Sequence record: PZ445446.1
Source: a phage
Length of the DNA: 64,000 nucleotides
Strand: one strand, 5' to 3'
Shown: one piece after another, positions 1 to 64,000 of the stretch
Layout: each line of letters starts with the position of its first letter
Numbering within the stretch: the stretch's first letter is position 1
The notes under the pieces: generated by a model
What the model saw: the letters and a program-made list of their open reading frames with translations, nothing else
Databases searched by the model: none
What the model was told of the DNA's origin: nothing
Translations under genes and position numbers: made by a program

Positions 1-136
1 TGGGCAAAAAGTCAACAAACTTATCTTGATCCTTGGTGGATGATCGAAAATAGTCGTTGACAGGAAGTAAGATTAGATATAAGATGCTTCACACAAACAG
101 AGCGTTGATTGTTTAACACTTAAGGAGACCGCTAAG

Positions 137-391
137 ATGAAAATTACTCTGAAGCCAGAATGCGTTGAAAATGACCGAGCTTTTAAAGATTGCACAATCG
201 GTGCAATTTATGAAGCAGAGTTTTGTGAGAACCCTTTGGTAAAAGCCCTTCTGGAAGAAGGAGCTCCTCTATCACAGGAAGAGCTTGATGAGTTGGAAAA
301 CTCAGCACAGTGCCTTACCTTTAAAGATGATGAAGGAGACTCTGTCTGGTGCACTGTTAATGAAGTAGTTTTTGTAAAACCTGAACATTAA
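137..391 (+). CDS. hypothetical small protein (tandem paralogue family with next two ORFs)
   Basis: 84 aa ORF; TTGACA-like promoter upstream at ~57-90; shares KDC...CT motifs with ORFs 455-727 and 724-1116. Confidence 0.5.
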   Translation: MKITLKPECVENDRAFKDCTIGAIYEAEFCENPLVKALLEEGAPLSQEELDELENSAQCLTFKDDEGDSVWCTVNEVVFVKPEH

Positions 392-393
392 TG

Positions 394-427
394 CTTGACA
401 ACAGTCATAGGGCCTACTATAATGGCC
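394..427 (+). promoter_or_regulatory. sigma70-like promoter
   Basis: TTGACA, 17 bp spacer, TATAAT, directly upstream of ORF starting at 455. Confidence 0.55.
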
Positions 428-454
428 CTATCAAAACGGAAGGGGACCACAGCA

Positions 455-727
455 ATGACCAAACAATATCAACGAATTAAAGCCAAGGTTAAGCCAGACT
501 ATCTGGAGAAGGACTCTGCTTTTCGGGACTGCACAGCTGACAAAGTTTACACAGGGGCCGTCCTGTTGAACGATGAACTTGAAGTAGATATTCTGGGTAA
601 AGAGGCCACTATTAAGGACGACCAAGGCGATTATGTTTGCTGCACCACACGTGAGCTAGAAATCTTAGAATACTTCGGTGAAATCTTCACCTCTCTTGAT
701 GATTACTTAGATGATGAGGAAGCGTGA
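455..727 (+). CDS. hypothetical small protein (paralogue of 137-391)
   Basis: Internal ATG at 455 chosen over track start 395 because the consensus promoter lies at 394-427; motifs FRDC...CCTTRE resemble neighbouring ORFs. Confidence 0.5.
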   Translation: MTKQYQRIKAKVKPDYLEKDSAFRDCTADKVYTGAVLLNDELEVDILGKEATIKDDQGDYVCCTTRELEILEYFGEIFTSLDDYLDDEEA

Positions 728-1116
728 TGAAAAATATTTGGGATATCGATATCTTTGAAGCCTCTAAGCTTGATGGTGCTGATGGAGTGATTATGGTGTC
801 TGATGGCAAGGCAACACTAACTTCTGGGGATATCATCTATGCCTTGGACGAGCTGGCGCTTCTGAAATCTACCGGTAACACTTTAGAGGAGCGTCTTCAA
901 GGCTTCGCCTTCAAAGAAGGCACAAATACCGCCATGATGTGCACCACACGGACAGTTCAAGTTGGTAACGGTGTCTATATGATCATTGCTGTGTGTCCTA
1001 AATTCAGCAACGTCAACAAAGATGATGCTGACGCTGTCAACGATGTGGTTGTTCTCTTCGTGGGTGACGCTATGGCAGATCTGATGAATGCAGGAGAAGC
1101 AGCAAATGAAGACTGA
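724..1116 (+). CDS. hypothetical protein
   Basis: 130 aa ORF, ATGA overlap with upstream gene; contains MCTTRT motif resembling the two upstream paralogues. Confidence 0.45.
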   Translation: MMKNIWDIDIFEASKLDGADGVIMVSDGKATLTSGDIIYALDELALLKSTGNTLEERLQGFAFKEGTNTAMMCTTRTVQVGNGVYMIIAVCPKFSNVNKDDADAVNDVVVLFVGDAMADLMNAGEAANED

Positions 1117-1408
1117 AAACATCACCCCCGCAGGGTTCTTAAAAGTATACCGTGAACTGCTATATACTACAGAGGACAGTGTTCTAGAGTATCCAGAATA
1201 TCTTTTGCTGTATAAGTATCTGCAGGAGGCTGGTGAAAATCTGCCAGTTAGTGCAGAAGGTGGTCCGAACTGGATATACAGCGCATGGAGAAAGGTTGAC
1301 ATTCTCCCCGACCCAGGTAAAGATATGGTAGTTTGGCAGCTTATTAACAACATCGGGATTCCAATCTTTGATGAAGCTGTTAAAATCTATTTTGAACTTG
1401 ACGATTAA
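1106..1408 (+). CDS. hypothetical protein
   Basis: ORF from track (1088-1408); start moved to ATG at 1106, which has caggagaag SD 6 nt upstream. Confidence 0.4.
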   Translation: MKTENITPAGFLKVYRELLYTTEDSVLEYPEYLLLYKYLQEAGENLPVSAEGGPNWIYSAWRKVDILPDPGKDMVVWQLINNIGIPIFDEAVKIYFELDD

Positions 1409-1425
1409 TATCAGGAGACCTTAAG

Positions 1426-1671
1426 ATGACTGAAGTAGTTGCTCGCGCAGGACAGAAAGTACGTTGTGTTGAAGTAGGTTTTGGTGGCAAAGGGTGTCAA
1501 AACTTGACTCAAGGTAAGGAATACGCTGTTATTTCTGGTGGTGGCGACGAAAGTATTGTGTTCGAGGGCCACATCCTGGATGCTGAAAACTTTGAAATCT
1601 TTGACGACGATGGAGATCCGATCACCTGCCTGCTGGACGGGAATTGGGGAACTTTCGAAGTGATTGGCTAA
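1426..1671 (+). CDS. hypothetical protein
   Basis: 81 aa ORF with aggagacc SD; no recognisable motif. Confidence 0.45.
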   Translation: MTEVVARAGQKVRCVEVGFGGKGCQNLTQGKEYAVISGGGDESIVFEGHILDAENFEIFDDDGDPITCLLDGNWGTFEVIG

Positions 1672-1754
1672 CAAATACCTATTGTAATTTACAGAAGGGG
1701 ATGCTAAAATAGTGTCTCCTTCTATGTTGTTCAAATAAAATCGGAGATTCCATA

Positions 1755-2120
1755 ATGGAACAAATGAACGATCAAGCGTCGGTTGCGATGAACGAGCAAG
1801 AACAACCTCAAGAATTTTTCTTAGGGTTAAGTAAAGATCAAGTGTCTCTTCTGCTAGTGCTTTCTTCTTTCATGGGAAGACTTCAGGAGCTCACACAACA
1901 GCCAGAGGCTGAACAATTATTCCAAGCTTTGCGTGAAGAAGAAAAATATCGTCGTTTGGACTATGCCTTAGGTTGGGTAGCTCAACAACGAGATATGCTG
2001 ATGGCCCTCTCTGGGACCACAAGTTTTGCAATGGGCCTGCTGGCTCAAGTTCAGGACAAATTAATTCAAGCAGGGTTTGCACACACGGCAAACACTAACG
2101 AAGAACAAGGAGACAAATAA
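1755..2120 (+). CDS. hypothetical protein
   Basis: 121 aa ORF; stop overlaps start of downstream SSB-like gene (TAATG). Confidence 0.45.
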   Translation: MEQMNDQASVAMNEQEQPQEFFLGLSKDQVSLLLVLSSFMGRLQELTQQPEAEQLFQALREEEKYRRLDYALGWVAQQRDMLMALSGTTSFAMGLLAQVQDKLIQAGFAHTANTNEEQGDK

Positions 2121-3346
2121 TGAGCGTTATTCAACAATTTGCTAACCCGATGAATCCGCGTGAAACTGTTTTACTGGCTCACGGCATGATTAAACGTGTC
2201 AGCATCAAACCTATCAAAGGTGCTGATCCTACAACAGGTATTAAAACCACTGTGTGGCAAGGTAAGAAAATTGAGTCCAGCCACACCATCTCTTTACTGA
2301 TTTCTGAACTGGATTCCTCTGATAACCTGCTTCAAGGTGGTGAAGAAGTCTGGATCAGTATGGGTGATAAACTGCTTAAACCGGGTCATCAAGACTCTGT
2401 CTCTGTTAAAATTGATGACAAGTGGGAAACCGTAACACCGGGATGGATCGTAAATATCCCTTTGAAGGCAAACGAGCATAACGGTAAGACCTATTACAAA
2501 GGCTCACTGGCTAAGATGGTCAAGCTGGGGGCAGGAGAGGCTCCAGCAGCGACTCAGCAGCAAAAACAGCAACAAGGTGCACAATCACAAGGCCAGAAGC
2601 AGAAACCTCAGCAGAATGCCAATCAGGACGTTTTACGCATCTATGGTGATGTGACTCAGATTGTTGGCAACGTGGTTACTGTTAATGACCACAAGATTGG
2701 CGAAGGTGCTATGGTTGTCACTGATGAGCAGCTTAAAGACCTGGTGGTAGGTGGTCGTGTTGCAGCCATTGTTGACAAAGACACCGGAAACATTATCAGT
2801 GGTTTCAAAGCCTATCCACCTAAGTCAGAGAACGGCACCCAAGGCTCTGGTGGCAAGCGTAAATCCTCTTACGACCCTATTGGTGTGGAGACGGGACATA
2901 GCATCAATGCGTTGCAAATCATCCTAGATCGCGGGTTTAAGGTGGACGACCCACTAAGCGTGGCTAAAACACTGCACGTAGTCACCATTGAGCTTAAGAA
3001 AGAGTATGCTCAAGCCACCAACCGAACTGAGGATGAAGTAGGTGCCAGTGTCGGTAATGCGGTGTTGAACGCTTGTCGCCGTATTGACAAGAAAACGAAA
3101 GTTGATGATTTTGCAGCGGCAATTACTGCAGAAGCAAAAGATGTCTTGACTAATCTGGCTGAGCCGTTGTACGATTGGATCAAGAACGGTGCTGGGTCAA
3201 CTGACCATCAAGAACCTCAGGCTGCCAAACAGGAAGCAGCTCCACAGCAAAATACTGTAGACGCTCCTCCTGTAAATGATGAGGAAGATGACCCGATGGA
3301 TCAGAATCCAGCACAGTACGCCTTTGATGATGACATCCCATTCTAA
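2120..3346 (+). CDS. single-stranded DNA-binding protein-like (two-domain, acidic C-terminal tip)
   Basis: 408 aa; ends in DDDIPF, identical to the conserved C-terminal tip of bacterial SSB; Q-rich low-complexity linker; second acidic stretch before the tail. Confidence 0.5.
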   Translation: MSVIQQFANPMNPRETVLLAHGMIKRVSIKPIKGADPTTGIKTTVWQGKKIESSHTISLLISELDSSDNLLQGGEEVWISMGDKLLKPGHQDSVSVKIDDKWETVTPGWIVNIPLKANEHNGKTYYKGSLAKMVKLGAGEAPAATQQQKQQQGAQSQGQKQKPQQNANQDVLRIYGDVTQIVGNVVTVNDHKIGEGAMVVTDEQLKDLVVGGRVAAIVDKDTGNIISGFKAYPPKSENGTQGSGGKRKSSYDPIGVETGHSINALQIILDRGFKVDDPLSVAKTLHVVTIELKKEYAQATNRTEDEVGASVGNAVLNACRRIDKKTKVDDFAAAITAEAKDVLTNLAEPLYDWIKNGAGSTDHQEPQAAKQEAAPQQNTVDAPPVNDEEDDPMDQNPAQYAFDDDIPF

Positions 3347-3361
3347 CATATAGTTAACATA

Positions 3362-3390
3362 GCCCTGCCCGAAAGGGTGGGGCATTTTTG
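3362..3390 (+). terminator. rho-independent terminator candidate
   Basis: GC hairpin gccctgccc-gaaa-gggtggggc followed by attttt, immediately after the SSB-like stop. Confidence 0.45.
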
Positions 3391-3408
3391 TATAAGGAGA
3401 TCTGAAAA

Positions 3409-3825
3409 ATGACATTAGAAGATATCATTGTTAAGCCTGAGAACTATGACCAATACAACCTGTCAACTCAATCTGTAGACCTTGGATGCGCCACGGTCAG
3501 TGCGTGGCTGGTTAACGGAAAAGAGCTGGATAAATGCTTAGAAGCTCACATGTCTATTAACAAGTTTCTGGATGAAAATACTCACTGGCTTGAGGGTGCA
3601 GGCGTATATGCTTCATGGTTGGAGAGTATGGGATTCGACTACCAATCTGAAGAGGGGTGGTGGAGCTATTTAGCTATCTGCCCAGAGACGCTGCAATGCT
3701 TCATGAAATATTCTGAAGATTTAGAGTATCGCGCTGTGGTTGACAGTGCTATTGCCCGTTATAGCCGTAAACCTTTTTCCCACGACATTAAAACTGTGGA
3801 AGAATTTGTTGAAGTTTTCTGTTGA
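3409..3825 (+). CDS. hypothetical protein
   Basis: 138 aa ORF with aaggaga SD. Confidence 0.45.
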   Translation: MTLEDIIVKPENYDQYNLSTQSVDLGCATVSAWLVNGKELDKCLEAHMSINKFLDENTHWLEGAGVYASWLESMGFDYQSEEGWWSYLAICPETLQCFMKYSEDLEYRAVVDSAIARYSRKPFSHDIKTVEEFVEVFC

Positions 3826-3921
3826 CACAGGTTGAAAGGTGTGCAATTATAACTTCATAGAACGGGAGGACGTGATGAACGAAGAAAACTGGGATGTATA
3901 ACTAACAGGAGGCCACTGCCC

Positions 3922-4119
3922 ATGATTTATCGAATCCGTGTAAGAGAAGATGCACCAGGCTGTTACTTTGACTGGCGTGGGTGGTGGTTTCTCCACCCGA
4001 TGGATGGACTCACAGATAGAATGCTGGATGCTGCCCTTTATACAGATACCGACATAGAATATAATCTCTATCTGAAGGACGGTATAGATAACGGTCTATT
4101 TGAAGCAATTCCTGTGTAA
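3922..4119 (+). CDS. hypothetical small protein
   Basis: 65 aa ORF with aggagg SD. Confidence 0.4.
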   Translation: MIYRIRVREDAPGCYFDWRGWWFLHPMDGLTDRMLDAALYTDTDIEYNLYLKDGIDNGLFEAIPV

Positions 4120-4187
4120 GAGACTGTGATAGCCATGTTTTATGATCTTCCTGTAGCACCACCACCTGTTGAACCTGGAGAACTAAG

Positions 4188-4613
4188 ATGATCTATGAAA
4201 TGCCAAAACTGATTCGTGACGATGCCCAAAACGCTCACACCATTATTATGGGCAAACGCATGGATATTATTTGTCATAAAGATTTCTGGGAAGGAAGTTA
4301 CTTCACAGAGTATTTTGGTAAACTGGACAATGGTCTGCTGATCCAGTTCTACACCGATGCGGAAAACAACATTCACTGGGAGTTCGAAACTGAAGATATC
4401 CATAAACTTTTCACCTTCCTCGGTATTAAGGTTGAGGCCAAGTTTGAAGAAGGTGAGTGCGACGATTGTGGATTCTATGAGGTAACAGATTTCTACCTTC
4501 CAAGTGGTAAAAATCTCTACTACGAAAGCCACTTCGGCAACTCAAATATGCCACAGGGTTGGGATGAGTTTTTGGAAATTGCAGAAGAGGAGCTGAAATA
4601 CCGTGATTATTGA
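4188..4613 (+). CDS. hypothetical protein
   Basis: 141 aa ORF; overlaps downstream gene start. Confidence 0.45.
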   Translation: MIYEMPKLIRDDAQNAHTIIMGKRMDIICHKDFWEGSYFTEYFGKLDNGLLIQFYTDAENNIHWEFETEDIHKLFTFLGIKVEAKFEEGECDDCGFYEVTDFYLPSGKNLYYESHFGNSNMPQGWDEFLEIAEEELKYRDY

Positions 4614-5061
4614 TACTGTAAAGGGAGATCTAATCTCCATTTTCAAGAAAGGGTCAGGCCACATGATCCACGGTTGTAACTGCTTTCACACAATGGGTGC
4701 AGGTATAGCGAAAGATATTGCCCGTGAGTTCCCTCAAGCACTGGCAGCCGACAAAGAGACTGCTTATGGTAATCTAGACAAGCTGGGTATGTTTTCTTGT
4801 TGGGAGCATTTTGCCAAGACCAGGGTCGTATATGGAATCAACCTGTATACCCAGTTCTACCCAGGGCCCAATGCTGAATACTTCTCAATCATGAAAGGTT
4901 TTGAGCGAGTCAACGAGGTATTCAAAGGTATGTCATTGCCGTTCTACATTCCTAAAATCGGATGCGGTATTGGAGGTCTAAAGTGGGAACATGTAGAAGA
5001 TGTAATTAATCTTGCAACCACAGATATTGATGTGGTTGTAGTAGAGTACAAAAAGTGTTGA
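4603..5061 (+). CDS. macro-domain-like protein (putative ADP-ribose binding/processing)
   Basis: 152 aa; HGCNC...MGAGIAKDIA and IPKIGCGIGG resemble macro-domain glycine-rich ADP-ribose binding loops. Confidence 0.4.
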   Translation: MIIDTVKGDLISIFKKGSGHMIHGCNCFHTMGAGIAKDIAREFPQALAADKETAYGNLDKLGMFSCWEHFAKTRVVYGINLYTQFYPGPNAEYFSIMKGFERVNEVFKGMSLPFYIPKIGCGIGGLKWEHVEDVINLATTDIDVVVVEYKKC

Positions 5062-5115
5062 CGACCATCTTCTGAGGTGATATAGTTTCCACAACAACTA
5101 AAAGAGGAGAGCACT

Positions 5116-5286
5116 GTGGAGACTAAAATCTTAATTCTTGCTGTGGTAGATACAACCGAAGGAGCTATATTCGAATCTGCAGGAGGGTATTTCTACCTAC
5201 CATACGGAAAAAGAACTTCCGAGCCAAGTAAAGATTCAATCCTCAAAGTGTTCCCGTGTGCTTTCTGGCTGGAGATTTTGGTATAA
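5116..5286 (+). CDS. hypothetical small protein (GTG start)
   Basis: ~56 aa ORF not in track; GTG preceded by aaagaggag SD and TTGACG/TATAGT promoter-like sequence at ~5060-5092. Confidence 0.25.
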   Translation: METKILILAVVDTTEGAIFESAGGYFYLPYGKRTSEPSKDSILKVFPCAFWLEILV

Positions 5287-5312
5287 GATTGCAGATGATT
5301 TGGGAGAGAATT

Positions 5313-5507
5313 ATGAGAAACAAGAAAGAACTTTACTCTGGTGAGTGGATCAACGATCAACAGGTGGGAGAGGTAACCTGCTTCCGATGTTTTACCAGGT
5401 ACAATCTTAAAACTGCACCAAAAAGTGTTCCAAAGACTGATGGTTATTATATAAAAGAACCTCATTGCCCAAAATGTAAATGCCGATTGTACTGGAGCAA
5501 TCTGTAA
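5313..5507 (+). CDS. zinc-ribbon small protein
   Basis: 64 aa from internal ATG with ggagag SD; CFRC...CPKCKC four-cysteine motif. Confidence 0.4.
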   Translation: MRNKKELYSGEWINDQQVGEVTCFRCFTRYNLKTAPKSVPKTDGYYIKEPHCPKCKCRLYWSNL

Positions 5508-5511
5508 GAGG

Positions 5512-5539
5512 TTGACATCTGAAAACTGCAGTGTATAAT
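5512..5539 (+). promoter_or_regulatory. sigma70-like promoter
   Basis: TTGACA, 16 bp spacer, TATAAT upstream of ORF 5571. Confidence 0.5.
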
Positions 5540-5570
5540 ATACGCATAAACTAACAGAGAGCGATGTATT

Positions 5571-5762
5571 ATGGTAATTTTTAACCGGGATGGTATCATA
5601 GTTAGACAGCACCCGTTCCTTGAATACTATCAAATTGAGCAATGGTGCTACGGGGATTGCAGTCACTCCTATGGGCAAAGTTGGGGATACCGTACAGTTT
5701 TTGAATCCACAGACCTTGACAAAGTAAGACAGAAAGTTTTAGAACTTATTAACAACAAGTGA
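5571..5762 (+). CDS. hypothetical small protein
   Basis: 63 aa ORF downstream of consensus promoter. Confidence 0.45.
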   Translation: MVIFNRDGIIVRQHPFLEYYQIEQWCYGDCSHSYGQSWGYRTVFESTDLDKVRQKVLELINNK

Positions 5763-5769
5763 GTATGAT

Positions 5770-6102
5770 ATGGTAACATTAGAAAGACGTAAAGCTATTG
5801 CCGCCACACTGGCAGACATCTTTTGGGATTGTAATTTAAAATCTACCCGAAATTGTGGCGCATCTGTAGATGTATTATTCCCACGGCCTACTATTGTTGC
5901 AATGGGCAACCTTCTTGATGTGGTATATGGAGCATGGGACAAGGAAGGTGGATTCTATATCTGGCAACCTGACTACGGGACTTGGAAAGAGGTTAGTGGT
6001 TCTACGGACTTCACTCCTGCAGTGGCTAAAATGGATGGCTGGAAAATCTATGTCGGTAACGACATGGAACTGAAAGGCGAAATTGTTTACTGGTTACCTT
6101 AA
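5770..6102 (+). CDS. hypothetical protein
   Basis: 110 aa ORF, tight spacing to neighbours. Confidence 0.45.
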   Translation: MVTLERRKAIAATLADIFWDCNLKSTRNCGASVDVLFPRPTIVAMGNLLDVVYGAWDKEGGFYIWQPDYGTWKEVSGSTDFTPAVAKMDGWKIYVGNDMELKGEIVYWLP

Positions 6103-6122
6103 GAAAGTGCAGGAGATAAAGT

Positions 6123-6368
6123 ATGAACAAAGGGTGGACATTTGTAGACGGCGTTGAAAACATGCCTCTAGGAAAGTATATTGTAGCCATGGCAGATGAG
6201 AATGGCAAGGTTGATTTCGGAGCTTGCGAGATTGTTCTTGCAGGATCTGGTGACCATGTGCACAAAACTGGGATAATTAACGGTCATTTCTACTTTGATT
6301 ACAACCCTGTTGTGGCGTATATGGCTATGCCAGAGTTAGAGCTCCCAAAGGAGGGTGCAGATGTTTAA
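6123..6368 (+). CDS. hypothetical protein
   Basis: 81 aa ORF with aggagataaag SD. Confidence 0.45.
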   Translation: MNKGWTFVDGVENMPLGKYIVAMADENGKVDFGACEIVLAGSGDHVHKTGIINGHFYFDYNPVVAYMAMPELELPKEGADV

Positions 6369-6558
6369 GCTTAAATCTGCATGGAACATCGCTGTGGGGG
6401 ATGAGATCCGCATCCCAGGTGGAAAGACCATTATGAAGATATCACGTATCGAGTATGAAGGTGATCGTGTATTTCATATCTTTGCAGAAGATGGTCGAGA
6501 AATTTATATACAGGCAGGCTCTCACATCTATATCAGTAAGAAAGGGGACGACAAATGA
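6355..6558 (+). CDS. hypothetical small protein
   Basis: 67 aa ORF overlapping upstream gene end with aggag SD. Confidence 0.4.
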   Translation: MQMFKLKSAWNIAVGDEIRIPGGKTIMKISRIEYEGDRVFHIFAEDGREIYIQAGSHIYISKKGDDK

Positions 6559-6887
6559 CAGAGATCATCGTTTCAACTGCAGGGTATGTATTCCTGACAA
6601 TCATTGCGTTGGCTATTCTGGTGGCGGTGTATGGATTTGTTATCCTGCCTATTCTTGAGACATTTAGCTTGTGTCGGTGTTGGAGAAAAGCTTACGGACC
6701 ACAACCGTGGAAAGACTGGTTTCATTTGGTGCGTATAGCGTTCTCTTATGCCTATGATCACTCCAGCAGTGCATGCGTAACCGGGTACCATGCCTACAAC
6801 TGGAACTGGGAAGGGCTTGGGAGATGGACTGTTACAAAAACTATACCCTTACGGTTGTATAAAGGAAAGAACACACTGGGAGCCTGA
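6555..6887 (+). CDS. putative membrane protein
   Basis: 110 aa; ATGA overlap with upstream gene; N-terminal hydrophobic segments. Confidence 0.4.
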   Translation: MTEIIVSTAGYVFLTIIALAILVAVYGFVILPILETFSLCRCWRKAYGPQPWKDWFHLVRIAFSYAYDHSSSACVTGYHAYNWNWEGLGRWTVTKTIPLRLYKGKNTLGA

Positions 6888-6889
6888 TA

Positions 6890-7900
6890 TTTTAAGTTAT
6901 CAGATTGCCAGAGATCAGGAGGATTTCTAAAATGGATTTCCTCCTTTTGATATTTTACCTACCAGGATATTTTAAAATCCTTAGAAAATCAGAAAATGGA
7001 TCGAAAACTAAAATGGATTTTTCAGAGCAGGCACGACGAGATGAACCACTCATCCTATCGTCTGCACCATATTCCAGACCACCATTACAGATTTCCCGCA
7101 CATGCTCACACCCTTCTACTAGAACTTCCCCCACTTACCCTTGACCTTTTATAGTAATAATCCAACCACTACCTTGAAGTTGTGGCGCAGCTTTCCAAGT
7201 ACTCGATCTGTTTTTCGTTTCAAAGATTGAATTTTCTGAAAATTTTTCTCGATAAATTTCTCAGTACTCGATCTGTTTTTCGTTTTCTGAATCGGATTTT
7301 CTGGAAATCGTTCCGGCTCTCGACCTGAAATTTTTGGGGACGAAATCGATTTTTCGTTTTCAGAAATGGATTTTTAAAATTTCTATATGGGAATATTTTA
7401 GTGGATACTATTTTATAGGAAATTGTTACGGAGGATAATTAGCGTGCTAATTAAATTTATTAAATGCGAGGAGTTCTCATTTAGAATTTTGAATGATAAT
7501 CATTCTCGTTTGCAGAATAACGGGCAGGCCCGGTGATTGTCTCCCGGCCCCTACTGCCCCGGCTTGTTATTATAGTAACACACAGGACAAAGAAAGCAAG
7601 AAGTTTTTGCATAAATTTTTAGACGATAATGATAATCGTTCTCATTTCATGCAGCGCCCATCCCCGGTGGTTGTCTCCCCCGTCACCGGTGCCTGCCGTC
7701 CTTTCGATAGGTATATTTTGCCACCTGGCGGGGCCGCTGTCAACACTTTTCAAAAAAAAAAAAAATTCTAACCTGATGCGCTGACCGCTGCAACCTGGCG
7801 GGGCCAGCCTGGCAGGGCCTAACTGACCAGGTAGGAGAGAATGAAGGCTTGCAAACCTGGTGGGCCTATGCTATAGGATAGGTAACAATTGAAGAGGAGG
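6890..7900. repeat. non-coding repeat-rich region
   Basis: Two direct copies of gtactcgatctgtttttcgttt (~7200 and ~7264), several aaatggattt / gattttc units, paired gataatc(a/g)ttctc and gtg(a/g)ttgtctccc copies, and an A14 homopolymer at ~7752-7765. Confidence 0.6.
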
Positions 7901-7907
7901 TACAAAA

Positions 7908-8045
7908 ATGGAAGGTAATATGATCCCCCTGGTTGAAAAGGCTATGGCGGGAGCGTTGGAACATAAAGAAGAGTACGAAAAAATGATGGTTAACCTGGCA
8001 GGGGCGGCGGCTGGAGAATTCTACCCAAAAAATAATTTTAACTAA
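7908..8045 (+). CDS. hypothetical micro-protein
   Basis: 45 aa ORF not in track; strong SD agaggagg 6 nt upstream of ATG. Confidence 0.35.
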   Translation: MEGNMIPLVEKAMAGALEHKEEYEKMMVNLAGAAAGEFYPKNNFN

Positions 8046-8130
8046 TGGTTGACAGCTCGGACAGTTCTTGTTATTCTTATCCTCACAAGGTGAACAACAC
8101 CACACCAATTAACAGAGAGGATAAAAAATC

Positions 8131-8328
8131 ATGAACGCCTACGGAATTAAAGTACGTCGCAACACTCGCCAGGTGGTCACCAATCAAGTGATTTGCCGGG
8201 TGGATGTAACCATCAACAACGGGCAAGGCCTTTATAAATTTCGTCGCGGTCATAGCTATACCCTGCAACAGCTTAACCGTTGCGCCCTGACAAAAGGTCA
8301 GATCAACCACTGGTTTAATAAAAAATAA
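8131..8328 (+). CDS. hypothetical small protein
   Basis: 65 aa ORF; TTGACA promoter-like sequence at ~8048 and agagaggataaaaaatc SD. Confidence 0.45.
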   Translation: MNAYGIKVRRNTRQVVTNQVICRVDVTINNGQGLYKFRRGHSYTLQQLNRCALTKGQINHWFNKK

Positions 8329-8391
8329 TGTTGACATATGGTCTGACACAAAATACACTGAAATCACAAAAGACACTAAGAGGATAAAATC

Positions 8392-8790
8392 ATGAAAACC
8401 ACTACCTTTAATTTTGATAATGCGGACTTTTCTTTTTCTGATGTCAAGAACTGCCGCCGTGATCGTGGATTTTACAAGGCTTATAATCTGGTGGGCCTGG
8501 ACGATGACAATAATTTGCACGAAGTAGCTGAGATCCGGTATTATGCCGCCGCCAGTGGTAACACTCACTACTGCGTGTTTTGGATTCACGACAACAAGAA
8601 CAATAAGTACGGTTATACTGGCGGCAAGGCGAGCGGTCACGGTTACGATAAAGCTAACGCAGCACTTGAGAGCGCATTAAATGCTATGGGGATCACTGCC
8701 GACGGCTGGATCTACGAAGAAGAGTTTTTGTCGGCACTTGCTGACCACCTGGGCTATAAAAAGCACATTGTGACATGCGCCCACGAATAA
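8392..8790 (+). CDS. hypothetical protein
   Basis: 132 aa ORF; TTGACA promoter-like at ~8331 and aagaggataaaatc SD. Confidence 0.5.
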   Translation: MKTTTFNFDNADFSFSDVKNCRRDRGFYKAYNLVGLDDDNNLHEVAEIRYYAAASGNTHYCVFWIHDNKNNKYGYTGGKASGHGYDKANAALESALNAMGITADGWIYEEEFLSALADHLGYKKHIVTCAHE

Positions 8791-8873
8791 AAATCATTGA
8801 CACGCTGCAAAATTTAAGTAAACTAGACACAAAAGGCGGGAATGTTTCCCGCCAGCACAAAGGAAAAAAGATC

Positions 8874-9269
8874 ATGAATAAGAACGTACGCCGCATCATG
8901 AACGAACTGGCAAACGATGAAAAAATTATTGACATGCATTTAGTCAACATTTGCCGCCGTTGTGTAACATATAACAACCGCGCCGCAAAAGCGCGTGAGA
9001 TGAACGCAAAAGGCACCTTAAAGCCCTTTCAGGTGGTTGTAAAATCTATAACCAGTGCAGCAGGCCAGGCGCATGACCACAACAACGGGAGCACTAATAT
9101 TGATCCGTCTTACGTAATGAAACGGATCCGGACTTGCAAGAATAAAGAGCAGGTGTATAATGTCATAGACTGGTTGGATTCTATGGGCGATGTGGTTTAC
9201 AATAGGTTTTCTGCAGCTATCGAGATCCAGCTTGACAGGTTGGACGGTAAAGTACTGAAAACTTACTAA
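8874..9269 (+). CDS. hypothetical protein
   Basis: Internal ATG at 8874 chosen; upstream TTGACA, then 5'-UTR hairpin ggcggga-atgtt-tcccgcc, then aggaaaaaag SD. Confidence 0.45.
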   Translation: MNKNVRRIMNELANDEKIIDMHLVNICRRCVTYNNRAAKAREMNAKGTLKPFQVVVKSITSAAGQAHDHNNGSTNIDPSYVMKRIRTCKNKEQVYNVIDWLDSMGDVVYNRFSAAIEIQLDRLDGKVLKTY

Positions 9270-9271
9270 GA

Positions 9272-9318
9272 TTATTTTTAGATGGCCTTGACTTCAGGGC
9301 CATCAATAAAGTAAACTA
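9272..9318 (+). repeat. repeated intergenic promoter-hairpin element, copy 1
   Basis: attatttttagatggccttgacttcagggccatcaataaagtaaact; a 7-bp inverted repeat (gatggcc/ggccatc) encloses a TTGACT -35-like hexamer. Confidence 0.6.
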
Positions 9319-9349
9319 ATCCCAGTTAAGCGAAAAAGGAGGCTTGAAG

Positions 9350-9469
9350 ATGAGCACTACACGCCAACACACAAAGGTAACGATTATCGTTTGCATCATT
9401 GGTTACATCCTGGCGCAAATGTTGATGGGTAGCGCCAATGATTTCGCAAAATTTTTCTTAGACTTTTAA
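9350..9469 (+). CDS. hypothetical small membrane peptide
   Basis: 39 aa ORF not in track; aaaggagg SD; hydrophobic core IIVCIIGYILAQMLM. Confidence 0.35.
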   Translation: MSTTRQHTKVTIIVCIIGYILAQMLMGSANDFAKFFLDF

Positions 9470-9497
9470 TTGACAAGCTAACTTAAATCAGTATAAT
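9470..9497 (+). promoter_or_regulatory. sigma70-like promoter
   Basis: TTGACA, 16 bp spacer, TATAAT upstream of ORF 9550. Confidence 0.55.
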
Positions 9498-9549
9498 ACT
9501 AAGCACATAAACGGGAAAACTTCCCAGAACACCAAAAGGAGAAAACATT

Positions 9550-9900
9550 ATGAATACTTCCATCACTATGACCGCCGAAGAAAAAGCCCTGCAGATCGCC
9601 GCTCTGAAAAAACAGATTGCAGAACTTGAAGACAAGATCGACAATTTTGAAATCGACGAAGACAAGTACGACGATAAATATGATGAATGGTTAGACGAGA
9701 TCTACGGCGAAATTATGATCGGAAACATTTCTTTTCTTCCGTCGCGTATCCTCAAGGAGCTAGATCCTATCGCTTACCGCTGCGGATTTAGCGACTACAT
9801 CGACAGCCTGGATATTGAGGACGATGAAGAATACCAGGAATTACAGACAGAGTTAGAAGAAGCAAAAGAAGAGCTTGCAGAACTGGAAGAAAACGAGTAA
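9550..9900 (+). CDS. hypothetical acidic coiled-coil protein
   Basis: 116 aa ORF with aaaggagaaaac SD; highly acidic and heptad-like. Confidence 0.5.
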   Translation: MNTSITMTAEEKALQIAALKKQIAELEDKIDNFEIDEDKYDDKYDEWLDEIYGEIMIGNISFLPSRILKELDPIAYRCGFSDYIDSLDIEDDEEYQELQTELEEAKEELAELEENE

Positions 9901-9950
9901 GATTATTTTTAGATGGCCTTGACTCCAGGGCCATCAATAAAGTAAACTTT
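9901..9950 (+). repeat. repeated intergenic promoter-hairpin element, copy 2
   Basis: Near-identical to copy 1 (gatggccttgactccagggccatcaataaagtaaac), directly after the stop at 9900. Confidence 0.6.
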
Positions 9951-9989
9951 ATACTGTTAACACTGAACTAATGCATAGGAGTTAAAACC

Positions 9990-10235
9990 ATGGCAGCACT
10001 AATCACCAAATATTATGCCCCTACCAACACCAAAAGCGCCCGTATCATGGTAAAAGGCTTCGGACGTAAAAAGGTGTACACCTGGGATTATGCCTTAGAC
10101 ACGGAAGACAACTACACCAACGCGATGACCGATTTTATTAATGATCTGAACACGCGGATCTTGACAAATTATAAAATTACCGATATTGCCTATATAGGGG
10201 AAGGCGGGATCTGTTTTGTCGGTATCGTCAAATAA
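9990..10235 (+). CDS. hypothetical protein
   Basis: 81 aa ORF with aggag SD downstream of repeat element copy 2. Confidence 0.45.
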   Translation: MAALITKYYAPTNTKSARIMVKGFGRKKVYTWDYALDTEDNYTNAMTDFINDLNTRILTNYKITDIAYIGEGGICFVGIVK

Positions 10236-10310
10236 GCTGTTTTTTCGGTGGTCCTGGTAGCAGGGCCATCTATAAAGATAGTTTATCAATACAATGAAAG
10301 GAGAAAGTAC

Positions 10311-10664
10311 ATGATCAGCGGGGCAAGTTTTATTATTGGCGCTATTGCTACGGCTTTAATTGTAAACAAGATCCAATCTAAAAACGAAAAAGATAGCAAC
10401 GCCCTTACAGAATACCCGTTTTGGGTATTCAACGACAATGAAGACTATATTATCAAGTACAAGAATGAGAAGGGCGACCAGGTAACACCGCGACCGATCC
10501 CGGCTTACAAGATGCAAGAAACACTATACCGCCTAAAGGCTGGAGGCGCAAAAATCGTAGACTTTTGGGGATACGATCACACAGATCAGGAAGTTATAAA
10601 GCGCCGTATCCGGGCTATTCAGGCCAATATTGAAGTTAGCAAGGGGGGAATATATGAAGATTAA
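10311..10664 (+). CDS. putative membrane-anchored protein
   Basis: Internal ATG at 10311 with aaaggagaaag SD; N-terminal hydrophobic segment; degenerate copy of the repeat element upstream at ~10236-10290. Confidence 0.45.
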   Translation: MISGASFIIGAIATALIVNKIQSKNEKDSNALTEYPFWVFNDNEDYIIKYKNEKGDQVTPRPIPAYKMQETLYRLKAGGAKIVDFWGYDHTDQEVIKRRIRAIQANIEVSKGGIYED

Positions 10665-10851
10665 TTTTGAGAAGATTGTAAAGCGATCTCATGCTTCCGA
10701 AGAGCTGCCGGAACGCCGCCAGCGCAACAATAAACTGAATAAGCCAAAAAGATTTGGGAAGATCTGGCGGAATCATTATGATCGCAAATTACCGGGCCTG
10801 CTTTTGGAACGTGAACGACAGGCGGAACGATACCGCCACAAAGGCAAATAA
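10654..10851 (+). CDS. hypothetical basic small protein
   Basis: ~66 aa from ATG at 10654 with aaggggggaa SD; Arg/Lys rich. Confidence 0.4.
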   Translation: MKINFEKIVKRSHASEELPERRQRNNKLNKPKRFGKIWRNHYDRKLPGLLLERERQAERYRHKGK

Positions 10852-10858
10852 CAACCAA

Positions 10859-10887
10859 CGCCCCGCCATTGTGCGGGGCTTTTTATT
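10859..10887 (+). terminator. rho-independent terminator
   Basis: Hairpin ccccgc-cattgt-gcgggg followed by ctttttatttc. Confidence 0.6.
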
Positions 10888-11092
10888 TCTATCCTACAAA
10901 TAGCGCCCCTGGTTGGCCCTGTAAGCGCCAAAAAGGCCCCACCTATGCAATCGCCCCCCTTTAACCTGAAAACATCGCTTAGGGCCGTTTTATGGCGTTA
11001 AAAATATCATTGACAGTGATTTTATTTAAAGCTTGACATCTTAAACAGGTTAGCTATACTAACCACATCAAAGAGAGAAAGGAGTAAACGCC

Positions 11093-11341
11093 ATGCGTAA
11101 ATTAAAAAATTTTGATAAAGTTGATGTTGTCCTGAATAATTTTTACTACTGCAACAACAAGGCCATTTGGTGGCGTGATAGTTCCACCGATAAAGTCAAG
11201 GCGCGCTTTCTCCAGGGGCACTGGCAAGGCCGCCCAGTGATTAAAATCATGGGGCAATTGGTAGCGTTTAAAAATTGCCGCCGTGTTGATGACGTTGAAG
11301 AGATCTTGAATATTTTACGCCACAATAATTTAAAAAAATAG
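11093..11341 (+). CDS. hypothetical protein
   Basis: 82 aa ORF; TTGACA/TATACT promoter-like at ~11026-11055 and aaaggag SD. Confidence 0.5.
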   Translation: MRKLKNFDKVDVVLNNFYYCNNKAIWWRDSSTDKVKARFLQGHWQGRPVIKIMGQLVAFKNCRRVDDVEEILNILRHNNLKK

Positions 11342-11343
11342 TG

Positions 11344-11371
11344 TTGACAAGTAAATCTCAATAAGTATACT
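11344..11371 (+). promoter_or_regulatory. sigma70-like promoter
   Basis: TTGACA, 16 bp spacer, TATACT; followed by 5'-UTR hairpin ggcgggaa-gttt-tcccgcc and SD. Confidence 0.55.
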
Positions 11372-11428
11372 TAAGCACACAGGCGGGAAGTTTTCCCGCC
11401 ACTAACAAAGAAAATAGGAGAAAATATC

Positions 11429-12052
11429 ATGACCACCGTTAACATTACCACAGGTTGCAATTTATCTTTCGACGTGCTGACCGATGAACAAAAAGAAAAA
11501 GCTATTGAAATGGTCCGCGAAAGAGAAGAACACAGCGGAGAGGATTTTTTCGCAGAAAGTGTAATTGAATATTATAAAGAACAAGTTTTTCCAGAGTACG
11601 GCCTTGAAGATACCGATGTACATTGGTCCGGCTTTTGGTGTCAAGGCGATGGCGCGTCAATTAGTGCTGAAAATGTAGACTTAGAGAAATTCTTGCGTAA
11701 AGTCAAGGCCCTGACCAAGTTCCGATCAATTCGTCACTTGTTCGGAACAATGCACGATGGCGAACTATCAGCCAGTGTTGAACGCGACAAGTACAGCCAT
11801 TACAGCCATGAAAACACTGTAAGCGGATATATTGATACTACCTGGCTAGATCTGACCGCAAAACAAGAAAATAAAGTAGAAGATCTGGAAGAGCTGATCA
11901 CCGAGACGGTACGGGAGCTATCCCGCAAGGTTTATGTAGACCTGGAGGAGGCCTATCTTGAACAGTTTACTACCGAAAACCTGATCGGCCTTATTGAAGC
12001 CAATGATTGGCGGTTTGATGTGGATGAATATGGAGAAATGAGTTTTTCATAA
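11429..12052 (+). CDS. hypothetical protein
   Basis: 207 aa ORF with ataggagaaaatatc SD; no recognisable motif. Confidence 0.5.
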   Translation: MTTVNITTGCNLSFDVLTDEQKEKAIEMVREREEHSGEDFFAESVIEYYKEQVFPEYGLEDTDVHWSGFWCQGDGASISAENVDLEKFLRKVKALTKFRSIRHLFGTMHDGELSASVERDKYSHYSHENTVSGYIDTTWLDLTAKQENKVEDLEELITETVRELSRKVYVDLEEAYLEQFTTENLIGLIEANDWRFDVDEYGEMSFS

Positions 12053-12143
12053 ATAAAGTGTTGCAATAATCTAAAAACCTGCTATATTAAAACTTAAGGG
12101 GGAGAGATGACTTGCCCCCACACAAAACAAAGAGGAAAACATC

Positions 12144-12524
12144 ATGAAAAACACTACTAAAGCTATTGACACCGTTATGTTTAACCTGGTTACATTCCGT
12201 GAAGATATGAAAGATCTTCCACGTGAAACAGTGTGCGACCATATCGAAAACTATCGCAAACTAATCAAAGAGTTGCCTTTAAAACGTGACCAGTACGCGG
12301 CTAACGCTATGCTTAACGCCATGATCAAGAAAATGATTCAGTGCGATTTGACTTTAGCTTATGATTATGCAGGTGGTCGTTTTGCAGTATACAATCAGCC
12401 CGTGCCTGGTATGAGCACCACAGAAGAATTGCACGCGTTAAATCTAAAACAAGACGTATGGGATAACATGCCCCGCGTGGTGGTGTGGGCAGAAAGCGGA
12501 AAGATTTACGGCGATAATTTTTAA
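12144..12524 (+). CDS. hypothetical protein
   Basis: 126 aa ORF with aagaggaaaacatc SD; TTGCAA/TATATT promoter-like and GC hairpin upstream. Confidence 0.5.
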   Translation: MKNTTKAIDTVMFNLVTFREDMKDLPRETVCDHIENYRKLIKELPLKRDQYAANAMLNAMIKKMIQCDLTLAYDYAGGRFAVYNQPVPGMSTTEELHALNLKQDVWDNMPRVVVWAESGKIYGDNF

Positions 12525-12588
12525 TCAGGTAACAGGCGGCATATTTGCCGCCTTATTGTTAAACAGAACTGCAAAAGAGGTACATAGA

Positions 12589-12960
12589 ATGGAATTTATT
12601 ATTTTGGCTGTAGTAGTTGCCTTGTTCAACGCCTGGATCGCTGGCAAGATGGGTAGATCCGCTTTTCTATGGTTTGTTATATCTATTTTCCTGGGAGTGG
12701 TTGCAACTATTGTATTGGTTATCCTTGCAATTGTTGACAAGGGGAATAATAGAAAGGGTAAAGTATTTTCAGACCTGTACGACGCTCAAACGTTTGTCAA
12801 CGCCTATTATAGTGATCTTCCAGTCTCCCTACGCTGCAGCCTGGCACAACAGGTTTTTGATGAGGCTAAAACCAGAGACCAAGCCCATGAGATATGTTTA
12901 ACTGAGGCGGATCGCCTATTTGAGAGGAATAGAAAATATGTGGACCAGCCGTTTAAATAA
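12589..12960 (+). CDS. putative membrane protein
   Basis: Internal ATG at 12589 with aaaagagg SD; two predicted TM segments. Confidence 0.45.
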   Translation: MEFIILAVVVALFNAWIAGKMGRSAFLWFVISIFLGVVATIVLVILAIVDKGNNRKGKVFSDLYDAQTFVNAYYSDLPVSLRCSLAQQVFDEAKTRDQAHEICLTEADRLFERNRKYVDQPFK

Positions 12961-13179
12961 TGCCACGTTAATTAACCCCTTTAGTGAAGATTTGAAGCCA
13001 GCCGCCTGGCGGGATGGATTCAATAACGAAAGCTTTATTTTCAGGCCTGATCTTAAGGAATTTTATAACAATGGATCGAACAACGACAGAGATAATTTTT
13101 CTTGTAATGTGCGTGGTGATAATACTCCTGGGGGCCATTGCAAACCACGTCACTGCTAACAGGAGGAAAGGGGGAGACG

Positions 13180-13299
13180 ATGACACCCAAGGATAAGCCC
13201 CGCACCGATAAGGCGCGCCGTGTTATGGTATGGCTTGAGATCATCGCCCTTGAAATATTGTTAGGCGTAGGGATGTATTTTATCGCTGTAAGTAACTGA
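13180..13299 (+). CDS. hypothetical small membrane peptide
   Basis: 39 aa ORF not in track; strong SD aggaggaaaggggga; hydrophobic C-terminal half; terminator follows. Confidence 0.3.
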   Translation: MTPKDKPRTDKARRVMVWLEIIALEILLGVGMYFIAVSN

Positions 13300-13303
13300 T
13301 AAC

Positions 13304-13340
13304 GGCCCCGATCCCTGGGGCCTAACTTTTCAAATTTTTT
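13304..13340 (+). terminator. rho-independent terminator candidate
   Basis: Hairpin ggcccc-gatccct-ggggcc followed by T-rich tract. Confidence 0.5.
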
Positions 13341-13438
13341 CTCCCTGAGTGTTGCAATCCGATCCAGAATATGGATAATAACAATCAACGGGGAGACACT
13401 CCCCACCGCATAGACAAAGTTCCAAAAGGAGAAACAAA

Positions 13439-13639
13439 ATGAGCAACAATATCCGCGTTATTAACTTCAAAAAAGAAGAAAAAATTGCCGTGCTGATTGA
13501 CGGTCAAGAAATCTTTAAAGGTGATTATGAAGATCATCAAACGGCGATTAGTATCACTCGCGTGATTGGTTACCATAATTTTTACCCTCAAGGCGCTGAG
13601 GCAGCAGTAAAACGAATTAAAGAGATTGTAGGCCTGTAA
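13439..13639 (+). CDS. hypothetical small protein
   Basis: 66 aa ORF; TTGCAA/TAATAA promoter-like and aaaaggagaaac SD. Confidence 0.45.
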   Translation: MSNNIRVINFKKEEKIAVLIDGQEIFKGDYEDHQTAISITRVIGYHNFYPQGAEAAVKRIKEIVGL

Positions 13640-13640
13640 A

Positions 13641-13690
13641 ATTTATTTTTAGATGGCCTTGACTCCAGGGCCATCAATAAAGTAAATTTA
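13641..13690 (+). repeat. repeated intergenic promoter-hairpin element, copy 3
   Basis: atttatttttagatggccttgactccagggccatcaataaagtaaat, directly after the stop at 13639. Confidence 0.6.
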
Positions 13691-13730
13691 AACCCTGTTA
13701 AAATAATCAGTGCAAAAAGGAGTAATGATC

Positions 13731-14030
13731 ATGTTTATCCAGGCTAATAATCTTTATTTCTTTGATGGTCAGATCGTAGACGGCGTGGAGGTGGAAATCA
13801 CCGGGTGCCCTGGCGGTCAGGTTATGACTTTTCGGAATAATGCCTTTGATGATTCTCATATCGTTATGAGAATGGAAGTTAGTAAGCTGGATGACAAGAA
13901 AACACTTATCGACTATTCCGTCAAAGATCATCCAGACTACCACATGATCTATGGTGATTTGTGCATTGTTGACCGTGACAAGGTGGGCGGCATTGTGATC
14001 GCTATTGTGAACGATGTTTTCTCAAACTAA
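13731..14030 (+). CDS. hypothetical protein
   Basis: ATG at 13731 with aaaaaggagtaatgatc SD (track start 13710). Confidence 0.45.
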   Translation: MFIQANNLYFFDGQIVDGVEVEITGCPGGQVMTFRNNAFDDSHIVMRMEVSKLDDKKTLIDYSVKDHPDYHMIYGDLCIVDRDKVGGIVIAIVNDVFSN

Positions 14031-14047
14031 TTTCAGCAGGTGATTTT

Positions 14048-14398
14048 ATGAAAGTAAAACTATATTACCTTAATGAGCTTAACCCCCTTGCCCAGGTCCG
14101 CGCCCTGGCTAATACCTTGATTTGTGAGAAATCTGTATATTGTGTTGAGCTTAACGCCATGCGTGAACGTCTCAAAGGTGGTTACTTTGACATCCATGCT
14201 GCAATCAACGGCCTGAATATGGAATTTATCCGCTTACGTAACAGCCGCCAGAATCTGGCAAGAATGGAACAAGATCCGGCCCACCTTCGTAAGCTGGTTA
14301 TTGAAAATCATCTGATGTTTAATGCCGATGGTGATTATTACCATTTTCACCGCAAACGCTGGTACCGTGGCGGCAATACAGGCAAGAATGCAAAATAA
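14048..14398 (+). CDS. hypothetical protein
   Basis: 116 aa ORF; weak SD; hairpin plus T-tract after stop. Confidence 0.45.
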   Translation: MKVKLYYLNELNPLAQVRALANTLICEKSVYCVELNAMRERLKGGYFDIHAAINGLNMEFIRLRNSRQNLARMEQDPAHLRKLVIENHLMFNADGDYYHFHRKRWYRGGNTGKNAK

Positions 14399-14599
14399 GG
14401 CCCCAGGCAGGGCCTGCAGCGATATAATCACATAAAGGCTATGCGGTTGCATGGCCTTTATTATTTTAGCGTTACAGCGGCCCCAAGGCGCTTAAAAAAT
14501 TTTTAAAGAAGTACTTGCATCAAGTCCTACAATATGGATAATAGGACGTGTCAGGGGGGCGGCCCCCAATCATTAACCGGATAGATAGGAGTTAAAATC

Positions 14600-14884
14600 A
14601 TGGCTATTGTCACCGTTGGCGATGTAGTGGAAATGGAAGCAAAATACTTAAAAGCGGGTATGCATATCCTACGGAATGATCAAGAATTGTTATTAACGAT
14701 GGTAGACTATAATCCCGGCCAGGATTATCCAAGCATCGACTACTTTTTTGAGTATGTTGATGAAGAATTGAAAGAGGATGAGGCTTATCAGGGTGAATTC
14801 TGCAATTTCTTTTGCCCTGATGAGGTTGTAAAAGTTATCTATCAACCTGGAGTACCTTTCCCGCTGCACGCTATCAATAAATAA
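14600..14884 (+). CDS. hypothetical protein
   Basis: 94 aa ORF; TTGCAT/TAATAG promoter-like, GC hairpin ggggggcggccccc, ataggag SD. Confidence 0.45.
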   Translation: MAIVTVGDVVEMEAKYLKAGMHILRNDQELLLTMVDYNPGQDYPSIDYFFEYVDEELKEDEAYQGEFCNFFCPDEVVKVIYQPGVPFPLHAINK

Positions 14885-14938
14885 ACCTGGTGGGGCCGAA
14901 AAGGCCCCAATTATGAAAATAAAGAGAGGTAAATCATC

Positions 14939-15172
14939 ATGATGGAACAAATTAAACGCGCTGAGTCTATTAATGGCAATGTGATCTATTTTGTCAGCAA
15001 AAACGAAAAAGGCGTACCATATGCGGCGGTAATAGTACAACCTGACGGCGATTATTGGTTTACTGTGTACGGCGCTTATTCTTTTGGGCGTCCGGTGCAT
15101 GATAGAATTTTGAAAGTAGCGAACCCTACCGGGAAAAATATTACAGCAGAAAAATTTTTTGAAAATAGTTGA
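14939..15172 (+). CDS. hypothetical protein
   Basis: 77 aa ORF; 5' hairpin ggggcc-gaaa-aggcccc then aagagaggtaaatc SD. Confidence 0.45.
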   Translation: MMEQIKRAESINGNVIYFVSKNEKGVPYAAVIVQPDGDYWFTVYGAYSFGRPVHDRILKVANPTGKNITAEKFFENS

Positions 15173-15249
15173 CATGACCATATAAGACTGTAGAATATAA
15201 ATCAAAGGGGGCAACAAGCCCCACCAACCACAAAGAGGATAAAAAATCA

Positions 15250-15426
15250 TGGCTATTATTGCAAAGACTGAGATCGTAGGCTTAGATTCTATTCTCCTCG
15301 CATATGAGGAAGCTATAGAAATGTATGTGGTTTCCTATGGTGAATATATCCGTGAATATAAATCTATTGATCTGGCTTTTGAATGTTATATTCGCCAGGT
15401 TAATAAAGCGTACGATGATTATCGTT
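15250..15426 (+). CDS. hypothetical small protein
   Basis: 58 aa ORF not in track; TTGACA/TAGAAT promoter, hairpin ggggc-aacaa-gcccc, aaagaggataaaaaatc SD. Confidence 0.4.
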
Positions 15427-15518
15427 AAAATAGCTTGACAACAAACAACCATCTAACAAAGCATAATACATAAGGCGGTGGAATGGTCCGCCACCTGGAA
15501 CAAGAAGAGGAAAACAAG

Positions 15519-15623
15519 ATGAAACAGAAATTAATTGATGCGGTGATCCTGGTTATTGCCCTGGGTATTGGCCTGATTGCAACCATGTCTAATATGATCT
15601 TGTCTTCCAACGGTATCGGGTGA
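15519..15623 (+). CDS. hypothetical small membrane peptide
   Basis: 34 aa ORF not in track; TTGACA/TAATAC promoter, hairpin, aagaagaggaaaac SD; single hydrophobic helix. Confidence 0.3.
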   Translation: MKQKLIDAVILVIALGIGLIATMSNMILSSNGIG

Positions 15624-15632
15624 GGTTGGCAA

Positions 15633-15848
15633 ATGATCACTAACAAAACAGGCAAAACAGAATTTTTACGCAACTTACAGATCGGCAAGCCTGAGATCTG
15701 GTATTGCACTAAAACACCACGTGACGAAATGAAAGACTTCACCGCCACGCTGCAACGGGTAAAGATATCCATCACGCAGAAAAAGGCCTTATTAGTGGTG
15801 GAAGGTGAGATCCCCCAAACCGTTGTTATAGTTGGGCGTACAGCATAG
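15633..15848 (+). CDS. hypothetical protein
   Basis: 71 aa ORF directly downstream of micro-ORF; weak SD. Confidence 0.35.
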   Translation: MITNKTGKTEFLRNLQIGKPEIWYCTKTPRDEMKDFTATLQRVKISITQKKALLVVEGEIPQTVVIVGRTA

Positions 15849-15939
15849 TTTAATTTATACCGATACCCGAAAATTAACCAACAAAGCATAAACAGGCGGT
15901 TACCGCCGCCTTAAACGTAGCAGAAAGAGGATAGACACA

Positions 15940-16224
15940 ATGAAAAAGATGATCGCAGTGGTTGCCCTGGTTGTTGGACTTAATGCGCCTGTAATGGCTA
16001 AAGAGCTGGCAAAAGAGGTTAATCTAACGGATATTCATGCCGTCAATCAAATAGGGGTTACTTATCGCTTATGCCTTGCCGCTAAAACTTTTAAGGACGG
16101 CACGACAGAGTACTACGGATTCGAGGGTATCCGGTGCGGTGAGCTTGCTCGCGACCTTAAGGAAGATCCAGACCTGGAAGATCTGCCCATAACCGTGAAC
16201 GGGAAAACTTACGTAAACCGTTAA
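15940..16224 (+). CDS. putative secreted protein
   Basis: 94 aa; N-terminal signal-peptide-like MKKMIAVVALVVGLNAPVMA; hairpin and gaaagagg SD upstream. Confidence 0.45.
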   Translation: MKKMIAVVALVVGLNAPVMAKELAKEVNLTDIHAVNQIGVTYRLCLAAKTFKDGTTEYYGFEGIRCGELARDLKEDPDLEDLPITVNGKTYVNR

Positions 16225-16373
16225 CCATGAGAAAGATAATTATCACCTTGGGGATTGTGGCGGGATCGCTGGCGCTCTTTCCCCTTATGGTTAGATATGT
16301 GCTGATCAGTATTGTCCTGATAGTCAGTGATCTATTGGAAACGGTTGGCACCTTGTTTTAAAGAGCGGTAAAA

Positions 16374-16565
16374 ATGAATATCGAACAAGTTAGAAAGGTA
16401 TTAGCAGTACTGCGTTATCATAATCATAGAAAGGTTATAGACGATCCTGATTATGTTGATTCAAGTCTGGAAGGGGATACACTGCAAGCCATAAGCAACA
16501 TGCAAGAATTGCTAAAGCGCATGACAGAGAAAAACCGACCGGACTACATAGGCGAAAAAATATAA
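16374..16565 (+). CDS. hypothetical small protein
   Basis: 63 aa ORF; hairpin plus T-run terminator follows. Confidence 0.4.
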   Translation: MNIEQVRKVLAVLRYHNHRKVIDDPDYVDSSLEGDTLQAISNMQELLKRMTEKNRPDYIGEKI

Positions 16566-16582
16566 TCCTTATAAACTACAAA

Positions 16583-16610
16583 ACAGGGCTTGCAATGGTC
16601 CTGTTTTTTG
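16583..16610 (+). terminator. rho-independent terminator
   Basis: Hairpin acaggg-cttgcaatggt-cctgt followed by tttttg. Confidence 0.5.
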
Positions 16611-16777
16611 TTATACTTGTTTCACGGCAGGCACCTGGCGACGGGGGGAGACAATCACCGGGTGTGCCTGCTATATAAAAATTATAAAAACCGTTGACAT
16701 CTGCCAGGTGGTGGGGTAGCATTTATCTCGAAGGGGGCAAAAGCGCCCACACAACAACCGGAAGAGAGGAAAACGCC

Positions 16778-17050
16778 ATGTTAAGCTGGATTAACCAAGA
16801 AGTTGAATCACGTTTTAATGCTATTTGGGATCTCATCGAAAAAGAGGACGGAACATCAAGCCCTTATCTCAATAATCTTGAATTCCATTTCGTGGAAGCG
16901 ATGAACGCAGAACATGATCACGAAGGTGGTGCGGATGAATTCGCTAAAGGATATGGCTTCAACAATGCCAACGAAATGATCGAGGCGGTTGTACTCCAGG
17001 CTGAGGAAGATTATCAATTAAAAACGCTTGAATTCTGCCGCCGTAAGTAA
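16778..17050 (+). CDS. hypothetical protein
   Basis: Internal ATG at 16778 with gaagagaggaaaacgcc SD; TTGACA promoter-like and hairpin upstream. Confidence 0.45.
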   Translation: MLSWINQEVESRFNAIWDLIEKEDGTSSPYLNNLEFHFVEAMNAEHDHEGGADEFAKGYGFNNANEMIEAVVLQAEEDYQLKTLEFCRRK

Positions 17051-17110
17051 TAAGATAATGACACGGGCCAAAAGGCCCACTAATCAGAACCGCACAAAGA
17101 GGTAAACATC

Positions 17111-17374
17111 ATGAAACGTCTTGATCAGCTCAAATTAGTTCAATATATGGCTTATCGTGTTCTTGAAGTCCAGAAAGGTAGCAAAAAAGAGGTTTGCGAG
17201 AAAGCTTATAAGATCTTCACTCGCAAAAAAGATGACTGGATGCTGCGCCAGACTAAAAAGGCTGACATCTTGGGGTACCTGGAAGAAGAGATCCGCCTTG
17301 AAGAGCAAGAAGAGATCCGCCGTAGTGAGGCAGATTATCAGGCAGCTTGGGAAAACTGGATGAGCAACAAATAA
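17111..17374 (+). CDS. hypothetical protein
   Basis: 87 aa ORF; hairpin gggcc-aaaa-ggccc then aaagaggtaaacatc SD. Confidence 0.5.
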   Translation: MKRLDQLKLVQYMAYRVLEVQKGSKKEVCEKAYKIFTRKKDDWMLRQTKKADILGYLEEEIRLEEQEEIRRSEADYQAAWENWMSNK

Positions 17375-17440
17375 TACAACAAGTTACATGGTCAGGGGCA
17401 ATAAAGCCCCTTGATCACATAAAAATTATGCTATCCCTGG

Positions 17441-17469
17441 TTGACAGGGATCGGCAGTTTTGCTATATT
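17441..17469 (+). promoter_or_regulatory. sigma70-like promoter
   Basis: TTGACA, 17 bp spacer, TATATT upstream of ORF 17519. Confidence 0.55.
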
Positions 17470-17518
17470 CTTTTTTGAAGGGAAGTTGTAAGAAAATTAA
17501 CTAAGAGGTAAAAACACC

Positions 17519-17938
17519 ATGAACATTAAATCTAATAATCCGGCATATAGCTTTGATAACGCTTTTTGTCACGGTCCGGCGGCGAAAGGATTCGAAATCG
17601 ATGGTAAACTAATTATTGTCAATGTTGACGGGGAAGAGGTTGCAGTATATCCGGTGGCAGACGTAAAAAGCCGTTTACAATGCCGCATGGATGTTACCGC
17701 CTATCAGCTTGATCCGGTCCGCATAGTTGCCCTGGTCCTGGAAGAAGAAATTAAAGCCATGCACCATAGCAACAGATTTATTGGTGACGCGCAGGATAAT
17801 ATGAAAGTATGCCGCCATAAAGTTAATGAAGTGCTTAAAGAGTACGGCTATAAAGATCTTATGATCAAACGTGAGGAAAAATTCCGCTACCGTAACGACC
17901 TGGCAAATCGGATTTTTGAAATATACGAATCATTATAA
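17519..17938 (+). CDS. hypothetical protein
   Basis: 139 aa ORF with taagaggtaaaaacacc SD; last gene of the rightward block. Confidence 0.5.
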   Translation: MNIKSNNPAYSFDNAFCHGPAAKGFEIDGKLIIVNVDGEEVAVYPVADVKSRLQCRMDVTAYQLDPVRIVALVLEEEIKAMHHSNRFIGDAQDNMKVCRHKVNEVLKEYGYKDLMIKREEKFRYRNDLANRIFEIYESL

Positions 17939-17956
17939 TTTTTTAACTGAATTATC

Positions 17957-17981
17957 AAGGGGCTTAGGCCCCTTTCTTTTT
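17957..17981 (+). terminator. rho-independent terminator
   Basis: Hairpin aggggc-ttag-gcccct followed by ttcttttt. Confidence 0.6.
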
Positions 17982-18539
17982 GTCTGCTCTTCTCCTACCA
18001 TAAACGGCCCTACCTGGCAAGTGGAATAATTGACTAGCCATCAATCCCACATACTGTACAAATATACATGGAAAATAACTATTGCATAATTTTTCATTGT
18101 GTGGTAGCAAGTCCATTTTTACCCGTTTTCTCTCCCAAAAGTGCACGTAATGCCGCTATTGCACAAATTTTAACCTGATGCACATCTCCAATATCTTGTC
18201 AACAACTAAAAATCTTTATAAGTCATACACTTACACAGCATCGAAAGCGTGTTCTACGCGAAAAATCGAGTATAACTATAGCCGCCAGATCTCAGAATTC
18301 ACGTACGCACGCCATTCTATAGCCTGCAAAGTATTTATTCCAACCACAGAATAACGGAATAGTCAATACCTGCATAAAATAATTATTCGTGTAAACTGCA
18401 TAACATAAATCAGCTCAGGTGTCAACATTTTTCGTAAACAGTCCGAAATTATCACGATGAGCTATCATAAACAGAGAAATATTTAGTCGTCTAATGTTTA
18501 CTGTACATTACTATACTGACTGGAATCATTAGATGACTA

Positions 18540-19010
18540 AGAGAAAGATAAGAAATAATTAATAATGTAATTATTTTACCTGTAACAATAAGGCAACTAT
18601 GCAAACGAATGGCATGGCGCGACGGAGTCGCGACATAATATAAAAGCAGTAACCATCACCCCCGTGATAGTTTGTCTGCAAACTATTAATCAGATCATAG
18701 TTGCCTTGTATTTAGTTAATCATGACATAACAAGCAAGGCAACTATAGATCTTCTAATAGTTGCCCTGCTTTTATATTATGTCATAGGAACGCCCGAAGG
18801 GGTGACCTAGTCACCTGGTATAGCCAGCGAAAGATTATTAACTTGTCGATTGTTATCTTGTTAATTGTTTTCATGCAAACGAATGGCATGGCTTATCATC
18901 TATGCGTGAACAGTGAGGCATGCAATAGTAACAATTGTTATTGTATCCAGTGTGTTGAGTATGCCCAGTGTGTCACTATTATGTCATATTATGTCACAGT
19001 ATGTCAGACA
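18540..19010. repeat. iteron-like repeat cluster in non-coding convergence zone
   Basis: Direct and inverted copies of caaggcaactat / atagttgcc, two copies of atgcaaacgaatggcatggc (~18597 and ~18877), and a run of (t)atgtca(t/c/g) units at ~18975-19010. Confidence 0.5.
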
Positions 19011-20458
19011 AGTTTTCCTCCTCTTTGTCAAGTGCTGCATGAAAAATTTACAAGCTTGTATGGTAGCATTTTTGCGGCCCTGTTTACATTCAGTGTTGTA
19101 TGTATAATCCTTGTTGTGTGGGCGTTTAGACGTCTGGACGGTCAGAAGTTTGCAGGTCAATATCTAATCTATTGGCTGCTAACTATATCCCCCACAAATA
19201 ATAAGAAATATAATTGTTATGTGCGTAAACAGTAACCCATGTTATCAATCCCTGTATGTATCGCCAGTGGTGCGCATAATGGGTATTATGTTAAATTGCC
19301 CGTAATGATAACAGTTCTCACAATGATAGGTATTCTCATTCATCCACACAAAATAGGTTGCAAATGTTGTGCCACTGTGTGAACGGCCTGGCCTATTAAT
19401 TTCTCTCACTGCCTCGATATTTGAGAATTGTTATAAGAATGAGAAGTATTCCCATTCCGTCCGCCTGGCAGCACTCCAGTAGCTACCGGCTCCTGACAGG
19501 GCAGCACTCCTGTAGGTCAGGTCAAAATCGTGGTAGAATTGGGCCTGTTCAGATATTTCTGACTGACTCTTCAGATCTGTGTGGGAAAAGCCAACCTCTC
19601 CGGAGGGGCAGGGGAGGTCAATTAAAAAATTTACGTGGTGTATGAAGCGCTCTTCAGGTAAGGCATGTATTATGGGATGAAACCCTCTTCAGGCAATGAT
19701 ATTTGTGGGTGTGATATTTGCTGGAAAGCCAGATATGACGGGACTCCCGGCGGGGATGGGGTAGTACAGACAGGGAAAATATGGGGATGTAGTTGGGTAA
19801 ATTGATCAGACAGGTAGAGTATGGAATATGTTACAAGTATGTTAAATAGGGAGGATGAATATCTGCAGGATTTGTGTGTAAAATCAAAGACTTAAGTGGT
19901 GTTGTGGTATTTTCTATAAATAATTCAAGTTTAATAGGTAATATTTGTCTCTATCCACTTTGTGTGGTAAACAGATTCAGATGAAATTGGTTTACAAGTG
20001 TATACATAATATACAAATTAAAGATACAAGAAACCCCCCTCCCCCTTCGGCTACCATTCACCTTTTCCTCTGACTGGTACTTAAACACTTATTCAGACTC
20101 TTCAGGTTATCACCCATATATCATATGGCAGTGACTGGTGTCCTCCGGCCCCTCTTTCGTCACCCGTCCGCTTCGCCATGCTAATGCCATAGCCAATGGT
20201 TCGGTTGTTCACTCTGTTCACTCAGGTGTATCTCCATACCCCTTCAAACCGAAGAGAACAGAAAACCCGAATTACTCGGTAAAAGAAAAGAGAAGAACTT
20301 AATTTTATCAGGATAGGCAAGAATGTCAAGGCATGACTGCTCACTAAACAAGCAAACAGTCATGTGTGGAAGGTAAGTGATTGTGGTGGTGGGAAATTTA
20401 GTTGAAAGATGTGTTATAGGTGCGCTTCCAGCACTTTGGCCGGGCAGCTAATTGTGTG

Positions 20459-20674
20459 TCAGTCCAGCGGTTCATCCTCTACTTCACTGAAATCAATGTT
20501 CATGGTCTCCTCCCAACCATCGATCTCAGCACAAGAGTGGAGTTCTTTAGGGTTTACTCCCAAAGCCTCAGCAACAGAGTCTATATTTAACACCTCTGGC
20601 AGGTATGATTCATCGAATTCAAGGTAAATCAGGCCACGAGTGTTGTCAGCTCCACCAAATATCTCTATCTTCAT
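20459..20674 (-). CDS. hypothetical small acidic protein
   Basis: 71 aa ORF; distal gene of the leftward block. Confidence 0.4.
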   Translation of the reverse strand: MKIEIFGGADNTRGLIYLEFDESYLPEVLNIDSVAEALGVNPKELHSCAEIDGWEETMNIDFSEVEDEPLD

Positions 20675-20795
20675 GAAATCTCCTCTGGAAATGAGAGTGT
20701 GAACAGGGTTTTATACGTTCTAATGCACAGGAATTATACACGTTTGCCTCTTCAGGCCATGCTTTAGCATGAGGAACCTGTGTGGGCTCGGTGCT

Positions 20796-21008
20796 TCATA
20801 GTCTACCACCTCTGAACTCTTCGTGCTCAGGCATAATAGAGAACCAGATATCTACGATGTCCTCCCACGTCAGGTCATCAGCCTCAGGATCTGTCTGGGA
20901 CGAAGATGAAGAGTCCTCAGAATCTAAGTTTTCCTCTTTAACTGGCTCATCCAAGGGACATATGGTCACTCCTTCGGATGTCTCTTCAGATGCATGTGTG
21001 TTGATCAT
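20796..21008 (-). CDS. hypothetical small acidic protein
   Basis: 70 aa ORF, Ser/Asp/Glu rich. Confidence 0.35.
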   Translation of the reverse strand: MINTHASEETSEGVTICPLDEPVKEENLDSEDSSSSSQTDPEADDLTWEDIVDIWFSIMPEHEEFRGGRL

Positions 21009-21368
21009 GTTCCCCCCGTGAGTATTCCGGCAACAGCCGCTATGGAAGTAATGATCATCAGGATCACCACTAAAACTTCAGACAATGTTCTCATTGTATA
21101 TTCCATATTCTCCAAACTGTGTGTGGATACTATCACGGGAGCGGTAATGTGTCAACAGCAACGCCGCGAGGGTTTGGTTAAAATCCGAGCGTATGGTGAT
21201 TTGGGTCAAAACGGACGTGCGTTCTCGCTACGCTCGAAAGAGAGACTTGTTTGTAGAAAGCTCTTAAACGCTCTGTAACGAGATTATCTGTCCAAGGTAT
21301 GCAATCGTGCACCAGATAAAGAAAAGGACGCCACAGAGCGTCCTAGGTGTCTTAAATTTGATATTTTG

Positions 21369-21680
21369 CTATACCCATGAGGGCTTATCAAGGTTGGAGT
21401 AGCTGAAAGGTGTCAAAAGGTGACTGTCAAAATCCCTCAAACTATCCAAATCTTTTTCCTCGTCCTGACACCATCTGTGCCTACATTTATTGTTGTAGTG
21501 CATAGAATGCATAGCGTTCTGCAACTTAACAGGTACAAGTGATTCAGGAGTAGATAGTATTGTTGGGTATGCCAGAATCACCTCAAACAGTGGAAACACA
21601 TCGAAACTAAAGTCTATCTCTGCAGAGGTTGATGGCATATAGGAGTATTTAGCCGCCTTTGTAGACATAATCCACCTCAC
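21369..21680 (-). CDS. hypothetical protein
   Basis: 103 aa ORF; 4-nt overlap with upstream gene. Confidence 0.4.
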   Translation of the reverse strand: MRWIMSTKAAKYSYMPSTSAEIDFSFDVFPLFEVILAYPTILSTPESLVPVKLQNAMHSMHYNNKCRHRWCQDEEKDLDSLRDFDSHLLTPFSYSNLDKPSWV

Positions 21681-22003
21681 ACAGGTTTGATAATACCTTT
21701 ACCGAATAATTCTTCGTATCTAATCTTATCCGGATCCCACTCTTGGATAATTTCGAAGACAATATCCAACCCAGGGATAATCACTTCTCCAGTGTCAAGT
21801 TTGGCAAGAACAAAACCAGAAGGCTGAATGGTTTCCCAGTTGCGCCGATTGGAATAGAAGACCTCGAAAATATCGCCGACCTTTATCTGTTGATCAAGAT
21901 GTTCAAGATTCTCTTTCATATAGACGCAGCGGATTTTTCGTGCAGGCCAGAGACCACCTGCATCACGTTCATTTAGCTCTTTTACAGTAATCGGTATACC
22001 CAT
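21677..22003 (-). CDS. hypothetical protein
   Basis: 108 aa ORF; SD-like gaaggag upstream. Confidence 0.45.
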   Translation of the reverse strand: MGIPITVKELNERDAGGLWPARKIRCVYMKENLEHLDQQIKVGDIFEVFYSNRRNWETIQPSGFVLAKLDTGEVIIPGLDIVFEIIQEWDPDKIRYEELFGKGIIKPV

Positions 22004-22058
22004 CTCAAATCTCCTTCATAGATAGTAAAAAGAGGGGCCCAAGCCCCCCTCTTTGTCA

Positions 22059-22364
22059 TTATTCTACAGAGCGTTTGAACAGAATGTCTGCCTCAGACAT
22101 GTGCTCAACCTCTTCTTCGATTTTAGCGCGACGTTTTTCAGCCTCATAGCGAATATCGAACTCGGTAGCCACCAGAGATTTGATGAATTTAGGAGAATAC
22201 AGGTGATCCTGCTTCTCAACGAGAATGATATCCTTAATGGCATCTTTCAGATCTTTAATCTGAAGTTGGAGTTCTACCAGTTCTTCGATTGTTTTGCGAA
22301 GGCGATCACGCTCTGCAGTGTCAGAAGGAAGAGAGGTGAACAGTTCAACTTTAGATTTAGCCAT
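22059..22364 (-). CDS. hypothetical coiled-coil protein
   Basis: 101 aa ORF; charged heptad-like sequence. Confidence 0.45.
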   Translation of the reverse strand: MAKSKVELFTSLPSDTAERDRLRKTIEELVELQLQIKDLKDAIKDIILVEKQDHLYSPKFIKSLVATEFDIRYEAEKRRAKIEEEVEHMSEADILFKRSVE

Positions 22365-22392
22365 AGTAAGAGTCTCCTTATGTTGTTTTAAA

Positions 22393-22644
22393 TTAACGTT
22401 CTACAAAAATACCGTTCAGTTCAATAACCAGGAATTTCTGGTCTTCACTATCGTCTCGTGCCAGCACCTCACAGACGTATCGGTCATCCCCATCATCATC
22501 GCAGTCAAATACAAGACTGAGGACTTTATCATGGTAAACCTTCGCCACTACCGCCTCGTAAGTATTGCCGATTGTGAATCCAAGATAATCTCCGATGCAT
22601 TTGACAACAACATGGTCTCCAGCATTTAAGTCAATCTTCGTCAT
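22393..22644 (-). CDS. hypothetical protein
   Basis: Start moved to internal ATG at 22644, which has aaggagcgcagta SD; DDDGDD acidic stretch. Confidence 0.4.
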   Translation of the reverse strand: MTKIDLNAGDHVVVKCIGDYLGFTIGNTYEAVVAKVYHDKVLSLVFDCDDDGDDRYVCEVLARDDSEDQKFLVIELNGIFVER

Positions 22645-22799
22645 TACTGCGCTCCTTGGGTAATAATACTGTATGTAAAACTTTAACCAGAGATGTGAAT
22701 AACGCCCCAAAACACACCGATAGCGCTAAAACAGACAAGGCCATCATTAAAGCTTCAGTAAAATCAGTCATTCCTCACCTCTTGTTAGTCACTGTACTA

Positions 22800-23063
22800 T
22801 CATTTATCCTTGTCGTCAAGAACTTTTTTAAATCTTTCAGGGATATCTCCCGTTCTTAGATAGTTCATGACCTCGCAAGGTTCCCACTTGAATTTCTTAC
22901 AGAGCAGGGCGGCTGAGATTGTTTCATTGCGAAAAGAAAGGATATTAATATCCCACTCTGAGAACCCCAACTTCCGAAGGGTAGCTACAGAAATCCTCAC
23001 CGCAACCCAGCAGCAAAAACATGCAACAAACGCCACTGCTACAACCCACATCAGGATGTTCAT
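22800..23063 (-). CDS. putative membrane protein
   Basis: 87 aa; N-terminal hydrophobic helix. Confidence 0.4.
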   Translation of the reverse strand: MNILMWVVAVAFVACFCCWVAVRISVATLRKLGFSEWDINILSFRNETISAALLCKKFKWEPCEVMNYLRTGDIPERFKKVLDDKDK

Positions 23064-23152
23064 ATAAGCACCTTACTGAAATACAAGACACAGTGTTAAG
23101 GTTACTGACCAGCAAATAATTAACAGTGCCGTTGCAACCTTTGCAAGATTTA

Positions 23153-23440
23153 TCATAGTGCCTCTAAGATTTCATATCCTTCGGGTCGGAATACAAGCCA
23201 CTCCGTGGCTCCGTTTGGTCGATACGCTTTATACAGAACAACCTGGTCTCGGCACATGCACATGGCTACATAGTTTTCATCCACACCTGCAGCCTGCATT
23301 GCATCTTCTTCTCCGGCAACTGCTTTGCTTACAACTTCCTTGGTAGGCAGGTGTGCGATCAGCTCGTCACCATCATTAATTCCAAAATGGCTGAGTTCGC
23401 CGTTGGTATCTTTAATCTTAATCTTAACCAGATCTTTCAT
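23153..23440 (-). CDS. hypothetical protein
   Basis: 95 aa ORF; stop/start overlap with upstream gene. Confidence 0.45.
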   Translation of the reverse strand: MKDLVKIKIKDTNGELSHFGINDGDELIAHLPTKEVVSKAVAGEEDAMQAAGVDENYVAMCMCRDQVVLYKAYRPNGATEWLVFRPEGYEILEAL

Positions 23441-23769
23441 TAGTCTTCCCCCAGGTTCAAAGGTCCTAAGATTTCATATGCCAGATTAGAAGTTACAAGA
23501 GGGTCTTCTGCGTCTTTAGTATTATACCACCCGTGAATGACCAGAGTCCCACTTTGTTTCATGTCCAACTGGAACTCTTCTGCCGTTTCCTCATCCAGCT
23601 CCAAGATTTCCATAAGGTATTTGATGTTAGGGAGGTATGCAGCTGTTACAGTCCCCTCTACCAGACCTTCAGGCCAACCTACATCTGGATGACAAGTAGG
23701 AACCAGGTTGGTCAGCTTAATGGTGTACGCTTTTTCTGCACGAGCCTTCAGTAACGGGTCAATCTTCAT
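23440..23769 (-). CDS. hypothetical protein
   Basis: 109 aa ORF, translationally coupled. Confidence 0.45.
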   Translation of the reverse strand: MKIDPLLKARAEKAYTIKLTNLVPTCHPDVGWPEGLVEGTVTAAYLPNIKYLMEILELDEETAEEFQLDMKQSGTLVIHGWYNTKDAEDPLVTSNLAYEILGPLNLGED

Positions 23770-24119
23770 TATTCGTCCTCCTCTTCGGTACCTGCTTCCA
23801 GTAATAAGTTAAGAATATCTTCTGCACAAGGTTCATAGAACTCTTGGCCTTCATTATCGATGATTTTGTAGTCATCTCCACGAATAATCAGGGGATCACT
23901 ATCAAAATTATCGAGACCTTTAACAACGACAACACGATCGATTGCCATCATTGTAAGAACTTTATCGACATCTTCCTCTGCTACACCATACTGCAGCAGA
24001 ATGTCTTTGGTAGGAGGAACAGCATCCACCACAACGCCGTTACCAAAACCTTCTGGAAGTTTAGCTAAAATATCTTCCGGAACCACATTCACATCAAAAC
24101 CGGTAATTTCTACTTTCAT
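23769..24119 (-). CDS. hypothetical acidic protein
   Basis: 116 aa ORF beginning MKVEITG; acidic C-terminus. Confidence 0.45.
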   Translation of the reverse strand: MKVEITGFDVNVVPEDILAKLPEGFGNGVVVDAVPPTKDILLQYGVAEEDVDKVLTMMAIDRVVVVKGLDNFDSDPLIIRGDDYKIIDNEGQEFYEPCAEDILNLLLEAGTEEEDE

Positions 24120-24380
24120 TTACAGCACCTCTTCGTCAACTACTTCATAAAAATGGCCTGGGATTGCAATAGCGTTCTCACCTTCACCTACAAACACAGT
24201 TCCGTCAAGAATCAACATCATAAGAATTTCTGTAATATCCTCTTCCGGAACGTTGCCAAAACCTTTAATCAGCTCGTAGGTTGGAATATTTACCTCTAAG
24301 ATGTCACCATCTTTAGAACGGAAATCAACACCGTCCTGAATCTCTGCCGTTTCAAGGTTTTTCAATTTAATCTTCATCAA
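24120..24380 (-). CDS. hypothetical acidic protein
   Basis: 86 aa ORF beginning MMKIKLK; resembles 25544-25813 in start and C-terminal EVVDEE. Confidence 0.45.
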   Translation of the reverse strand: MMKIKLKNLETAEIQDGVDFRSKDGDILEVNIPTYELIKGFGNVPEEDITEILMMLILDGTVFVGEGENAIAIPGHFYEVVDEEVL

Positions 24381-24456
24381 TCGGTCCCCTGTCTTGTTAA
24401 GATGAAGGTATTATTTCACACAGGGTTGGCGTTGTCAACACCTGTGTGCAAGAAAA

Positions 24457-24852
24457 TTACTGAAACAGTGCGGATAAATTACCTTCTGGTGGGAACTTAT
24501 CTGCCAAAAACGGTGTTAGCACAGTAGCCTTCTGAAGATCTGGGGTCCACTCGTTGTTCAGAACATCCCAGTAGTACGCAATGTTGCTGTGTGGGTGCCG
24601 CATTACGAACTTTTTCCCTTCGTAGTCATCTGAAACCTCTACAGAAGAAATAACAACAGAATCTTCAAGGGTTTCTTCATAGAAAGATCCACCTTCAAAT
24701 TTCCAACGAGATGCAAGAGCCCCTGCCTTGAACGCTGCAGATAACGGACTGTCGGCAAGAACATACATTTCTTGCACTCTGTCGCTGCGATCTTTGCTTC
24801 TTACGTTGTATACAGTATCTGAGCTATACTCAACACGGTATAGGCTTACCAT
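24457..24852 (-). CDS. hypothetical protein (paralogue of 26659-27057)
   Basis: 131 aa; shares HP(H/D)S...YW...W(T)P motif with ORF 26659-27057. Confidence 0.45.
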   Translation of the reverse strand: MVSLYRVEYSSDTVYNVRSKDRSDRVQEMYVLADSPLSAAFKAGALASRWKFEGGSFYEETLEDSVVISSVEVSDDYEGKKFVMRHPHSNIAYYWDVLNNEWTPDLQKATVLTPFLADKFPPEGNLSALFQ

Positions 24853-25211
24853 TACCGCACCTCCTCAATAACTTCCACATCTGAACCTACCACAAATGCA
24901 AAAGGACAGGTTTCATGAAAGATATCCGGATCGCCGCCAAGCTTGCTAACAATTTCTCCACCACTAATAAACACAAGCTCACCGATATTCATCAGATTGC
25001 TGAAATAGTACCCATAATGATTAAAGAATGCAGCAGGGTCAGGTAGACTAGTAGCCTCAAGCACTACATCAGTTGAGGTTACTTTCTTATCATAACCTCT
25101 CGCCTTTTGAGATGCAAGATCTGCAGAATCCTCAGGCGACCGGAGATGCACAGGAATTGTTTCACCAATAAAGCGTACTTTCATATTATCACCCAACAAC
25201 CATAGCTTCAA
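24852..25211 (-). CDS. hypothetical protein
   Basis: 119 aa ORF; start may be the internal Met at MKVRF. Confidence 0.4.
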   Translation of the reverse strand: MKLWLLGDNMKVRFIGETIPVHLRSPEDSADLASQKARGYDKKVTSTDVVLEATSLPDPAAFFNHYGYYFSNLMNIGELVFISGGEIVSKLGGDPDIFHETCPFAFVVGSDVEVIEEVR

Positions 25212-25452
25212 AAGGGGTCATGAACGAATAAACGGCATCATCATCTGCTTCAGGGAATGCTCCCAAAGACTTCATGTCTGAGCCCTTGACAAATACAAGG
25301 TTTTGATCAAAAGCTTCTTGAGGATCAATCCGATACATATTTCGTAGAATATCGCCTACCTCCTCATCAAGAGGTGAGTATGCTGTGCACGTTTTTCCGA
25401 TCAAGCTTTGAGAATCAGGGTATCCACCTGAAGTTTTAAAATAAACAATCAT
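25189..25452 (-). CDS. hypothetical protein
   Basis: 87 aa ORF overlapping downstream gene. Confidence 0.4.
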   Translation of the reverse strand: MIVYFKTSGGYPDSQSLIGKTCTAYSPLDEEVGDILRNMYRIDPQEAFDQNLVFVKGSDMKSLGAFPEADDDAVYSFMTPFEAMVVG

Positions 25453-25543
25453 ATAGTATCACCTCTGGTAAGAGATTGGGATTCCTTTCCCACAAATAAT
25501 TACAAACCTTCCTTATCGAGGAAGTATGCTAATCCAAGCAAGA

Positions 25544-25813
25544 TTATTCCTCTACAATCTCATACACATCCGGAGTTACAATCAACTCTTCTCCGTTACC
25601 CGGTGCAACAAACACCACCATGCCTTCAGGTGTGTGCTTTTTAGCCATCTCGATAACATCTTCTCGCAGAGCTGGCTCCATCAGATCAAAACCTTCACCC
25701 AGGGCATCACGAACCACCTTCATATAGTCAACTGGTTGTGCTTCGACAATCATACCTTCAACCAGTCCACAGTTTTTGTCTGCCAGCTCAGTTTTGAATA
25801 ATTTAATTTTCAT
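25544..25813 (-). CDS. hypothetical acidic protein
   Basis: 89 aa ORF beginning MKIKLFK. Confidence 0.45.
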   Translation of the reverse strand: MKIKLFKTELADKNCGLVEGMIVEAQPVDYMKVVRDALGEGFDLMEPALREDVIEMAKKHTPEGMVVFVAPGNGEELIVTPDVYEIVEE

Positions 25814-25950
25814 TTAGAGGCCTCCTCAATTATTTGATATTAATAGCCGTAACCTAACACATTAACTACAACTGCGATTGCAAACATAATTTCAAAGCAT
25901 GCAATCTCTACATTTGGGACTAATTTCTTGATCACACCCATTGTAGCACC

Positions 25951-26268
25951 TCATTCTCTAAAGTCAATCTTTACTTTGCCTTTCCCCTTACCTTTCTTTC
26001 CACCGCATTTAGCCAGTTGACGTGCTGCAACATCTACCATACGGTCAGTTGCCTCGTAAGCATCACTGCCTTTAGCTTTGGCAATAACTTCTTTTCCAGA
26101 ATTGTCAAAAATGAACGCCATAACTTCCTGGTGATCATTTTCAACTTTTACACTCACACGTGCATAGTTGGCAGAGGGATGCAAACGCTCCAGCTTAGAC
26201 ATTTTGTGGGAAATGAAAGACACCATACCTTCAGTGATTTCTACGTTGCCAGTGATTTCAATTTGCAT
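25951..26268 (-). CDS. hpf: ribosome hibernation promoting factor / RaiA (YfiA) family homologue
   Basis: 105 aa; N-terminus MQIEITGNVEITEGM matches the HPF/YfiA start (MQLNITGNNVEITEAL in E. coli HPF); shared KLE, VKVE, G-D-Y-A-D and ARQL positions; lysine-rich tail; aagga SD. Confidence 0.65.
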   Translation of the reverse strand: MQIEITGNVEITEGMVSFISHKMSKLERLHPSANYARVSVKVENDHQEVMAFIFDNSGKEVIAKAKGSDAYEATDRMVDVAARQLAKCGGKKGKGKGKVKIDFRE

Positions 26269-26350
26269 AACGTGTTCCTTTTAAAGAAGAGGGAACCAAA
26301 CCCTCTTTGAAAACAATGATACTAAATCTGAAGCGTTGTGTCAACAGTTT

Positions 26351-26641
26351 TTACAGATTGTTGTCGATAGTTTTTAAAATATCCACAGCAAGATCTGCCA
26401 TTTTTCGAACATACTCTGCAAACTCAACAGGATCCTTGATCAAAGAATTCACAGGGTCGTACCCTAGAGCGTTCAAAATGGCTGCAGCATCTACAACCTT
26501 CTCATCATTTGCGAAGATCTCTCCATCAAACTTGTAGGTCCATTTTGAGTCAATCTTGGCAGGGAATGATTGGTCAACGCTTGTTACACCATCCTTTTTA
26601 AACGCTCCGGTGTTATCAGTGTCTAGAACTAAATCCATCAT
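26351..26641 (-). CDS. hypothetical protein
   Basis: 96 aa ORF. Confidence 0.45.
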   Translation of the reverse strand: MMDLVLDTDNTGAFKKDGVTSVDQSFPAKIDSKWTYKFDGEIFANDEKVVDAAAILNALGYDPVNSLIKDPVEFAEYVRKMADLAVDILKTIDNNL

Positions 26642-26658
26642 GTTAGTACCTCACCGTT

Positions 26659-27057
26659 TCAGTTTAGCTTTTCTTCAACAACCCCATAGCTCGGGACAGA
26701 GTCAAGAGCTTTCTGGTTTAAAAGTGGTGTAGCAGAATCTGCAAACGGTGTCCAAGTTTTTGTTCTGGCGTTCCAGTAATGCTTCACTCTGGAATCTGGA
26801 TGCACTATAACAAAAACTTTTTCACTTGTCAACACATTAATTTCTTCCACACCCCTGCTGATAATTTCTCCGTCATATCCCCCGGTCTGGTATCCTTCGT
26901 ACCAGGTTCTTGCATAGGCATAGCCAGCCTGCCAGCATGCAGCCTCCTCCGAGGTGGAGACTACGTAGAAGTCTTTCTCAAATTCTGGGATACGCCCTTG
27001 CTTTACGCTCCAAGCTCCGCGAATTTTCATTGTAACTTTGAATAGTTTATTTTTCAC
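26659..27057 (-). CDS. hypothetical protein (paralogue of 24457-24852)
   Basis: 132 aa; shared motif with ORF 24457-24852. Confidence 0.45.
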   Translation of the reverse strand: MKNKLFKVTMKIRGAWSVKQGRIPEFEKDFYVVSTSEEAACWQAGYAYARTWYEGYQTGGYDGEIISRGVEEINVLTSEKVFVIVHPDSRVKHYWNARTKTWTPFADSATPLLNQKALDSVPSYGVVEEKLN

Positions 27058-27069
27058 AACGGTTACCCA

Positions 27070-27324
27070 TCACAGTTCTACAATATCTGCATCTGACCCT
27101 GCCCCAAAGGCATAATAGGACTCTTCCCCGAAATAATATTCCGGTGCACCAGCAGCGATCAGGTCTGATCCCAAAATGAATACCACGTTGTGGCCTACAT
27201 AGCTGTGATTTTGCCGCACAGGATCATCCCACGGCAACCCTTCGAAGTATACCGCAGGGACGACCTTTCCTTTCAGGAAGGATTGCCCCAAGTAGACGTT
27301 AGAATCAAGAATTTTAACCTTCAT
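27070..27324 (-). CDS. hypothetical protein (DLIAAGA family)
   Basis: 84 aa beginning MKVKILDS; shares MKVK-LD and DLIAAGA motifs with 27314-27541 and 30955-31188. Confidence 0.45.
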   Translation of the reverse strand: MKVKILDSNVYLGQSFLKGKVVPAVYFEGLPWDDPVRQNHSYVGHNVVFILGSDLIAAGAPEYYFGEESYYAFGAGSDADIVEL

Positions 27325-27541
27325 GATCGTCCTCCACTATCTCTACATCCTCACCTAGGGCAAAGTTGTAGGTCCACTGACTGTCAAAGCATTCCTGAGA
27401 TGCACCAGCGGCAATAAGATCTGCCCCTTTTATTTTTAAAAGGTCAGGGTAATCTTCGTTAGGGACAGCAGTAAACACTTTCCCTACTAAAGGCTCCTGA
27501 CCAATATAGAAGCTTGAATCTAAAACTTTAACTTTCATCAA
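27314..27541 (-). CDS. hypothetical protein (DLIAAGA family)
   Basis: 75 aa paralogue of adjacent gene. Confidence 0.45.
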   Translation of the reverse strand: MMKVKVLDSSFYIGQEPLVGKVFTAVPNEDYPDLLKIKGADLIAAGASQECFDSQWTYNFALGEDVEIVEDDHEG

Positions 27542-27825
27542 CGGTCTCCATCAGGTGGTTGTGGGACGTAAACACTGTTACGAATATCGTCCGCAGTATA
27601 GTAATAAGTGTCTCCAACCCTATCTCTGGCTGCAATGTACTCTGCTATACCAATAAGTGCCATTGATTTGGTGGCGTATCTTCCCCACTCGTTAGCTCCC
27701 CAGTAGAATTTAGACCAGTAGGGAATAATACCGAACAAATATACCTTTTGACGAACTTCCCAGTAAGTGCCTTTTCCGACAAGTTTAAACTCTACTTCAC
27801 TACTGTTAATCTTTTTCATTATCAA
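27538..27825 (-). CDS. hypothetical protein
   Basis: 95 aa ORF, 4-nt overlaps on both sides. Confidence 0.45.
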   Translation of the reverse strand: MIMKKINSSEVEFKLVGKGTYWEVRQKVYLFGIIPYWSKFYWGANEWGRYATKSMALIGIAEYIAARDRVGDTYYYTADDIRNSVYVPQPPDGDR

Positions 27826-28118
27826 TCTCCCTCTACCGTGGTCGGATTGTCAGTAAGAAATTGAGCATTGGCTGGAGGCACGCCTGACATTTTCCACACA
27901 ACCATAAGTTTGTAACCAGGAACTCTATTAAGTGCAGATCGAGTAGAGTTTGTGCACGTATACTTTCGCTTTCCAAACCCGTTCTCCATCATAATCCAGT
28001 ACCCAGTATCTTTGTCACCAGGTATCGGTAGACCACCTTCATCAACCCACTGAATGGACCACGGCACGATGGCTACAGCTTTATATTTAAACTTTTTAAA
28101 CCACTCAAAAAGTTTCAT
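27822..28118 (-). CDS. hypothetical protein
   Basis: 98 aa ORF. Confidence 0.45.
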   Translation of the reverse strand: MKLFEWFKKFKYKAVAIVPWSIQWVDEGGLPIPGDKDTGYWIMMENGFGKRKYTCTNSTRSALNRVPGYKLMVVWKMSGVPPANAQFLTDNPTTVEGD

Positions 28119-28213
28119 AATTCAGCCTCGCATAGACATAATCACTATAAACAGGCAAACAATGAATCCGAATGCCACGCCACCCATAAACGTTAATATT
28201 GATGCAATCATAG

Positions 28214-28477
28214 TCAATCAGCCTCGCTTGGCAACTCTTCTACCTTAACATGCCGAAAAGTGTTACCGTAATGGTTGATCCATGACATCAGCTCGCTTTC
28301 TTGCTCTTCCTCTGGGATGAACTCTCGAATGCTGACAAGTTTTAAGAAAACCCAATCACAATCTGCACCCATTCTACCAGACAGGCAATAGTGCTTCATA
28401 AAAACCCCCCCACCTGGTTTAGAATATTGCTTCTTCCATTGCACCTGAGAGCAACAAAGAGGTGATCTGGCTAACAT
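28214..28477 (-). CDS. hypothetical protein
   Basis: 87 aa ORF. Confidence 0.4.
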   Translation of the reverse strand: MLARSPLCCSQVQWKKQYSKPGGGVFMKHYCLSGRMGADCDWVFLKLVSIREFIPEEEQESELMSWINHYGNTFRHVKVEELPSEAD

Positions 28478-28613
28478 TCATCTCAGACTCTACTTCCTCC
28501 CCTTTGAAAGGTTCGCGGCAGAATAGGACTGTTTCAGGACTTTTACTTCGAACAGTATAATACAAATCATTCAATGTGTTGTAGTAATAAGTGTTAAAAC
28601 GTAAGTTTTTCAT
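28419..28613 (-). CDS. hypothetical small protein
   Basis: 64 aa ORF overlapping neighbour by ~59 nt; weakest of this cluster. Confidence 0.3.
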   Translation of the reverse strand: MKNLRFNTYYYNTLNDLYYTVRSKSPETVLFCREPFKGEEVESEMNVSQITSLLLSGAMEEAIF

Positions 28614-28897
28614 TTTCTAGTCCCCTTCTTAGATTTTTGTGTAGAAACGCTTTCTGCAATACGAGACAAACGTTCTTCTGAAGCCTTGCCTATTCCAGGT
28701 TTTTTGAGTGGGTTATCTTTATGACCACAATCCAATTGGATATTGGATACCTCTCCAACCTTGTAAGTCAATTCTAGCAAAAGGTTGTCGTCCTTGTCAA
28801 ATGTTCTTACGATAAATTTTTTATCGTTCTCCTGAACTTCGTATCGGGTACCCGCAGTATACAGCATGGTGCCATCCGCATAGGATATCCAGATCAT
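28610..28897 (-). CDS. hypothetical protein
   Basis: 95 aa ORF, translationally coupled. Confidence 0.4.
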   Translation of the reverse strand: MIWISYADGTMLYTAGTRYEVQENDKKFIVRTFDKDDNLLLELTYKVGEVSNIQLDCGHKDNPLKKPGIGKASEERLSRIAESVSTQKSKKGTRK

Positions 28898-29241
28898 TGA
28901 ACCTCCTTCTGCTGCAACAGCATTAACTCTTTGTTGGAGATTTTTACTGCTGTTTTTATTGTTCCATCTTCACGAAACCACGACCAGAACTCTACAGTGT
29001 CCCCACTGTCAAGCAAAGCATACCCGTGGTAGAAGTCTTTGTCCTTAGACAGTTTCTCATCTATGTCTGCATCGACACATTCGTGATCCATAGCATTTTG
29101 CCTGAATGCATCGGTTATACCAATGCACGCCTTGCTCTCAAGACTGGTATATCCGATATCTTTTAATTCAGTTTCCCAAGTCCAGTACCCTATAAAAGCT
29201 AAAACAGCTACCCACATTAATAACGTTTTAATCTTTGGCAT
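28894..29241 (-). CDS. putative membrane-anchored or secreted protein
   Basis: 115 aa; N-terminal hydrophobic segment LLMWVAVLAFIGYWTW. Confidence 0.4.
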   Translation of the reverse strand: MPKIKTLLMWVAVLAFIGYWTWETELKDIGYTSLESKACIGITDAFRQNAMDHECVDADIDEKLSKDKDFYHGYALLDSGDTVEFWSWFREDGTIKTAVKISNKELMLLQQKEVQ

Positions 29242-29303
29242 TCTCTCTACCTCTTTCTTAGTTTATTTCACTATGGCACATCCTTTGTGCCATATCTCAA
29301 CCA

Positions 29304-29765
29304 CTACTTAAATAGTAGTCCAAAATAGTGCAAAATTAACAGAAGTTGAACTACACCTAGTGCAACGGCGAGTATGTTAATCTTAGAATCGAAAAACTTC
29401 TTAACTTTTACTCTAAAAGGTTCCTTAATGTCCTTTACGATCCTATTTATAGATGATTTCATATCCCTGATTACCATCCTAAACATTAGAGACGGATCTT
29501 CCTTCTCTGTAATAGAATCGAAAACATACTCTCTTCGGTCATAAGGACCTCCAGATCTGCGTATTAACCTCTCCACAGAGACCTCGTACGACACACCTGT
29601 AACGTAATCATCTATGATAAGTAGTGACGGGTCTTTATCGTCCAAGGGTATTAAAGTTATCTTTCCAGATTTTGTTAAAATTTCTCCTTTTTCAAGCAAG
29701 GTGTACCAATGCTCTCTACCAAGATTGTTGAGGCACGTTTTTACATATTTAACAAACATCGTCAC
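29304..29765 (-). CDS. hypothetical protein with C-terminal TM helix
   Basis: 153 aa; C-terminal ILAVALGVVQLLLILHYFGLLF. Confidence 0.45.
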   Translation of the reverse strand: MTMFVKYVKTCLNNLGREHWYTLLEKGEILTKSGKITLIPLDDKDPSLLIIDDYVTGVSYEVSVERLIRRSGGPYDRREYVFDSITEKEDPSLMFRMVIRDMKSSINRIVKDIKEPFRVKVKKFFDSKINILAVALGVVQLLLILHYFGLLFK

Positions 29766-29965
29766 CCCTCATCGCACGTCTGATATAACCACTCTATGAA
29801 ATCTTGATACCATTCGCCCTCTGAGCGCTCCGTAGGCCAATAATCTTCACCCTCTCGTGCATTAAAATCTGAGTATTCAACTTTCCACTCCTTTACCAGC
29901 TCGTGGAGAAGGTTTTCAGCCTGCTCTAAAGATTTATTTTTTGCCATTGCTGTCTCCTTTTTCAA
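29762..29965 (-). CDS. hypothetical small protein
   Basis: 67 aa ORF; start possibly the internal Met at MAKNK. Confidence 0.4.
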   Translation of the reverse strand: MKKETAMAKNKSLEQAENLLHELVKEWKVEYSDFNAREGEDYWPTERSEGEWYQDFIEWLYQTCDEG

Positions 29966-30166
29966 GATAGTTATACATCAGAACTGCACCACCTAAGATG
30001 GCTACCAGTAACAATATCCCAGATAGCATCTCAATAAACATGGCTTGAAACACTGGAAGGTCTCCCTAAATTAACGCACCATTTTAAATACATGCTCTTT
30101 TCCCATAAAGGTGCCTGGCTAAGATCTGCGTAGAACGCAATCTCTTTAAGAACAGTATAGATAGTT

Positions 30167-30394
30167 TTAGGTGCGGTCTCCATCCCTACTCTCCTTCCTG
30201 ATATTCTTGTAGTAATCAACTAGGCACATTATTACGATGAAGATAACAACAGGCCAAAAAGGTGCAGCAGTGATGATGGTGATAAAATCATCAAACTTCA
30301 CCCTTCGTCTGGACACGATGCATACACCTGTCAAGAATACCGCTGTTATAACGGACATTACCAGGTAACCTATTAGCACAACATTTATACTCAT
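30167..30394 (-). CDS. putative membrane protein
   Basis: 75 aa, two hydrophobic helices. Confidence 0.4.
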   Translation of the reverse strand: MSINVVLIGYLVMSVITAVFLTGVCIVSRRRVKFDDFITIITAAPFWPVVIFIVIMCLVDYYKNIRKESRDGDRT

Positions 30395-30424
30395 TGGTCC
30401 TCCCTTTGTAGGTTAAATTGTATA

Positions 30425-30958
30425 CTACAAATGGTCGCTGAGGGTGTCAAGAAAATTATCCCGTTCTTTCTCAGAGTTTTCATGTGTGTAGCTGAAAAAC
30501 ATATCGAGAATAACCTTATTGATATATTCCAGCTCCTCTGTGTTCAGATGCTTAGCAGGATCTACAATGACATCCCAAATATCATACAGACCACACTCAT
30601 GATACCCATAACGCCACTCAATTGTCAAGCTGAGCGGCAAATCTTTACCTTCACAAACAACCTTCCATCTACATATGTTGGTATCTGGTCGTACCTGTGC
30701 ACGGTAAACCTGCACAAAATCCAATTTGAATTTGAGGTACTCGTCATACAATTTAAGCACAAAGCTCTCGATTTGTGGAGACACTTTTGCAGCAAACTGT
30801 GCGTATTTGTACTTGCACTGGATGATCTTTCTACGTTTTGCAGTTAAATTTTTTGCCGCCAGTTGTTCTTCAGTGTATCTCCACCTACGATCAACAAACG
30901 CAACAGGGTCTTTGTCCCCATAGAGGTCTTCCCAGTTAATCAGAAGCATACCTGTCAC
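30425..30958 (-). CDS. hypothetical protein
   Basis: 177 aa ORF. Confidence 0.45.
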   Translation of the reverse strand: MTGMLLINWEDLYGDKDPVAFVDRRWRYTEEQLAAKNLTAKRRKIIQCKYKYAQFAAKVSPQIESFVLKLYDEYLKFKLDFVQVYRAQVRPDTNICRWKVVCEGKDLPLSLTIEWRYGYHECGLYDIWDVIVDPAKHLNTEELEYINKVILDMFFSYTHENSEKERDNFLDTLSDHL

Positions 30959-31188
30959 TCCTCCACAACTTCAAGGCCTTTACCGCCTCGCTCTGGCAGA
31001 TTACTTAAAGATAGGTAATACATATAATCAGGAGAGATCCTGCCAGACTCTGCACCTGCAGCTAGTAAATCCTTCCCTTTAACCAGGACAACATTCTCGT
31101 TTGCAGATAGCCGTTTTGCTTCCACAATTTTACCAACACAGTCAACCAAGGAAGGGTACCCTAAATCTGTAAGAAATTTAACTTTCAT
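30955..31188 (-). CDS. hypothetical protein (DLIAAGA family)
   Basis: 77 aa beginning MKVKFLTD with DLLAAGA motif. Confidence 0.45.
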   Translation of the reverse strand: MKVKFLTDLGYPSLVDCVGKIVEAKRLSANENVVLVKGKDLLAAGAESGRISPDYMYYLSLSNLPERGGKGLEVVEE

Positions 31189-31225
31189 GCTACCTCCTAC
31201 CTACCGTCCCTGGTAAGATAAATTA

Positions 31226-31624
31226 TTACTGAACAGAGCGCGGTGCTGGGAAGGATAACTCTTCTAAAGAGAAGATTTCATTTCCTACCACCCAAGTTGC
31301 TGGGTCATCTGGATCAACAGGTTGGATAATCATTACCTCATCCGCCTCGCACACACGTTTCCCACCCATAGTAGCGTCAGCCACTAACATACGCGGCTCT
31401 TCAGAAATGCACAGGTAGCCACCTCGGCCCACTGTTCCTTCCACGGGATCCTGCCCTTTGACCACAATGAATACCTTCTCTCCTGTGGCGATATTACTTT
31501 TCACACTAACAGTTTGACCAACTTTAGATGTACCGATCTTGGTGGCTTCAAACATTAAATCCCGAATTACTGTTGCATAGTTGCCGGACACTTTCTTACC
31601 TTCTTTAGTAATCTCAATCTTCAT
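31226..31624 (-). CDS. hypothetical protein
   Basis: 132 aa beginning MKIEITK. Confidence 0.45.
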   Translation of the reverse strand: MKIEITKEGKKVSGNYATVIRDLMFEATKIGTSKVGQTVSVKSNIATGEKVFIVVKGQDPVEGTVGRGGYLCISEEPRMLVADATMGGKRVCEADEVMIIQPVDPDDPATWVVGNEIFSLEELSFPAPRSVQ

Positions 31625-31893
31625 AATCTAGGCTCCTTAAATGAATCTATGTAATCAATTAAATCCCAAGCATCCCTATGACCTGTCAGAGGGTATACTT
31701 CTCCAAGAGGGATCATAGCAATAAGTCTATCAAAAACCCAATCTGGACGCAACATTTTATGGTGATACTCCCACTCACCTTCTACAGACTTTTTCTGAGT
31801 GATCAGGATCTCTGTGTAGTGTTTCGCCTGTCTTGAGTAGATTGAGAATGACTTGTACATAAATGGCCCCCTCTTGTTGAAAACAAAATACAC
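31621..31893 (-). CDS. hypothetical protein
   Basis: 90 aa ORF. Confidence 0.45.
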   Translation of the reverse strand: MYFVFNKRGPFMYKSFSIYSRQAKHYTEILITQKKSVEGEWEYHHKMLRPDWVFDRLIAMIPLGEVYPLTGHRDAWDLIDYIDSFKEPRL

Positions 31894-31895
31894 TA

Positions 31896-32249
31896 CTACC
31901 AGGTCACTGTCAAGTAGGCAACTGTGTTATTTTTCTCCGGAGAGATGCCAACAACATCCACCTGCAGACCTCCTGCCCTCAAATCCCCAACAATGTGTGG
32001 GAAGTAGTCTGAGAGGTGTGATGGGAGATTTATCGAAAATCCACATCCCAGAAAGCCTGCTAACGCTTTATTTTGTATCTCCCCAACAATCGCATCATAA
32101 ATAGAGTTAAGCTCGTCAGGAAGCGTTACAGGACGTTTTAGCGCTAACTGGTGCAACTTGTCCTTAGCACTCATTTTCATTTCAAGTCTGCCTCTGGTGG
32201 TGCCAACCACATAAATGGCGGCAAGTCTAGACGGTTTTTCTTGTCCCAT
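31896..32249 (-). CDS. hypothetical protein
   Basis: 117 aa ORF; true start probably the internal Met near 32180 to avoid overlap with the methyltransferase. Confidence 0.35.
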   Translation of the reverse strand: MGQEKPSRLAAIYVVGTTRGRLEMKMSAKDKLHQLALKRPVTLPDELNSIYDAIVGEIQNKALAGFLGCGFSINLPSHLSDYFPHIVGDLRAGGLQVDVVGISPEKNNTVAYLTVTW

Positions 32250-32710
32250 ACAAAATATGCATATGCCTGCCCATCCGTTCTACCATTAGATTGGAATGAC
32301 GGACGCTTAGATATTGTGATCACAGTGGTAGGTGCATTATCAAGCCACCATTCAAATCTGGCCTTGCTTTCCAGAAAATTAAGACGCAAAAGCATAATAA
32401 CTACGTCGGCATCTTTCAACGCCTTGTCCACAAACTCACGAGCCAGGCTGTACGGCGGGTTGGTGATAATACAGTCAACATGGTTGTATTCTGTATTCAG
32501 ATAGTCAACACCTTCTTGGATTTCTCCCCATGCAGATCCTAACGGCATACGGGAGTAGAACACACCTGAGGCACTATTCCTGCAAGGCTCTAAGTAGGTC
32601 CAGTCTTCTGGGAACGGAATAAGGTCATACAGCCCTTCTGCACACCACTCCGGTGTCACATACTCATCGTAGGCGTTACGTTGTTCATCAGGTTTTCTAG
32701 CACAAGTCAT
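32177..32710 (-). CDS. DNA methyltransferase (small, NPPY-type, N6-adenine or N4-cytosine)
   Basis: 177 aa; catalytic motif IV IITNPPY. Confidence 0.55.
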   Translation of the reverse strand: MTCARKPDEQRNAYDEYVTPEWCAEGLYDLIPFPEDWTYLEPCRNSASGVFYSRMPLGSAWGEIQEGVDYLNTEYNHVDCIITNPPYSLAREFVDKALKDADVVIMLLRLNFLESKARFEWWLDNAPTTVITISKRPSFQSNGRTDGQAYAYFVWDKKNRLDLPPFMWLAPPEADLK

Positions 32711-32761
32711 GCAAATCTCCAGATCATAAAAGCCCTCCGAAGAGGGCTTTAGAATTAATGT

Positions 32762-33811
32762 TTAAGCTTCTTCGACAATTCCTGCACCCAGGATTTTTTC
32801 ATTGAGCTCTTTTGCTGTTTTAATAATATTGTCCACAAGACGCTTGCGAGTCTTATCTTTCACCTTAACCTCTTCACCGCCGTTCAGAGTAGTCTTCAAT
32901 TGAGACAGAATATCCTGAAGTTCAACGACAGAGAATCTCTGCAGATCTTCTGAAGTAATCTCACCCAGGGCAATTCGGACGGTCTCGCCACTTTCCATCT
33001 GCAGATTCAGGAACACAGTGTGAACATCACCTTTCGAACCACCCGCTTTTGCAGATTCAACAGCATGAACTAACTCATCTAAAGATGTGCACTGATGAAT
33101 CTCCGGAAGACCTGCTTCACCTAACACGCCTTCTTCATCACCTTTTGCCAGAAGCTTTTTCGGTTTTTGTCCGTTCTGGATGCGTTGTATGTTGCCTTCA
33201 TCCAGAATAATAGCTCCAGTGCGTGCTGCCAACTCTTCTCCGTCCAACCACACTTCGCCACCAGCTGTGATGGATGCGATCTCATCTTCTGTCAGCACCC
33301 CACCGTAGTATTTTTCGATCAGGTGTTCAAAACGTTTTTTCCAGTAGCTGACCTGAGTATTCATGTTAACACCGTTACCATAAGTGCCACCTTGATAGTA
33401 GTGGAACATAAATTCTGTGTCCGGAGCCACAGTACGTTCTTTGCAACCAAGCCATAAGATTGTTCCAGCAGAGCAGCACATCCCTTCAGCATGTGCAACA
33501 ACGCTTGCCTGAGACTCGCGGAATGCCTGCAGATAGGCCATTGCAATGTGCACGCAACCACCAGGGCTATTGATGATCACACGAATGCTTTCTTCCGGCT
33601 GAGCCATACGGATCGTCTGCAGACGAGACATATGATCCTGCAGGTCCTCCAAATCGTCGATATAAAGAACGTGGTCAACAACAGGTGTTGGGTAGCTGTA
33701 TGTTTCCATGATACCGCCCGGCATACCAAACATTTTATTACTCATAGGTTCGAAACCGTTCTGTTTTTCTTTCATGCCGTGTACCATGGTGCTGCGAGGT
33801 GTTAAATTCAT
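32762..33811 (-). CDS. ClpP-like serine peptidase with C-terminal extension
   Basis: 349 aa; VIINSPGG and G-x-CCSAG resemble ClpP YINSPGG and GQAASMG; ~150 aa extra C-terminal region. Confidence 0.55.
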   Translation of the reverse strand: MNLTPRSTMVHGMKEKQNGFEPMSNKMFGMPGGIMETYSYPTPVVDHVLYIDDLEDLQDHMSRLQTIRMAQPEESIRVIINSPGGCVHIAMAYLQAFRESQASVVAHAEGMCCSAGTILWLGCKERTVAPDTEFMFHYYQGGTYGNGVNMNTQVSYWKKRFEHLIEKYYGGVLTEDEIASITAGGEVWLDGEELAARTGAIILDEGNIQRIQNGQKPKKLLAKGDEEGVLGEAGLPEIHQCTSLDELVHAVESAKAGGSKGDVHTVFLNLQMESGETVRIALGEITSEDLQRFSVVELQDILSQLKTTLNGGEEVKVKDKTRKRLVDNIIKTAKELNEKILGAGIVEEA

Positions 33812-33871
33812 GAGAAATCCTTAATATTGGAAGTTGAAAGCTATTTATTTAAACCTGATTCACATTTACCT

Positions 33872-34183
33872 TTATTTAGCAATCACTATGGAGTACTTAC
33901 GATTGTCAGAAGCATCACAACTCAATGATTGCCAATCTACCACATACCACGTATCATTGTCAACAATTACTTTATCGCCTGTTCTGTAGCAAGTGCTGCT
34001 TTCAATAATTCGAGACTCGATAAAGAATCTGTGTCGGCGCTCACGTAGCAACGCTAAGTTGATTATATTACCACCGCTGTCCTTGATCCACACATTCTTG
34101 GATCCCTTATTTGCCAAAATTGTCTCGCCGTTATAGACAAACAGGCAGTATATTTTATTCAGTTTCTCTTGTATTGTAGCCAT
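33872..34183 (-). CDS. hypothetical protein
   Basis: 103 aa ORF. Confidence 0.4.
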   Translation of the reverse strand: MATIQEKLNKIYCLFVYNGETILANKGSKNVWIKDSGGNIINLALLRERRHRFFIESRIIESSTCYRTGDKVIVDNDTWYVVDWQSLSCDASDNRKYSIVIAK

Positions 34184-34284
34184 ACTGTCCTTCTCTCTGT
34201 TTTGTCCGATAATAATATCTAAAGCTTACCTATTTGTCAACAACTGTTTTAGATATTTAAGGGTGGAATAACCACCCTTCTGTA

Positions 34285-35073
34285 TTACTCGGAAACAGGG
34301 GTCCAAATATGATTTGCACGATCCTCAATAAGATTGAGTGCGATCTGACGACCCAACCCAGAACGAACGACATCGTCTGGACTATCAAAGCTGATCATTC
34401 CAACCTCAGGATCTGGATGACGAGTAAAGAAATCCGTCACCCATGCAAGGCCAGATTTACCAGGGATGTCACGTTGGCTATTATCACCCATAATTACAAG
34501 GGTGGCTTGATCAGAGATCCTTGTGATAATTGACAACATTTCTTCAGGGTTAGTTTGCTGTGCCTCGTCAATCAGGACAAAGCATCGCTCATCGAAACTA
34601 CGACCACGAATGCTTTCAACTTCACAAATCTCGATACGGCTGTTCTGACCGTCTCCCAGCATTGCGGCAAAAGCACCTTTGCCAACACGACGACAAATCG
34701 TGTCCATCATGCTTCGAAGATAGGGCCACAGTTTCTGCATTGCATTTCCAGGTTTAAATCCTGAAGTCTTTCCTGTCTGAACGTAAGGACGTGCAACAAT
34801 AATCTTATCAATCTCGTTCTTACGCAGAAGATCACCTGCATATGCAGATGCCATGAATGTCTTACCGGATCCAAACACACCGTTTACAATAATAATCTTA
34901 CGTGACCCTAGATAATCAAGATACTTTTGCTGCTTCTTATTCATTGGTCGGAGAGCTGGAGCGGTGTGCTCTCTTTCGTCAGCAAATTTCTCAGCAGCCT
35001 TACGCAGGCGATCAGATTTGCGAGCCTCTCTAGCTTCATCACGCATGCGTTTTGTTTCTTTAGCTCGACCCAT
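34285..35073 (-). CDS. phoH: PhoH-like ATPase
   Basis: 262 aa; Walker A GVFGSGKT and overall PhoH-like layout. Confidence 0.75.
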   Translation of the reverse strand: MGRAKETKRMRDEAREARKSDRLRKAAEKFADEREHTAPALRPMNKKQQKYLDYLGSRKIIIVNGVFGSGKTFMASAYAGDLLRKNEIDKIIVARPYVQTGKTSGFKPGNAMQKLWPYLRSMMDTICRRVGKGAFAAMLGDGQNSRIEICEVESIRGRSFDERCFVLIDEAQQTNPEEMLSIITRISDQATLVIMGDNSQRDIPGKSGLAWVTDFFTRHPDPEVGMISFDSPDDVVRSGLGRQIALNLIEDRANHIWTPVSE

Positions 35074-35111
35074 GTTGGGACTCCTTTCAGATTGAGATGT
35101 GCCAAGTACTT

Positions 35112-35462
35112 TTACTGCAACAGTTTTTCAATAGCCGCTTCCATGCTGCTTGCAACAGCCTGAACTCGGATATTCATCTCTTCTTGGTGGATCAGCTCCT
35201 TAAGCTCTTTAATGGTAAATTCTTTAGAGAAACCTTCCACCATAATCTTGTGCAAGGCTTCTTGCGTGTCTACTTGCAAGAACTTTTCCAGTTTGTTGGC
35301 AGAGGCTTCTAAATCAGCCCGAATACGAGGGTCATCTGTGCGATTCAGCATTAGGCGTAAGCCATCAAGATTAGTAGAAATAGCATCTGCATGTTGAGTA
35401 ACTAACCGTGGCAAAATGAGATCTACAAACTTATTAGCCAAATCGATACGTTCTTGTGTCAC
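35112..35462 (-). CDS. hypothetical protein (GTG start)
   Basis: 116 aa ORF; first codon is GTG at 35462. Confidence 0.4.
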   Translation of the reverse strand: MTQERIDLANKFVDLILPRLVTQHADAISTNLDGLRLMLNRTDDPRIRADLEASANKLEKFLQVDTQEALHKIMVEGFSKEFTIKELKELIHQEEMNIRVQAVASSMEAAIEKLLQ

Positions 35463-35572
35463 TGTTGCACCCCCTCTTCATCTTCATGATGTTTCTTTTC
35501 ACGCTTGTGTTTTTTCTTAAGCTCAAGCGCAATCTCTTTCTTGTACGCCTTCTTCAAGGCTTTTTTAGCCAT
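35459..35572 (-). CDS. hypothetical lysine-rich micro-protein
   Basis: ~37 aa ORF not in track; SD ggagg 7 nt upstream; stop overlaps downstream GTG start. Confidence 0.3.
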   Translation of the reverse strand: MAKKALKKAYKKEIALELKKKHKREKKHHEDEEGVQQ

Positions 35573-35634
35573 TTGGCACCTCCTCTGCTTTCATTACGGC
35601 AATTATAACCAACTCAACAAAGCTTTGTCAACAA

Positions 35635-36108
35635 CTAGTCTACCTGAACCCAACCGCCTGATACTTTTTTAAACATTCTTTGGTTATCACTGCCTCGGAA
35701 CGGTTTCTTGGTTGGTAAATCTTTTACATACTTACCGTCAATGATGATATCAGCCAGTTTAAGAACATCACTAGAGATATGGTCAAATGTGAACCCAGTA
35801 TATACAAGAATAGTTTTCTTGTCACCAAATTTTTCCTTAATTTTCTCCATCAGGCTAATAATATCTGGCTCATTATAGTATGCTAAGGGTTCTCCACCCA
35901 GTAGAGAGATACCGCACACAGACGGGTTATCTAAATCTGACAAGATTTTTTGCAAGTCTTCTTCAGTGAACTTCCTCCCCTTATCTTTTGACCAAAATGC
36001 CTGATTAAAGCAACCAGGGCAAGCGTGTGGGCACCCAGATACCCACAAGGCAGTTCTAATACCTGGTCCTTCGGTGTAAGATATTTCTGTGTATCCAGCA
36101 ATGTTCAT
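35635..36108 (-). CDS. nrdG: anaerobic ribonucleotide reductase activating protein (radical SAM)
   Basis: 157 aa; CPHACPGC radical-SAM cysteine cluster; directly downstream of nrdD. Confidence 0.75.
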   Translation of the reverse strand: MNIAGYTEISYTEGPGIRTALWVSGCPHACPGCFNQAFWSKDKGRKFTEEDLQKILSDLDNPSVCGISLLGGEPLAYYNEPDIISLMEKIKEKFGDKKTILVYTGFTFDHISSDVLKLADIIIDGKYVKDLPTKKPFRGSDNQRMFKKVSGGWVQVD

Positions 36109-36221
36109 AGATACTCCGCATCACATTTAGGGCAATGCCAAATAAAATCGTCTAGTGCCTTGCACCAACGAAGATTACAACTACAGCCGCACTTGCAAAT
36201 TTTATAAATACCTGATGACAT
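36105..36221 (-). CDS. hypothetical Cys-rich micro-protein between nrdD and nrdG
   Basis: 38 aa ORF not in track (MSSGIYKICKCGCSCNLRWCKALDDFIWHCPKCDAEYL); ggagg SD 6 nt upstream; stop overlaps nrdG ATG. Confidence 0.35.
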   Translation of the reverse strand: MSSGIYKICKCGCSCNLRWCKALDDFIWHCPKCDAEYL

Positions 36222-36284
36222 ACTGCACCTCCTAGCTCACTGTGTGTCAATAATATGCCACATCCTTGTGGCTTTTGTCAAGAA

Positions 36285-38408
36285 TCAGCAACCACAACTT
36301 CCGTAGTGCTTAACTCGCTCGATAACTTCCGCTTGCTTACCTTTATTGTAAGGACGGGAGTTAGGACTGGAAAGGTATCCAGACACACGTCGAATTACAC
36401 TGATCGTTCCCTCTTCATGGTTTCCACACTCTGGGCATACAAAGCCTTTAGCTGTTGCACTGAACTCACCAGAGAAACCACACTTGAGACATTTATCCAC
36501 AGGCTGGTTAATACCAAAATACATAATGTGTTTATACCCGAAGTCAACAAGAGCCTCTAAAGCATCCAGGTTGTTTTTCAGGTTAGGTGTTTCTACGTAT
36601 CCGATGTTGCCACCAGAGGAGATCATAGCAAAACCTTCCTCATACTCCCACTTATCAAAAGGAGAGCTATTTATCCATACTGGCTGATGGAAACTGTTGG
36701 TGAGATATTCATGCTCGTGCTTCAACACTTCCGGATATTCACGATCCAGACAGGTTGCAGCTTTATAGCATAGACTCTCAGAAGGAGTGCCGTACAAGCT
36801 AAATGCTAGTCTACTTTCCTTCTTGTATCGCTCACAAGCATCTCTCATGTGCTGAAGGATTCCAAGAGCTAAAGCCTTGTCACCCTCTCTGCCCAAAATC
36901 TGACAGGTTTCATACACACCGATATACCCAATACTGATGGAAGCGTACCCGTCATAGAAGAGTTTATCAATACTCTCTTCAGGATCCAGGCGAGCAAGAG
37001 CGCCTTCACACCACATGATGGGGTTCTGCCCTGCCTTTGTTCCTTTTAGACGATTAACCCTTACAAGGTGAGCCTCGTATGCAAGATCCAAGTATTCGTC
37101 AAGAACTGCAAAGAAATCAACACCTTCCGTCTTGGCTTTTGCCGCAATCATTGGCAGGTTAAGGCTAACAACGCCTAAGTTAAATCTGCCAAGGTATTTC
37201 TCCTCGCCTGTTTCCAAGTCATTGTATTTGCTAAGAAAACTCCTGCAACCCATGCTAGTTACTTTGCCATCTGTCGAGCCTGTCACTTTTCTATTTAGTG
37301 GTACAGATACGAAGTCAGGATAGATACGTTCTGCACAGCATTCCAGAGCTAATCGTTTCAAATCATAGTTAGGATCCCCAGGGTTCATGTTGACACCCTC
37401 TTCCAGGAAGAACAGCACTTTAGGGAACACAGGTGTGATACGTTCTTCACCAAGACCCATTTTGTGGACTTTCAGGTAGTTTTTGGTAATCATTCTACCA
37501 AAGACCGAGGTATCCAGTCCTAAACTCAATGTGATGAATGGAGTTTGCCCGTTGACAGAAGTTAACGTGTTGATTTGATAGAGCAAAGTCTGCATGCTGT
37601 CAAATACGTCTTTATCTGTCATTTGCATTGCAACAGTTTCAGCATCCGGCAACCAATGTTCCTGGCAAAATTTAAGGTTCTTCTCATAGGTTGCTTCAGC
37701 ATACTGTGCCAGATAATGATCAATATGGCTCATAGTCTGACCACCATATTGAGCACTAGCTACCGCACTAGAGATTTGGCTAAGGATTGTTGTTGCAACC
37801 CCTATTGACTTCGGCTTGCTGACATGGGCGTTACCAATGTTGAATCCGTTTTCCAACATATCTGGATAATTTACCAAACAACAGTTTGTTAACGGACTGA
37901 TCAAGTAGTCAAGATCATGCACATGGATGAATCCTTTATTGTGCTCTTCGGAGACACGGTCTGGCAGGATCTGTGTTGATGCAAGGTGTTTGCTAAGAAT
38001 ACCTGCAAGCAGGTCGCGATGAGTGTGTACATGATTAGTAGGCTTATTTGCGTTTTCTTTTGTAAATTCATCACAAGTTCGATCCAAGAAGCCACTAATA
38101 TCTGCAAGCAGTTTTCCACCTGCCTCTCTGTTATTATCTCTTGTCTGTCTATACTGGATGTATTCTCTGGCTGCACATTTTAAACCCATATCCATAAGAG
38201 CATCTTCAACAAGGATATGGATATTTTTTACAGAGATCGTGCACTGGTCGGTTGGTAGATTGTTAGCAACAACTTCATTAACCGCGCAGGCGATCCGGTA
38301 AGCTTCTTCTTCAGTATGTCCAGACTCAAGTAAGGCGGACTCTGCCGCCTTGATCACCTTAATTCCGTTATAGAACTCTTCTCTACCGTCCCGTTTTACA
38401 ACTTTCAC
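36285..38408 (-). CDS. nrdD: anaerobic ribonucleoside-triphosphate reductase (class III)
   Basis: 707 aa; C-terminal glycyl-radical motif RRVSGY; Zn ribbon CLKCG...CPECG. Confidence 0.85.
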   Translation of the reverse strand: MKVVKRDGREEFYNGIKVIKAAESALLESGHTEEEAYRIACAVNEVVANNLPTDQCTISVKNIHILVEDALMDMGLKCAAREYIQYRQTRDNNREAGGKLLADISGFLDRTCDEFTKENANKPTNHVHTHRDLLAGILSKHLASTQILPDRVSEEHNKGFIHVHDLDYLISPLTNCCLVNYPDMLENGFNIGNAHVSKPKSIGVATTILSQISSAVASAQYGGQTMSHIDHYLAQYAEATYEKNLKFCQEHWLPDAETVAMQMTDKDVFDSMQTLLYQINTLTSVNGQTPFITLSLGLDTSVFGRMITKNYLKVHKMGLGEERITPVFPKVLFFLEEGVNMNPGDPNYDLKRLALECCAERIYPDFVSVPLNRKVTGSTDGKVTSMGCRSFLSKYNDLETGEEKYLGRFNLGVVSLNLPMIAAKAKTEGVDFFAVLDEYLDLAYEAHLVRVNRLKGTKAGQNPIMWCEGALARLDPEESIDKLFYDGYASISIGYIGVYETCQILGREGDKALALGILQHMRDACERYKKESRLAFSLYGTPSESLCYKAATCLDREYPEVLKHEHEYLTNSFHQPVWINSSPFDKWEYEEGFAMISSGGNIGYVETPNLKNNLDALEALVDFGYKHIMYFGINQPVDKCLKCGFSGEFSATAKGFVCPECGNHEEGTISVIRRVSGYLSSPNSRPYNKGKQAEVIERVKHYGSCGC

Positions 38409-38683
38409 TTTTTCTCTCCAAAACCATTCTTAACAAAAGAGATGAAATCGTCGGCACCGCCTATATGGACACTGTCAAGATCGCTTTCTAAGAAGATCTG
38501 CGGCAACGTTCTGGGGACAATTGGACTGCACTTCTCAATAAGCTCTTCTTTTGTGTAGCCCTCGCCAAGTGTCTTATATACAAAAGGCAGACCTTTGCTG
38601 ATTGCAAATTCTTTTGCTCTGACACAATGTGGGCAGTTATCCTTACCGTAAATGATGATGAAAAAAGATTTTTCGCAGCTCAT
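38405..38683 (-). CDS. glutaredoxin/NrdH-like redoxin
   Basis: 92 aa; CPHC active site; positioned between nrdB and nrdD. Confidence 0.7.
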   Translation of the reverse strand: MSCEKSFFIIIYGKDNCPHCVRAKEFAISKGLPFVYKTLGEGYTKEELIEKCSPIVPRTLPQIFLESDLDSVHIGGADDFISFVKNGFGEKK

Positions 38684-38686
38684 ATA

Positions 38687-39775
38687 TTAAAACTCCCAAA
38701 TTTCTTCTTCAGCGTCGTTAACAGTTGTGTTGACGCGGTAGTCAGTGTTCGACATTTCTTGGTTCGCCGTCTGTTGTAATGAAGGTTTCATCCACACCTG
38801 CATAAACGGTAGCGGGTCCTTTGTTGGCGGCACAAAGTCTTTGTCGATGTCGTAGTAATCATAAATCGGTGAGCAGTTATAGTCAACCCACTCTTTAAGC
38901 AACGGTGAGTTAAGACCTATAATCGCTCTTCCTTCGCTGAAAATATAGTCACTCCAACCGTACTCTTTGGTTCGTACTTCATCAAGAATCTCTTTTAACT
39001 CCCCCTTTATCTCAAGGAAGCTTTTCTCCCATGCGGGATCATTAAGCAAGATATCAATGATGGCAAAATCACCTTTCGAATGTAGCATTTCGTCAAGCAT
39101 GATTTTTTGAACAAGCTGCGCCACCTGAACAAAGATACCCTGTTCAGCTACTGCGAAAGTGCATGCAAAACTTGCAATAAACTCAATACTTTCCAGAGCT
39201 AAAAGCGCAAAAAGCGCTCTAAGAATGCATTTCCGCACAATATCTTCTTCAACACTAGAAGGATCCAGGCGGTATTTTGCACCAATAACCTCAAGCTCTT
39301 GCATGTATTTGACAATAACGCCGGATCTGCTCAGAACGTTTTGGTTTTCCTGAATCTCTTCTATAATCTCACGGGCATTGGGGAGGCATTGTCTAACAAT
39401 CTCTGAGTAAGTTAGTGCGTGAAGAACTTCAATCTCTGACTGTTTCATCAATAGAGTGAAAAGCTCACTATTAGTGATGAATGGTGAAAAGAGGCAGATG
39501 ATCGATCTTGCCGCAACGCTATCAGCCTCCCATTGCCACATCAAGGTCTGCACCATCACGTCATAAGTTGACTTTGAGCATGTTACAAAATCTGAAATAG
39601 ATTGCGACAAATCCACTTCATCCTCTGCCCAATCTTGCTCTTTTTGTTTTTTGTATAGTTCAAACAGTTGTGGATATTTTTTGTTGATAGAGTCGTACAT
39701 ACCCATTTGCTGTCCCAGAAACAGCGGATAGTCACCAGTTTTATGAGCGGTGTTCTCAGCATTAAATACAGCCAT
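38687..39775 (-). CDS. nrdB: ribonucleotide reductase small subunit (class Ia)
   Basis: Start set at ATG 39775 (gaggtag SD) rather than track start 39835, which overlaps nrdA; ferritin-like R2 length and position. Confidence 0.75.
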   Translation of the reverse strand: MAVFNAENTAHKTGDYPLFLGQQMGMYDSINKKYPQLFELYKKQKEQDWAEDEVDLSQSISDFVTCSKSTYDVMVQTLMWQWEADSVAARSIICLFSPFITNSELFTLLMKQSEIEVLHALTYSEIVRQCLPNAREIIEEIQENQNVLSRSGVIVKYMQELEVIGAKYRLDPSSVEEDIVRKCILRALFALLALESIEFIASFACTFAVAEQGIFVQVAQLVQKIMLDEMLHSKGDFAIIDILLNDPAWEKSFLEIKGELKEILDEVRTKEYGWSDYIFSEGRAIIGLNSPLLKEWVDYNCSPIYDYYDIDKDFVPPTKDPLPFMQVWMKPSLQQTANQEMSNTDYRVNTTVNDAEEEIWEF

Positions 39776-39813
39776 TATTCTACCTCTAAAATGGGGCCGA
39801 AGCCCCTTTAAAA

Positions 39814-42129
39814 TTATAGTGCACAGCTTTCGCAATACGGATCTTCAACTGAACTATCTGCAATCAAAGGATAGTTCTTTCTGGTTTCATCTTCAGCCTG
39901 TTTCTTGGCATGAAGTTCCTCTGCCAAGGAGTCACCAGCACCAACCCTAGAGTTTAAATAATACCATGTCTTCATCCCGAATTTAGTGGCACGGATAAGG
40001 TACCCTAACTGCTCCTTCATTGAAATTTTACCATCTTTCAACTTGGTGTAGTCTATGTATAAATCCGCGCTGATTGCCTGACCTGTGAATTTTTGAATCA
40101 CGGCATACATATCGATCATGTCGTTAGTATCAACGTCCCAAGCCGAGGTGTAATACTCTTTCAACTCATCATAGTCAGGAACGATAAACAGCACCTGCCC
40201 TTGTGGCGACTTTTTAAAGATAATGTGCTCACGGACAGGATAAACCCCGTTAGTGGTGTTTGTTGCCAGCGAAGAGCTTTCATTAGGCATATATGCTTCA
40301 AGAACGCTATTACGTAGCCCACCATTCTCAATGATTTCTTTACGTAACCCTTCCCAATCCTGTTTAAGAGAAGGATCTTTCACCACGCTATCGACCTCTT
40401 TGTTATAGGTGTCGATTGGTAACCAACCTTCTGGATATTTTGTTTTATGCATCCACTCGCAGACACCACGCTCTTTTGCCAACCGTAAACTTGCCTTATG
40501 CAAGCTGTAGCTGTGAAGTTCTGCAAGATCGTGAACGAGCTGTTTACTTTCAGGAGACCCGTAAGTAACCTTGTGGCTGGCAATAAAATGTGCAACATTG
40601 GTAAGGCCAACCCCGATGGATCTGCGTTTTTTAACTGTGCTTTCCATATTTTCATACGGATATGTCATGATTTCTATAACATTGTCAATCATAAGCACCG
40701 TATAGTATGCAACATCCTCATACTCCTCTGGAGTAACCCTCCCAGCTACAAGAGATGACAGGAAGCACAATGCAACCTCTCCATCATCAGCATCGTGCTT
40801 GAAGATATTACGCATATCTGAATAGCCTTTTGTCGGGAGGGCTATTTCTGCACACAGGTTGCTTGAATAGATCACATCTTTAAAAGGTGTATGTCTATTC
40901 ATCTCATCTGTCCAGTATACGTACAGCCTTCCCACCTCAGTGCGCTGCGTGATCAGTTCAACAGCAAGATCTCTAGCTCGGATCCATGTTTTAGGAATAC
41001 TGTCATCTTTAGCAATACGATCAACCTCTGCATCAAACTCCTCCATAGACATGGTGAAGATACCCTCATGCAGTTGAGGCGCGTGCTTATAAGAAACAAG
41101 CATCCAATCTAAATTCTTAGCCACACGGTTGATAAACGACCTATTAATACCGATGGAGTAGTCCATGGTGTTGATTCTTTTTGAAGCAACAGTCATAGGG
41201 TTTCTCAAACGGATTAGCTCATCAATCTGCGGGTCCAGTGCAAGGAATGATACTGTTGCAGAACCACCACGTGATTGTTGTCTGTTCTCCTTAACCCCAG
41301 CATCAATACCTCGATAATATGGAATCTTACCCATATGTTTAATAGTGTTACCACGAACACCATCGCCTGCAGATCTTGAGGATAAGTAGTAGCCGATACC
41401 TGCTTGATTAACCGTCATTGTGTACGCAACTTCACGTGCCACACCAATAGATTTTGCTGTATCGTCAGCTTTTATTACACAACAAGATGCATACCCTGTC
41501 TTACCTGTGCGCAGCCCGTTTAAGTACGGTGTCGGGGCATTGATCTTTAAGTCGGACAGATAAGTGTATAATTTTACAACATCGTTGATACGACGTTCTT
41601 TCGGCATATTCTTCATGACAGCCATTGCTATCCCCATAAACATCATCTGGGGAGATTCAAACAAGGTGTCTTTAAGAGTATCCTTGATCCCATATTTGTC
41701 GCGAAACTGTTTAAGGACTGCATAGCCATAACCGAGATCTTTACTGTGGTCAATAACAGCGTCTAAAGTGTTTAGCTCGGTAAAGCTATAGCCCATATCC
41801 TCCCAATACCCTTTCTCAACCATGGTATTGTAAAATGATGGTAAGGAAGGGATCTTTGTAAACCCTCCAAAAGCCTCTTTATAGATCTGACCAATAAGAA
41901 CACGACCAGCCATACGGGAATGTGCTTCGTCTTTACGGCTAACACAAGAGTCTATAATAGCTTGGTTAACTTCTTTGGTTGTACATCCATCATACAACCG
42001 CTTGTAGGCATCCAGTGCAATATGTGACCAATTGCCGTTACCGTCGTCACCGAAAATAGCTGCCTTATTTAAACGTTCTGGATCGAATGCCACTTCACAT
42101 CCGTTGCTTTTAATTACCTTGGTGATCAA
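39814..42129 (-). CDS. nrdA: ribonucleotide reductase large subunit (class Ia)
   Basis: 771 aa; N-terminal ATP-cone-like ITKVIKSNGCEVAFDPERL; C-terminal CESCAL; first codon is TTG with GGAGGA SD, overlapping upstream stop. Confidence 0.85.
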   Translation of the reverse strand: MITKVIKSNGCEVAFDPERLNKAAIFGDDGNGNWSHIALDAYKRLYDGCTTKEVNQAIIDSCVSRKDEAHSRMAGRVLIGQIYKEAFGGFTKIPSLPSFYNTMVEKGYWEDMGYSFTELNTLDAVIDHSKDLGYGYAVLKQFRDKYGIKDTLKDTLFESPQMMFMGIAMAVMKNMPKERRINDVVKLYTYLSDLKINAPTPYLNGLRTGKTGYASCCVIKADDTAKSIGVAREVAYTMTVNQAGIGYYLSSRSAGDGVRGNTIKHMGKIPYYRGIDAGVKENRQQSRGGSATVSFLALDPQIDELIRLRNPMTVASKRINTMDYSIGINRSFINRVAKNLDWMLVSYKHAPQLHEGIFTMSMEEFDAEVDRIAKDDSIPKTWIRARDLAVELITQRTEVGRLYVYWTDEMNRHTPFKDVIYSSNLCAEIALPTKGYSDMRNIFKHDADDGEVALCFLSSLVAGRVTPEEYEDVAYYTVLMIDNVIEIMTYPYENMESTVKKRRSIGVGLTNVAHFIASHKVTYGSPESKQLVHDLAELHSYSLHKASLRLAKERGVCEWMHKTKYPEGWLPIDTYNKEVDSVVKDPSLKQDWEGLRKEIIENGGLRNSVLEAYMPNESSSLATNTTNGVYPVREHIIFKKSPQGQVLFIVPDYDELKEYYTSAWDVDTNDMIDMYAVIQKFTGQAISADLYIDYTKLKDGKISMKEQLGYLIRATKFGMKTWYYLNSRVGAGDSLAEELHAKKQAEDETRKNYPLIADSSVEDPYCESCAL

Positions 42130-42434
42130 TTTGCTTCCTCCACTTCATTAACGTATTTATCAAGGCAGGTATCAGTATCTTGCTGGATAAAGGTATCCTC
42201 TTCTACAGAGATATTTATAATTTTACCTGTATACTCGTCATAATAAACATCATCATACATTTTAATATCGTTTGTCAGGCCGTTGAACCAAAGCCAACCA
42301 ACATACTCTGCCCGACTTGCAAAACCAAGATCCTTCCACTTGGAGTTATGACTCATCTTCACCACCTTAGCTTTCAATACCGAATAATTTTTCCAGGCGA
42401 TGCAGATCTTCAAAATTGAAAGGTTCATCAACAA
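42126..42434 (-). CDS. hypothetical protein
   Basis: 102 aa ORF; stop overlaps nrdA start. Confidence 0.4.
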   Translation of the reverse strand: MLMNLSILKICIAWKNYSVLKAKVVKMSHNSKWKDLGFASRAEYVGWLWFNGLTNDIKMYDDVYYDEYTGKIINISVEEDTFIQQDTDTCLDKYVNEVEEAN

Positions 42435-42867
42435 TATGAATATCTTCAGCCTTTTCAGATTGTTTTGTATACTTTCTTACATTAACACGATCCTCTACAG
42501 GGATATCATACGGAAGATCTTGAACAAGCATTGCCTCACCGGGTGCTTTATCTACATCTAAAATATCTACACCGTTATACATTTGCGGGTATCTAAAGTC
42601 TGCACGCATGACACCAGCAAATACATCTGCCTTTCGATAATGTGTTGGCTTATTTTTGCATCGAACGTTTTTTCCACGAAGAACATCAATACTTTTTAAA
42701 TCAAACCCTACGGCAAAGAGTGCAGCTCGGAGACCGTTTCGTGTGCGAACGTTAAACCCGGGAACGGTAGATAGGAAATCCAAAGTAACTGAAATAAATG
42801 TCTTTTTAGGAATCATAACATTACTCATATCTGTCTCCATTTCTGGCTCACTAACAAAGTGAGCCAT
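42367..42867 (-). CDS. hypothetical protein
   Basis: 166 aa ORF between thyX and nrdA. Confidence 0.45.
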   Translation of the reverse strand: MAHFVSEPEMETDMSNVMIPKKTFISVTLDFLSTVPGFNVRTRNGLRAALFAVGFDLKSIDVLRGKNVRCKNKPTHYRKADVFAGVMRADFRYPQMYNGVDILDVDKAPGEAMLVQDLPYDIPVEDRVNVRKYTKQSEKAEDIHIVDEPFNFEDLHRLEKLFGIES

Positions 42868-42926
42868 TATTATAGATTATCTGATACTATTAGTCAACAC
42901 AAAAGTTACCTATCGCTGTGATAGGA

Positions 42927-43910
42927 TTAACCTTTCACGAAGTGGTTATTAAGCAGTTGTCTGTGCTGAACCCACCCACAAAAGTTGGCAGACCAGAATT
43001 TACCATCACGGTCTTGATGGGTTACACCTTCCTGCCAAGTACTGATGTCTTGTGTGATTTCACATGAAGACAGGTAGTAGTTTAAACGTTCCATTGCGTT
43101 ATCGTGATCCATAGGTGTTGCCTGGTGCTCGTAAGGGCTTGCATGAATACGATCCCCACCAATCAATTTTTTAGCCACACTGTCTGCCTTTTCAAACGTG
43201 CTGTCAATATTTCGATAAGATACTTGTGCACAGCAACTAGCACTGATAGACAGAGCTTCTTTAGTATCGAGAATGCAGAGCTTTCCTTCTGTGTCACGCA
43301 CAGCGTAGTTAAACTCTCCGTCCAAATAAACGTGCTCTACATATGGGGTGTGCCATTGACCCGGTTTAAGGATTTCAGGAGTGCTATTCCCAAGAGCCTC
43401 CCACATACAATTAGCCAACATCTGAATCGTAGGATCCGCATCGTGCCAGCAACGGAGGTGGAAAAAATTGTTCCACTCGGTGCTTGTTACAACTGTTTTC
43501 ATGCGCTGAAAAGGCTCCACTAAGCGGTTACATACTTGCTTATGGTAACCAGCAAGTGCGAACTTCTCTGCATGCCAAGCGGCGTTTTTTGCAGCCTCTT
43601 TCCAAAACTCTTCAGGAGTTAGCTCCATGTCAGTGTACTCTACACGGATCTTTTGATCGTGTTCCCCACCATCCTCCATTCCTCGCTTATTTACACCGAA
43701 GCGAACTGGCATTGCCGGATTCTCCACAATCTGCTGCAGCATCTTGCCGACAGGCACTGCACGGGAAGACATGGCGTTTCGGCTGAATACTCGATGCGTC
43801 ATAAGCTCTGAGTGAATAATTCGAGGATACTCTAGCTCAAAAGTGGTGATGCGCTTACCTTTCTCGGAAATGCTGTCAGCAATGATCTTTGCAGTGCACA
43901 GTTTTAGCAT
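42927..43910 (-). CDS. thyX: flavin-dependent thymidylate synthase (ThyX-like)
   Basis: 327 aa; YPRIIHSELMTHRVFSRNAMSSR fits the ThyX signature; TAATG overlap with upstream gene. Confidence 0.6.
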   Translation of the reverse strand: MLKLCTAKIIADSISEKGKRITTFELEYPRIIHSELMTHRVFSRNAMSSRAVPVGKMLQQIVENPAMPVRFGVNKRGMEDGGEHDQKIRVEYTDMELTPEEFWKEAAKNAAWHAEKFALAGYHKQVCNRLVEPFQRMKTVVTSTEWNNFFHLRCWHDADPTIQMLANCMWEALGNSTPEILKPGQWHTPYVEHVYLDGEFNYAVRDTEGKLCILDTKEALSISASCCAQVSYRNIDSTFEKADSVAKKLIGGDRIHASPYEHQATPMDHDNAMERLNYYLSSCEITQDISTWQEGVTHQDRDGKFWSANFCGWVQHRQLLNNHFVKG

Positions 43911-44110
43911 TATTTAGCTCTCCTTGTTTTAATTTTGGAAATTTCGTCTGGGTTTATATTGGCCTTAAATGCAAGGTATCTGTTAAACATATCAGAGCAC
44001 ATATCTTGGGTGATCCTGGAGGCATACACTAGCTTACCTCCTAGATCATACACCTCTAGCCAGTCACCATATCTGACTACAGGATCGCCACCTTTAGAAC
44101 ATCTGACCAT
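43910..44110 (-). CDS. hypothetical small protein
   Basis: 66 aa ORF, translationally coupled to thyX. Confidence 0.4.
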   Translation of the reverse strand: MVRCSKGGDPVVRYGDWLEVYDLGGKLVYASRITQDMCSDMFNRYLAFKANINPDEISKIKTRRAK

Positions 44111-44111
44111 T

Positions 44112-44705
44112 TCAAATACCTTCTAAAAATTTTCCTATTTTATACCAGCTATTAGCGGTATAGTCAACACTGACCTTTAACTCCTCGAATTGCTCATAAG
44201 GCGTATCTTTTAGGATTTTAATAACTTCAGGTCGTGAAGCGAATTGGTTCAGGTATTCATGCCTGTCGTCAATTATAACATCTACAGCCACATTCCCTTT
44301 GAAATGTGTGGCGTAGAAGCCGTGGCCCTGGGTGTGGTCGTCCAGATCCATAAAATCACTGGTCCAACGCTTTAAGAACCTTGATTTAGATGCAAGGTGA
44401 CCTTTCTTGCATACCGAGATAAATGCAAGCTTGTGACCACGAGCCACCAAATCTTTCATAACCTCAACAGCCCCATCTTCAGGCTTAAGAAAGTCGTAGA
44501 GGAATGGGTCACTCCAGAAATCAAAAGGCCCTATGATGTTTTCTTTGGGGCGATCAGGCCAATACTTTGACAGATCGTAATACATCAGTCCATTAGAAGG
44601 TTTAGCGACTGTCTTACTGGCTGGACCATACAAACGCTCCAACCACTCCCACCATGCTGTTCCTGAATCTACCAGTGTCAAATCTACATCAATTCCGATT
44701 AACAT
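44112..44705 (-). CDS. HAD-family phosphatase (putative 5'-nucleotidase)
   Basis: 197 aa; N-terminal IGIDVDLTLVD matches HAD motif I (DxDxT). Confidence 0.5.
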   Translation of the reverse strand: MLIGIDVDLTLVDSGTAWWEWLERLYGPASKTVAKPSNGLMYYDLSKYWPDRPKENIIGPFDFWSDPFLYDFLKPEDGAVEVMKDLVARGHKLAFISVCKKGHLASKSRFLKRWTSDFMDLDDHTQGHGFYATHFKGNVAVDVIIDDRHEYLNQFASRPEVIKILKDTPYEQFEELKVSVDYTANSWYKIGKFLEGI

Positions 44706-45316
44706 TCTTCTTGGGCCTCTTTAGCATCAATATACTTGCACACAATCTCCGATGCACACTCCCAAGGTGCACCTTCAGGGTTTACAACATCAAACTCAAC
44801 CCCTTTTATTCCGTTCTTTTCCAGACTTAGATAGGTTCTGGAATCATTTCCCCAGTCATATCCTACACGGTGAATACGGAACAACAACAGATCTCCACCT
44901 GTGCTGTATGCGTACTCGCTAAGGCATGCCAGCTCCTCTTTGAATCCCCCATCGGAGTAAACAATAACCCCTTTACCTTCAGGGAAATCTTTCTTCAAAG
45001 ATGCGACTGCGGCTTTACCGAAAGCATCTTCACCAAAGATAGGTTTAATCAGATTTTCACTACAATGGATCATCCATTCTCGCGGAGAAACATGCTTGCC
45101 GTCTATCATTAAGAAAGGGCAAGGCTCTTCTTTGTAGTGGCGGTCATAAAGTGCATTCCAGAGTTGAGGAGTTACACCAGCTGCCTTAATTGCCACACTG
45201 AAGAGCATCTCCTTAACCTCACGGTGGTGTGAGTTAGGAATAGCTTCCAACAAGAGATCTGCAATGTGATCCTTACCACTGCTGGGTGGGGCGTTAAGAA
45301 CAATAATATCCATCAA
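44699..45316 (-). CDS. deoxynucleoside monophosphate kinase-like (T4 gene 1-like)
   Basis: 205 aa; N-terminal P-loop IVLNAPPSSGKDHIADLL parallels T4 gp1 IFLSGVKRSGKDTTADFI. Confidence 0.55.
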   Translation of the reverse strand: MMDIIVLNAPPSSGKDHIADLLLEAIPNSHHREVKEMLFSVAIKAAGVTPQLWNALYDRHYKEEPCPFLMIDGKHVSPREWMIHCSENLIKPIFGEDAFGKAAVASLKKDFPEGKGVIVYSDGGFKEELACLSEYAYSTGGDLLLFRIHRVGYDWGNDSRTYLSLEKNGIKGVEFDVVNPEGAPWECASEIVCKYIDAKEAQEEC

Positions 45317-45516
45317 AAACCTCCATGGTATTCTTCAACTGCATCAATAATACTTTTACACTTATCTACCAGCTCGTTAGCCACTACAGCGTCGTCTTCC
45401 CAAACAGCCTCCTCAATCTGATCAAGCAATGATCGCATCTTACTCATCATTTCTGGGATAAAGTTTTCTGAAAAGCTGTCTGGAATTGTTAACTCTAGTG
45501 TCATTTCGGTCTCCAA
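45313..45516 (-). CDS. hypothetical small acidic protein
   Basis: 67 aa ORF. Confidence 0.4.
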   Translation of the reverse strand: METEMTLELTIPDSFSENFIPEMMSKMRSLLDQIEEAVWEDDAVVANELVDKCKSIIDAVEEYHGGF

Positions 45517-45531
45517 TCATACTATGCGTTA

Positions 45532-45990
45532 TTAGAAGTTTGTTTTTACACGTCCCTTTTCATCAACCTCGTTGTTAGCTAAAAGCGTTACAAAGTCTGT
45601 GAAACGGACATGAAGAACTCTTTTCTTATCAAGGTATCCTAAAGCCACCCCTGAGAAATTTAGCATCAAAGGGGCTAAAGAAGCTCTGGCACTGAAATGC
45701 TGTTGTTCTACCCTTCCAACACCCTTAGTGTAGGATGGGTTAAGATTGTAAGTTCTGAATCCCAGTTTTGTTGGAGCTTTAGAATTAAAAACGACTTTAT
45801 AGCGTTTCTTACTCAACTTATGCTCCAGGATAAGCATTCCCTTATCACCTTTGATAAGTTGAAAATCTGTAAAGTGCTCTTTTAAGACGAAAGGTAGTGC
45901 CAGTCCCATCGCCTGTCCTCTTTGTACCGCTGTCTCACCAAAAGCTTTTGCATCAGTAAGTTCTTTGGTCAAGTCTATGCTTTTGATCAT
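45532..45990 (-). CDS. hypothetical protein
   Basis: 152 aa ORF. Confidence 0.45.
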   Translation of the reverse strand: MIKSIDLTKELTDAKAFGETAVQRGQAMGLALPFVLKEHFTDFQLIKGDKGMLILEHKLSKKRYKVVFNSKAPTKLGFRTYNLNPSYTKGVGRVEQQHFSARASLAPLMLNFSGVALGYLDKKRVLHVRFTDFVTLLANNEVDEKGRVKTNF

Positions 45991-46801
45991 ACCTGGTCTC
46001 CAAAATGTATTGTAGTTCTTTCTTACCTATACTCTTCATTCCAGCAGTCTTACCTGCTTCTTCTTGAAAAGAAGAATAGCATTCAGCAAACACTCTGTCA
46101 ACACCGTTAACTAAAGATTTTATGAAATATGTTGATTCTTCAGATTTTGGGTCATCATCCCCCAATACTTTTCCAGCATTATACCCAACACGTCTTACAC
46201 AGAAGTCGTAGTCATCTGGTGTGCTAAAAGAAAATAACTTATTCTCTCCAATCTCTACAGGATCCCTATTGCACGCCTTTTTCTCCCAAATTTGGAAAAC
46301 ACATGGCACGTCATAAGGTTTGCCATTAAGTAAAAACGAATTCTTAGGGCACCTTTCGCTGTAGACAAGGTGCATCGACATGTCCAGTTTGTTTGCAAAA
46401 AATATTTTTTCAAATGTCCGTGGCAAGATGAAGGCTATAGCCCCTCCAAGCTCTAGCAATGATGCACAATGGTTAAAGAATTTGCAAGCTAAGGATGAAT
46501 TCTTGCCAAATGGTGGGTTACCTATGAAGACATCTGCCTTGGGATGCACCTCCAAGAAGTTTGCCTGAATGCACGGTGTTGGTCCTTCAAATTCAGGATC
46601 TGGTACTAAATCGTACGACAGTATCTCTGAAAATAGTTTTGAAAAAGAACCCCTTCCAGCAGAAGGCTCAACGTATGCACAATTCCCATACTTATCTTTT
46701 ACTTTACCAACAAGATATTCTGCATACTCAGGGTTTGTGTAGTATTTGTCGTTGGACTCTTTCTTGCTCAAAGTGCCTCCAAAAGGAAAAGGGAGGCGCA
46801 A
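45953..46801 (-). CDS. DNA methyltransferase (SAM-dependent, NPPF motif)
   Basis: 282 aa; motif I-like YVEPSAGRGSF and motif IV FIGNPPFG. Confidence 0.6.
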   Translation of the reverse strand: MRLPFPFGGTLSKKESNDKYYTNPEYAEYLVGKVKDKYGNCAYVEPSAGRGSFSKLFSEILSYDLVPDPEFEGPTPCIQANFLEVHPKADVFIGNPPFGKNSSLACKFFNHCASLLELGGAIAFILPRTFEKIFFANKLDMSMHLVYSERCPKNSFLLNGKPYDVPCVFQIWEKKACNRDPVEIGENKLFSFSTPDDYDFCVRRVGYNAGKVLGDDDPKSEESTYFIKSLVNGVDRVFAECYSSFQEEAGKTAGMKSIGKKELQYILETRYDQKHRLDQRTY

Positions 46802-46816
46802 GCCTCCCTATAATTG

Positions 46817-47800
46817 TTAGATTATCTGAATCAGGGTATTTTTCATTTCTTCTCTGGTGCGGATGTTGTTACGGTCACGAACAACAGATCCACAACCTTC
46901 GCAGCGGTATGTTTTAAATGCACTCAGTTGAGTATACGCCAAAGCTTCTTCCTCGTGAAGGTGTTCTCCACCACAGCGTGGGCAACGAACTTTTGGCTCC
47001 TCATCCTGGTAGTACAATGACATGTTGGGGTGCTGCTTAGCAAACGGGCGAGCCAGCAAATACAGGCCTTCCAGAGATAGGATATCGCCAACATTGTACT
47101 CCCGCATCTGTTTAAACGCCTCAAGATCACCGTGAACACACTTGATCCACATTTCAAATGTGTGGTCAATCAGTTTCTGTCGGGCAAGTTGGAAGTATTT
47201 GCATGCATACTCCAAAGTGTTTGCATTCAAACGGAATGCCTTCTTGATCATTTTAAGGGTGTCAACCTCTTTGTAGGGGCTTGTTGGAGGCAATCCGTGA
47301 AATGCAAATCGTTGGTTGGCCCACCCACAGTCAAAACCTGAATTGTGGGCTACTGCGACATCACATTTATCCAGATAATACCACAAATCCTGAATCAATT
47401 CGAGATCATTGTGAATATCCTCATCCCACATTTTGTAATCAGGAAGAGCGCAGTCAACCACACTAGGACTGTCTAACCACTTACCTGCGAAAGTTAGCAT
47501 GTAGGGCATAATTTCAATACCGCAGGTTTGAATGTTGGTCTTATAGTGCCCAAAGAACCAGCCGTTTGTTGGAGATGTCTCTGTATCATACACCCAAACT
47601 TTAGCACCTTTGTGCTCTTCAAGGAAGCGCTCCGTTGCTTCTCCTACAATCTCTGACATATTCTCTTGTGCACGTTTAAGCTGTAGTCGGATCCAGCTCT
47701 CACGTGACTCACGGCCTAAAAATTCACGAGCAATTTGTCTATTAGTGTATCCCTGTTGCTTTAGTGTTAAAATTTGCTCAAGAGTTAACTTTGTCATCAT
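46817..47800 (-). CDS. DEDDh 3'-5' exonuclease with N-terminal HTH and C-terminal zinc ribbon
   Basis: 327 aa; Exo I VYDTETSP, Exo II AHNSGFD; HTH-like YTNRQIAREFLG; C-terminal CPRCGG...CEGCGS. Confidence 0.6.
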   Translation of the reverse strand: MMTKLTLEQILTLKQQGYTNRQIAREFLGRESRESWIRLQLKRAQENMSEIVGEATERFLEEHKGAKVWVYDTETSPTNGWFFGHYKTNIQTCGIEIMPYMLTFAGKWLDSPSVVDCALPDYKMWDEDIHNDLELIQDLWYYLDKCDVAVAHNSGFDCGWANQRFAFHGLPPTSPYKEVDTLKMIKKAFRLNANTLEYACKYFQLARQKLIDHTFEMWIKCVHGDLEAFKQMREYNVGDILSLEGLYLLARPFAKQHPNMSLYYQDEEPKVRCPRCGGEHLHEEEALAYTQLSAFKTYRCEGCGSVVRDRNNIRTREEMKNTLIQII

Positions 47801-47812
47801 CGTTAAGATTCC

Positions 47813-48034
47813 TTAGTAAAACTGAAGAATGTCTTTTAAAGCGAAGTCACGATATTCGCCCTTGTCTACATCGAAGGCACGCATCAACCACTGCTCTTCT
47901 TTATGATACTCTGTAGAGCCAAACCATAAATTAGGCTCAGTAACGCAGCGATCTGCAACAACACCTTTCCAGTTACGGTATTTCATCCTGATCAGGACTG
48001 AGTCGCAAGGATTGAATACCTTTTTCATCCCCAT
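47813..48034 (-). CDS. hypothetical small protein
   Basis: 73 aa ORF; overlaps end of endonuclease VII-like gene. Confidence 0.35.
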   Translation of the reverse strand: MGMKKVFNPCDSVLIRMKYRNWKGVVADRCVTEPNLWFGSTEYHKEEQWLMRAFDVDKGEYRDFALKDILQFY

Positions 48035-48578
48035 AGAAATCTCTCTCCTCAGTTTTCTTTATAAACTCCTGCATGTAGGACTCAATAGCCTCATGCTTGG
48101 TGCACTCTGGATTAATGACAAGATTGAGATCTGATTCTGCTCGTGCAATGATCGTAGCTTTAGAGCATCTCCTCAAGAACTTTGTCATATCATCTCTGTA
48201 GTTTTTGTGGAGCGGGAAGTCGCTGTAGTCTTTCTCCAAATAGTCAGCCATCCGGCGCAACGCCTCTGATAAACTGCAATCTGTATACTCGTTACAGTAT
48301 TTCATCCAGTATTTAAGCACATACCCCTCAAAGGTATTAGTGCATTGTGACAAAACACCCCTGCAACGACCAGTCAGATGGTCATGATCCAAACAAGGCT
48401 TACGAAGTGGCTCGCACAAGATCGGATCAAGACCATCCTGCTCCTCTGACAATTCTTTTCGAAAGTTGGCTATGTCCTTAGAATCTTTTAACCACCCGTT
48501 ATGAACGGGGGCTTTGACAGCTTTCTTTCTTATTTTACGCTTTGCGATAATCCCTCCAGATGCGCCCTGCCTATCCAA
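47973..48578 (-). CDS. recombination endonuclease VII-like (T4 gp49-like)
   Basis: 201 aa; CLDHDHLTGRCRGVLSQCTN parallels T4 endo VII LDHDHELNGPKAGKVRGLLCNLCN. Confidence 0.6.
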   Translation of the reverse strand: MDRQGASGGIIAKRKIRKKAVKAPVHNGWLKDSKDIANFRKELSEEQDGLDPILCEPLRKPCLDHDHLTGRCRGVLSQCTNTFEGYVLKYWMKYCNEYTDCSLSEALRRMADYLEKDYSDFPLHKNYRDDMTKFLRRCSKATIIARAESDLNLVINPECTKHEAIESYMQEFIKKTEERDFYGDEKGIQSLRLSPDQDEIP

Positions 48579-49159
48579 TAAGCATCTGCGAGATCGGCCT
48601 TACCTTGTACCAAATTGATCCCATCTAGGAACCCAGGTTCAGATACTTCGCAGGCCTTAACCATCAACTTTTTATCCATCGTAACAGGTTTCTTCACAGT
48701 ATGCTCTTTACCTGTCTTTTTGTCAAGCTTTTTCTTCTCCTCGAAAGCAAGTTCCTCAGGAAGATGACTACGAGCAAACTTTTTGGCAGTTGTTGGTGTC
48801 ACTGTGTGGACCTTAAACAGGCCGTCATTTTCACAATCAGCTAAGGCATCCCAAAGCATAACTTCAAGACCGTAAAACAACCCAGCCAGTTCACGTGTGG
48901 CATCCCCGCGTGATCCAAAGGAAAGCCCTTCCATAACTACAGTGTCAACGCCGTGCGTGTGGATATAATATCTGACCTGTTTGCAGATCCAGTCAATACG
49001 CTCAGCAGCTGTTGCAAAAGAAACCGTCCCTGGTTTCTTCTCTTTTGCAGATGAGCTTTGAGTTCGTAACACAACCTTATGAACAGGCTTTCCATCGTCC
49101 CATACAACGCAAGCTGTGTGTGTCAACGACTGGTCTATGGATAATAGACGCTCTCTCAT
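48530..49159 (-). CDS. RuvC-like Holliday junction resolvase
   Basis: 209 aa; N-terminal LSIDQSLTHTACVV (RuvC GIDPG-like) and C-terminal ADLADAYWIGRA (RuvC DAADAxAIA-like). Confidence 0.45.
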   Translation of the reverse strand: MRERLLSIDQSLTHTACVVWDDGKPVHKVVLRTQSSSAKEKKPGTVSFATAAERIDWICKQVRYYIHTHGVDTVVMEGLSFGSRGDATRELAGLFYGLEVMLWDALADCENDGLFKVHTVTPTTAKKFARSHLPEELAFEEKKKLDKKTGKEHTVKKPVTMDKKLMVKACEVSEPGFLDGINLVQGKADLADAYWIGRAHLEGLSQSVK

Positions 49160-49491
49160 GCTTCCTCATCCTCCTCTCCTTCATCAGGAGCATAAGCCTT
49201 ATCTTTGAACAATACGAGAGAGCAAAGCTTAACATCTGTTTCCACACTGGTGAACATGCATAACCGCTCGCCCTCAATCAGCTCACAATCCTCTTTTAAA
49301 ACAGCAGACCATACACGGTCATCTGCGTAATCATCCGTGTACAGGATGTATGAAATGGTGTCATCTTCATACAACCGCCACATACCTGTGGCAACAACGA
49401 ATGTATTTTTTGTTTTAAGTGTCCCTGTTGTGTGATCATCCTCAAAAACAGCTTCCATAATTGCGTTATCTACAGAATTTTTAGTCATCAA
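49156..49491 (-). CDS. hypothetical acidic protein
   Basis: 111 aa ORF. Confidence 0.4.
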   Translation of the reverse strand: MMTKNSVDNAIMEAVFEDDHTTGTLKTKNTFVVATGMWRLYEDDTISYILYTDDYADDRVWSAVLKEDCELIEGERLCMFTSVETDVKLCSLVLFKDKAYAPDEGEEDEEA

Positions 49492-50627
49492 ATTGCTCCA
49501 ACATTTCTAAGAACGTTAACAAGTTTTGTTTGATCATTGAATGTTCGCTTCATATACAAACAGTCAAAAATTATACTCATCCATTGACCTACGGAAATTC
49601 TACGATCAATACCATTGAAGTCAGTATACTTAACAACACCTTTCGGGAACCACTTCTTGTACTGATCAATAATAGCCACCCACATCTCCTTTGGAGTGCT
49701 GCACTGAGACAGTAGGTAGAATGCTGAGGCATCTCCGAACTTACCCTTACCGATAAGTCCTTGATACGGCTTGATGTTGTCAGCAGAGTCACCACACAGC
49801 ATTTGGTATCCGAAGAACAGCATTCCGTAACCACCAACCTCTCCATTAGGCTTCATGAAGATGTCCCCCATACCGTTATCGATCAGCATAGGGGTTTCCC
49901 TTACAAAATCTCCCTTATCGTTTCGCATGGGATCGAACACAAGCCCCGGTAGTGTTCTTTGGTCCTTATCAATAGAGATAATAAACTTGTTGAACTTACC
50001 TGTTTTTTGGTAGTGGTTCCAACCTTCAAATTGCTGGATAGCTAACCAGTCATCAGCCTCGATACCGTTGATCACTTGAGCATTATACTGCTTTTGGAGA
50101 TACTGTCTTGCATCTCCAAGCAGCAGTGGTCGAAGAGTATTGTTACGGTTGGCTTTGTATCTTTCCGGCATTGGAAGATCTAGTCTGAAGTTACCTGTGC
50201 CTCCCAACACCCCGACACATCGCTCTTCCGGAATACCAAGATAGTTAAGAACTGCATTTGCCTTACATTTTATTGTGTGCAAGCAGTTCTCTACAGGGTC
50301 AGGTGTTTGGATATCCAAGACATCAAAATCTTCACGTGTCCACGGAATAAACTCCTTACCAGACTTTTTACATGCGGCTTCACGGTTGGTATTCTCAGCT
50401 TTTAGCCAACCACCAACGGTGTTCTTCTGCCGCCCCCAGAACTCTGTTCGTGTTTTAAACATCTTCTTACGTCCGGAGGCTTTGTGTGTTACCTCAATTG
50501 TCCTTTTTTCACAACTTGCTGCAGCTTGATATGCAACCTGATCGAAGTCATAATAAACTATAGCGTCAGGTTCAAGAAGATCAGCCAGACAATCTATGGA
50601 CTCAATAAGTGGATATTCTCTACTCAA
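49488..50627 (-). CDS. RNase H / 5'-3' exonuclease (T4 rnh-like, FEN family)
   Basis: 379 aa; VYYDFDQVA, IEADDWLA, ISIDKD and GDSADNI align with T4 RNase H CLIDFSQIA, YEADDHIA, ISSDGD and GDKKDNV. Confidence 0.65.
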   Translation of the reverse strand: MSREYPLIESIDCLADLLEPDAIVYYDFDQVAYQAAASCEKRTIEVTHKASGRKKMFKTRTEFWGRQKNTVGGWLKAENTNREAACKKSGKEFIPWTREDFDVLDIQTPDPVENCLHTIKCKANAVLNYLGIPEERCVGVLGGTGNFRLDLPMPERYKANRNNTLRPLLLGDARQYLQKQYNAQVINGIEADDWLAIQQFEGWNHYQKTGKFNKFIISIDKDQRTLPGLVFDPMRNDKGDFVRETPMLIDNGMGDIFMKPNGEVGGYGMLFFGYQMLCGDSADNIKPYQGLIGKGKFGDASAFYLLSQCSTPKEMWVAIIDQYKKWFPKGVVKYTDFNGIDRRISVGQWMSIIFDCLYMKRTFNDQTKLVNVLRNVGAI

Positions 50628-50928
50628 AGACCCTCCTGTTAGTTATTCTGCAAGATGGTTGGATGCTGTAATGGAATGCATCATCACTCTCTGCAATAAG
50701 TGACTCAACATCCCAATACTTTTCAAAAAGGAACGGATTAGACCCCCAGTGGTGGGTTATTTTCATCAAGGAGTCTGGTATCATATAACCACAGATCTTA
50801 ATTACATCGCCAGGTTGAATTGTGTTTTCATGAAGGTTGCTTGCCTTCTTCAGAATCATACCTTTATGATTCTCGTTTGCATACAACTGGACAATATCTT
50901 TATCTTCAACAATAAAAATTTTAAGCAT
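50620..50928 (-). CDS. hypothetical protein
   Basis: 102 aa ORF. Confidence 0.4.
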   Translation of the reverse strand: MLKIFIVEDKDIVQLYANENHKGMILKKASNLHENTIQPGDVIKICGYMIPDSLMKITHHWGSNPFLFEKYWDVESLIAESDDAFHYSIQPSCRITNRRVFE

Positions 50929-50987
50929 ACCTAGTTCTCCTAGTTTATAGATATCTGACCGATAATATCAGATTAATAACACTTTTG

Positions 50988-51281
50988 TCAAGACTTTTTA
51001 GTCTTTCTTGGAGAGCTTTTTGTTGATCTTTTCCTTTTGTGGTAGATTCCAAGTGCAGCGTTTTCTTGGGCGCACGTTTTAACAGTTCTCAGACAAGAGC
51101 TTTCAGCTTTAGGCAGGTTTAACTCCCACCAACCAAGCCAGTAAAGTTCTGATTCAGACAACTGCTCAGATTCAGCCTTCCGATACAAGGCTTGCATACC
51201 TCTGATGATATCGTCCAGAGGTGTATCGAATACAAAAGCTGTCTTATCGAATTTCTCTTTTACAGATCTCTTAGCCATCAA
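50988..51281 (-). CDS. hypothetical basic protein
   Basis: 97 aa ORF with basic C-terminus. Confidence 0.4.
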   Translation of the reverse strand: MMAKRSVKEKFDKTAFVFDTPLDDIIRGMQALYRKAESEQLSESELYWLGWWELNLPKAESSCLRTVKTCAQENAALGIYHKRKRSTKSSPRKTKKS

Positions 51282-51735
51282 GGTAACCCTCTATCCACGA
51301 AAAGTCAGTCTTCCACTCTGGAACTTTACTAAGCTCACGCCACTCTGCAAAGCAGTCTCGGTAATACGCCTCTGCCATACCTTTGGTGATCTTATTCACC
51401 TTAGCCAACTGATTAACTGCCTGAGCATACTTTCCACGAATATTTGCTAACCCAGGATGCACCGATGTGTGACAATCTGGGCACAACGCTATCAGTCCGA
51501 CAAGCCGGATCACTCCCTCTTCGAAAGTGTAAAGTTCATGACACTCCACTGGGTGTTTGCTGCCTTTACCGCCACACACCTCACAAGTGTAGTTGGCTTC
51601 TCTATAGCACTTCTTGCGGATCTTATCCCACTCACTCTTCTTCACAGCGTTTCGGAGGTTATTATACCAAGCTGTTTCTGGGATCAGTTGCACAATAAGC
51701 CTGCGTTCAGACTTCATTAAACGTCCGTCTTCCAC
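51271..51735 (-). CDS. HNH endonuclease
   Basis: 154 aa; CEVCGG...HPVECHELY...CPDCH HNH/zinc motif. Confidence 0.6.
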   Translation of the reverse strand: MEDGRLMKSERRLIVQLIPETAWYNNLRNAVKKSEWDKIRKKCYREANYTCEVCGGKGSKHPVECHELYTFEEGVIRLVGLIALCPDCHTSVHPGLANIRGKYAQAVNQLAKVNKITKGMAEAYYRDCFAEWRELSKVPEWKTDFSWIEGYLDG

Positions 51736-51744
51736 GTATCCCCC

Positions 51745-51951
51745 TTATTCAAAGAAATGGGTGCGAGGGCAGGAACCTGCCTCGCCTTGTTTCACAAGCT
51801 CGTAGAGCTCACCTTGGCTTGTCTCATAAAGGCAAATACGTTTACCATTGTCCCGATACACATCGACAAGATACGCTGTTTCACCTGCAAACACGACACC
51901 ACAGGCCAGACATGCTGCCATGAACAAAATTGCCAACAGAAAATCTTTCAT
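51745..51951 (-). CDS. putative secreted protein or lipoprotein
   Basis: 68 aa; signal-like N-terminus with cysteines (LAILFMAACLACGVV); immediately downstream of lysozyme. Confidence 0.4.
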   Translation of the reverse strand: MKDFLLAILFMAACLACGVVFAGETAYLVDVYRDNGKRICLYETSQGELYELVKQGEAGSCPRTHFFE

Positions 51952-52014
51952 GGTTAAACCCTCCTGAACATCTTATGAGGTAACAATACCACGTCCGTGT
52001 GGTCATGTCAATGA

Positions 52015-52485
52015 TCAATCCAGGACAACGCCGCCTGCCTTTTTAAACACCTCGATCAACTTCTCGATCTTCTGTTCATGCTGACCATATCCAGCACCAG
52101 GTAACGAAGCCCAGCGGCTGCGGCATTTATAGATGGCCTGATGAATACGCCCTTCATCAATGTCGGCGAGAGCCTTGCACTCACGGATCAGTTGCAACGC
52201 AATCTTGTCCTGACTGGCAGGGCCAAAATCTGGTAATCCTAACTGTTTCATGTAGTGTTTAGCAAACTTCTCCAAAACCTGGTAACGACCAGCAGCGGAG
52301 GAGGTAAGTTTAGCATTTAGCTTAACGTAAACACCAGGATGCTTGCTATAATCGCTGAACAGCTTGCCGCCGACTATGACATCGTACCCCCGATCCTTAG
52401 TAGGTTGTCTACCATTATCTGTGCCTTCCGAATATGCGATCATATCCAAGAAAGCTTTTCGTTGAACATTTTTATCAAGTTTCAT
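52015..52485 (-). CDS. endolysin, lambda R-type lytic transglycosylase
   Basis: 156 aa; QRKAFLDMIAYSEGTDNGRQ...GYDVIVGG...WASLPGAGYGQ closely matches phage lambda R. Confidence 0.8.
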   Translation of the reverse strand: MKLDKNVQRKAFLDMIAYSEGTDNGRQPTKDRGYDVIVGGKLFSDYSKHPGVYVKLNAKLTSSAAGRYQVLEKFAKHYMKQLGLPDFGPASQDKIALQLIRECKALADIDEGRIHQAIYKCRSRWASLPGAGYGQHEQKIEKLIEVFKKAGGVVLD

Positions 52486-52609
52486 TTTTCATACTCTCCA
52501 GTTTACTCATAACTAACCAGATCAACAACACTGCATAGTGTGGTTATGTAGGTGCCAATTGAAAAACCATCATTCAATTGGCTACCGTTACCTACTAGAC
52601 CCTCCTACA

Positions 52610-53893
52610 TCATTCCAGAACCTCCCAAGTATCTGGGTTAACATTTCGGACGCAGATACCGACAGGGAATTGGTAGTTGTTGTCTTCTGTCCTTGCTTGA
52701 TATTTGAAGGTGACAAACTTGCCGATCATTTCCTGCATCCTGTCATAGCTACGCTCCTCGTGCGTGCCTTTCATCTTCATTTTAACAACAACACCCTCCT
52801 TGTCAACACAGATAAGAACACCTTCATCATTCTTATCTTTCTCAACGTCAATAACTTTCACCTCTGCGTCGTTGAACTTTTTCCATTTCAATGCTTCAGA
52901 TGTTCGCTGACCATACTCATACTTACCACAGAAGTTACGCATAATGGTACCTTCATATCCTTCAGACATAAATATACCAACAGACTCTTCGCACCGATCA
53001 ACTGTATATGCAAGCTCTGCATCAACAACCTTAATATGATCAAGCATCAAAGAAGAAATAGCACCATTTGCCTCCATAAGATCCTTACAGCGCCCAGACT
53101 CTGTTTCAGGATCCCACCACACCTTATCGCTAGGGATATCGAAAATATGATACTCTAAGTCGTAGCTGCAGTACCCTCCGTAACGCAAATCATCACGAAC
53201 AGGCTCAACATCAACAGGAATGTCCATCTTGTTGAAGTTTTTGTATGTTGCTAAACCTGCCTTAATCGCAGCCTGACGTCGTTTTTTATCTGCCTTGTAG
53301 TCTTTATCGATCTCGGCCTGAATTTCTTCCTGTGTGCGCCATCGTTTAGCAAGAGAAACTATTTTCTGCAGAGGCAGACCATGAATATAGAGCTCTCCGT
53401 CGAGCTGTTTAATCCCAGTGGTGAGGTGGAAAGAGCGAAGTTGCTCCAGAAGCTTTCCTTGAATAGGGTAGGACTTATTACCACGGGAAATAAATTTGGG
53501 CTCACCATTCTGGAAAACAACAAGTAGACGAAGGCCATCTAACTTACGCAAGATCCAGCAAGGTAATTTAAGAGCCTTGCCACGCTTCAGGTAGTCATGC
53601 ACCAGCATGGGTAAAAGGTCAACACCCTGCTCGCAATCTTCCATATTCTCAACATACCCCAGACGGACTTGTTTTTCCCACTTGCTAATAGCCTCAAGCT
53701 CGGCCTGTTGCTCAGCGGTAGTCTCGTTGGTACGACCTACGTTCTTAGGCGTGCATACCGTCTCTTTGTATTGCAGTTTACCATCAAGCTTGCCAAACTC
53801 TACGATAACCTTATCACCATCCGTGAATACTTTCCACTGTTGGTAGCTGCCATCTTTGTTCAGTGCGTACAGTGTTGTTTTGATCTGATGCAT
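52610..53893 (-). CDS. ATP-dependent DNA ligase
   Basis: 427 aa; adenylation motif I KLDGLR (KxDGxR). Confidence 0.65.
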   Translation of the reverse strand: MHQIKTTLYALNKDGSYQQWKVFTDGDKVIVEFGKLDGKLQYKETVCTPKNVGRTNETTAEQQAELEAISKWEKQVRLGYVENMEDCEQGVDLLPMLVHDYLKRGKALKLPCWILRKLDGLRLLVVFQNGEPKFISRGNKSYPIQGKLLEQLRSFHLTTGIKQLDGELYIHGLPLQKIVSLAKRWRTQEEIQAEIDKDYKADKKRRQAAIKAGLATYKNFNKMDIPVDVEPVRDDLRYGGYCSYDLEYHIFDIPSDKVWWDPETESGRCKDLMEANGAISSLMLDHIKVVDAELAYTVDRCEESVGIFMSEGYEGTIMRNFCGKYEYGQRTSEALKWKKFNDAEVKVIDVEKDKNDEGVLICVDKEGVVVKMKMKGTHEERSYDRMQEMIGKFVTFKYQARTEDNNYQFPVGICVRNVNPDTWEVLE

Positions 53894-54162
53894 TACTCGG
53901 CCTCTTCCTTAAAAATGTTAAACATCTCTTCTTTACTCATTACCAACCAGTCTCCCATAAAGTCAACTAACCAATCTCCCTGGTACAAGACCAGGTTACC
54001 AAACGGCTCGACAAGCTCACACATGCGACGAAGATCTCTGGTACGAACAGGTGACGATGTAAACACACCTGTATCAATCCACCGTTGCAGATCAGATACT
54101 GATGAAGAGCTTCCGTCAAACTGGTGTGCTTCTACAGGTTTAGCAAGATTAAATAACGGCAC
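53893..54162 (-). CDS. hypothetical protein
   Basis: 89 aa ORF; start/stop overlap with ligase. Confidence 0.4.
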   Translation of the reverse strand: MPLFNLAKPVEAHQFDGSSSSVSDLQRWIDTGVFTSSPVRTRDLRRMCELVEPFGNLVLYQGDWLVDFMGDWLVMSKEEMFNIFKEEAE

Positions 54163-54487
54163 TGCAGTCCTCCTTATCTAATAGGTCTTTTATCGGGTAA
54201 ACAAGCAGGTGTGGATCGTAATAATTTATAGTTTTATTCTGCCACACTATGAACTTAATTACAACTAAATTTACCACATCTTTATCTCCATGTAGTCCAA
54301 CACACAGATTTGTCCATATTTTGTGGTTGAATACTTTGCTGTCGATGTAGATCTTAGTGTCAAACTTATCCTCTATCCTGCCTATGAGTTTAACCAACTC
54401 TTTCATCTGATCCCCAAACACAGCATCGTTTTCAAGATCTCTAGAGTGCTTGTACATAACTATCTTCCTCACTTGCATACTTTCCAC
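54149..54487 (-). CDS. hypothetical protein
   Basis: 112 aa ORF. Confidence 0.4.
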   Translation of the reverse strand: MESMQVRKIVMYKHSRDLENDAVFGDQMKELVKLIGRIEDKFDTKIYIDSKVFNHKIWTNLCVGLHGDKDVVNLVVIKFIVWQNKTINYYDPHLLVYPIKDLLDKEDCSAVI

Positions 54488-54520
54488 AACAAGTAAAGCC
54501 GGGTAATCCCGGCTATGTTG

Positions 54521-55234
54521 TTAAATATACTCTGTTACATCCTTGAAGCTCGAAGGCTTCATGATCTTACCTTTGCTGTCAAGGAATATGATAACTTTAT
54601 TACCGTTGTAGAATTCTTCCTTAGCAACAAAACCTTCATATCGACCATCAAAGCGTCGCTCAAGATCTTTAATCTCCAACTCGATGAGTTGTTCAGCAGG
54701 CATATCTGCACTGGCACCGTGTGAATACTGTAGATGGTTGACCCGTGCAAACTTGCTGTCATTCGATTTGAGAACCTTACGCATCATCCCGCACACATCG
54801 CCGCGAAGCTGGAACAGCAAAGCTGTTGACAACTCTGCTAAGCGGTAAGCGGACGCTTTTTGCTTAGAGGTGTTTTTCGCAGCGATCAGTGTATCATAGA
54901 ACTCACCGATCTTGAACTTAAGACCCTGTGGATTATCAAACAGGTTTGACCACTTTTCGTGATTATCATTAACAAGATAAGCGGCATAACTTGTGACAAC
55001 GTGAAGATCGCAGGCCTCTTTTAGCAGGTGATCTCCGCCATCACCTTTCTCCAGCTCTTCCAAAACTTCATTGAACTCTTCCTCAATGAAGCTAAGCTGT
55101 AATTCGAATGGTGTGTATGATTTTTTCACTTTAGCTGCCACACGGTTCCAGTTTTCCACCCAGTTGGCAGACCAAAGGTAGTTTTCAGGTTGGGACAGTT
55201 TTTCCAGGTTGTCAATTAATTTGGTATTCAGCAT
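54521..55234 (-). CDS. hypothetical protein (possible MazG-like nucleotide pyrophosphohydrolase)
   Basis: 237 aa; FIEEEFNEVLEELEKGD...ACDLHVV is reminiscent of the MazG/HisE EExxE...E...D motif; assignment weak. Confidence 0.3.
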   Translation of the reverse strand: MLNTKLIDNLEKLSQPENYLWSANWVENWNRVAAKVKKSYTPFELQLSFIEEEFNEVLEELEKGDGGDHLLKEACDLHVVTSYAAYLVNDNHEKWSNLFDNPQGLKFKIGEFYDTLIAAKNTSKQKASAYRLAELSTALLFQLRGDVCGMMRKVLKSNDSKFARVNHLQYSHGASADMPAEQLIELEIKDLERRFDGRYEGFVAKEEFYNGNKVIIFLDSKGKIMKPSSFKDVTEYI

Positions 55235-55247
55235 TAAAGGTCTCCTT

Positions 55248-56009
55248 TTAAAGTTCCATAAAGTTTTCTACGGTCTCAATGAATGTTTTATCAGAGAAAG
55301 CATCAACCGCCCCGTTAAACCAAACTGGGATGCCGCGATCCTCATATTGGTAAATATCACTACGTGAAATACCATTCTCCCCTAGCTGCTGTGAGTCGTA
55401 TTTGTTAACGATCAGCAGTTTGGTTCCCTTATTGCAGGCAGGGAATAGCTCCCAGTTAAAATTGATAACTGTGTTGGAACACCCTACAAGGATAACCATA
55501 TCATTACTCGTAAGAGAAGTCAACAGGTCATACATGTCTGTATACTTCGGAGCTACTTCTCCGAAGAACACCACATTAGGTTTAACCCAGGTATACTTTC
55601 CTGCATCTACCTCAGAGTATCCAATGTCCTTAATGACGTCACTTCCTTCATCGTCCTCATAGACTATTTCTGGCAAATACCCGTGAACATGTAAAATATC
55701 TTCATGTTTTACACCAGCACGCTCCAGCAAATCATCTACATTGGTGGTAAGGTTGATCACACGACCAGACCAGCGGGAATACCACTCAGCGATCCGAAGA
55801 TGTGCAAGGTTAGGCTCAACACCGCCTAGAGCTACACGACGTGCATTGTAAAAGTCATGCACCTTGTAGTAGTTCTTGGCAAAGGTGTGGATGTTGCACA
55901 CCTCATCGATGCTGAAATTCTCCCACATTGCAGTGCTACCAGATCGGAAAGTGGGAATACCAGATTCAGCGCTCAAACCAGCACCGGAGATAATAATCAG
56001 TCGTCGCAT
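55248..56009 (-). CDS. Sir2-family NAD-dependent protein (sirtuin-like, no Zn module)
   Basis: 253 aa; GAGLSAESGIPTFR matches the sirtuin NAD-binding motif; HG catalytic dyad; no CxxC...CxxC zinc ribbon. Confidence 0.7.
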   Translation of the reverse strand: MRRLIIISGAGLSAESGIPTFRSGSTAMWENFSIDEVCNIHTFAKNYYKVHDFYNARRVALGGVEPNLAHLRIAEWYSRWSGRVINLTTNVDDLLERAGVKHEDILHVHGYLPEIVYEDDEGSDVIKDIGYSEVDAGKYTWVKPNVVFFGEVAPKYTDMYDLLTSLTSNDMVILVGCSNTVINFNWELFPACNKGTKLLIVNKYDSQQLGENGISRSDIYQYEDRGIPVWFNGAVDAFSDKTFIETVENFMEL

Positions 56010-56017
56010 AAGTGTCC

Positions 56018-56368
56018 TCAGTAGATGTTTTGTTTAATCTCTATTCCAAACTTTTTAAACGAGTCAGCTGCAAGCATGAATTTACGAGCCGCTGATGGGT
56101 TAGAAGTATGCACGAAAATCTTCACGTTGTCAACTACAGGGGGCTTACCAAATACAAATTTTTCCTCCAACATAGATAGGCAATCGTACCCTTCGAACAC
56201 CTCTCCAAGGTCGTTGTCCATGTGCCACTCAGAAACGCGTCTGTAGAGCTTTCCCCTATCGTTAATAAAATCTATAAACTCGGAGGAATTCTTTAGCCAA
56301 ATAGCGTCTGGGAGCCCATAATTTGACGGATCTCTCAAGTCATCCAGCCACACAATCAACTTCTTCAT
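56018..56368 (-). CDS. hypothetical protein
   Basis: 116 aa ORF between Sir2 and RNA ligase. Confidence 0.4.
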   Translation of the reverse strand: MKKLIVWLDDLRDPSNYGLPDAIWLKNSSEFIDFINDRGKLYRRVSEWHMDNDLGEVFEGYDCLSMLEEKFVFGKPPVVDNVKIFVHTSNPSAARKFMLAADSFKKFGIEIKQNIY

Positions 56369-57300
56369 TGCATATAGTTCTCGTTGTGGAAATAGTAATC
56401 AAGTATCTCACGGCGTTCCTGCTCCAGGAGGCAGTTCCACACATCTTCTGTGTAATTGTTACGAATGAAGTTTACCATGCCGTAAAACTCTTCGTCAACA
56501 CGTTTAAAGATATCATCATCCCAAATCCTCCAAGCTTTACCCCTCATTACGGCCTTCCGTGCCAGGTAGTATGGAGACTTGATCTTCAGCTGCAGGTCAT
56601 AAGGGTAGTAAGGCTTACGGATCATATACCCTTCGCCCCTTGTTTCTGCGGCTAATTCTTTTGCATAGCTGAACGGGATTTCACGCACAGTGTGAGGACG
56701 TTTTGCACCAAGGTATTTGGCAATCCCATCTAAAGCTGCTTCTGGTAGCATTATTCCAGAATCATTATATCTGCAACCTATCAAATATGCGCCATGGTCT
56801 TCTTGAACAATATGCGGATCTGAAGGGTGACAAATTTCAAACATGAATGTCATGTTTTCATTGCCCATAACCTTCTTGATAAGATCTAAATTACCACATT
56901 GCTCTTGGATGGTTTCCTTTGCAAGGTTACAATATGGAGAATCAAGAGACCCGGTTGTTGAGAACAATAGGTCACCTTTATGAGATGATACCACACCAAG
57001 GAATCCGTTCTTTTTCTCTACCGCAGTCACAAGCTTATTGTCAGGCAGGTTGGTGGAGTTTTCTCCCAAGTTAAACACTTTTGTGAAGGGCCATGCCACA
57101 ACATTTCCTTCATTACCTACAACAATGCCTCGGCACTCCAGTAAACGAGGGGACAAATGCCATAAATTGTTGTAAAATACTTTTCTAGCATATTTATAGA
57201 TCTTTAACCCGAGATCTGGGTAATACCTACTGGTTACAAGACCTTTGTCAACTAGGTCGTCTGCATTAAAATACTTCATCATACGTTCCTCATTTGTCAT
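56365..57300 (-). CDS. RNA ligase 1 (T4 RnlA-like)
   Basis: 311 aa; LECRGIVVGNEG, KVFNLGEN, AVEKKNGFL, FSTTGS align with T4 Rnl1 LECRGIMFEMDG, KFFNLNEN, LTKEDGSL, FKSKGS. Confidence 0.7.
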   Translation of the reverse strand: MTNEERMMKYFNADDLVDKGLVTSRYYPDLGLKIYKYARKVFYNNLWHLSPRLLECRGIVVGNEGNVVAWPFTKVFNLGENSTNLPDNKLVTAVEKKNGFLGVVSSHKGDLLFSTTGSLDSPYCNLAKETIQEQCGNLDLIKKVMGNENMTFMFEICHPSDPHIVQEDHGAYLIGCRYNDSGIMLPEAALDGIAKYLGAKRPHTVREIPFSYAKELAAETRGEGYMIRKPYYPYDLQLKIKSPYYLARKAVMRGKAWRIWDDDIFKRVDEEFYGMVNFIRNNYTEDVWNCLLEQERREILDYYFHNENYMQ

Positions 57301-57343
57301 TTTGTCAGTCTATCCTGCCACACAAATAACCTAGTGTCAACAC

Positions 57344-57808
57344 TTGAAATTAACAAAACAGTTAGGTATACTATCGTTGAAATTAAAACGGAGGGTCACT
57401 ATGTCTAAAATGCTATATATCGTGCGTGGTCTACCAGGGTCTGGCAAATCAACACTGGCAAATGCGCTATCTTTAGAGGGTCTGTATCCACATTTTGAGA
57501 ACGACATGTTCTGGTACGACGATGATGGAAATTACAACTGGGATGCAAGTAAAGTCACACTTGCAGCAAAATGGTGCAAAGATAACGTAGAAGATATGAT
57601 GCGTATGGGATACGACCGTATCGTGGTAAGTAATACGTTTACAAAAGAAAAATATGTGCAAAAATATATTGACATGGCAATCAGTTATGGGTATAGTTAT
57701 ACCGTAATCGTGGTTGAAAACCGCCACGGTAATAAAAGCATTCATGCTTCAGACGAGGTTGTGGATCGTATGGAACGCCAACTTAAAAACTGCATTAAAC
57801 TTAAATGA
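57344..57808 (+). CDS. P-loop polynucleotide kinase-like protein
   Basis: 154 aa; Walker A GLPGSGKST in a context like T4 Pnk N-terminus (GCPGSGKST); TTGAAA/TATACT promoter-like and ggaggg SD. Confidence 0.55.
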   Translation: MKLTKQLGILSLKLKRRVTMSKMLYIVRGLPGSGKSTLANALSLEGLYPHFENDMFWYDDDGNYNWDASKVTLAAKWCKDNVEDMMRMGYDRIVVSNTFTKEKYVQKYIDMAISYGYSYTVIVVENRHGNKSIHASDEVVDRMERQLKNCIKLK

Positions 57809-57815
57809 GGAATGT

Positions 57816-58370
57816 ATGAAATACTTTGTAACAAGCGACACACACTTTCTCCACCAGCGGGTCATGGAGTTCGATTCATGTCAAAAACACAGATCTCAGT
57901 ATGATCACAATCTTGACAGTATGAATGCGGGAATCATCGCCGAGTGGAACTCTGTTGTGTCACCTGCAGACACTGTGTTCCACTTGGGAGATATTGCGTG
58001 CACTAATGATAAGAATATCAACAACTTACTTCCAGATATTCTAAATATGTTGAACGGACATATTATTCTTGTTCGTGGCAACCATGACACAAGGACGACT
58101 GTCAGAATTATGAAAGAGTTCGGTCATGAGGTTGTAGATTATTACGAGCTTCGCCACAACAAGAATTTGATCTGTATGAGCCATTACCAATTTGCAAAGT
58201 GGAACAGAAAGCCTCACGGATCAGTCCAACTGTTCGGTCATGCTCACGGAACCACACAACAGTTGTTTGGCAGGCAGCTTGATGTCGGTTGGGATGTGTG
58301 GGGGAGACTCTTACCATTAGAAGAGGCATACCGTATTGCAATGAGTTTTGCTATTGACAGCGGGGAGTAA
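57816..58370 (+). CDS. metallophosphoesterase (calcineurin-like)
   Basis: Start at ATG 57816 (gagga SD) rather than track 57714; motifs SDTHF, GD, VRGNHD. Confidence 0.65.
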   Translation: MKYFVTSDTHFLHQRVMEFDSCQKHRSQYDHNLDSMNAGIIAEWNSVVSPADTVFHLGDIACTNDKNINNLLPDILNMLNGHIILVRGNHDTRTTVRIMKEFGHEVVDYYELRHNKNLICMSHYQFAKWNRKPHGSVQLFGHAHGTTQQLFGRQLDVGWDVWGRLLPLEEAYRIAMSFAIDSGE

Positions 58371-58417
58371 TCCCTGCTATTTTAAAGAAAATTGCCACAC
58401 AAGGAGAATCAGGAGAT

Positions 58418-58768
58418 ATGAAAGATGGGGATAAGCTGCTATATCTTAAAGTCCCCCTTGAAATACTGTCTATGTCAAAAGTTTTGAATGACACAACTGG
58501 AGAGGTTGTTGTTCTTGACTTGTATGACAAGATCGTATACTGCTACCTGCACAACTGGTATAAGCTTGGAGGAAATTCACGCTTCACACCCAGCACAAGG
58601 AAAATTGCAGCAGATGTTGGGATAAAGAAAACAAAAGCAGCAGCGTGCGTTAAAACTTTAGAGTGTGCAGGGGTGGTTGAAACATCCACACAAGGGAGAG
58701 GTAAAAGATGCACATTTTCCAAAGTTTTGCCACCAGAAGAAGTTATTCGGATGTCAACAACTGGTTAG
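58418..58768 (+). CDS. putative HTH DNA-binding protein
   Basis: 116 aa; HTH-like STRKIAADVGIKKTKAAACVKTLECAGVV; immediately upstream of palindromic iterons. Confidence 0.45.
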   Translation: MKDGDKLLYLKVPLEILSMSKVLNDTTGEVVVLDLYDKIVYCYLHNWYKLGGNSRFTPSTRKIAADVGIKKTKAAACVKTLECAGVVETSTQGRGKRCTFSKVLPPEEVIRMSTTG

Positions 58769-58840
58769 ACCAGTAAAAACTTAAATATCTGTACTATAAG
58801 GATTCGTATGTTTTATGTTCGCCATGGAACGGATACTATT

Positions 58841-58926
58841 AACTGTCCGTGATACGGACACTACTGTCCGTCACGCGGACACATCTGCCCGTAATACGGA
58901 CACTAACTGTCCGTGATACGGACACA
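58841..58926. repeat. four tandem palindromic ~21-bp operator/iteron-like sites
   Basis: aactgtccgtgatacggacac x2 (identical, first and fourth) plus two variants; each unit is an inverted repeat gtccg-N5-cggac; followed by ~120 bp AT-rich DNA. Confidence 0.65.
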
Positions 58927-59045
58927 TAAAGAATATAACTAAAATAACTAAATAATAAAAAATAAAAGATCTAGTACTTATGGTACTAAGTACATATACT
59001 TAACTTATGTAGAATATACTAGATCCTAAGTACCATGTTTTAAAT

Positions 59046-59330
59046 TTATTACTTACTATGGGCAGTGTCGGCCCTTCATTGGCACTCGCCTACGAGGGGC
59101 GAGATGCCGGGCCTCCTTGGTGGACACAATAACAGAAGTGCATACATGCAGGTCTGTTAACATGTGTGGGAGCGAAGCGATAGCGCAGGCCAAAGGCCGA
59201 GCACTGATGTGGACCACCGACGAAAGCTTGCCAGCGCCGTAAGGAGTCGGTTGAGAGTCTCCCGCGCGAGCTTGGATGAAGTTTATGTGTGGAAACTGAC
59301 AAGAAGGTCCCTAAATCGCTCCACAGCCAT
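59046..59330. other. GC-rich structured non-coding segment (candidate ncRNA or long structured leader)
   Basis: ~285 bp with local hairpins (e.g. ctcgcc-tacgagg-ggcgag), no credible ORF on either strand; the minus-strand 70 aa ORF looks like non-coding translation. Confidence 0.3.
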
Positions 59331-59428
59331 ATAAACTATACCAAGTAAGGCAATCGCACCAGTTTGATAGAAAAGCTCGTTACAAAGCGATACAGTGAGT
59401 TTTTCTATAACTTGAAGAGGAGGCAGCT

Positions 59429-60007
59429 ATGAGTCCACGCAAAGATGACCGTGAAAAGATTGCAAAACGTTATCAGAATGAAGAACAGATGGAGAAAACT
59501 TTCGAGTGGAAGCCAGGTTTCCAGCGTAATCATTCTAACGCTCGTGATCGTAAGCATCCGGATAAGTGGTTAACACCGCCAAATGATGGCATGCAGGTTG
59601 GGGATGAGAAGGAGCTGTCACCTGGAAAAGATGGCAACTACATTCGCACTAAGGAAGCAGGTCCAAAGGATGACAGCTATCTTGTAGATAAGGTTCTTGA
59701 TGGTATTGATGTAGATGTTGACACTGCACGAAACCTTTTTCTTGGTTGGTATCGTACAGGGTTTTTCGACATCAAGGCTATTCGTCGTGTTTGTGATATT
59801 AAAAAGTCTGCATATGATGATGACTCTCTACATCGCACTCTGAGACAATACTCAGAGAGATACGGTCATCCAGTTATCACTCTTGACGATATTAACGAAG
59901 TGATGTATCATGCAGAGGTTGTTGCAGGTAGATTCGGTGATGCATATCTCGGTATTCTTTCTGCAAAAGATGAGGTAATGTTAAATAAAATTTACTATGA
60001 ACGCTGA
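59429..60007 (+). CDS. hypothetical protein
   Basis: 192 aa ORF with gaggagg SD. Confidence 0.5.
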   Translation: MSPRKDDREKIAKRYQNEEQMEKTFEWKPGFQRNHSNARDRKHPDKWLTPPNDGMQVGDEKELSPGKDGNYIRTKEAGPKDDSYLVDKVLDGIDVDVDTARNLFLGWYRTGFFDIKAIRRVCDIKKSAYDDDSLHRTLRQYSERYGHPVITLDDINEVMYHAEVVAGRFGDAYLGILSAKDEVMLNKIYYER

Positions 60008-60206
60008 GGAGCGCTTAATGAACAACCCGGTAGCAAAGAACTGTAATAAGTTCAACAAGTCTGCAATTCACACTGACAGGAAAAAGAGCTGGTCTCCTGA
60101 CATTGACGAGGAGCTTGAGAGTTACTTTGAAGACCTGGTCACTAATGCAGATGAGGTTGCGATTAAAGAATACGCAGACAGGAAGGATAAGGCCGGAATC
60201 TGTTGA
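59997..60206 (+). CDS. hypothetical small protein
   Basis: 69 aa ORF overlapping upstream gene end. Confidence 0.35.
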   Translation: MNAEERLMNNPVAKNCNKFNKSAIHTDRKKSWSPDIDEELESYFEDLVTNADEVAIKEYADRKDKAGIC

Positions 60207-60282
60207 CAAAAATAGTGTTACCTGATAAGATCTGCAATATGATGTGATGCAATTTTAACTTACGAGGTCTACAGGTAATGCT

Positions 60283-60525
60283 ATGTTTAAGGTTAAGCTC
60301 GTTTTTCGTTCCATGAATGAGGATTATTTAGAAGATGAAGGTGAATTTCGTGCACTGGATGATGCAATAGATTTTGCCAACGACTTAGCTTGTATGAATA
60401 CAGGTTATGGGCTATGTTGTTGGGATGGTGGTGTTCAGATCGGTGATAGCAAGATCTTCTACTTCTACCCTGAGCCTGATAACAAACAAATTAAGTATGT
60501 TTTATTTATTTGTGCTTTACAATGA
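60283..60525 (+). CDS. hypothetical protein
   Basis: 80 aa ORF. Confidence 0.4.
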   Translation: MFKVKLVFRSMNEDYLEDEGEFRALDDAIDFANDLACMNTGYGLCCWDGGVQIGDSKIFYFYPEPDNKQIKYVLFICALQ

Positions 60526-60529
60526 GGTT

Positions 60530-60860
60530 GTTTTCGTGTATCATGATGAATATCCAATTTAAAGATGAATTTGATGGCTTTATCTCTGGATGCTTTGAAA
60601 CAGGGTTCGGAGAAGACTGAGTTCCCCTTAGAGGGCTTGATAGTGCACCACACTTAAAATGGTAGGGGCAGCCAGCACATGACGATGTGACCCCAGCCAA
60701 CCTGTAACAAGGTCGAGCCGAAGCGCGGGTAATAGGCCTCTGGTAACCCACTTGTTGGGTCTTGCTGGCCCAGGACGCTGGACAAGTCGCAGGGAATACC
60801 ACCCTGCGGCGAACTTGACAATCAGTATTTGCTATGATAAAATCCACCTATCACGTGATA
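60530..60860. other. GC-rich structured non-coding segment (candidate ncRNA)
   Basis: ~330 bp lacking plausible ORFs; hairpins such as cgcaggg-aatacca-ccctgcg; overlapping minus-strand ORF has Ser/Pro/Arg-rich composition. Confidence 0.3.
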
Positions 60861-60871
60861 ATGGAGGAAAC

Positions 60872-61210
60872 ATGGCGGATACAACTAAAAAGCGTCGCCG
60901 TAGAGGCAGACCTCTGAAAGAGGAGTCCAACGCCATTCAGCTAGAGAAGAACATCCTTGATATGAAGGAATCTTTTATAGCGATGGTTCCAGAAGCTCAC
61001 AAAGTTTTAAGAGAGCTGATGTTGGACCCGAAAACCAAACAAAATATTCGTCAAAGCATTGCAGAGTATGTTCTTGATAAGGCAGACCGAATGCAGGAAG
61101 AATATGATGAGATGTTTGGTGAAGAGGAAGAGGTGGTAGTGGAAGAGGCTGAAAAACCAGCACCTTTTATGCCATTTACTACAGAAATACAGCCTGTTAG
61201 CAATAGCTAA
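60872..61210 (+). CDS. small basic DNA-binding protein (possible terminase small subunit)
   Basis: Start at ATG 60872 with ggagga SD; N-terminal KKRRRRGRPLKE basic/AT-hook-like segment, acidic C-terminus; function inferred only from position and charge. Confidence 0.35.
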   Translation: MADTTKKRRRRGRPLKEESNAIQLEKNILDMKESFIAMVPEAHKVLRELMLDPKTKQNIRQSIAEYVLDKADRMQEEYDEMFGEEEEVVVEEAEKPAPFMPFTTEIQPVSNS

Positions 61211-61219
61211 AATATTTTC

Positions 61220-61248
61220 TTGACAAACTTTGCTTAACAGTGTAATAT
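61220..61248 (+). promoter_or_regulatory. sigma70-like promoter upstream of tRNA cluster
   Basis: TTGACA, 17 bp spacer, TAATAT. Confidence 0.5.
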
Positions 61249-61306
61249 TGTAAACATGGTCTCCCACCTTTTCTGGCGGCTAAGGTGTAAAAGAAAGCCA
61301 CCCAGT

Positions 61307-61381
61307 GCCCTGTTAGCTTAGTGGATAAAGCAGCGGCCTTCTAAGCCGTTGACACTGGTTCGAGTCCAGTACGGGGTGCCA
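61307..61381 (+). tRNA. tRNA-Arg (anticodon UCU)
   Basis: Hand-folded cloverleaf: acceptor gccctgt/acggggt (two G-U), D-arm gctt/aagc, anticodon loop cttctaa, T-loop ttcgagt, encoded CCA. Confidence 0.7.
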
Positions 61382-61385
61382 AATT

Positions 61386-61472
61386 GGGGAGTTATCCCGT
61401 AGAGGTAGCGGTGTAGACTGTAAATCTATTGTCATTGCGACTCGGGTGGTTCGACTCCACCACTCCCCACCA
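61386..61472 (+). tRNA. tRNA-Tyr (anticodon GUA), type II
   Basis: Acceptor ggggagt/actcccc, anticodon loop ctgtaaa, long variable arm, T-arm ggtgg-ttcgact-ccacc, CCA encoded; close to E. coli tRNA-Tyr. Confidence 0.75.
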
Positions 61473-61586
61473 AATTTATATTTTTAGATGCATAAATAAT
61501 ACAGATAATGGCATTGATATTTATCGTCGTTTATACTAGTCACTAACTGCTCGAAAATCAGTGTCATTATCAGTATAATTTATAAA

Positions 61587-61677
61587 GGAGGGTAGGGAGC
61601 AATGGTGCTCAAGCGGTCTTGAAAACCGTCCCGTTGAGGATGACTCGATGATGGTTCGATTCCATTACTCTCCGCCA
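61587..61677 (+). tRNA. tRNA-Ser (anticodon UGA), type II
   Basis: Acceptor ggagggt/actctcc, D-stem gagc/gctc, anticodon stem gcggt/accgt with loop cttgaaa, long variable arm, T-loop ttcgatt, CCA encoded. Confidence 0.7.
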
Positions 61678-61766
61678 CATTGTTGACCTTGTAATTAAGC
61701 GAAAGCCGGAAGCAGAACCGGATTATCAAATGTTACAGTCGTCATCGCCGACTAGCAACATGGTCA

Positions 61767-61863
61767 ACATACTGAGCTAGGTAAGCCCTTTGGCAAGGGC
61801 GAGGATTTTTAATCCTGAAAATAGACGAGGTAGTCGTTGAATACATAGGTGGTTCGATTCCAT
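61767..61863 (+). tRNA. atypical tRNA-like gene (UUU-like anticodon loop, ~30-nt extra region, no encoded CCA)
   Basis: Perfect 7-bp acceptor gctaggt/acctagc, normal D-arm (gccc-tttggcaa-gggc) and T-arm (ggtgg-ttcgatt-ccatc), anticodon-like loop tttttaa; ~30 nt between anticodon and T arms; 3' end is CCT. Confidence 0.4.
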
Positions 61864-61870
61864 CACCTAG

Positions 61871-61946
61871 CACCTTTTTGCTGATGTAGCACAATCGGTA
61901 GTGCAATTGATTTGTAATCAATAGGTTGTAGGTTCAAGTCCTGCCA
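61871..61946 (+). tRNA. tRNA-Thr (anticodon UGU)
   Basis: Acceptor gctgatg/catcagc, D-stem gcac/gtgc, anticodon stem attga/tcaat with loop tttgtaa, T-loop ttcaagt, CCA encoded. Confidence 0.75.
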
Positions 61947-61947
61947 T

Positions 61948-62022
61948 CAGCACCAAGGCCCTGTAGCTGGAAGGTTCAAGCAAGCGACTCATAATCGCCA
62001 GACGGTGGTTCAATTCCACCCA
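61948..62022 (+). tRNA. tRNA-Met (anticodon CAU; initiator/elongator/Ile-lysidine not resolved)
   Basis: Acceptor ggccctg/cagggcc, anticodon loop ctcataa, T-arm ggtgg-ttcaatt-ccacc, CCA encoded. Confidence 0.65.
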
Positions 62023-62033
62023 GGGCCACCAAA

Positions 62034-62110
62034 TAGTAAATACTCCGCGTAGCTCAGCTTGGTAGAGCGCCTGATTTGGGATCAGGAGGTCGAGTGTTCG
62101 AATCACTCCG
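62034..62110 (+). tRNA. tRNA-Pro (anticodon UGG)
   Basis: Acceptor ctccgcg/cgtggag, D-arm gctc-agcttggta-gagc, anticodon stem cctga/tcagg with loop tttggga, T-loop ttcgaat, CCA encoded. Confidence 0.75.
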
Positions 62111-62165
62111 TGGAGACCACTTTCAGTTATACTTTAAACATATATAAACAAAAGGAACCTTTAAA

Positions 62166-62435
62166 ATGTATACACTTAAAATTGTAGAGCGTGTAAATCC
62201 AACTCATACCGTAGATTTTCGTGACGATTTCAATCCTCTGGCTGTAAATCTTCGAGAGTCATATCATGAACTCAGCTGCGATGCAGTGGTGGTCTTTTTT
62301 GAAGACAACTCTGAAGGGGCGGTAGCTTGTGTTGTTGATAGTGAGCAGAAGTTTTATATTTACAGAGATGTAGATGCATACTTGATGAATGAAAACGCAG
62401 TTACTGTTAGAATCATCCACCGAGTGCCTCGATAA
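62166..62435 (+). CDS. hypothetical protein
   Basis: 89 aa ORF with aaaggaacc SD; terminator-like hairpin downstream. Confidence 0.45.
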   Translation: MYTLKIVERVNPTHTVDFRDDFNPLAVNLRESYHELSCDAVVVFFEDNSEGAVACVVDSEQKFYIYRDVDAYLMNENAVTVRIIHRVPR

Positions 62436-62486
62436 GTATTAGTCTCCTTTTAGTTAGTTTCGATCTATTTAGGTTACTCAATTTTA

Positions 62487-62528
62487 ACCCGCCCCGTTAG
62501 CTGTATAGCTGCGGGGTTTTTTCGTTTC
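62487..62528 (+). terminator. rho-independent terminator candidate
   Basis: Hairpin ccccg...cgggg (loop ttagctgtatagctg) followed by ttttttcg. Confidence 0.45.
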
Positions 62529-62540
62529 TGGAGCCTTAAA

Positions 62541-62939
62541 ATGATTTCAGGTTTAACATGGCTGAGTAGGTATAGAGGGATCATAAAAGGTTTAGTTTTT
62601 GCAGCGGCTATAGGTACAGCTTATCTTGGGGCCGTGTATTGGTTTAACTCTAAGCTTAATGAAGCATACCAAGAAGGTGTGTCAGCAACAGAGTTGAAGT
62701 GGGAACGGATCCTTGATCAGCAACAAAAGCAGGCCGACAAAATTAAAATGGGCCACGCAGAGGAGGTTAAAAACCTTGAAAAATCCCTTTCTGATCTACA
62801 GGATAAATTAAATATAGCTGAGAGGGCAGGTAGAGAAAAGCAGATTATCTACCTCCAATCACCTGAAGGTAAGAAGTCAACACTTCCTGATCAGCTTATA
62901 GATATTTATAATGAGAGTATCAATCAGGAGGATCGATGA
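62541..62939 (+). CDS. i-spanin (Rz-like)
   Basis: 132 aa; N-terminal TM helix then charged coiled-coil-like region; overlaps downstream lipoprotein gene. Confidence 0.5.
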   Translation: MISGLTWLSRYRGIIKGLVFAAAIGTAYLGAVYWFNSKLNEAYQEGVSATELKWERILDQQQKQADKIKMGHAEEVKNLEKSLSDLQDKLNIAERAGREKQIIYLQSPEGKKSTLPDQLIDIYNESINQEDR

Positions 62940-63223
62940 GAGTTGCCACACTGTTTATTGCGTGCTTGTTATTATGTGGGTGTGCAACCAGCGTTGAGAG
63001 AGAATACAAGATTGACCCTCCGGATGTAGGAAGGTTGATTGTTAAACCCCCAGAAGGTGCCATGAAACCACCTGCTAAAGCTATGCCTTTGAAGAAAGGT
63101 GCGCCAGATGCAGTGAATTCTGGCATTATGAGGGATAATAATCTGTCTTGTAGCAATGATAGAGCTAAATTGATCATTTTGCAAGACTATATTAGAACAC
63201 TGTTTCCAAAGGAGAGAGGTTAA
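62936..63223 (+). CDS. o-spanin (Rz1-like outer-membrane lipoprotein)
   Basis: 95 aa; signal plus lipobox-like LLLCGCAT, proline-rich mature region; ATGA overlap with upstream gene. Confidence 0.5.
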   Translation: MRVATLFIACLLLCGCATSVEREYKIDPPDVGRLIVKPPEGAMKPPAKAMPLKKGAPDAVNSGIMRDNNLSCSNDRAKLIILQDYIRTLFPKERG

Positions 63224-63648
63224 TGTCTAAGATTTACGGACCGTGTTCTGAAAAGCAGAAGATGATCCTCGAAAACGATGCAGATATTTTGGTAATCGGC
63301 GGTGCCGCAGGGTCTGGCAAGTCGTTCCTCTTGCAATTGATGCCACTTAAAATTATTGATGACCCCCACAGCTCTGTGGTTATGTTCCGAAGAACAACCC
63401 CGCAGTTGGAAGGTGAGGGTGGACTATGGCCTAAAGCGGTAGCTATTTATAGTGATCTGCCTGAAAACATTAAGCCAAAGTTCAGAGAGAAGGATCATAA
63501 GTTCATTTTTCCACGGTTTGATCCGAACACTGGCAAGTGGGATAGAAGCAAAAAGGGAGCTGTTGTAAAATACTGCCACATGGAGTATGTACAAGATAAG
63601 CTTAACCATCAAGGGCTTGAGTACACCATGGTTTGCTTCGATGAGGGT
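63223..63648 (+). CDS. terL: terminase large subunit, exon 1 (ATPase N-terminus, interrupted by intron)
   Basis: Walker A GGAAGSGKS and Walker B-like MVCFDEG; ORF stops after only 142 aa exactly where group I intron elements begin. Confidence 0.6.
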
Positions 63649-64000
63649 TAATTTGTAGCTCTCGTAAAACCTCCCTAATTGCGGGGAAATCTTTACTATT
63701 AATACCACCAACCTGTCATGGTAACATGATAGAGGCTTCGAAGAGAGATCGAAGGTATGGTAACAGTGTGTTAATTTAGATAATCCGCAGCGAAGCATCC
63801 GAGAGGATGAACGTTCAACGACTAGTCGAAAGACGTAGAATCAAGCGATTCGAAACGGGAGGATAAGCGGTTGTTGTCGCTTATAAGATATAGTCTGGTC
63901 TGCATGGAGACATGCAGCTGCCTGAAAATGGCGGGGCAAGACTAGCGACCTTGCCCGAACATAAACGACACAATTCGAATGGGAGCAGATAGACTATCTG
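63649..64000 (+). ncRNA. group I self-splicing intron (5' portion; continues beyond window)
   Basis: Core elements in canonical order: P-like aattgcggggaaa (~63677), Q-like aatccgcagcg (~63782), R-like gttcaacgactag (~63813), S-like aagatatagtc (~63885); exon ends in U; candidate IGS gctctc can pair with exon gagggu. Confidence 0.65.

What the first reader, a model, noticed from the sequence alone, without database searches (positions are those of the whole stretch)
7900..17990. Stereotyped early-gene cassettes: consensus promoter, GC-rich 5'-UTR stem-loop, strong SD, small ORF
Across ~10 kb, about 28 small ORFs each follow a near-consensus sigma70 promoter. In at least ten cases a short perfect GC-rich hairpin (e.g. 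ggcggga-(a)gttt-tcccgcc at ~8831 and ~11381, ggggc-aacaa-gcccc at ~15206, gggcc-aaaa-ggccc at ~17062) sits between the -10 element and a strong SD. It lacks a downstream U-tract, so it is not a classical terminator and would lie at the 5' end of the transcript. That is the arrangement expected for 5'-terminal stabilising stem-loops or processing/regulatory sites.
Basis: seen in the sequence. Interest (0 to 1): 0.55.

Follow-up and report, generated by a model that had tools for sequence, protein, structure and literature searches.

The report
Promoter-plus-hairpin early gene cassettes
In this rV5-like E. coli phage, many small genes of unknown function carry a strong host-type promoter followed, at a fixed distance, by a GC-rich hairpin that should sit at the very start of the mRNA; this is a real, conserved design, but it is a variant of known ideas (T4-type promoter/stem-loop cassettes, 5'-end mRNA hairpins), not a new kind of system.

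Summary
The window is a Vequintavirus (rV5-like phage, 96.6% identical to phage WalterGehring). The region 7900-17990 holds 29 small ORFs. All match PHROG families of unknown function.

About 18 ORFs, not all 28, are directly preceded by a sigma70-like promoter. Ten of those promoters are followed by a GC-rich hairpin that starts 9-16 nt (mostly 9-13) after the -10 hexamer. That puts the hairpin at about +2 to +6 of the predicted transcript. An A-rich, U-poor leader (U 9%), a Shine-Dalgarno sequence and ATG follow.

The placement is far from chance (8 of 18 promoters against 0.3-0.9 expected).

The same geometry recurs, more stereotyped, in Phapecoctavirus, Certrevirus, Seunavirus and phage 92CQ. 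The core there is GGCGG(G/C)AA-loop-TTCC(C/G)GCC. Paralogous copies show compensatory stem changes.

The hairpins are not classical terminators because they lack a U-tract. They are unlikely to be protein operators because stem sequence, stem length and loop length all vary.

The best reading is a 5'-terminal mRNA hairpin that stabilises or insulates the transcript. It sits inside a cassette that also marks gene-sized indel breakpoints, as in the PeSL elements of T4-like phages.

Transcription starts and RNA half-lives are untested. I rate this a new variant of a known kind, of moderate interest.

The parts
8797..8876 (+). Cassette 1: -35 TTGACA 8797-8802, -10 TAAACT 8819-8824, hairpin 8835-8853 (GGCGGGAA/TTCCCGCC, 8 bp, -13.1 kcal/mol), SD AAGGA, ATG 8874
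   Evidence: (z -4.0)
9470..9552 (+). Cassette 2: TTGACA-16-TATAAT (-10 ends 9497), weak hairpin 9513-9525 (GGGAA/TTCCC), ATG 9550. This is the outlier: the hairpin starts 16 nt after the -10.
   Evidence: (z -1.9)
11344..11431 (+). Cassette 3: TTGACA-16-TATACT (-10 ends 11371), hairpin 11382-11400 (GGCGGGAA/TTCCCGCC), ATG 11429. Paralogue of cassette 1.
   Evidence: z -4.5; family D4
12061..12146 (+). Cassette 4: TTGCAA-16-TATATT with TG (-10 ends 12088), hairpin 12098-12119 (GGGGG...CCCCC with an inner 3-bp stem), ATG 12144. First gene of a 4-ORF operon that ends at terminator 13304.
   Evidence: (z -3.4)
13352..13441 (+). Cassette 5: TTGCAA-16-GATAAT (-10 ends 13379), hairpin 13390-13404 (GGGGAG/CTCCCC), ATG 13439
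   Evidence: z -3.7
14515..14602 (+). Cassette 6: TTGCAT-16-GATAAT (-10 ends 14542), hairpin 14555-14567 (GGGGG-cgg-CCCCC), ATG 14600
   Evidence: z -0.5; G/C-run shuffles fold equally well
15169..15251 (+). Cassette 7: TTGACA-16-TAGAAT (-10 ends 15196), hairpin 15208-15222 (GGGGC/GCCCC), ATG 15249
   Evidence: z -2.7; family D5
15435..15521 (+). Cassette 8: TTGACA with a weak -10 (AAGCAT ending 15464, or CATAAT at 15462-15467), hairpin 15473-15496 (contains GGAATGGTCC, shared with other genera), ATG 15519. Hot spot for ORF insertions in relatives.
   Evidence: (z -3.0)
16694..16780 (+). Cassette 9: TTGACA-17-TAGCAT (-10 ends 16722), imperfect hairpin 16733-16748 (GGGGGCAAAAGCGCCC), ATG 16778
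   Evidence: z -1.9; family D5
17028..17113 (+). Cassette 10: TTGAAT-17-TAAGAT (-10 ends 17056; overlaps the end of the upstream ORF), hairpin 17065-17078 (GGGCC/GGCCC), ATG 17111
   Evidence: (z -3.3)
15894..15911 (+). Leader hairpin (AGGCGG/CCGCCT) 28 nt before ATG 15940, with no convincing promoter. The flank resembles cassette 8.
   Evidence: z -2.2
9267..9317 (+). Second hairpin class: a 51-nt repeat in which the hairpin ATGGCC-TTGACTTCAG-GGCCAT carries the -35 hexamer in its loop. Other copies at 9898-9948, 13638-13688 and a degenerate one at 10233-10283. A similar hairpin-over--35 arrangement occurs at 17433-17451.
   Evidence: family D1
14891..14909 (+). Intercistronic hairpin with neither promoter nor U-tract (TGGGGCC/GGCCCCA). 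Similar ones lie at 14398-14415 and 17394-17411.
10860..10879 (+). Canonical hairpin+T-tract terminator, listed for contrast. Further terminator-like sites on the + strand: 12534-12553, 13304-13322, 14432-14461, 16580-16607, 17957-17974.

Best explanation
The region is the hyperplastic early block of an rV5-like phage, made of small genes of unknown function. Many of these genes carry a self-contained expression cassette in this order:
1. a near-consensus sigma70 promoter;
2. about 11 nt after the -10 hexamer, a short GC-rich stem-loop, transcribed as the first structured element of the mRNA, about 2-6 nt from the 5' end;
3. a 20-34 nt A-rich, U-poor, unstructured leader;
4. a strong SD and ATG.

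**Shown here:** the anatomy, the fixed promoter-to-hairpin spacing, its non-random occurrence, its conservation across five genera, and selection on pairing rather than on sequence.

**Inferred, not shown:**
- The hairpin acts at the RNA level as a 5'-terminal cap. It would hinder 5'-end-dependent decay (RppH/RNase E entry) and keep the ribosome-binding site free of upstream pairing.
- In read-through transcripts the same hairpin would act as an intercistronic barrier.

**A consequence, or a second role:** the repeated cassettes serve as short homologies at which whole ORFs are gained and lost, as in the PeSL elements of T4-like phages.
For: **Identity and gene map.**
- The window is 96.6% identical to a Vequintavirus.
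- All 29 ORFs match PHROG families of unknown function from first to last residue, which validates the gene starts.

**Placement.**
- 8 of 18 promoters have a hairpin of -8 kcal/mol or better starting +9 to +13 after the -10. Expected: 0.28 or 0.89; P about 1e-10 or 1e-6.
- The arrangement is enriched against the rest of the window: 6 of 17 promoter-like sites here, 4 of 59 elsewhere; Fisher P = 0.007.
- The hairpin is anchored to the promoter (SD 2.1 nt), not to the ATG (SD 4.7 nt).

**Folding.** z-scores range from -2.2 to -4.5 in 8 of 11 leaders. The rest of each leader is predicted open.

**Not a terminator.** The downstream leader is 9% U, and 9 of 10 leaders start with A. The terminator scan flags none of the ten promoter-proximal hairpins on the + strand, while it does flag six canonical terminators in the same region.

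**Conservation of the architecture**. Among promoter-like sites scoring at least 11 in each locus:
- tuntematon (Phapecoctavirus): 19 of 30 are followed by a hairpin starting +5 to +12;
- phage 92CQ: 12 of 30;
- CR9 (Certrevirus): 8 of 22;
- GEC_vB_MG (Seunavirus): 5 of 12.
Across all sources, 78 distinct hairpins peak sharply at +11/+12 after the -10.

**Structure rather than sequence.**
- On 41 distinct archetype copies, 83.7% of cells pair, against 71.5% in shuffles and 34-57% when the 3' partners are slid by 1-3 columns.
- There are 48 double-change cells against 21 in shuffles (0 of 500 shuffles reach this). G-C swaps to C-G in 13 copies, and A-U to G-C in 11.
- Other copies use unrelated stems (GGGGC, GGGCC, GGGGAG) at the same position.

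**Orthologue diversity**: stems 0.063, loops 0.174, leader 0.106, third codon positions 0.083.

**Strand.** The + strand fold is more stable than the - strand fold in 48 of 65 hairpins (P = 0.003; copies are not independent).

**Indels.** Gene-sized indels among 12 relatives break inside cassettes, at 18-36 bp repeats.
Against: - No transcription start site, RNA-end or half-life data exist for this phage group. The position of the hairpin in the transcript rests on the canonical -10-to-start distance.
- The predicted 3-5 unpaired 5' nucleotides in most copies are at the limit for protection from 5'-end-dependent decay (my own knowledge of the ompA work of Emory, Bouvet and Belasco, 1992). A pure stabiliser would be expected flush with +1, as in T7 phi10.
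- Eight of 18 promoters in the region have no such hairpin. Five hairpins sit over the -35 hexamer, where they cannot be 5' caps.
- Purifying selection on stems is only modest (0.063 against 0.083 at third codon positions). Single genomes carry stem-weakening mutations.
- G.U against A.C counts do not separate the strands: 14 against 9, not significant.
- In the only experimentally tested analogue (PeSL211/210 of RB49/phi1), the stem-loop reduced downstream lacZ as strongly as rrnB T1 (PMC2839356).
- The covariation comes largely from a few paralogue sublineages, so independent compensatory events are few.
Confidence: 0.5

Rival explanations
1. The hairpins are transcription terminators or attenuators for the upstream gene. 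This is the PeSL model, and it is how the GenBank record of phage EdH4 annotates some of them. They would limit the build-up of read-through from the many tandem strong promoters.
For: - The EdH4 record labels the orthologues of hairpins 8835 and 15208 'putative transcriptional terminator'.
- In RB49/phi1 a G(n)-loop-C(n) stem-loop from a promoter cassette terminated as well as rrnB T1 in a lacZ reporter (PMC2839356).
- Most cassette-bearing intergenic regions contain no other terminator.
Against: - There is no U-tract: the following 20-34 nt are 9% U, and 9 of 10 leaders start with A. Canonical terminators with T-tracts exist in the same region and are distinct.
- The hairpin lies downstream of the next promoter's -10 at a fixed distance. 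It would therefore equally terminate that promoter's own transcripts.
- A terminator has no reason to be anchored to within about 2 nt of the -10 hexamer.
Confidence: 0.17
2. The palindromes are double-stranded DNA operators at about +4 to +22. A dimeric phage or host DNA-binding protein would bind them and switch the early promoters off, or tune them.
For: - A 15-22 bp inverted repeat just downstream of the start site is the classical repressor position, as with lacO (my own knowledge).
- Many copies in five genera share a GCGG/CCGC core, and often an AATGGT centre.
- The G.U against A.C test does not show strand specificity.
Against: - In this window, copies at the same position have unrelated arms (GGCGGGAA, GGGGC, GGGCC, GGGGAG, GGGGG). 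Stems range from 5 to 9 bp and loops from 3 to 12 nt, so half-site spacing is not fixed.
- The two arms change together and stay complementary.
- Loops invert or change freely between close relatives.
- The + strand fold is on average more stable than the - strand fold.
Confidence: 0.08
3. The cassettes are mainly recombination modules in the PeSL sense. The promoter-plus-hairpin repeats would persist because they mediate the gain and loss of small genes of unknown function, and the hairpin would have little RNA function of its own.
For: - Five of about eight distinct gene-sized indels among 12 Vequintaviruses have breakpoints in cassettes or hairpins, with 18-36 bp duplicated junctions. Examples: 15503-15534, 17079-17114, hairpins 17394 and 17957, and 16567-16606.
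- Similarity to relatives stops inside hairpins 8835 and 15473.
- Paralogous cassette pairs and a 51-nt repeat family occur in the region.
- Loop inversions show that the hairpins form during DNA transactions.
Against: - Recombination homology does not require a hairpin, nor a fixed distance from the -10, nor compensatory stem changes.
- Breakpoints in intergenic DNA are also what survival of viable phage would select for.
- This role is compatible with the best explanation rather than exclusive of it.
Confidence: 0.2
4. The arrangement arises by chance from GC-rich palindromes in AT-rich intergenic DNA.
For: Three of the eleven leaders do not fold significantly better than shuffles: z = -0.5, -1.9 and -1.9.
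Against: - Positional enrichment has P about 1e-6 to 1e-10.
- The same geometry appears in four other genera.
- The covariation controls argue against it.
Confidence: 0.01

Closest known systems
PeSL (promoter-early stem-loop) cassettes of T4-like myoviruses RB49/phi1, PST/T4 and nt-1/KVP40 (Arbiol et al. 2010, PMC2839356; Comeau et al. 2014, PMC4122927)
   Same: - A composite of a near-consensus sigma70 early promoter and an adjacent GC-rich, often G(n)-loop-C(n), stem-loop, followed by SD and ATG.
- Concentrated in intergenic regions of hyperplastic blocks of small genes of unknown function.
- Associated with gene-sized indels between close relatives.
- One of the five PeSL subclasses has the stem-loop downstream of the -10, and another has it over the -35. 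Both arrangements occur here.
   Different: - A different phage lineage (Vequintavirinae/Stephanstirmvirinae, not T4-like).
- In PeSLs the stem-loop most often lies between the -35 and -10 or over the -10, so outside the transcript. Here the dominant class starts 9-13 nt after the -10, inside the transcript, at a tightly fixed distance, and is followed by a U-depleted leader.
- PeSL stem-loops were shown to terminate. That is untested here and looks unlikely from the sequence.
- Mini-circles have not been examined.
5'-terminal stabilising stem-loops of E. coli and phage mRNAs: ompA 5' UTR hairpin, T7 gene 10 (phi10) leader, synthetic 5' hairpin libraries (my own knowledge: Emory et al. 1992; Bouvet & Belasco 1992; Mertens et al. 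1996; Carrier & Keasling 1999)
   Same: A short, stable hairpin at or near the 5' end of the transcript, followed by an unstructured leader and an SD, with no U-tract. The expected effect is protection from 5'-end-dependent RNase E/RppH decay.
   Different: - Those hairpins begin at +1 to +2. Here 2-6 (typically 3-5) unpaired nucleotides are predicted.
- Function has not been demonstrated here.
- Here the element is a repeated family attached to many promoters, not a single-gene feature.
Sigma70-like early promoters already reported for rV5 (33 promoters; PMC3606486) and for Certrevirus CB7/CR3/CR8/CR9 (PMC7344957)
   Same: The same promoters, concentrated in the block of short hypothetical ORFs.
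   Different: Neither paper mentions a hairpin downstream of the -10. rV5 terminators were predicted separately.
Intrinsic (Rho-independent) terminators
   Same: A GC-rich stem of 5-9 bp with a short loop.
   Different: No 3' U-tract (U 9%). Located after a promoter rather than after a gene. Canonical terminators coexist in the same region and are distinguishable.

Membership tests
PeSL (promoter-early stem-loop) cassette | Near-consensus sigma70-type early promoter within the element | tested here: met
   TTGACA/TTGCAA with a 16-17 nt spacer and TAnnnT. Seven of the ten cassettes score at least 11 on the promoter matrix; three have weaker -10 hexamers (GATAAT or AAGCAT).
PeSL (promoter-early stem-loop) cassette | Adjacent stable stem-loop, often poly-G ... 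poly-C | tested here: met
   Hairpins of -4 to -13 kcal/mol. Several are G(n)-loop-C(n), for example 12098, 14555 and 15208.
PeSL (promoter-early stem-loop) cassette | Stem-loop position: mostly between the -35 and -10 or over the -10 (five subclasses, including downstream of the -10) | tested here: inconclusive
   Here the dominant position is 9-13 nt downstream of the -10, a minor PeSL subclass. A second class lies over the -35. None lies between the -35 and -10 (PMC2839356).
PeSL (promoter-early stem-loop) cassette | Intergenic, enriched in hyperplastic regions of small genes of unknown function | tested here: met
   All 29 ORFs match PHROGs of unknown function. Enrichment against the rest of the window has Fisher P = 0.007.
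PeSL (promoter-early stem-loop) cassette | Indels between close relatives bounded by the cassettes | tested here: met
   Five of about eight gene-sized indels break in cassettes or hairpins, with 18-36 bp junction repeats.
PeSL (promoter-early stem-loop) cassette | Stem-loop terminates or attenuates transcription (reporter assay) | not testable with these tools
   The sequence argues against it (no U-tract), but only an experiment can decide.
PeSL (promoter-early stem-loop) cassette | Formation of cassette-bounded mini-circles; occurrence in T4-like phages | not testable with these tools
   Mini-circles need inverse PCR. The host lineage here is Vequintavirinae, not T4-like.
5'-terminal mRNA-stabilising stem-loop | Hairpin lies within the transcript, at most a few nucleotides from the 5' end | tested here: inconclusive
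   Predicted from -10 spacing only: the hairpin starts 9-13 nt after the -10, so about 2-6 unpaired nucleotides. No start-site data were found.
5'-terminal mRNA-stabilising stem-loop | Thermodynamically stable, and selected as a structure | tested here: met
   z-scores; covariation on 41 paralogues; stems conserved more than loops.
5'-terminal mRNA-stabilising stem-loop | Lengthens mRNA half-life in an RNase E/RppH-dependent way | not testable with these tools
   Needs a rifampicin chase with stem and compensatory mutants.
Intrinsic terminator | GC-rich hairpin immediately followed by a U-tract | tested here: not met
   None of the ten promoter-proximal hairpins is flagged on the + strand. The downstream leader is 9% U.
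Any Rfam RNA family | Covariance-model match at gathering score | tested here: not met
   No match in 7900-17990. The only matches in the window are tRNAs and a group I intron.

The most novel reading that the evidence does not exclude
The promoter-anchored leader hairpin could be a shared recognition element rather than a passive cap. It has a conserved GCGG/CCGC core, and in several genera an AAUGGU-type loop. It is present on dozens of early transcripts across Vequintavirinae and Stephanstirmvirinae. A phage-encoded or host RNA-binding factor could bind it and coordinately control the whole early regulon of small genes of unknown function. One possibility is to exempt phage early mRNAs from phage-stimulated RNase E decay: rV5 gp11 was proposed as a homologue of T4 Srd, and Srd activates RNase E (PMC3606486; PMC7430671). 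Another is to shut these mRNAs off at the early-to-middle switch.
Probability: 0.12. Interest if true: 0.7.

Novelty: new variant of a known kind. Interest (0 to 1): 0.4.

Why it matters
- **Unified expression logic.** If the hairpins are 5' caps on early mRNAs, two subfamilies of large coliphages widely used in therapy and biocontrol (rV5-like and phAPEC8/phi92-like) would share one logic for expressing their early genes of unknown function. Those genes include many host-takeover and anti-defence candidates.
- **Annotation.** Genome annotations that currently call these hairpins terminators would be corrected.
- **Tools.** The cassettes would be natural, compact promoter/5'-hairpin/leader/RBS parts for E. 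coli expression.
- **Evolution.** The PeSL idea, that regulatory cassettes double as shuffling joints, would extend beyond T4-like phages.
- **Testability.** Everything can be tested directly with the BASEL phages Bas51 and Bas55 on E. coli K-12.

Tried and rejected
1. **MAFFT alignment of 41 hairpins (A1).** It mis-registered the 3' arms when loop or stem length differed, so the pair counts on it and the covariance model R1 built from it were discarded. I replaced it with an N-padded, anchor-registered alignment, A2. In A2 the registration of each 3' arm was chosen to maximise pairing, which favours 'percent paired'. The shuffle and slide controls address this only in part.
2. **G.U against A.C counts as a strand test.** Not significant, 14 against 9. 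The + against - strand energy comparison is significant, but the copies are related.
3. **Literature search for transcriptomes or start-site maps of Vequintavirus.** Nothing relevant was found. One search was badly specified and wasted.
4. **Rfam.** No family matches in the region.
5. **Srd homologue.** I looked at 57.2-59.2 kb. The ORFs there do not obviously look like Srd and were not scanned, so the Srd link rests on the rV5 paper only.
6. **Terminators for antisense transcription.** Four promoter-proximal hairpins are flagged as terminator-like on the - strand. Their T-runs are weak, and the archetype copies in other genera have CACATAG upstream, so I rejected this as a general explanation.
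7. **IMG/VR scan for the exact composite** TTGACA-N32-36-GGCGGGAA-N3-5-TTCCCGCC. It found only 4 contigs of 97-153 kb, so the archetype is lineage-restricted.

Full report
**Identity of the window.** The 10-kb region is 96.6% identical over its full length to Escherichia phage WalterGehring (Vequintavirus, rV5-like). It matches 232 phage records at megablast level. It is the distal part of a + strand block of small hypothetical genes. That block ends at a stretch of about 2.4-3 kb without convincing ORFs, facing a long - strand unit. This corresponds to the transcription unit 'genes 82-163' of rV5. The rV5 paper reported 33 sigma70-type promoters and 20 terminators for that phage but no leader hairpins (PMC3606486).

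**Gene map.** I called 29 + strand ORFs between 7908 and 17938 from SD-plus-start context. All 29 match a PHROG family essentially from first to last residue, and every family is 'unknown function'. The ORFs and their starts are therefore real, and the block is a typical early block of genes of unknown function.

**Check of the observation.**
- Ten ORFs (ATG at 8874, 9550, 11429, 12144, 13439, 14600, 15249, 15519, 16778, 17111) share the order -35, -10, hairpin, SD, ATG. An eleventh hairpin, 15894-15911, precedes ATG 15940 without a clear promoter.
- 'Each of about 28 ORFs follows a promoter' is overstated. About 18 ORFs have a promoter directly upstream, 14 of them high-scoring. The other 11 lie in short operons that end at canonical hairpin-plus-T-tract terminators: 10860, 13304, 14432, 16580 and 17957.
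- The consensus scan finds 46 promoter-like sites against 29.4 +/- 5.1 in shuffles. All the best ones are on the + strand in intergenic DNA.

**Is it more than chance?**
- Whole predicted leaders fold better than dinucleotide shuffles, with z between -2.2 and -4.5, in 8 of 11 cases. Leaders 9504 and 16729 are marginal (-1.9). Leader 14549 is not distinguishable (-0.5), because G- and C-runs pair however they are shuffled. Apart from the hairpin, the leaders are predicted open.
- Position is the stronger argument. The hairpin starts 9, 9, 10, 11, 11, 11, 11, 12, 13 and 16 nt after the last base of the -10 (mean 11.3, SD 2.1). The distance from hairpin to ATG ranges from 20 to 34 nt (SD 4.7).
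- Eight of 18 promoters have a hairpin of -8 kcal/mol or better starting at +9 to +13. Expected values are 0.28 from the window-wide density of such hairpins and 0.89 from the intergenic density of the region itself (binomial P about 1e-10 and 1e-6).
- Among promoter-like sites scoring at least 11, the arrangement occurs at 6 of 17 in the region and 4 of 59 elsewhere in the window (Fisher P = 0.007).

**What follows the hairpin.** The 20-34 nt between stem and ATG are 54% A, 18% C, 18% G and only 9% U, against 25% U in the region. Nine of ten leaders begin with A. None of the ten hairpins is called terminator-like on the + strand. The translation initiation regions are themselves stereotyped: A-rich, AGGAG or AGAGG, and often ...AAAATC-ATG.

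**Relatives in the same genus.**
- In 12 other Vequintaviruses (91-98% identical) the cassettes are orthologous. Stems are retained while loops change. Three loops are exact inversions: GTT/AAC at 11390, TGT/ACA at 8843, and GACGT/ACGTC in the 12098 hairpin.
- Mean pairwise difference is 0.063 at paired positions, 0.174 at loop or bulge positions, 0.106 in the downstream leader, 0.086 between -10 and hairpin, 0.083 at third codon positions and 0.031 in the promoter hexamers. Stems are therefore under some, but not strong, constraint. A few genomes carry stem-weakening substitutions.

**Relatives in other genera.** This was the most informative result. I ran the same promoter-plus-hairpin scan on early regions of four further phages. 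The geometry recurs and is more stereotyped: TTGACA-N16/17-TAnnnT, about 11 nt (often gtatCACATAG), then GGCGG(G/C)AA-loop-TTCC(C/G)GCC. A hairpin follows:
- 19 of 30 strong promoter-like sites in tuntematon (Phapecoctavirus, Stephanstirmvirinae);
- 12 of 30 in phage 92CQ;
- 8 of 22 in Cronobacter phage CR9 (Certrevirus);
- 5 of 12 in Salmonella phage GEC_vB_MG (Seunavirus).

Pooling all sources gives 78 distinct promoter-proximal hairpins. Their start offsets peak at +11 (29) and +12 (16). Hairpins 8835 and 11382 of the window are archetypal members. Hairpin 15473 shares GGAATGGTCC with a tuntematon copy. An IMG/VR scan for the exact composite found it in only four contigs of 97-153 kb, so the archetype is restricted to this lineage.

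**Structure or sequence?**
- I used a registered alignment of 41 distinct archetype copies (A2; N-padded so that MAFFT returned it ungapped). On it, 83.7% of cells form standard pairs, against 71.5 +/- 1.2% when 3' letters are shuffled and 34-57% when partners are slid by 1-3 columns.
- There are 48 cells with changes on both sides against 21.3 +/- 3.2, and the covariation score is 0.349 against 0.154. No shuffle out of 500 reaches any of the three values.
- The main swaps are G-C to C-G at one pair (25 against 13 copies), A-U to G-C at the next (27 against 11), and G-C to C-G at an outer pair (4 copies).
- Caveats: the copies are paralogues in a few sublineages, so independent events are few, and the registration of each 3' arm was chosen to maximise pairing.
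- Independently of this family, other cassettes in the window use unrelated arms (GGGGC, GGGCC, GGGGAG, GGGGG) of 5-9 bp, with loops of 3-12 nt, at the same distance from the -10. This is hard to reconcile with a sequence-specific duplex-DNA operator.
- Strand tests are weak. G.T against A.C is 14 against 9, not significant. The + strand RNA fold is more stable than the - strand fold in 48 of 65 hairpins (mean 0.74 kcal/mol, Wilcoxon P = 0.003, non-independent copies).

**Other hairpin classes in the region.**
- A 51-nt repeat has four copies: 9267-9317, 9898-9948, 13638-13688 and a degenerate one at 10233-10283. In it the -35 hexamer lies in the loop of the hairpin ATGGCC...GGCCAT. A similar arrangement occurs at 17433-17451. 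These hairpins cannot be 5' caps of the local transcript.
- Three intercistronic hairpins (14398, 14891, 17394) have neither a promoter nor a U-tract.

Hairpins are therefore a general punctuation of this block. The promoter-proximal class is simply the most frequent and the most tightly positioned.

**Indels.** Colinear BLAST of the region against the 12 Vequintavirus loci shows about eight distinct gene-sized indels. Five have breakpoints inside cassettes or hairpins, with short duplicated junctions:
- ORF insertions in the 15428-15519 cassette, either with a 32-bp repeat (15503-15534) or with breaks at 15444 or 15478, inside the promoter or the hairpin;
- an ORF insertion flanked by a 36-bp repeat of leader 17079-17114;
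- loss of ORF 17519-17938 between the similar hairpins 17394 and 17957 (18-bp overlap);
- a 353-bp insertion at terminator hairpin 16580.

Similarity of ECML-10 and of EdH4/YN3 to the window ends inside hairpins 8835 and 15473 respectively. This matches what Arbiol et al. described for PeSLs, including crossover points inside the loop (PMC2839356).

**Mechanism.**
- Established knowledge: E. coli RNA polymerase starts 6-8 nt after the -10, preferring a purine after a pyrimidine. The spacers (for example agacAcAaaa|GG, taagcAcAca|GG, gtatcAcAtag|GG) offer such starts 2-6 nt before the stem, so the whole hairpin should be in the transcript.
- A GC hairpin without a U-tract should not terminate. 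It would emerge from the polymerase only after promoter escape.
- The most economical function is therefore at the RNA level. A 5'-proximal stem-loop would hinder RppH and 5'-end-dependent RNase E attack. It would also keep the G- and C-rich segments paired with each other, leaving an A-rich, U-poor leader and SD open. This is the design of the ompA and T7 phi10 leaders and of synthetic 5'-hairpin stabilisers (my own knowledge).
- These steps are inferred, not shown.
- The main weakness is that 3-5 unpaired 5' nucleotides are at the limit of what is known to protect.
- In read-through transcripts the same hairpins, and the promoter-less ones, could act as barriers to exonucleases or to scanning RNase E.
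- A speculative link: rV5 gp11 was proposed to be an Srd homologue (PMC3606486), and T4 Srd stimulates RNase E against host mRNA (Qi et al. 2015, cited in PMC7430671). Phage early mRNAs might then need protection. I did not verify an Srd homologue in this window.

**Comparison with what is known.**
- The closest published system is the PeSL of T4-like phages: sigma70 promoter plus stem-loop cassettes in hyperplastic regions that mediate modular shuffling (PMC2839356, PMC4122927).
- Four of its sequence-level features are met here: promoter, adjacent G/C stem-loop, location in blocks of small genes of unknown function, and association with indels.
- The dominant stem-loop position differs. In PeSLs it is mostly between the -35 and -10 or over the -10. 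Here it is about 11 nt after the -10.
- The terminator and mini-circle properties cannot be tested with these tools.
- The promoters themselves are already described for rV5 and for Certrevirus (PMC3606486; PMC7344957). The downstream hairpin is not mentioned in either paper, and the EdH4 GenBank record annotates two of these hairpins as terminators.
- Rfam has no matching family.

**Verdict.** The element is a lineage-wide, position-locked variant of the promoter/stem-loop cassette idea. I rate it a new variant of a known kind, of moderate interest.

Noticed in passing
window 9267-9317, 9898-9948, 13638-13688, 10233-10283 (degenerate); also 17433-17451: A 51-nt repeat family: stop codon, T-run, then a 6-7 bp hairpin (ATGGCC...GGCCAT) whose loop contains the -35 hexamer TTGACT of the next promoter (-10 TAAACT). 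It is a second, distinct promoter/hairpin composite, and the -35 would be single-stranded if the hairpin extruded.
   Followed up: partly
window 7723-7735, 7793-7805, 7807-7819, 7855-7867, 7993-8005, 14885-14897 (+ strand): The motif ACCTGGYGGGGCC occurs 6 times with up to 2 mismatches, against 1.1 expected. Five copies cluster in or next to the non-coding stretch 7145-7900. Related CCTGG..GGGG strings lie at 16634, 16705 and 18014. Function unknown.
   Followed up: partly
window 7189-7374: Three imperfect direct repeats of about 47-57 nt, spaced 65-74 nt apart, lie in a roughly 750-nt stretch that has only short ORFs without convincing support (families D2/D3).
   Followed up: no
window ~17990-20400: About 2.4-3 kb between the convergent + and - strand units has no annotated CDS in WalterGehring, only short ORFs here, and lower GC (0.39). 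It corresponds to the 'non-coding' box of the rV5 map. Small tandem repeats lie at 18833-18869 and 18971-19006.
   Followed up: no
window 63639-63917; 61307-62119: A group I intron (Rfam RF00028, 84 bits) and a cluster of 6-7 tRNA genes. One ARAGORN call, at 61776-61874, has a four-base anticodon and an unassigned amino acid.
   Followed up: no
window - strand promoters at 42897 and 26344; + strand at 57669 and 395: Promoter-plus-hairpin composites also occur outside the region. Hairpin 42844-42866 abuts the -10 of a TTGACT-17-TATAAT promoter on the - strand. Hairpin 26287-26307 starts 9 nt after a -10. On the + strand, hairpins follow the promoters at 57669 (start +10) and 395 (start +1).
   Followed up: partly
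window 11390-11392, 8843-8845, 12104-12112 against loci L001-L012: Between close relatives, hairpin loops are exactly inverted (GTT/AAC, TGT/ACA, GACGT/ACGTC) while the stems stay identical. This is the signature of template switching or cruciform-mediated flipping at the DNA level.
   Followed up: partly
L002 (EdH4, MK327930) 1935-1953 and 8286-8300: The public annotation labels the orthologues of leader hairpins 8835 and 15208 as 'putative transcriptional terminator', although they lie downstream of a promoter and lack a U-tract. This is probably a systematic mis-annotation in this phage group.
   Followed up: yes
window 14023-14388 against L008, L009, L010, L012: The ORF 14048-14398 is absent from four relatives. 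The breakpoints lie 7 and 10 nt before the stop codons of two adjacent ORFs, so this is a C-terminal-end swap rather than a cassette-bounded event.
   Followed up: no

Follow-up and report, generated by a model that had tools for sequence, protein, structure and literature searches.

A 64-kb stretch of DNA from an rV5-like Vequintavirus (referred to as the window) carries a hitherto undescribed sequence element that is strongly conserved near strong promoters in many unrelated virulent phages. It occurs in several copies in non-coding DNA, keeps a fixed orientation and position relative to promoters, and is associated with palindromic boxes and iterons. With moderate confidence, we interpret the motif as the core of a conserved cis-element, a transcribed leader that is recognised via its sequence and is perhaps tied to the activation of an origin. 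Phages of the rV5 group are large virulent coliphages used in phage therapy and biocontrol, and their regulatory DNA is essentially unannotated.

Copies of the motif and their coding status

The motif GGTG(A/G)TTGTCTCCC was found exactly three times when both strands of the window were searched, compared to an analytic expectation of about 5e-4. The initial annotation had described the 14-mer as repeated, with an inverted copy at about 16640, and this was borne out by the genome-wide motif search. The three exact matches are:

7532-7545, plus strand: copy 1, GGTGATTGTCTCCC
7666-7679, plus strand: copy 2, GGTGGTTGTCTCCC
16646-16659, minus strand: copy 3, GGTGATTGTCTCCC

When up to two mismatches were allowed, four matches of the 14-mer were obtained versus 0.6 expected, a number that was reached in 1 of 100 shuffles. 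MaxBurger, a complete 136-kb genome that is 99.7% identical, has the same three copies and no further ones. The common sequence exceeds 14 nt and reads CCCGGTG.TTGTCTCCC with GGCAGG-type flanks. On the opposite strand, which we take as the functional one, the motif reads GAGACAANCACC; a G-rich stretch precedes it, and it is usually followed by N4-5 and (C)TGCCYG. Read in this sense, the elements are:

7532..7543, minus strand: copy 1 core, GAGACAATCACC
7521-7543, minus strand: copy 1 extended element, GAGACAATCACC-GGGC-CTGCCCG
7666..7677, minus strand: copy 2 core, GAGACAACCACC, with a diverged 3' part (GGGGATGGGCG) that lacks the CTGCCYG half
16648..16659, plus strand: copy 3 core, GAGACAATCACC, with an extended element reaching TGCCTG at 16665-16670

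Copies 1 and 2 lie in an ORF-free region of about 1 kb (6888-7907), where the ORF annotation differs between records and which is either left blank or given spurious ORFs. The annotated 92-aa ORF (7493-7771) is reduced to 7 aa in MiataMamis, and the frame of its C-terminus shifts with the length of an A-run. A 43-aa ORF (7612-7481) shows non-synonymous differences only, has no SD and is missing from other genera. Since neither ORF is conserved as coding, we rejected a protein-coding gene over the copies, and the earlier description of 6.9-7.9 kb as non-coding held. On the plus strand, copies 1 and 2 are spaced 134 nt apart and therefore fall into different reading frames.

Conservation and fixed position relative to promoters

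Chance frequency and a lack of conservation in related genomes had been named in the initial annotation as grounds for dismissing the motif; neither was observed, and the comparison with related phages that it had suggested revealed strong conservation there and well beyond. The motif is present in 7 genomes of Vequintavirus, 9 further genomes of Vequintavirinae/Phapecoctavirus and over 12 unrelated phage lineages from metagenomes. The core GAGACAA-N-CACC does not vary among 23 distinct copies, taken from the 7 Vequintavirus genomes and from other genera, but the flanks do. Three of the metagenomic lineages (L279, L283 and L313) showed no BLASTN similarity to any GenBank phage.

A scan of 185,579 bacterial species genomes yielded 52 matches, which is approximately the chance number; they were scattered over unrelated taxa, and none was in Enterobacterales. 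These chance-level matches rule out a host chromosomal or plasmid repeat. A scan of viral contigs with the 16-mer CCGGTGRTTGTCTCCC gave more than 120 matches, almost all of them in a prophage capsid-type gene. These were discarded as coincidental, as they lie inside the conserved coding sequence for LPVIVSQYVGD. A scan with GCAGAATNNCGGGCAGG was too unspecific (1 relevant match among 120).

A predicted σ70 promoter scoring 9-12/12 was found on the GAGACAA strand for all copies in 16 genomes, with the end of its -10 element 24-38 nt upstream. At random positions, such a promoter is found in only about 3% of cases, and the opposite orientation scores 4-8/12 in the same distance window. The distance between motif and -10 element is usually 23-47 nt, and approximately 90 nt in one lineage; in L285 and L420, no recognisable promoter was found upstream of the motif. 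When the matches from the viral, genome and metagenome scans were combined, an upstream promoter of at least 9/12 accompanied 33 of 45 non-coding matches but only 8 of 119 chance coding matches. For promoters of at least 11/12, the corresponding values were 12 of 45 and 0 of 119. With predicted promoters at a consistent distance that are conserved in relatives, the copies have the sequence features of a transcribed leader downstream of a σ70 promoter. The promoters in the window are:

7569..7599, minus strand: copy 1 promoter, -35 TTGCTT (7599-7594), 19-nt spacer, -10 TATAAT (7574-7569), 9/12
7715..7766, minus strand: P_left, a predicted strong leftward promoter, T-run UP element at 7750-7766, TG and -35 TTGACA (7743-7738)
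7720-7715, minus strand: extended -10 of P_left, TGgCAAAAT, after a GC-rich spacer of 17 nt
16582..16617, plus strand: hairpin resembling a terminator that belongs to the upstream gene and contains a promoter, whose -35 TTGCAA (16590-16595) is in the loop
16612-16617, plus strand: -10 TATACT of this embedded copy 3 promoter, preceded by a T-run and separated from the copy 3 core by 30 nt
16694..16722, plus strand: downstream early promoter TTGACA-17-TAGCAT, 34 nt past copy 3, with an A/T-rich UP-like stretch before it

The 19-nt spacer of the copy 1 promoter is atypical in Vequintavirus. Its orthologues read TTGCCA/TTGCAA/TTGACA-16..18-TATATT/TATAAT and score 10-12/12 in KaOmega, L046 and L129. 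P_left has an orthologue in KaOmega, KpS8 and SSE121; its -10 variants (CAAAAT, CACAAT and CATAAT) retain A2 and T6. It is predicted to read through copy 2, box B, the copy 1 promoter, copy 1 and box A towards the iterons (see below). At copy 3 of CarlMeissner/EI-SP-GF the upstream sequence is replaced, yet a different promoter is found at the same distance: here and in other genera, a different hairpin is combined with TTGACT-17/18-TATTCT. The initial annotation had placed the inverted copy just upstream of a promoter, and indeed TTGACA-17-TAGCAT follows copy 3; this promoter is predicted to drive the gene at 16778-17050. It had also stressed that the motif is kept on both strands. Both orientations do occur, but there is a simpler explanation, as the orientation is fixed relative to the promoter: the inverted copy just follows the predicted direction of transcription.

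According to the reading we prefer, the element would be located within the first ~20-60 transcribed nucleotides after strong σ70-type promoters. Copies 1 and 2 would be transcribed leftwards, against the flanking genes, to two Fur-box-like operators and three iterons, and copy 3 would come between a terminator/promoter cassette and an early gene. The element would be recognised by its sequence, either within the nascent leader RNA or on the corresponding non-template strand of the DNA: a protein would read it as a tag and set the fate of the transcript (which could be read-through, stability or processing). At iteron-bearing sites, it could also send a transcript with an activating or priming role into what is probably a replication origin. 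We infer promoter firing, the active form (RNA or non-template strand) and the kind of factor that binds; structure does not favour a role at the RNA level over one at the DNA level.

RfaH ops/JUMPStart, lambda nut and HK022 put are likewise short conserved leader sequences that are orientation-dependent and promoter-specific. As in the motif, the distance from the promoter is variable in these leaders of processive antitermination and amounts to tens of nucleotides; ops, too, is invariant over 12 nt, which are read as the non-template strand. However, the sequence of ops (GGCGGTAGnnTG) is unrelated and had no match at up to two mismatches near the copies. A boxA core (CGCTCTTA / GCTCTTTAACAA) was not found near any copy, and we found no NusG/RfaH-, N- or Q-like factor encoded by the phage. 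Unlike nut and put, the motif has no conserved boxB- or put-like stem-loop. We do not count it among the RfaH ops or lambda-type nut sites. As a more speculative extension, which we put forward tentatively, GAGACAANCACC-N4-5-CTGCCYG might be a widespread leader tag of virulent phages, a counterpart of ops/nut read by conserved host transcription/RNA machinery or by a widespread phage factor. Such a tag would mark the transcripts of the strongest early promoters and couple them to replication initiation at origin-like regions under a Fur-like operator.

An invariant 12+7-nt element at the same place relative to strong promoters in otherwise dissimilar phages points to a shared molecular partner. 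If this partner is the transcription or RNA machinery, the element would offer a new handle on early gene control. It also provides a simple signature by which control regions of this kind can be located in phage genomes and their annotation corrected.

The same data could be explained by a double-stranded DNA operator without any RNA part, although we consider this unlikely. A phage or host protein would bind GAGACAANCACC..CTGCCYG and repress, roadblock or activate, either just downstream of a promoter or upstream of the next one. Consistent with an operator, the sequence is conserved and the structure is not, strand asymmetry is absent, and palindromic operator-like boxes accompany the element. 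Moreover, it ends 33-34 nt before a second -35 at copy 3, L428 and L439, where an A-rich UP-like stretch lies beside the motif, and 43 nt before it in L372, i.e., one helical turn more. Against this, the core has neither dyad nor direct-repeat symmetry, and a downstream promoter is present only in a minority of members, whereas the upstream promoter is nearly universal. The variable distance to the latter is atypical for an operator acting on initiation, and phages that share no other DNA similarity would require a very widely conserved DNA-binding protein.

Fur-like boxes, iterons and origin-like context

Beyond what the initial annotation covered, the region contains Fur-like palindromes and iterons, in addition to the leftward promoter:

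7493..7509: box A, Fur-box-like palindrome ATGATAAT-C-ATTCTCGT, 15/19 to the Fur consensus (7491-7509)
7625..7645: box B, GATAATGATAATCGTTCTC / palindrome ATGATAATCGTTCTCAT, 17/19 to the Fur consensus (7625-7643)
7189..7374: three direct repeats (iterons) of 65-74 nt with the core AGTACTCGATCTGTTTTTCGTTT, downstream of copy 1 in its transcribed sense

In the transcribed sense, box A is located about 25 nt downstream of copy 1, and box B is downstream of copy 2. Judged by the 19-bp consensus GATAATGATAATCATTATC and a 7-1-7 inverted repeat, both palindromes are predicted Fur boxes and as such candidates for the kind of site found at Fur-regulated promoters (e.g., ryhB). Phages that infect many different enterobacterial hosts with Fur retain such boxes. 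The cross-genus consensus, ATGAGAAT-N-ATTCTCAT, differs from Fur boxes in having the half-site TGAGAAT, not TGATAAT, and the boxes are neighbours of the motif rather than the motif itself.

With at least three direct repeats in an ORF-free region with A/T tracts, including an A15 run at ~7750-7766, the locus resembles an iteron-type origin. Related repeat arrays were found in phiTE, KpS8, KaOmega, SSE121 and ChuuTotoro, and the order promoter, motif, boxes, iterons/A-T tracts is the same in the window and in these five genomes. Arrays in L283, L279, L285 and L313 are unrelated, and the same order of promoter, motif and boxes/iterons recurs in the unrelated contigs L283, L279/L435, L285, L313 and L382/L413. 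In the viral scan, arrays or boxes (at least three copies) were located downstream in the motif sense at 11 non-coding copy-1-type sites, and upstream at none. If the element is tied to the iterons, this would be the first candidate replication origin for the Vequintavirinae, and an iron (Fur) input into phage replication would be suggested.

A rival explanation is that the element is itself an origin component: the promoter-motif unit would yield a G-rich primer or R-loop transcript, or a primase start, which initiates replication at the iterons. The recurring order described above speaks for it, as do the G-runs directly 5' of the core, the location of the element always inside an ORF-free region of 1-3 kb, and the 5'-TTGTC-3' on the template strand, a site of the T7-gp4 type, together with a gp4-like primase/helicase among the proteins of the phage. 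GC/AT skew also shifts at ~7 kb, where the gene orientation is unchanged, but there is no change of sign, and in the rV5 paper the origin could not be located by skew (PMC3606486). Adjacent genes mostly have no functional assignment. Among the genes flanking the copies in the window and the neighbours in unrelated contigs, no initiator or candidate binding protein was found; neighbours with any assignment are a distant PIF1/Dda-like helicase, an AAA ATPase and homing endonucleases. An origin role cannot be general, because iterons are missing at copy 3, at the copy-3-type sites and in many metagenomic members, where terminators, promoters or genes come next. In other genera, copy-3-type sites are followed by CTGCCCGCTATTCAGG and a Fur-like box. 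Overall, we regard the origin-component explanation as improbable.

The predicted arrangement resembles origin-associated primer or activator promoters, namely the R-loop origins T4 oriF/oriG, the T7 primary origin phi1.1A/B and ColE1 RNA II, where a promoter sends a non-coding, G-rich transcript into an A/T-rich, repeat-containing ORF-free region. In contrast to the motif sites, those origins have no common 12-nt core; here, the origin is only putative, and one of the three copies in the window as well as many relatives are without iterons.

Pairing potential and further alternatives

As the initial annotation had observed, the copies are set in GC-rich palindromes, and the segment around each of them is predicted to fold:

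7522..7559, minus strand: hairpin-forming GC-rich segment of copy 1 (GGGCAG...CTGCCC), -21.6 kcal/mol
7651..7697, minus strand: hairpin-forming GC-rich segment of copy 2 (GGCAGGCACCGGTG...CACCGG...GCGCTGC)
16626..16671, plus strand: hairpin-forming GC-rich segment of copy 3 (GGCAGGCAC...GTGCCTGC), -24.2 kcal/mol, z -2.3 to -2.8

The predicted hairpins at the three window copies range from -18 to -24 kcal/mol, and their stability relative to shuffles is moderate (z -0.4 to -2.8). The initial annotation had suggested a protein-binding site or a shared RNA structural element and had proposed folding each copy with its flanks. A functional recognition site is well supported by conservation; a shared structure is not. 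RNAalifold found 0 pairs and no consensus structure for the 23 distinct copies, native 5' and 3' arms folded no better than inter-lineage chimeras (-17.2 versus -17.2 kcal/mol), indicating no co-evolution of the arms, and sense and antisense folding showed no asymmetry (p = 0.17). Conserved pairing with covariation, as in a structured cis-regulatory RNA (riboswitch/ribozyme-like), was thus not observed. At the gathering threshold, Rfam gave no match over the copies in the window. At E<=5, only two unrelated weak matches were obtained for both strands of 6800-8100, and at E<=1 there were none at six orthologous loci. What is conserved is sequence and position, not a given helix, and the GC-rich pairing is a loose context.

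A functional stem acting as intrinsic terminator, RNase III-type processing site or 5' stabiliser is accordingly very unlikely. It is true that folding is predicted for all copies, that the flank-shuffle z averages -1.1 with 8 of 36 values below -2, and that arms differing among lineages still pair in shifted registers. However, the hairpins are weak in L129, ChuuTotoro and KpS8 (-7 to -12 kcal/mol), and the core, predicted to be mostly unpaired (P 0.70-0.95), is in the loop in some lineages and in the stem in others. An intrinsic terminator at the copies was ruled out: the tails after the hairpins (CGGCTTGTTATT, CGTCCTTTCG, TATATAAAAA or GTGAAACAAG) contain no T/U tract, which is absent from either strand at copy 3 and most orthologues, and a scan of 6500-8500 called a single terminator-like site, at 7330-7367, and none at the copies. 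A Rho-independent terminator is annotated at the homologous place in phiTE (NC_020201), likewise a GC-rich intergenic inverted repeat, but it comprises only 11 nt without a U-tract, and the element is found after a promoter and not at a gene end.

The element could also be an evolutionary passenger, i.e., a mobile promoter cassette spread by recombination and homogenised by gene conversion, with a functionless core. Copy 3 of MiataMamis is identical to its copy 2 over 32 nt, indicating gene conversion between copies, which may raise the identity of copies within a genome. Copy 3 is located at a mosaic junction, its upstream sequence being different among Vequintavirus genomes, and an association with terminator-embedded promoters exists. 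PeSL cassettes of T4-type phages are intergenic, lie in early regions of large virulent phages, combine a σ70 promoter with a stem-loop, and are found at mosaic junctions and prone to recombination. Arbiol and colleagues are said to have described these promoter-early stem-loop cassettes in 2010, the conserved part reportedly being the promoter/stem-loop. The copy 3 promoter, with its -35 in the loop of a terminator hairpin, resembles them. Here, in contrast, it is a separate 12+7-nt core downstream of a variable promoter that stays invariant, even among unrelated phages. Across lineages without other detectable nucleotide similarity, 11 of the 12 core positions are invariant beside freely diverged promoters and flanks; hitch-hiking would not preserve 12 nt, and genomes with a single copy retain the motif. 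There is little to recommend a passenger.

A trans-acting antisense pair, in which copy 3 RNA (GGGGAGACAAUCACC) would form regulatory kissing loops with plus-strand RNA of copies 1/2 if the plus strand were transcribed throughout, is hardly credible: complementarity is perfect over 14-15 nt, in every genome copy 3 has the same variable base as copy 1 or copy 2, and a weak plus-strand promoter-like site (TTGAAT-18-CAGAAT, 8/12) lies over the boxes, but many genomes are single-copy, two-copy metagenomic contigs such as L439 have both copies in one orientation, each with its own promoter, and the strongest promoters all read in the GAGACAA sense.

A σ54 promoter was dropped by sequence comparison, since the spacing is 4 nt too long. 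Chi, KOPS, DnaA box, IHF, CRP and CsrA GGA sites, a CRISPR-repeat mimic and a hammerhead-like core were dropped on sequence comparison alone. The papers on rV5, phiTE and CB7 describe σ70-like promoters and a 'non-coding' box and do not describe the motif element; literature on transcriptomes, origins and Fur boxes in the rV5-type phage group yielded nothing usable. phiTE also carries a pseudo-ToxI locus, which is located elsewhere in that genome (106.7 kb).

The motif copies and the region that carries them

The window shares 99.7% identity with Escherichia phage MaxBurger and about 90-99% with more than 100 rV5-like phages (Vequintavirus). Exact matches to the 14-nt motif GGTGRTTGTCTCCC were found at 7532-7545 (plus strand, copy 1), 7666-7679 (plus strand, copy 2) and 16646-16659 (minus strand, copy 3). 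With 5e-4 copies expected, three are far beyond chance, indicating that the motif is non-random. A genome-wide search of the complete MaxBurger sequence (136 kb) returned the same three copies and no further one. The sequence common to the copies is longer than 14 nt (CCCGGTG.TTGTCTCCC plus GGCAGG-type flanks). When up to two mismatches were allowed, four matches were obtained versus 0.6 expected, and the extra site (13391-13404) is a different palindrome. This site (GGGGAGACACTCCCC), kept in Vequintavirus, has GGGGAGACA in common with the motif. It folds into a small, perfect hairpin that lies within the 5' UTR of the gene at 13439, 10 nt past a plus-strand GATAAT -10 element, and probably represents a 5' stem-loop in its own right.

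Copies 1 and 2 fall within a tandem duplication (about 135 bp, diverged; repeat families D8/D9), each with a Fur-box-like palindrome in front of it on the plus strand. The roughly 1-kb region that contains them (6888-7907) is flanked by plus-strand genes without known function, and the DNA polymerase gene lies some 8-9 kb upstream. ORF annotation of this region differs by record: V18 and navn have none, and the BASEL phages and MiataMamis have different ones. The 92-aa plus-strand ORF spanning copies 1 and 2 comprises only 7 aa in MiataMamis, and the frame at its end depends on the length of an A-run. Since the two copies are spaced 134 nt apart, they fall in different frames. A 43-aa minus-strand ORF is open throughout Vequintavirus; its differences are all non-synonymous, including V to D and C to R in the 'hydrophobic' part, and it has neither a ribosome-binding site nor a counterpart in other genera. 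The motif region is non-coding.

Predicted promoters upstream of the motif

In every genome examined, a sigma70-type promoter was found upstream of every copy on the GAGACAANCACC strand. Therefore copy 3, described in the initial annotation as inverted, is not inverted relative to transcription: it has the same orientation as copies 1 and 2 with respect to its upstream promoter. All three copies would be transcribed as GGGAGACAAYCACC. The predicted promoters match the consensus at 9-12 of 12 positions; their -10 elements end 24-31 nt before AGACAA at copies 1 and 3 and 38 nt before it at copy 2.

Promoters upstream of the three copies in the window
Copy 3, plus strand: TTGCAA-16-TATACT, predicted
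Copy 2 (P_left), minus strand: TGTTGACA-17-(TG)gCAAAAT with a T15 UP element, also called by a promoter scan
Copy 1, minus strand: TTGCTT-19-TATAAT, predicted, atypical spacer

Only about 3% of random positions have a comparable promoter at that distance, and the same distance window in the opposite orientation of the three copies gave 8, 8 and 4 of 12. Orthologues of the copy 1 promoter read TTGCCA-17-TATATT, TTGACA-16-TATTAT and TTGACA-18-TATAAT. The copy 2 promoter agrees with the consensus published for early promoters of Certrevirus (PMC7344957). Upstream of copy 3, CarlMeissner and EI-SP-GF carry replacement sequence, and a different promoter (TTGACT-17-TATTCT) is present at the same distance.

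Several other promoter arrangements were observed. At 16582-16617, the loop of the upstream gene's terminator hairpin holds the -35 element of the next promoter, whose -10 follows the T-run; this resembles a promoter-early stem-loop cassette, and other genomes have a different hairpin of the same design. Within spacers of sigma70-like promoters, a GC-rich AACCTGGCGGGGCC-like motif was counted five times (7722-8008; also the promoter at 16694, in its spacer), and comparable GC-rich spacers (CCCGGCCTGG...) are seen in orthologous promoters from other genera. Three near-identical promoter cassettes at 9288, 9919 and 13659 (ttatttttagatggcc-TTGACT-ycagggccatcaataaag-TAAACT) carry a GGCC...GGCC inverted repeat within the spacer.

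Conservation of the module in related and distant phages

Comparison with related phages showed the three copies at the same places in all seven Vequintavirus genomes examined, with a constant core and variable flanking arms. By low-stringency BLASTN, conservation beyond Vequintavirus was confined to 7456-7547 within this region, with matches in Mydovirus, Certrevirus, Seunavirus, a Serratia phage and Phapecoctavirus, which belongs to a different subfamily. Alignment of 23 distinct copies revealed an invariant GAGACAA-N-CACC followed by ..TG, on the strand opposite to that first described; (C)TGCC(C/T)G, 4-5 bases after the core, is common to true members.

In leftward (transcribed) sense, the window contains P_left, copy 2, a Fur-box-like palindrome (7625-7645), the copy 1 promoter, copy 1, a second such palindrome (7493-7509) and three iterons of 65-74 nt (7189-7374). 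An A15 run lies at about 7750-7766. The order is the same in other genera: a leftward promoter, a conserved GC-rich block, a hairpin promoter, the motif and CCTGCCCGCTATTCTG, then 1-4 palindromes with the consensus ATGAGAAT-N-ATTCTCAT, followed by 3-5 iterons (GGTCTCGATCG...GAAAAAATTTTT). A second site, of the copy-3 type, also occurs in other genera, where a promoter embedded in a terminator-like hairpin precedes the motif, CTGCCCGCTATTCAGG and then a Fur-like box. The GC-rich block, about 110 nt (ACAGGAGAGGAGACGCCACCCCACGGCGAAAAGGCGGGGCTAACGTACCGGGC... in leftward sense), is non-coding, highly conserved in other Vequintavirinae (L136:1640-1760, L134, L137, L138, L125) and without a match in Rfam; it directly follows the leftward promoter, where Vequintavirus has copy 2 instead.

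Compared with the 19-bp Fur consensus GATAATGATAATCATTATC, 7493-7509 matches at 15 and 7625-7645 at 17 positions. In phages infecting Escherichia, Klebsiella, Salmonella, Serratia, Pectobacterium and Proteus, 1-4 such palindromes are invariably found directly downstream of the motif in transcribed sense, which suggests a possible iron/Fur or phage-repressor input. No record annotates the iteron region, a candidate for a replication origin or control hub; related GGTCTCGATCG...GAAAAAATTTTT arrays are present in other Vequintavirinae. Between the AT-rich repeats (6885-7020) and the iterons, about 140 nt (~7040-7180) are C/A/T-rich and nearly without G on the plus strand. Across ~6500-8000, GC skew declines (about +0.19 to about 0) and AT skew increases (about 0.03 to about 0.17) with constant gene orientation; this compositional change near 7 kb is consistent with an origin without establishing one.

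A 16-mer scan of public viral contigs gave more than 120 matches, nearly all representing one coincidental site in a conserved prophage capsid-type gene; the same non-coding context was found only in rV5-related contigs. Extended-pattern scans of viral contigs and metagenomes split cleanly into chance matches in long open frames and matches in non-coding DNA, the latter from Vequintavirinae and more than 12 other lineages. Among distinct matches, an upstream promoter of at least 9/12 was present at 33 of 45 non-coding versus 8 of 119 coding sites, and one of at least 11/12 at 12 of 45 versus none of 119; several were a perfect TTGACA-17-TATAAT. Eleven non-coding copy-1-type sites from the viral scan have at least three repeats or boxes downstream in motif sense, and none of the 11 has such an array upstream. 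Contigs L283 (328 kb), L279/L435 (87 kb), L313 (94 kb), L285 and L382/L413 have iteron arrays of their own following the motif, located in 1-3-kb stretches free of ORFs; BLASTN of L279, L283 and L313 matched no GenBank phage. In bacterial genomes the pattern occurred at chance level only, and not at all in Enterobacterales. In a 215-kb metagenome contig (L380:1230-1330), the motif lies about 40 nt from an exact reverse complement of itself (ACGGGGGAGACAATCACCG ... CGGTGATTGTCTCCCCT), and the two form a long inverted repeat.

RNA structure and possible function

The initial annotation had placed the motif in GC-rich hairpins and proposed a protein-binding site or shared RNA structural element. 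The hairpin context was reproduced, as each window copy is predicted to fold (-18 to -24 kcal/mol), with z-scores against shuffles of only -0.4 to -2.8. Across the collection every copy folds, and flanks do somewhat better than shuffled sequence (mean z -1.1; 8 of 36 below -2). RNAalifold found zero consensus pairs among the copies, and the pairing register of the arms differs between lineages. Native arm combinations and inter-lineage chimeras both gave -17.2 kcal/mol; hairpins are weak in several lineages, and half of the core itself is paired in the L279/L395/L382 lineage. Sense and antisense folding did not differ (p=0.17), and no Rfam family matched the copies. The 'terminator' annotation in phiTE is unsupported because a U-tract is absent. 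We conclude that sequence and promoter-proximal position are conserved, with GC-rich pairing as loose context. The initial observation is confirmed, and its interpretation holds in part: a functional recognition site is well supported, but a defined shared RNA structure is not.

The element is undescribed, widely conserved and promoter-proximal; the rV5, phiTE and CB7 papers do not describe it. Our comparisons show an element that is specific in sequence, dependent on orientation and placed within the first tens of nucleotides that would be transcribed from strong predicted promoters; many genomes couple it to operator-like palindromes and iterons. The most economical reading of these sequences is a leader tag that would be recognised either on the nascent RNA or on the non-template strand. 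A protein reading this tag would decide the fate of transcripts from these promoters, and at iteron-bearing sites an activating or priming transcript could be delivered into a probable origin. Less probably, the motif could serve as a duplex-DNA operator or an origin-specific priming site, and, less probably still, as a stabilising hairpin, a passenger of recombination or a pair acting as antisense in trans. The known leader elements ops and boxA are absent, and flanking and neighbouring genes gave no pointer to a partner.

Elsewhere in the window, about 2.5 kb at ~18500-21000 (MaxBurger 92785-95298) lack an annotated gene where plus- and minus-strand transcription units converge. Seven tRNA genes cluster at 61307-62119, including a 99-nt tRNA-like gene assigned a 4-base anticodon by ARAGORN and annotated as tRNA-Lys in MaxBurger. 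Past this cluster, a group I intron (84 bits) was detected at 63639-63917; its host gene is probably terminase.
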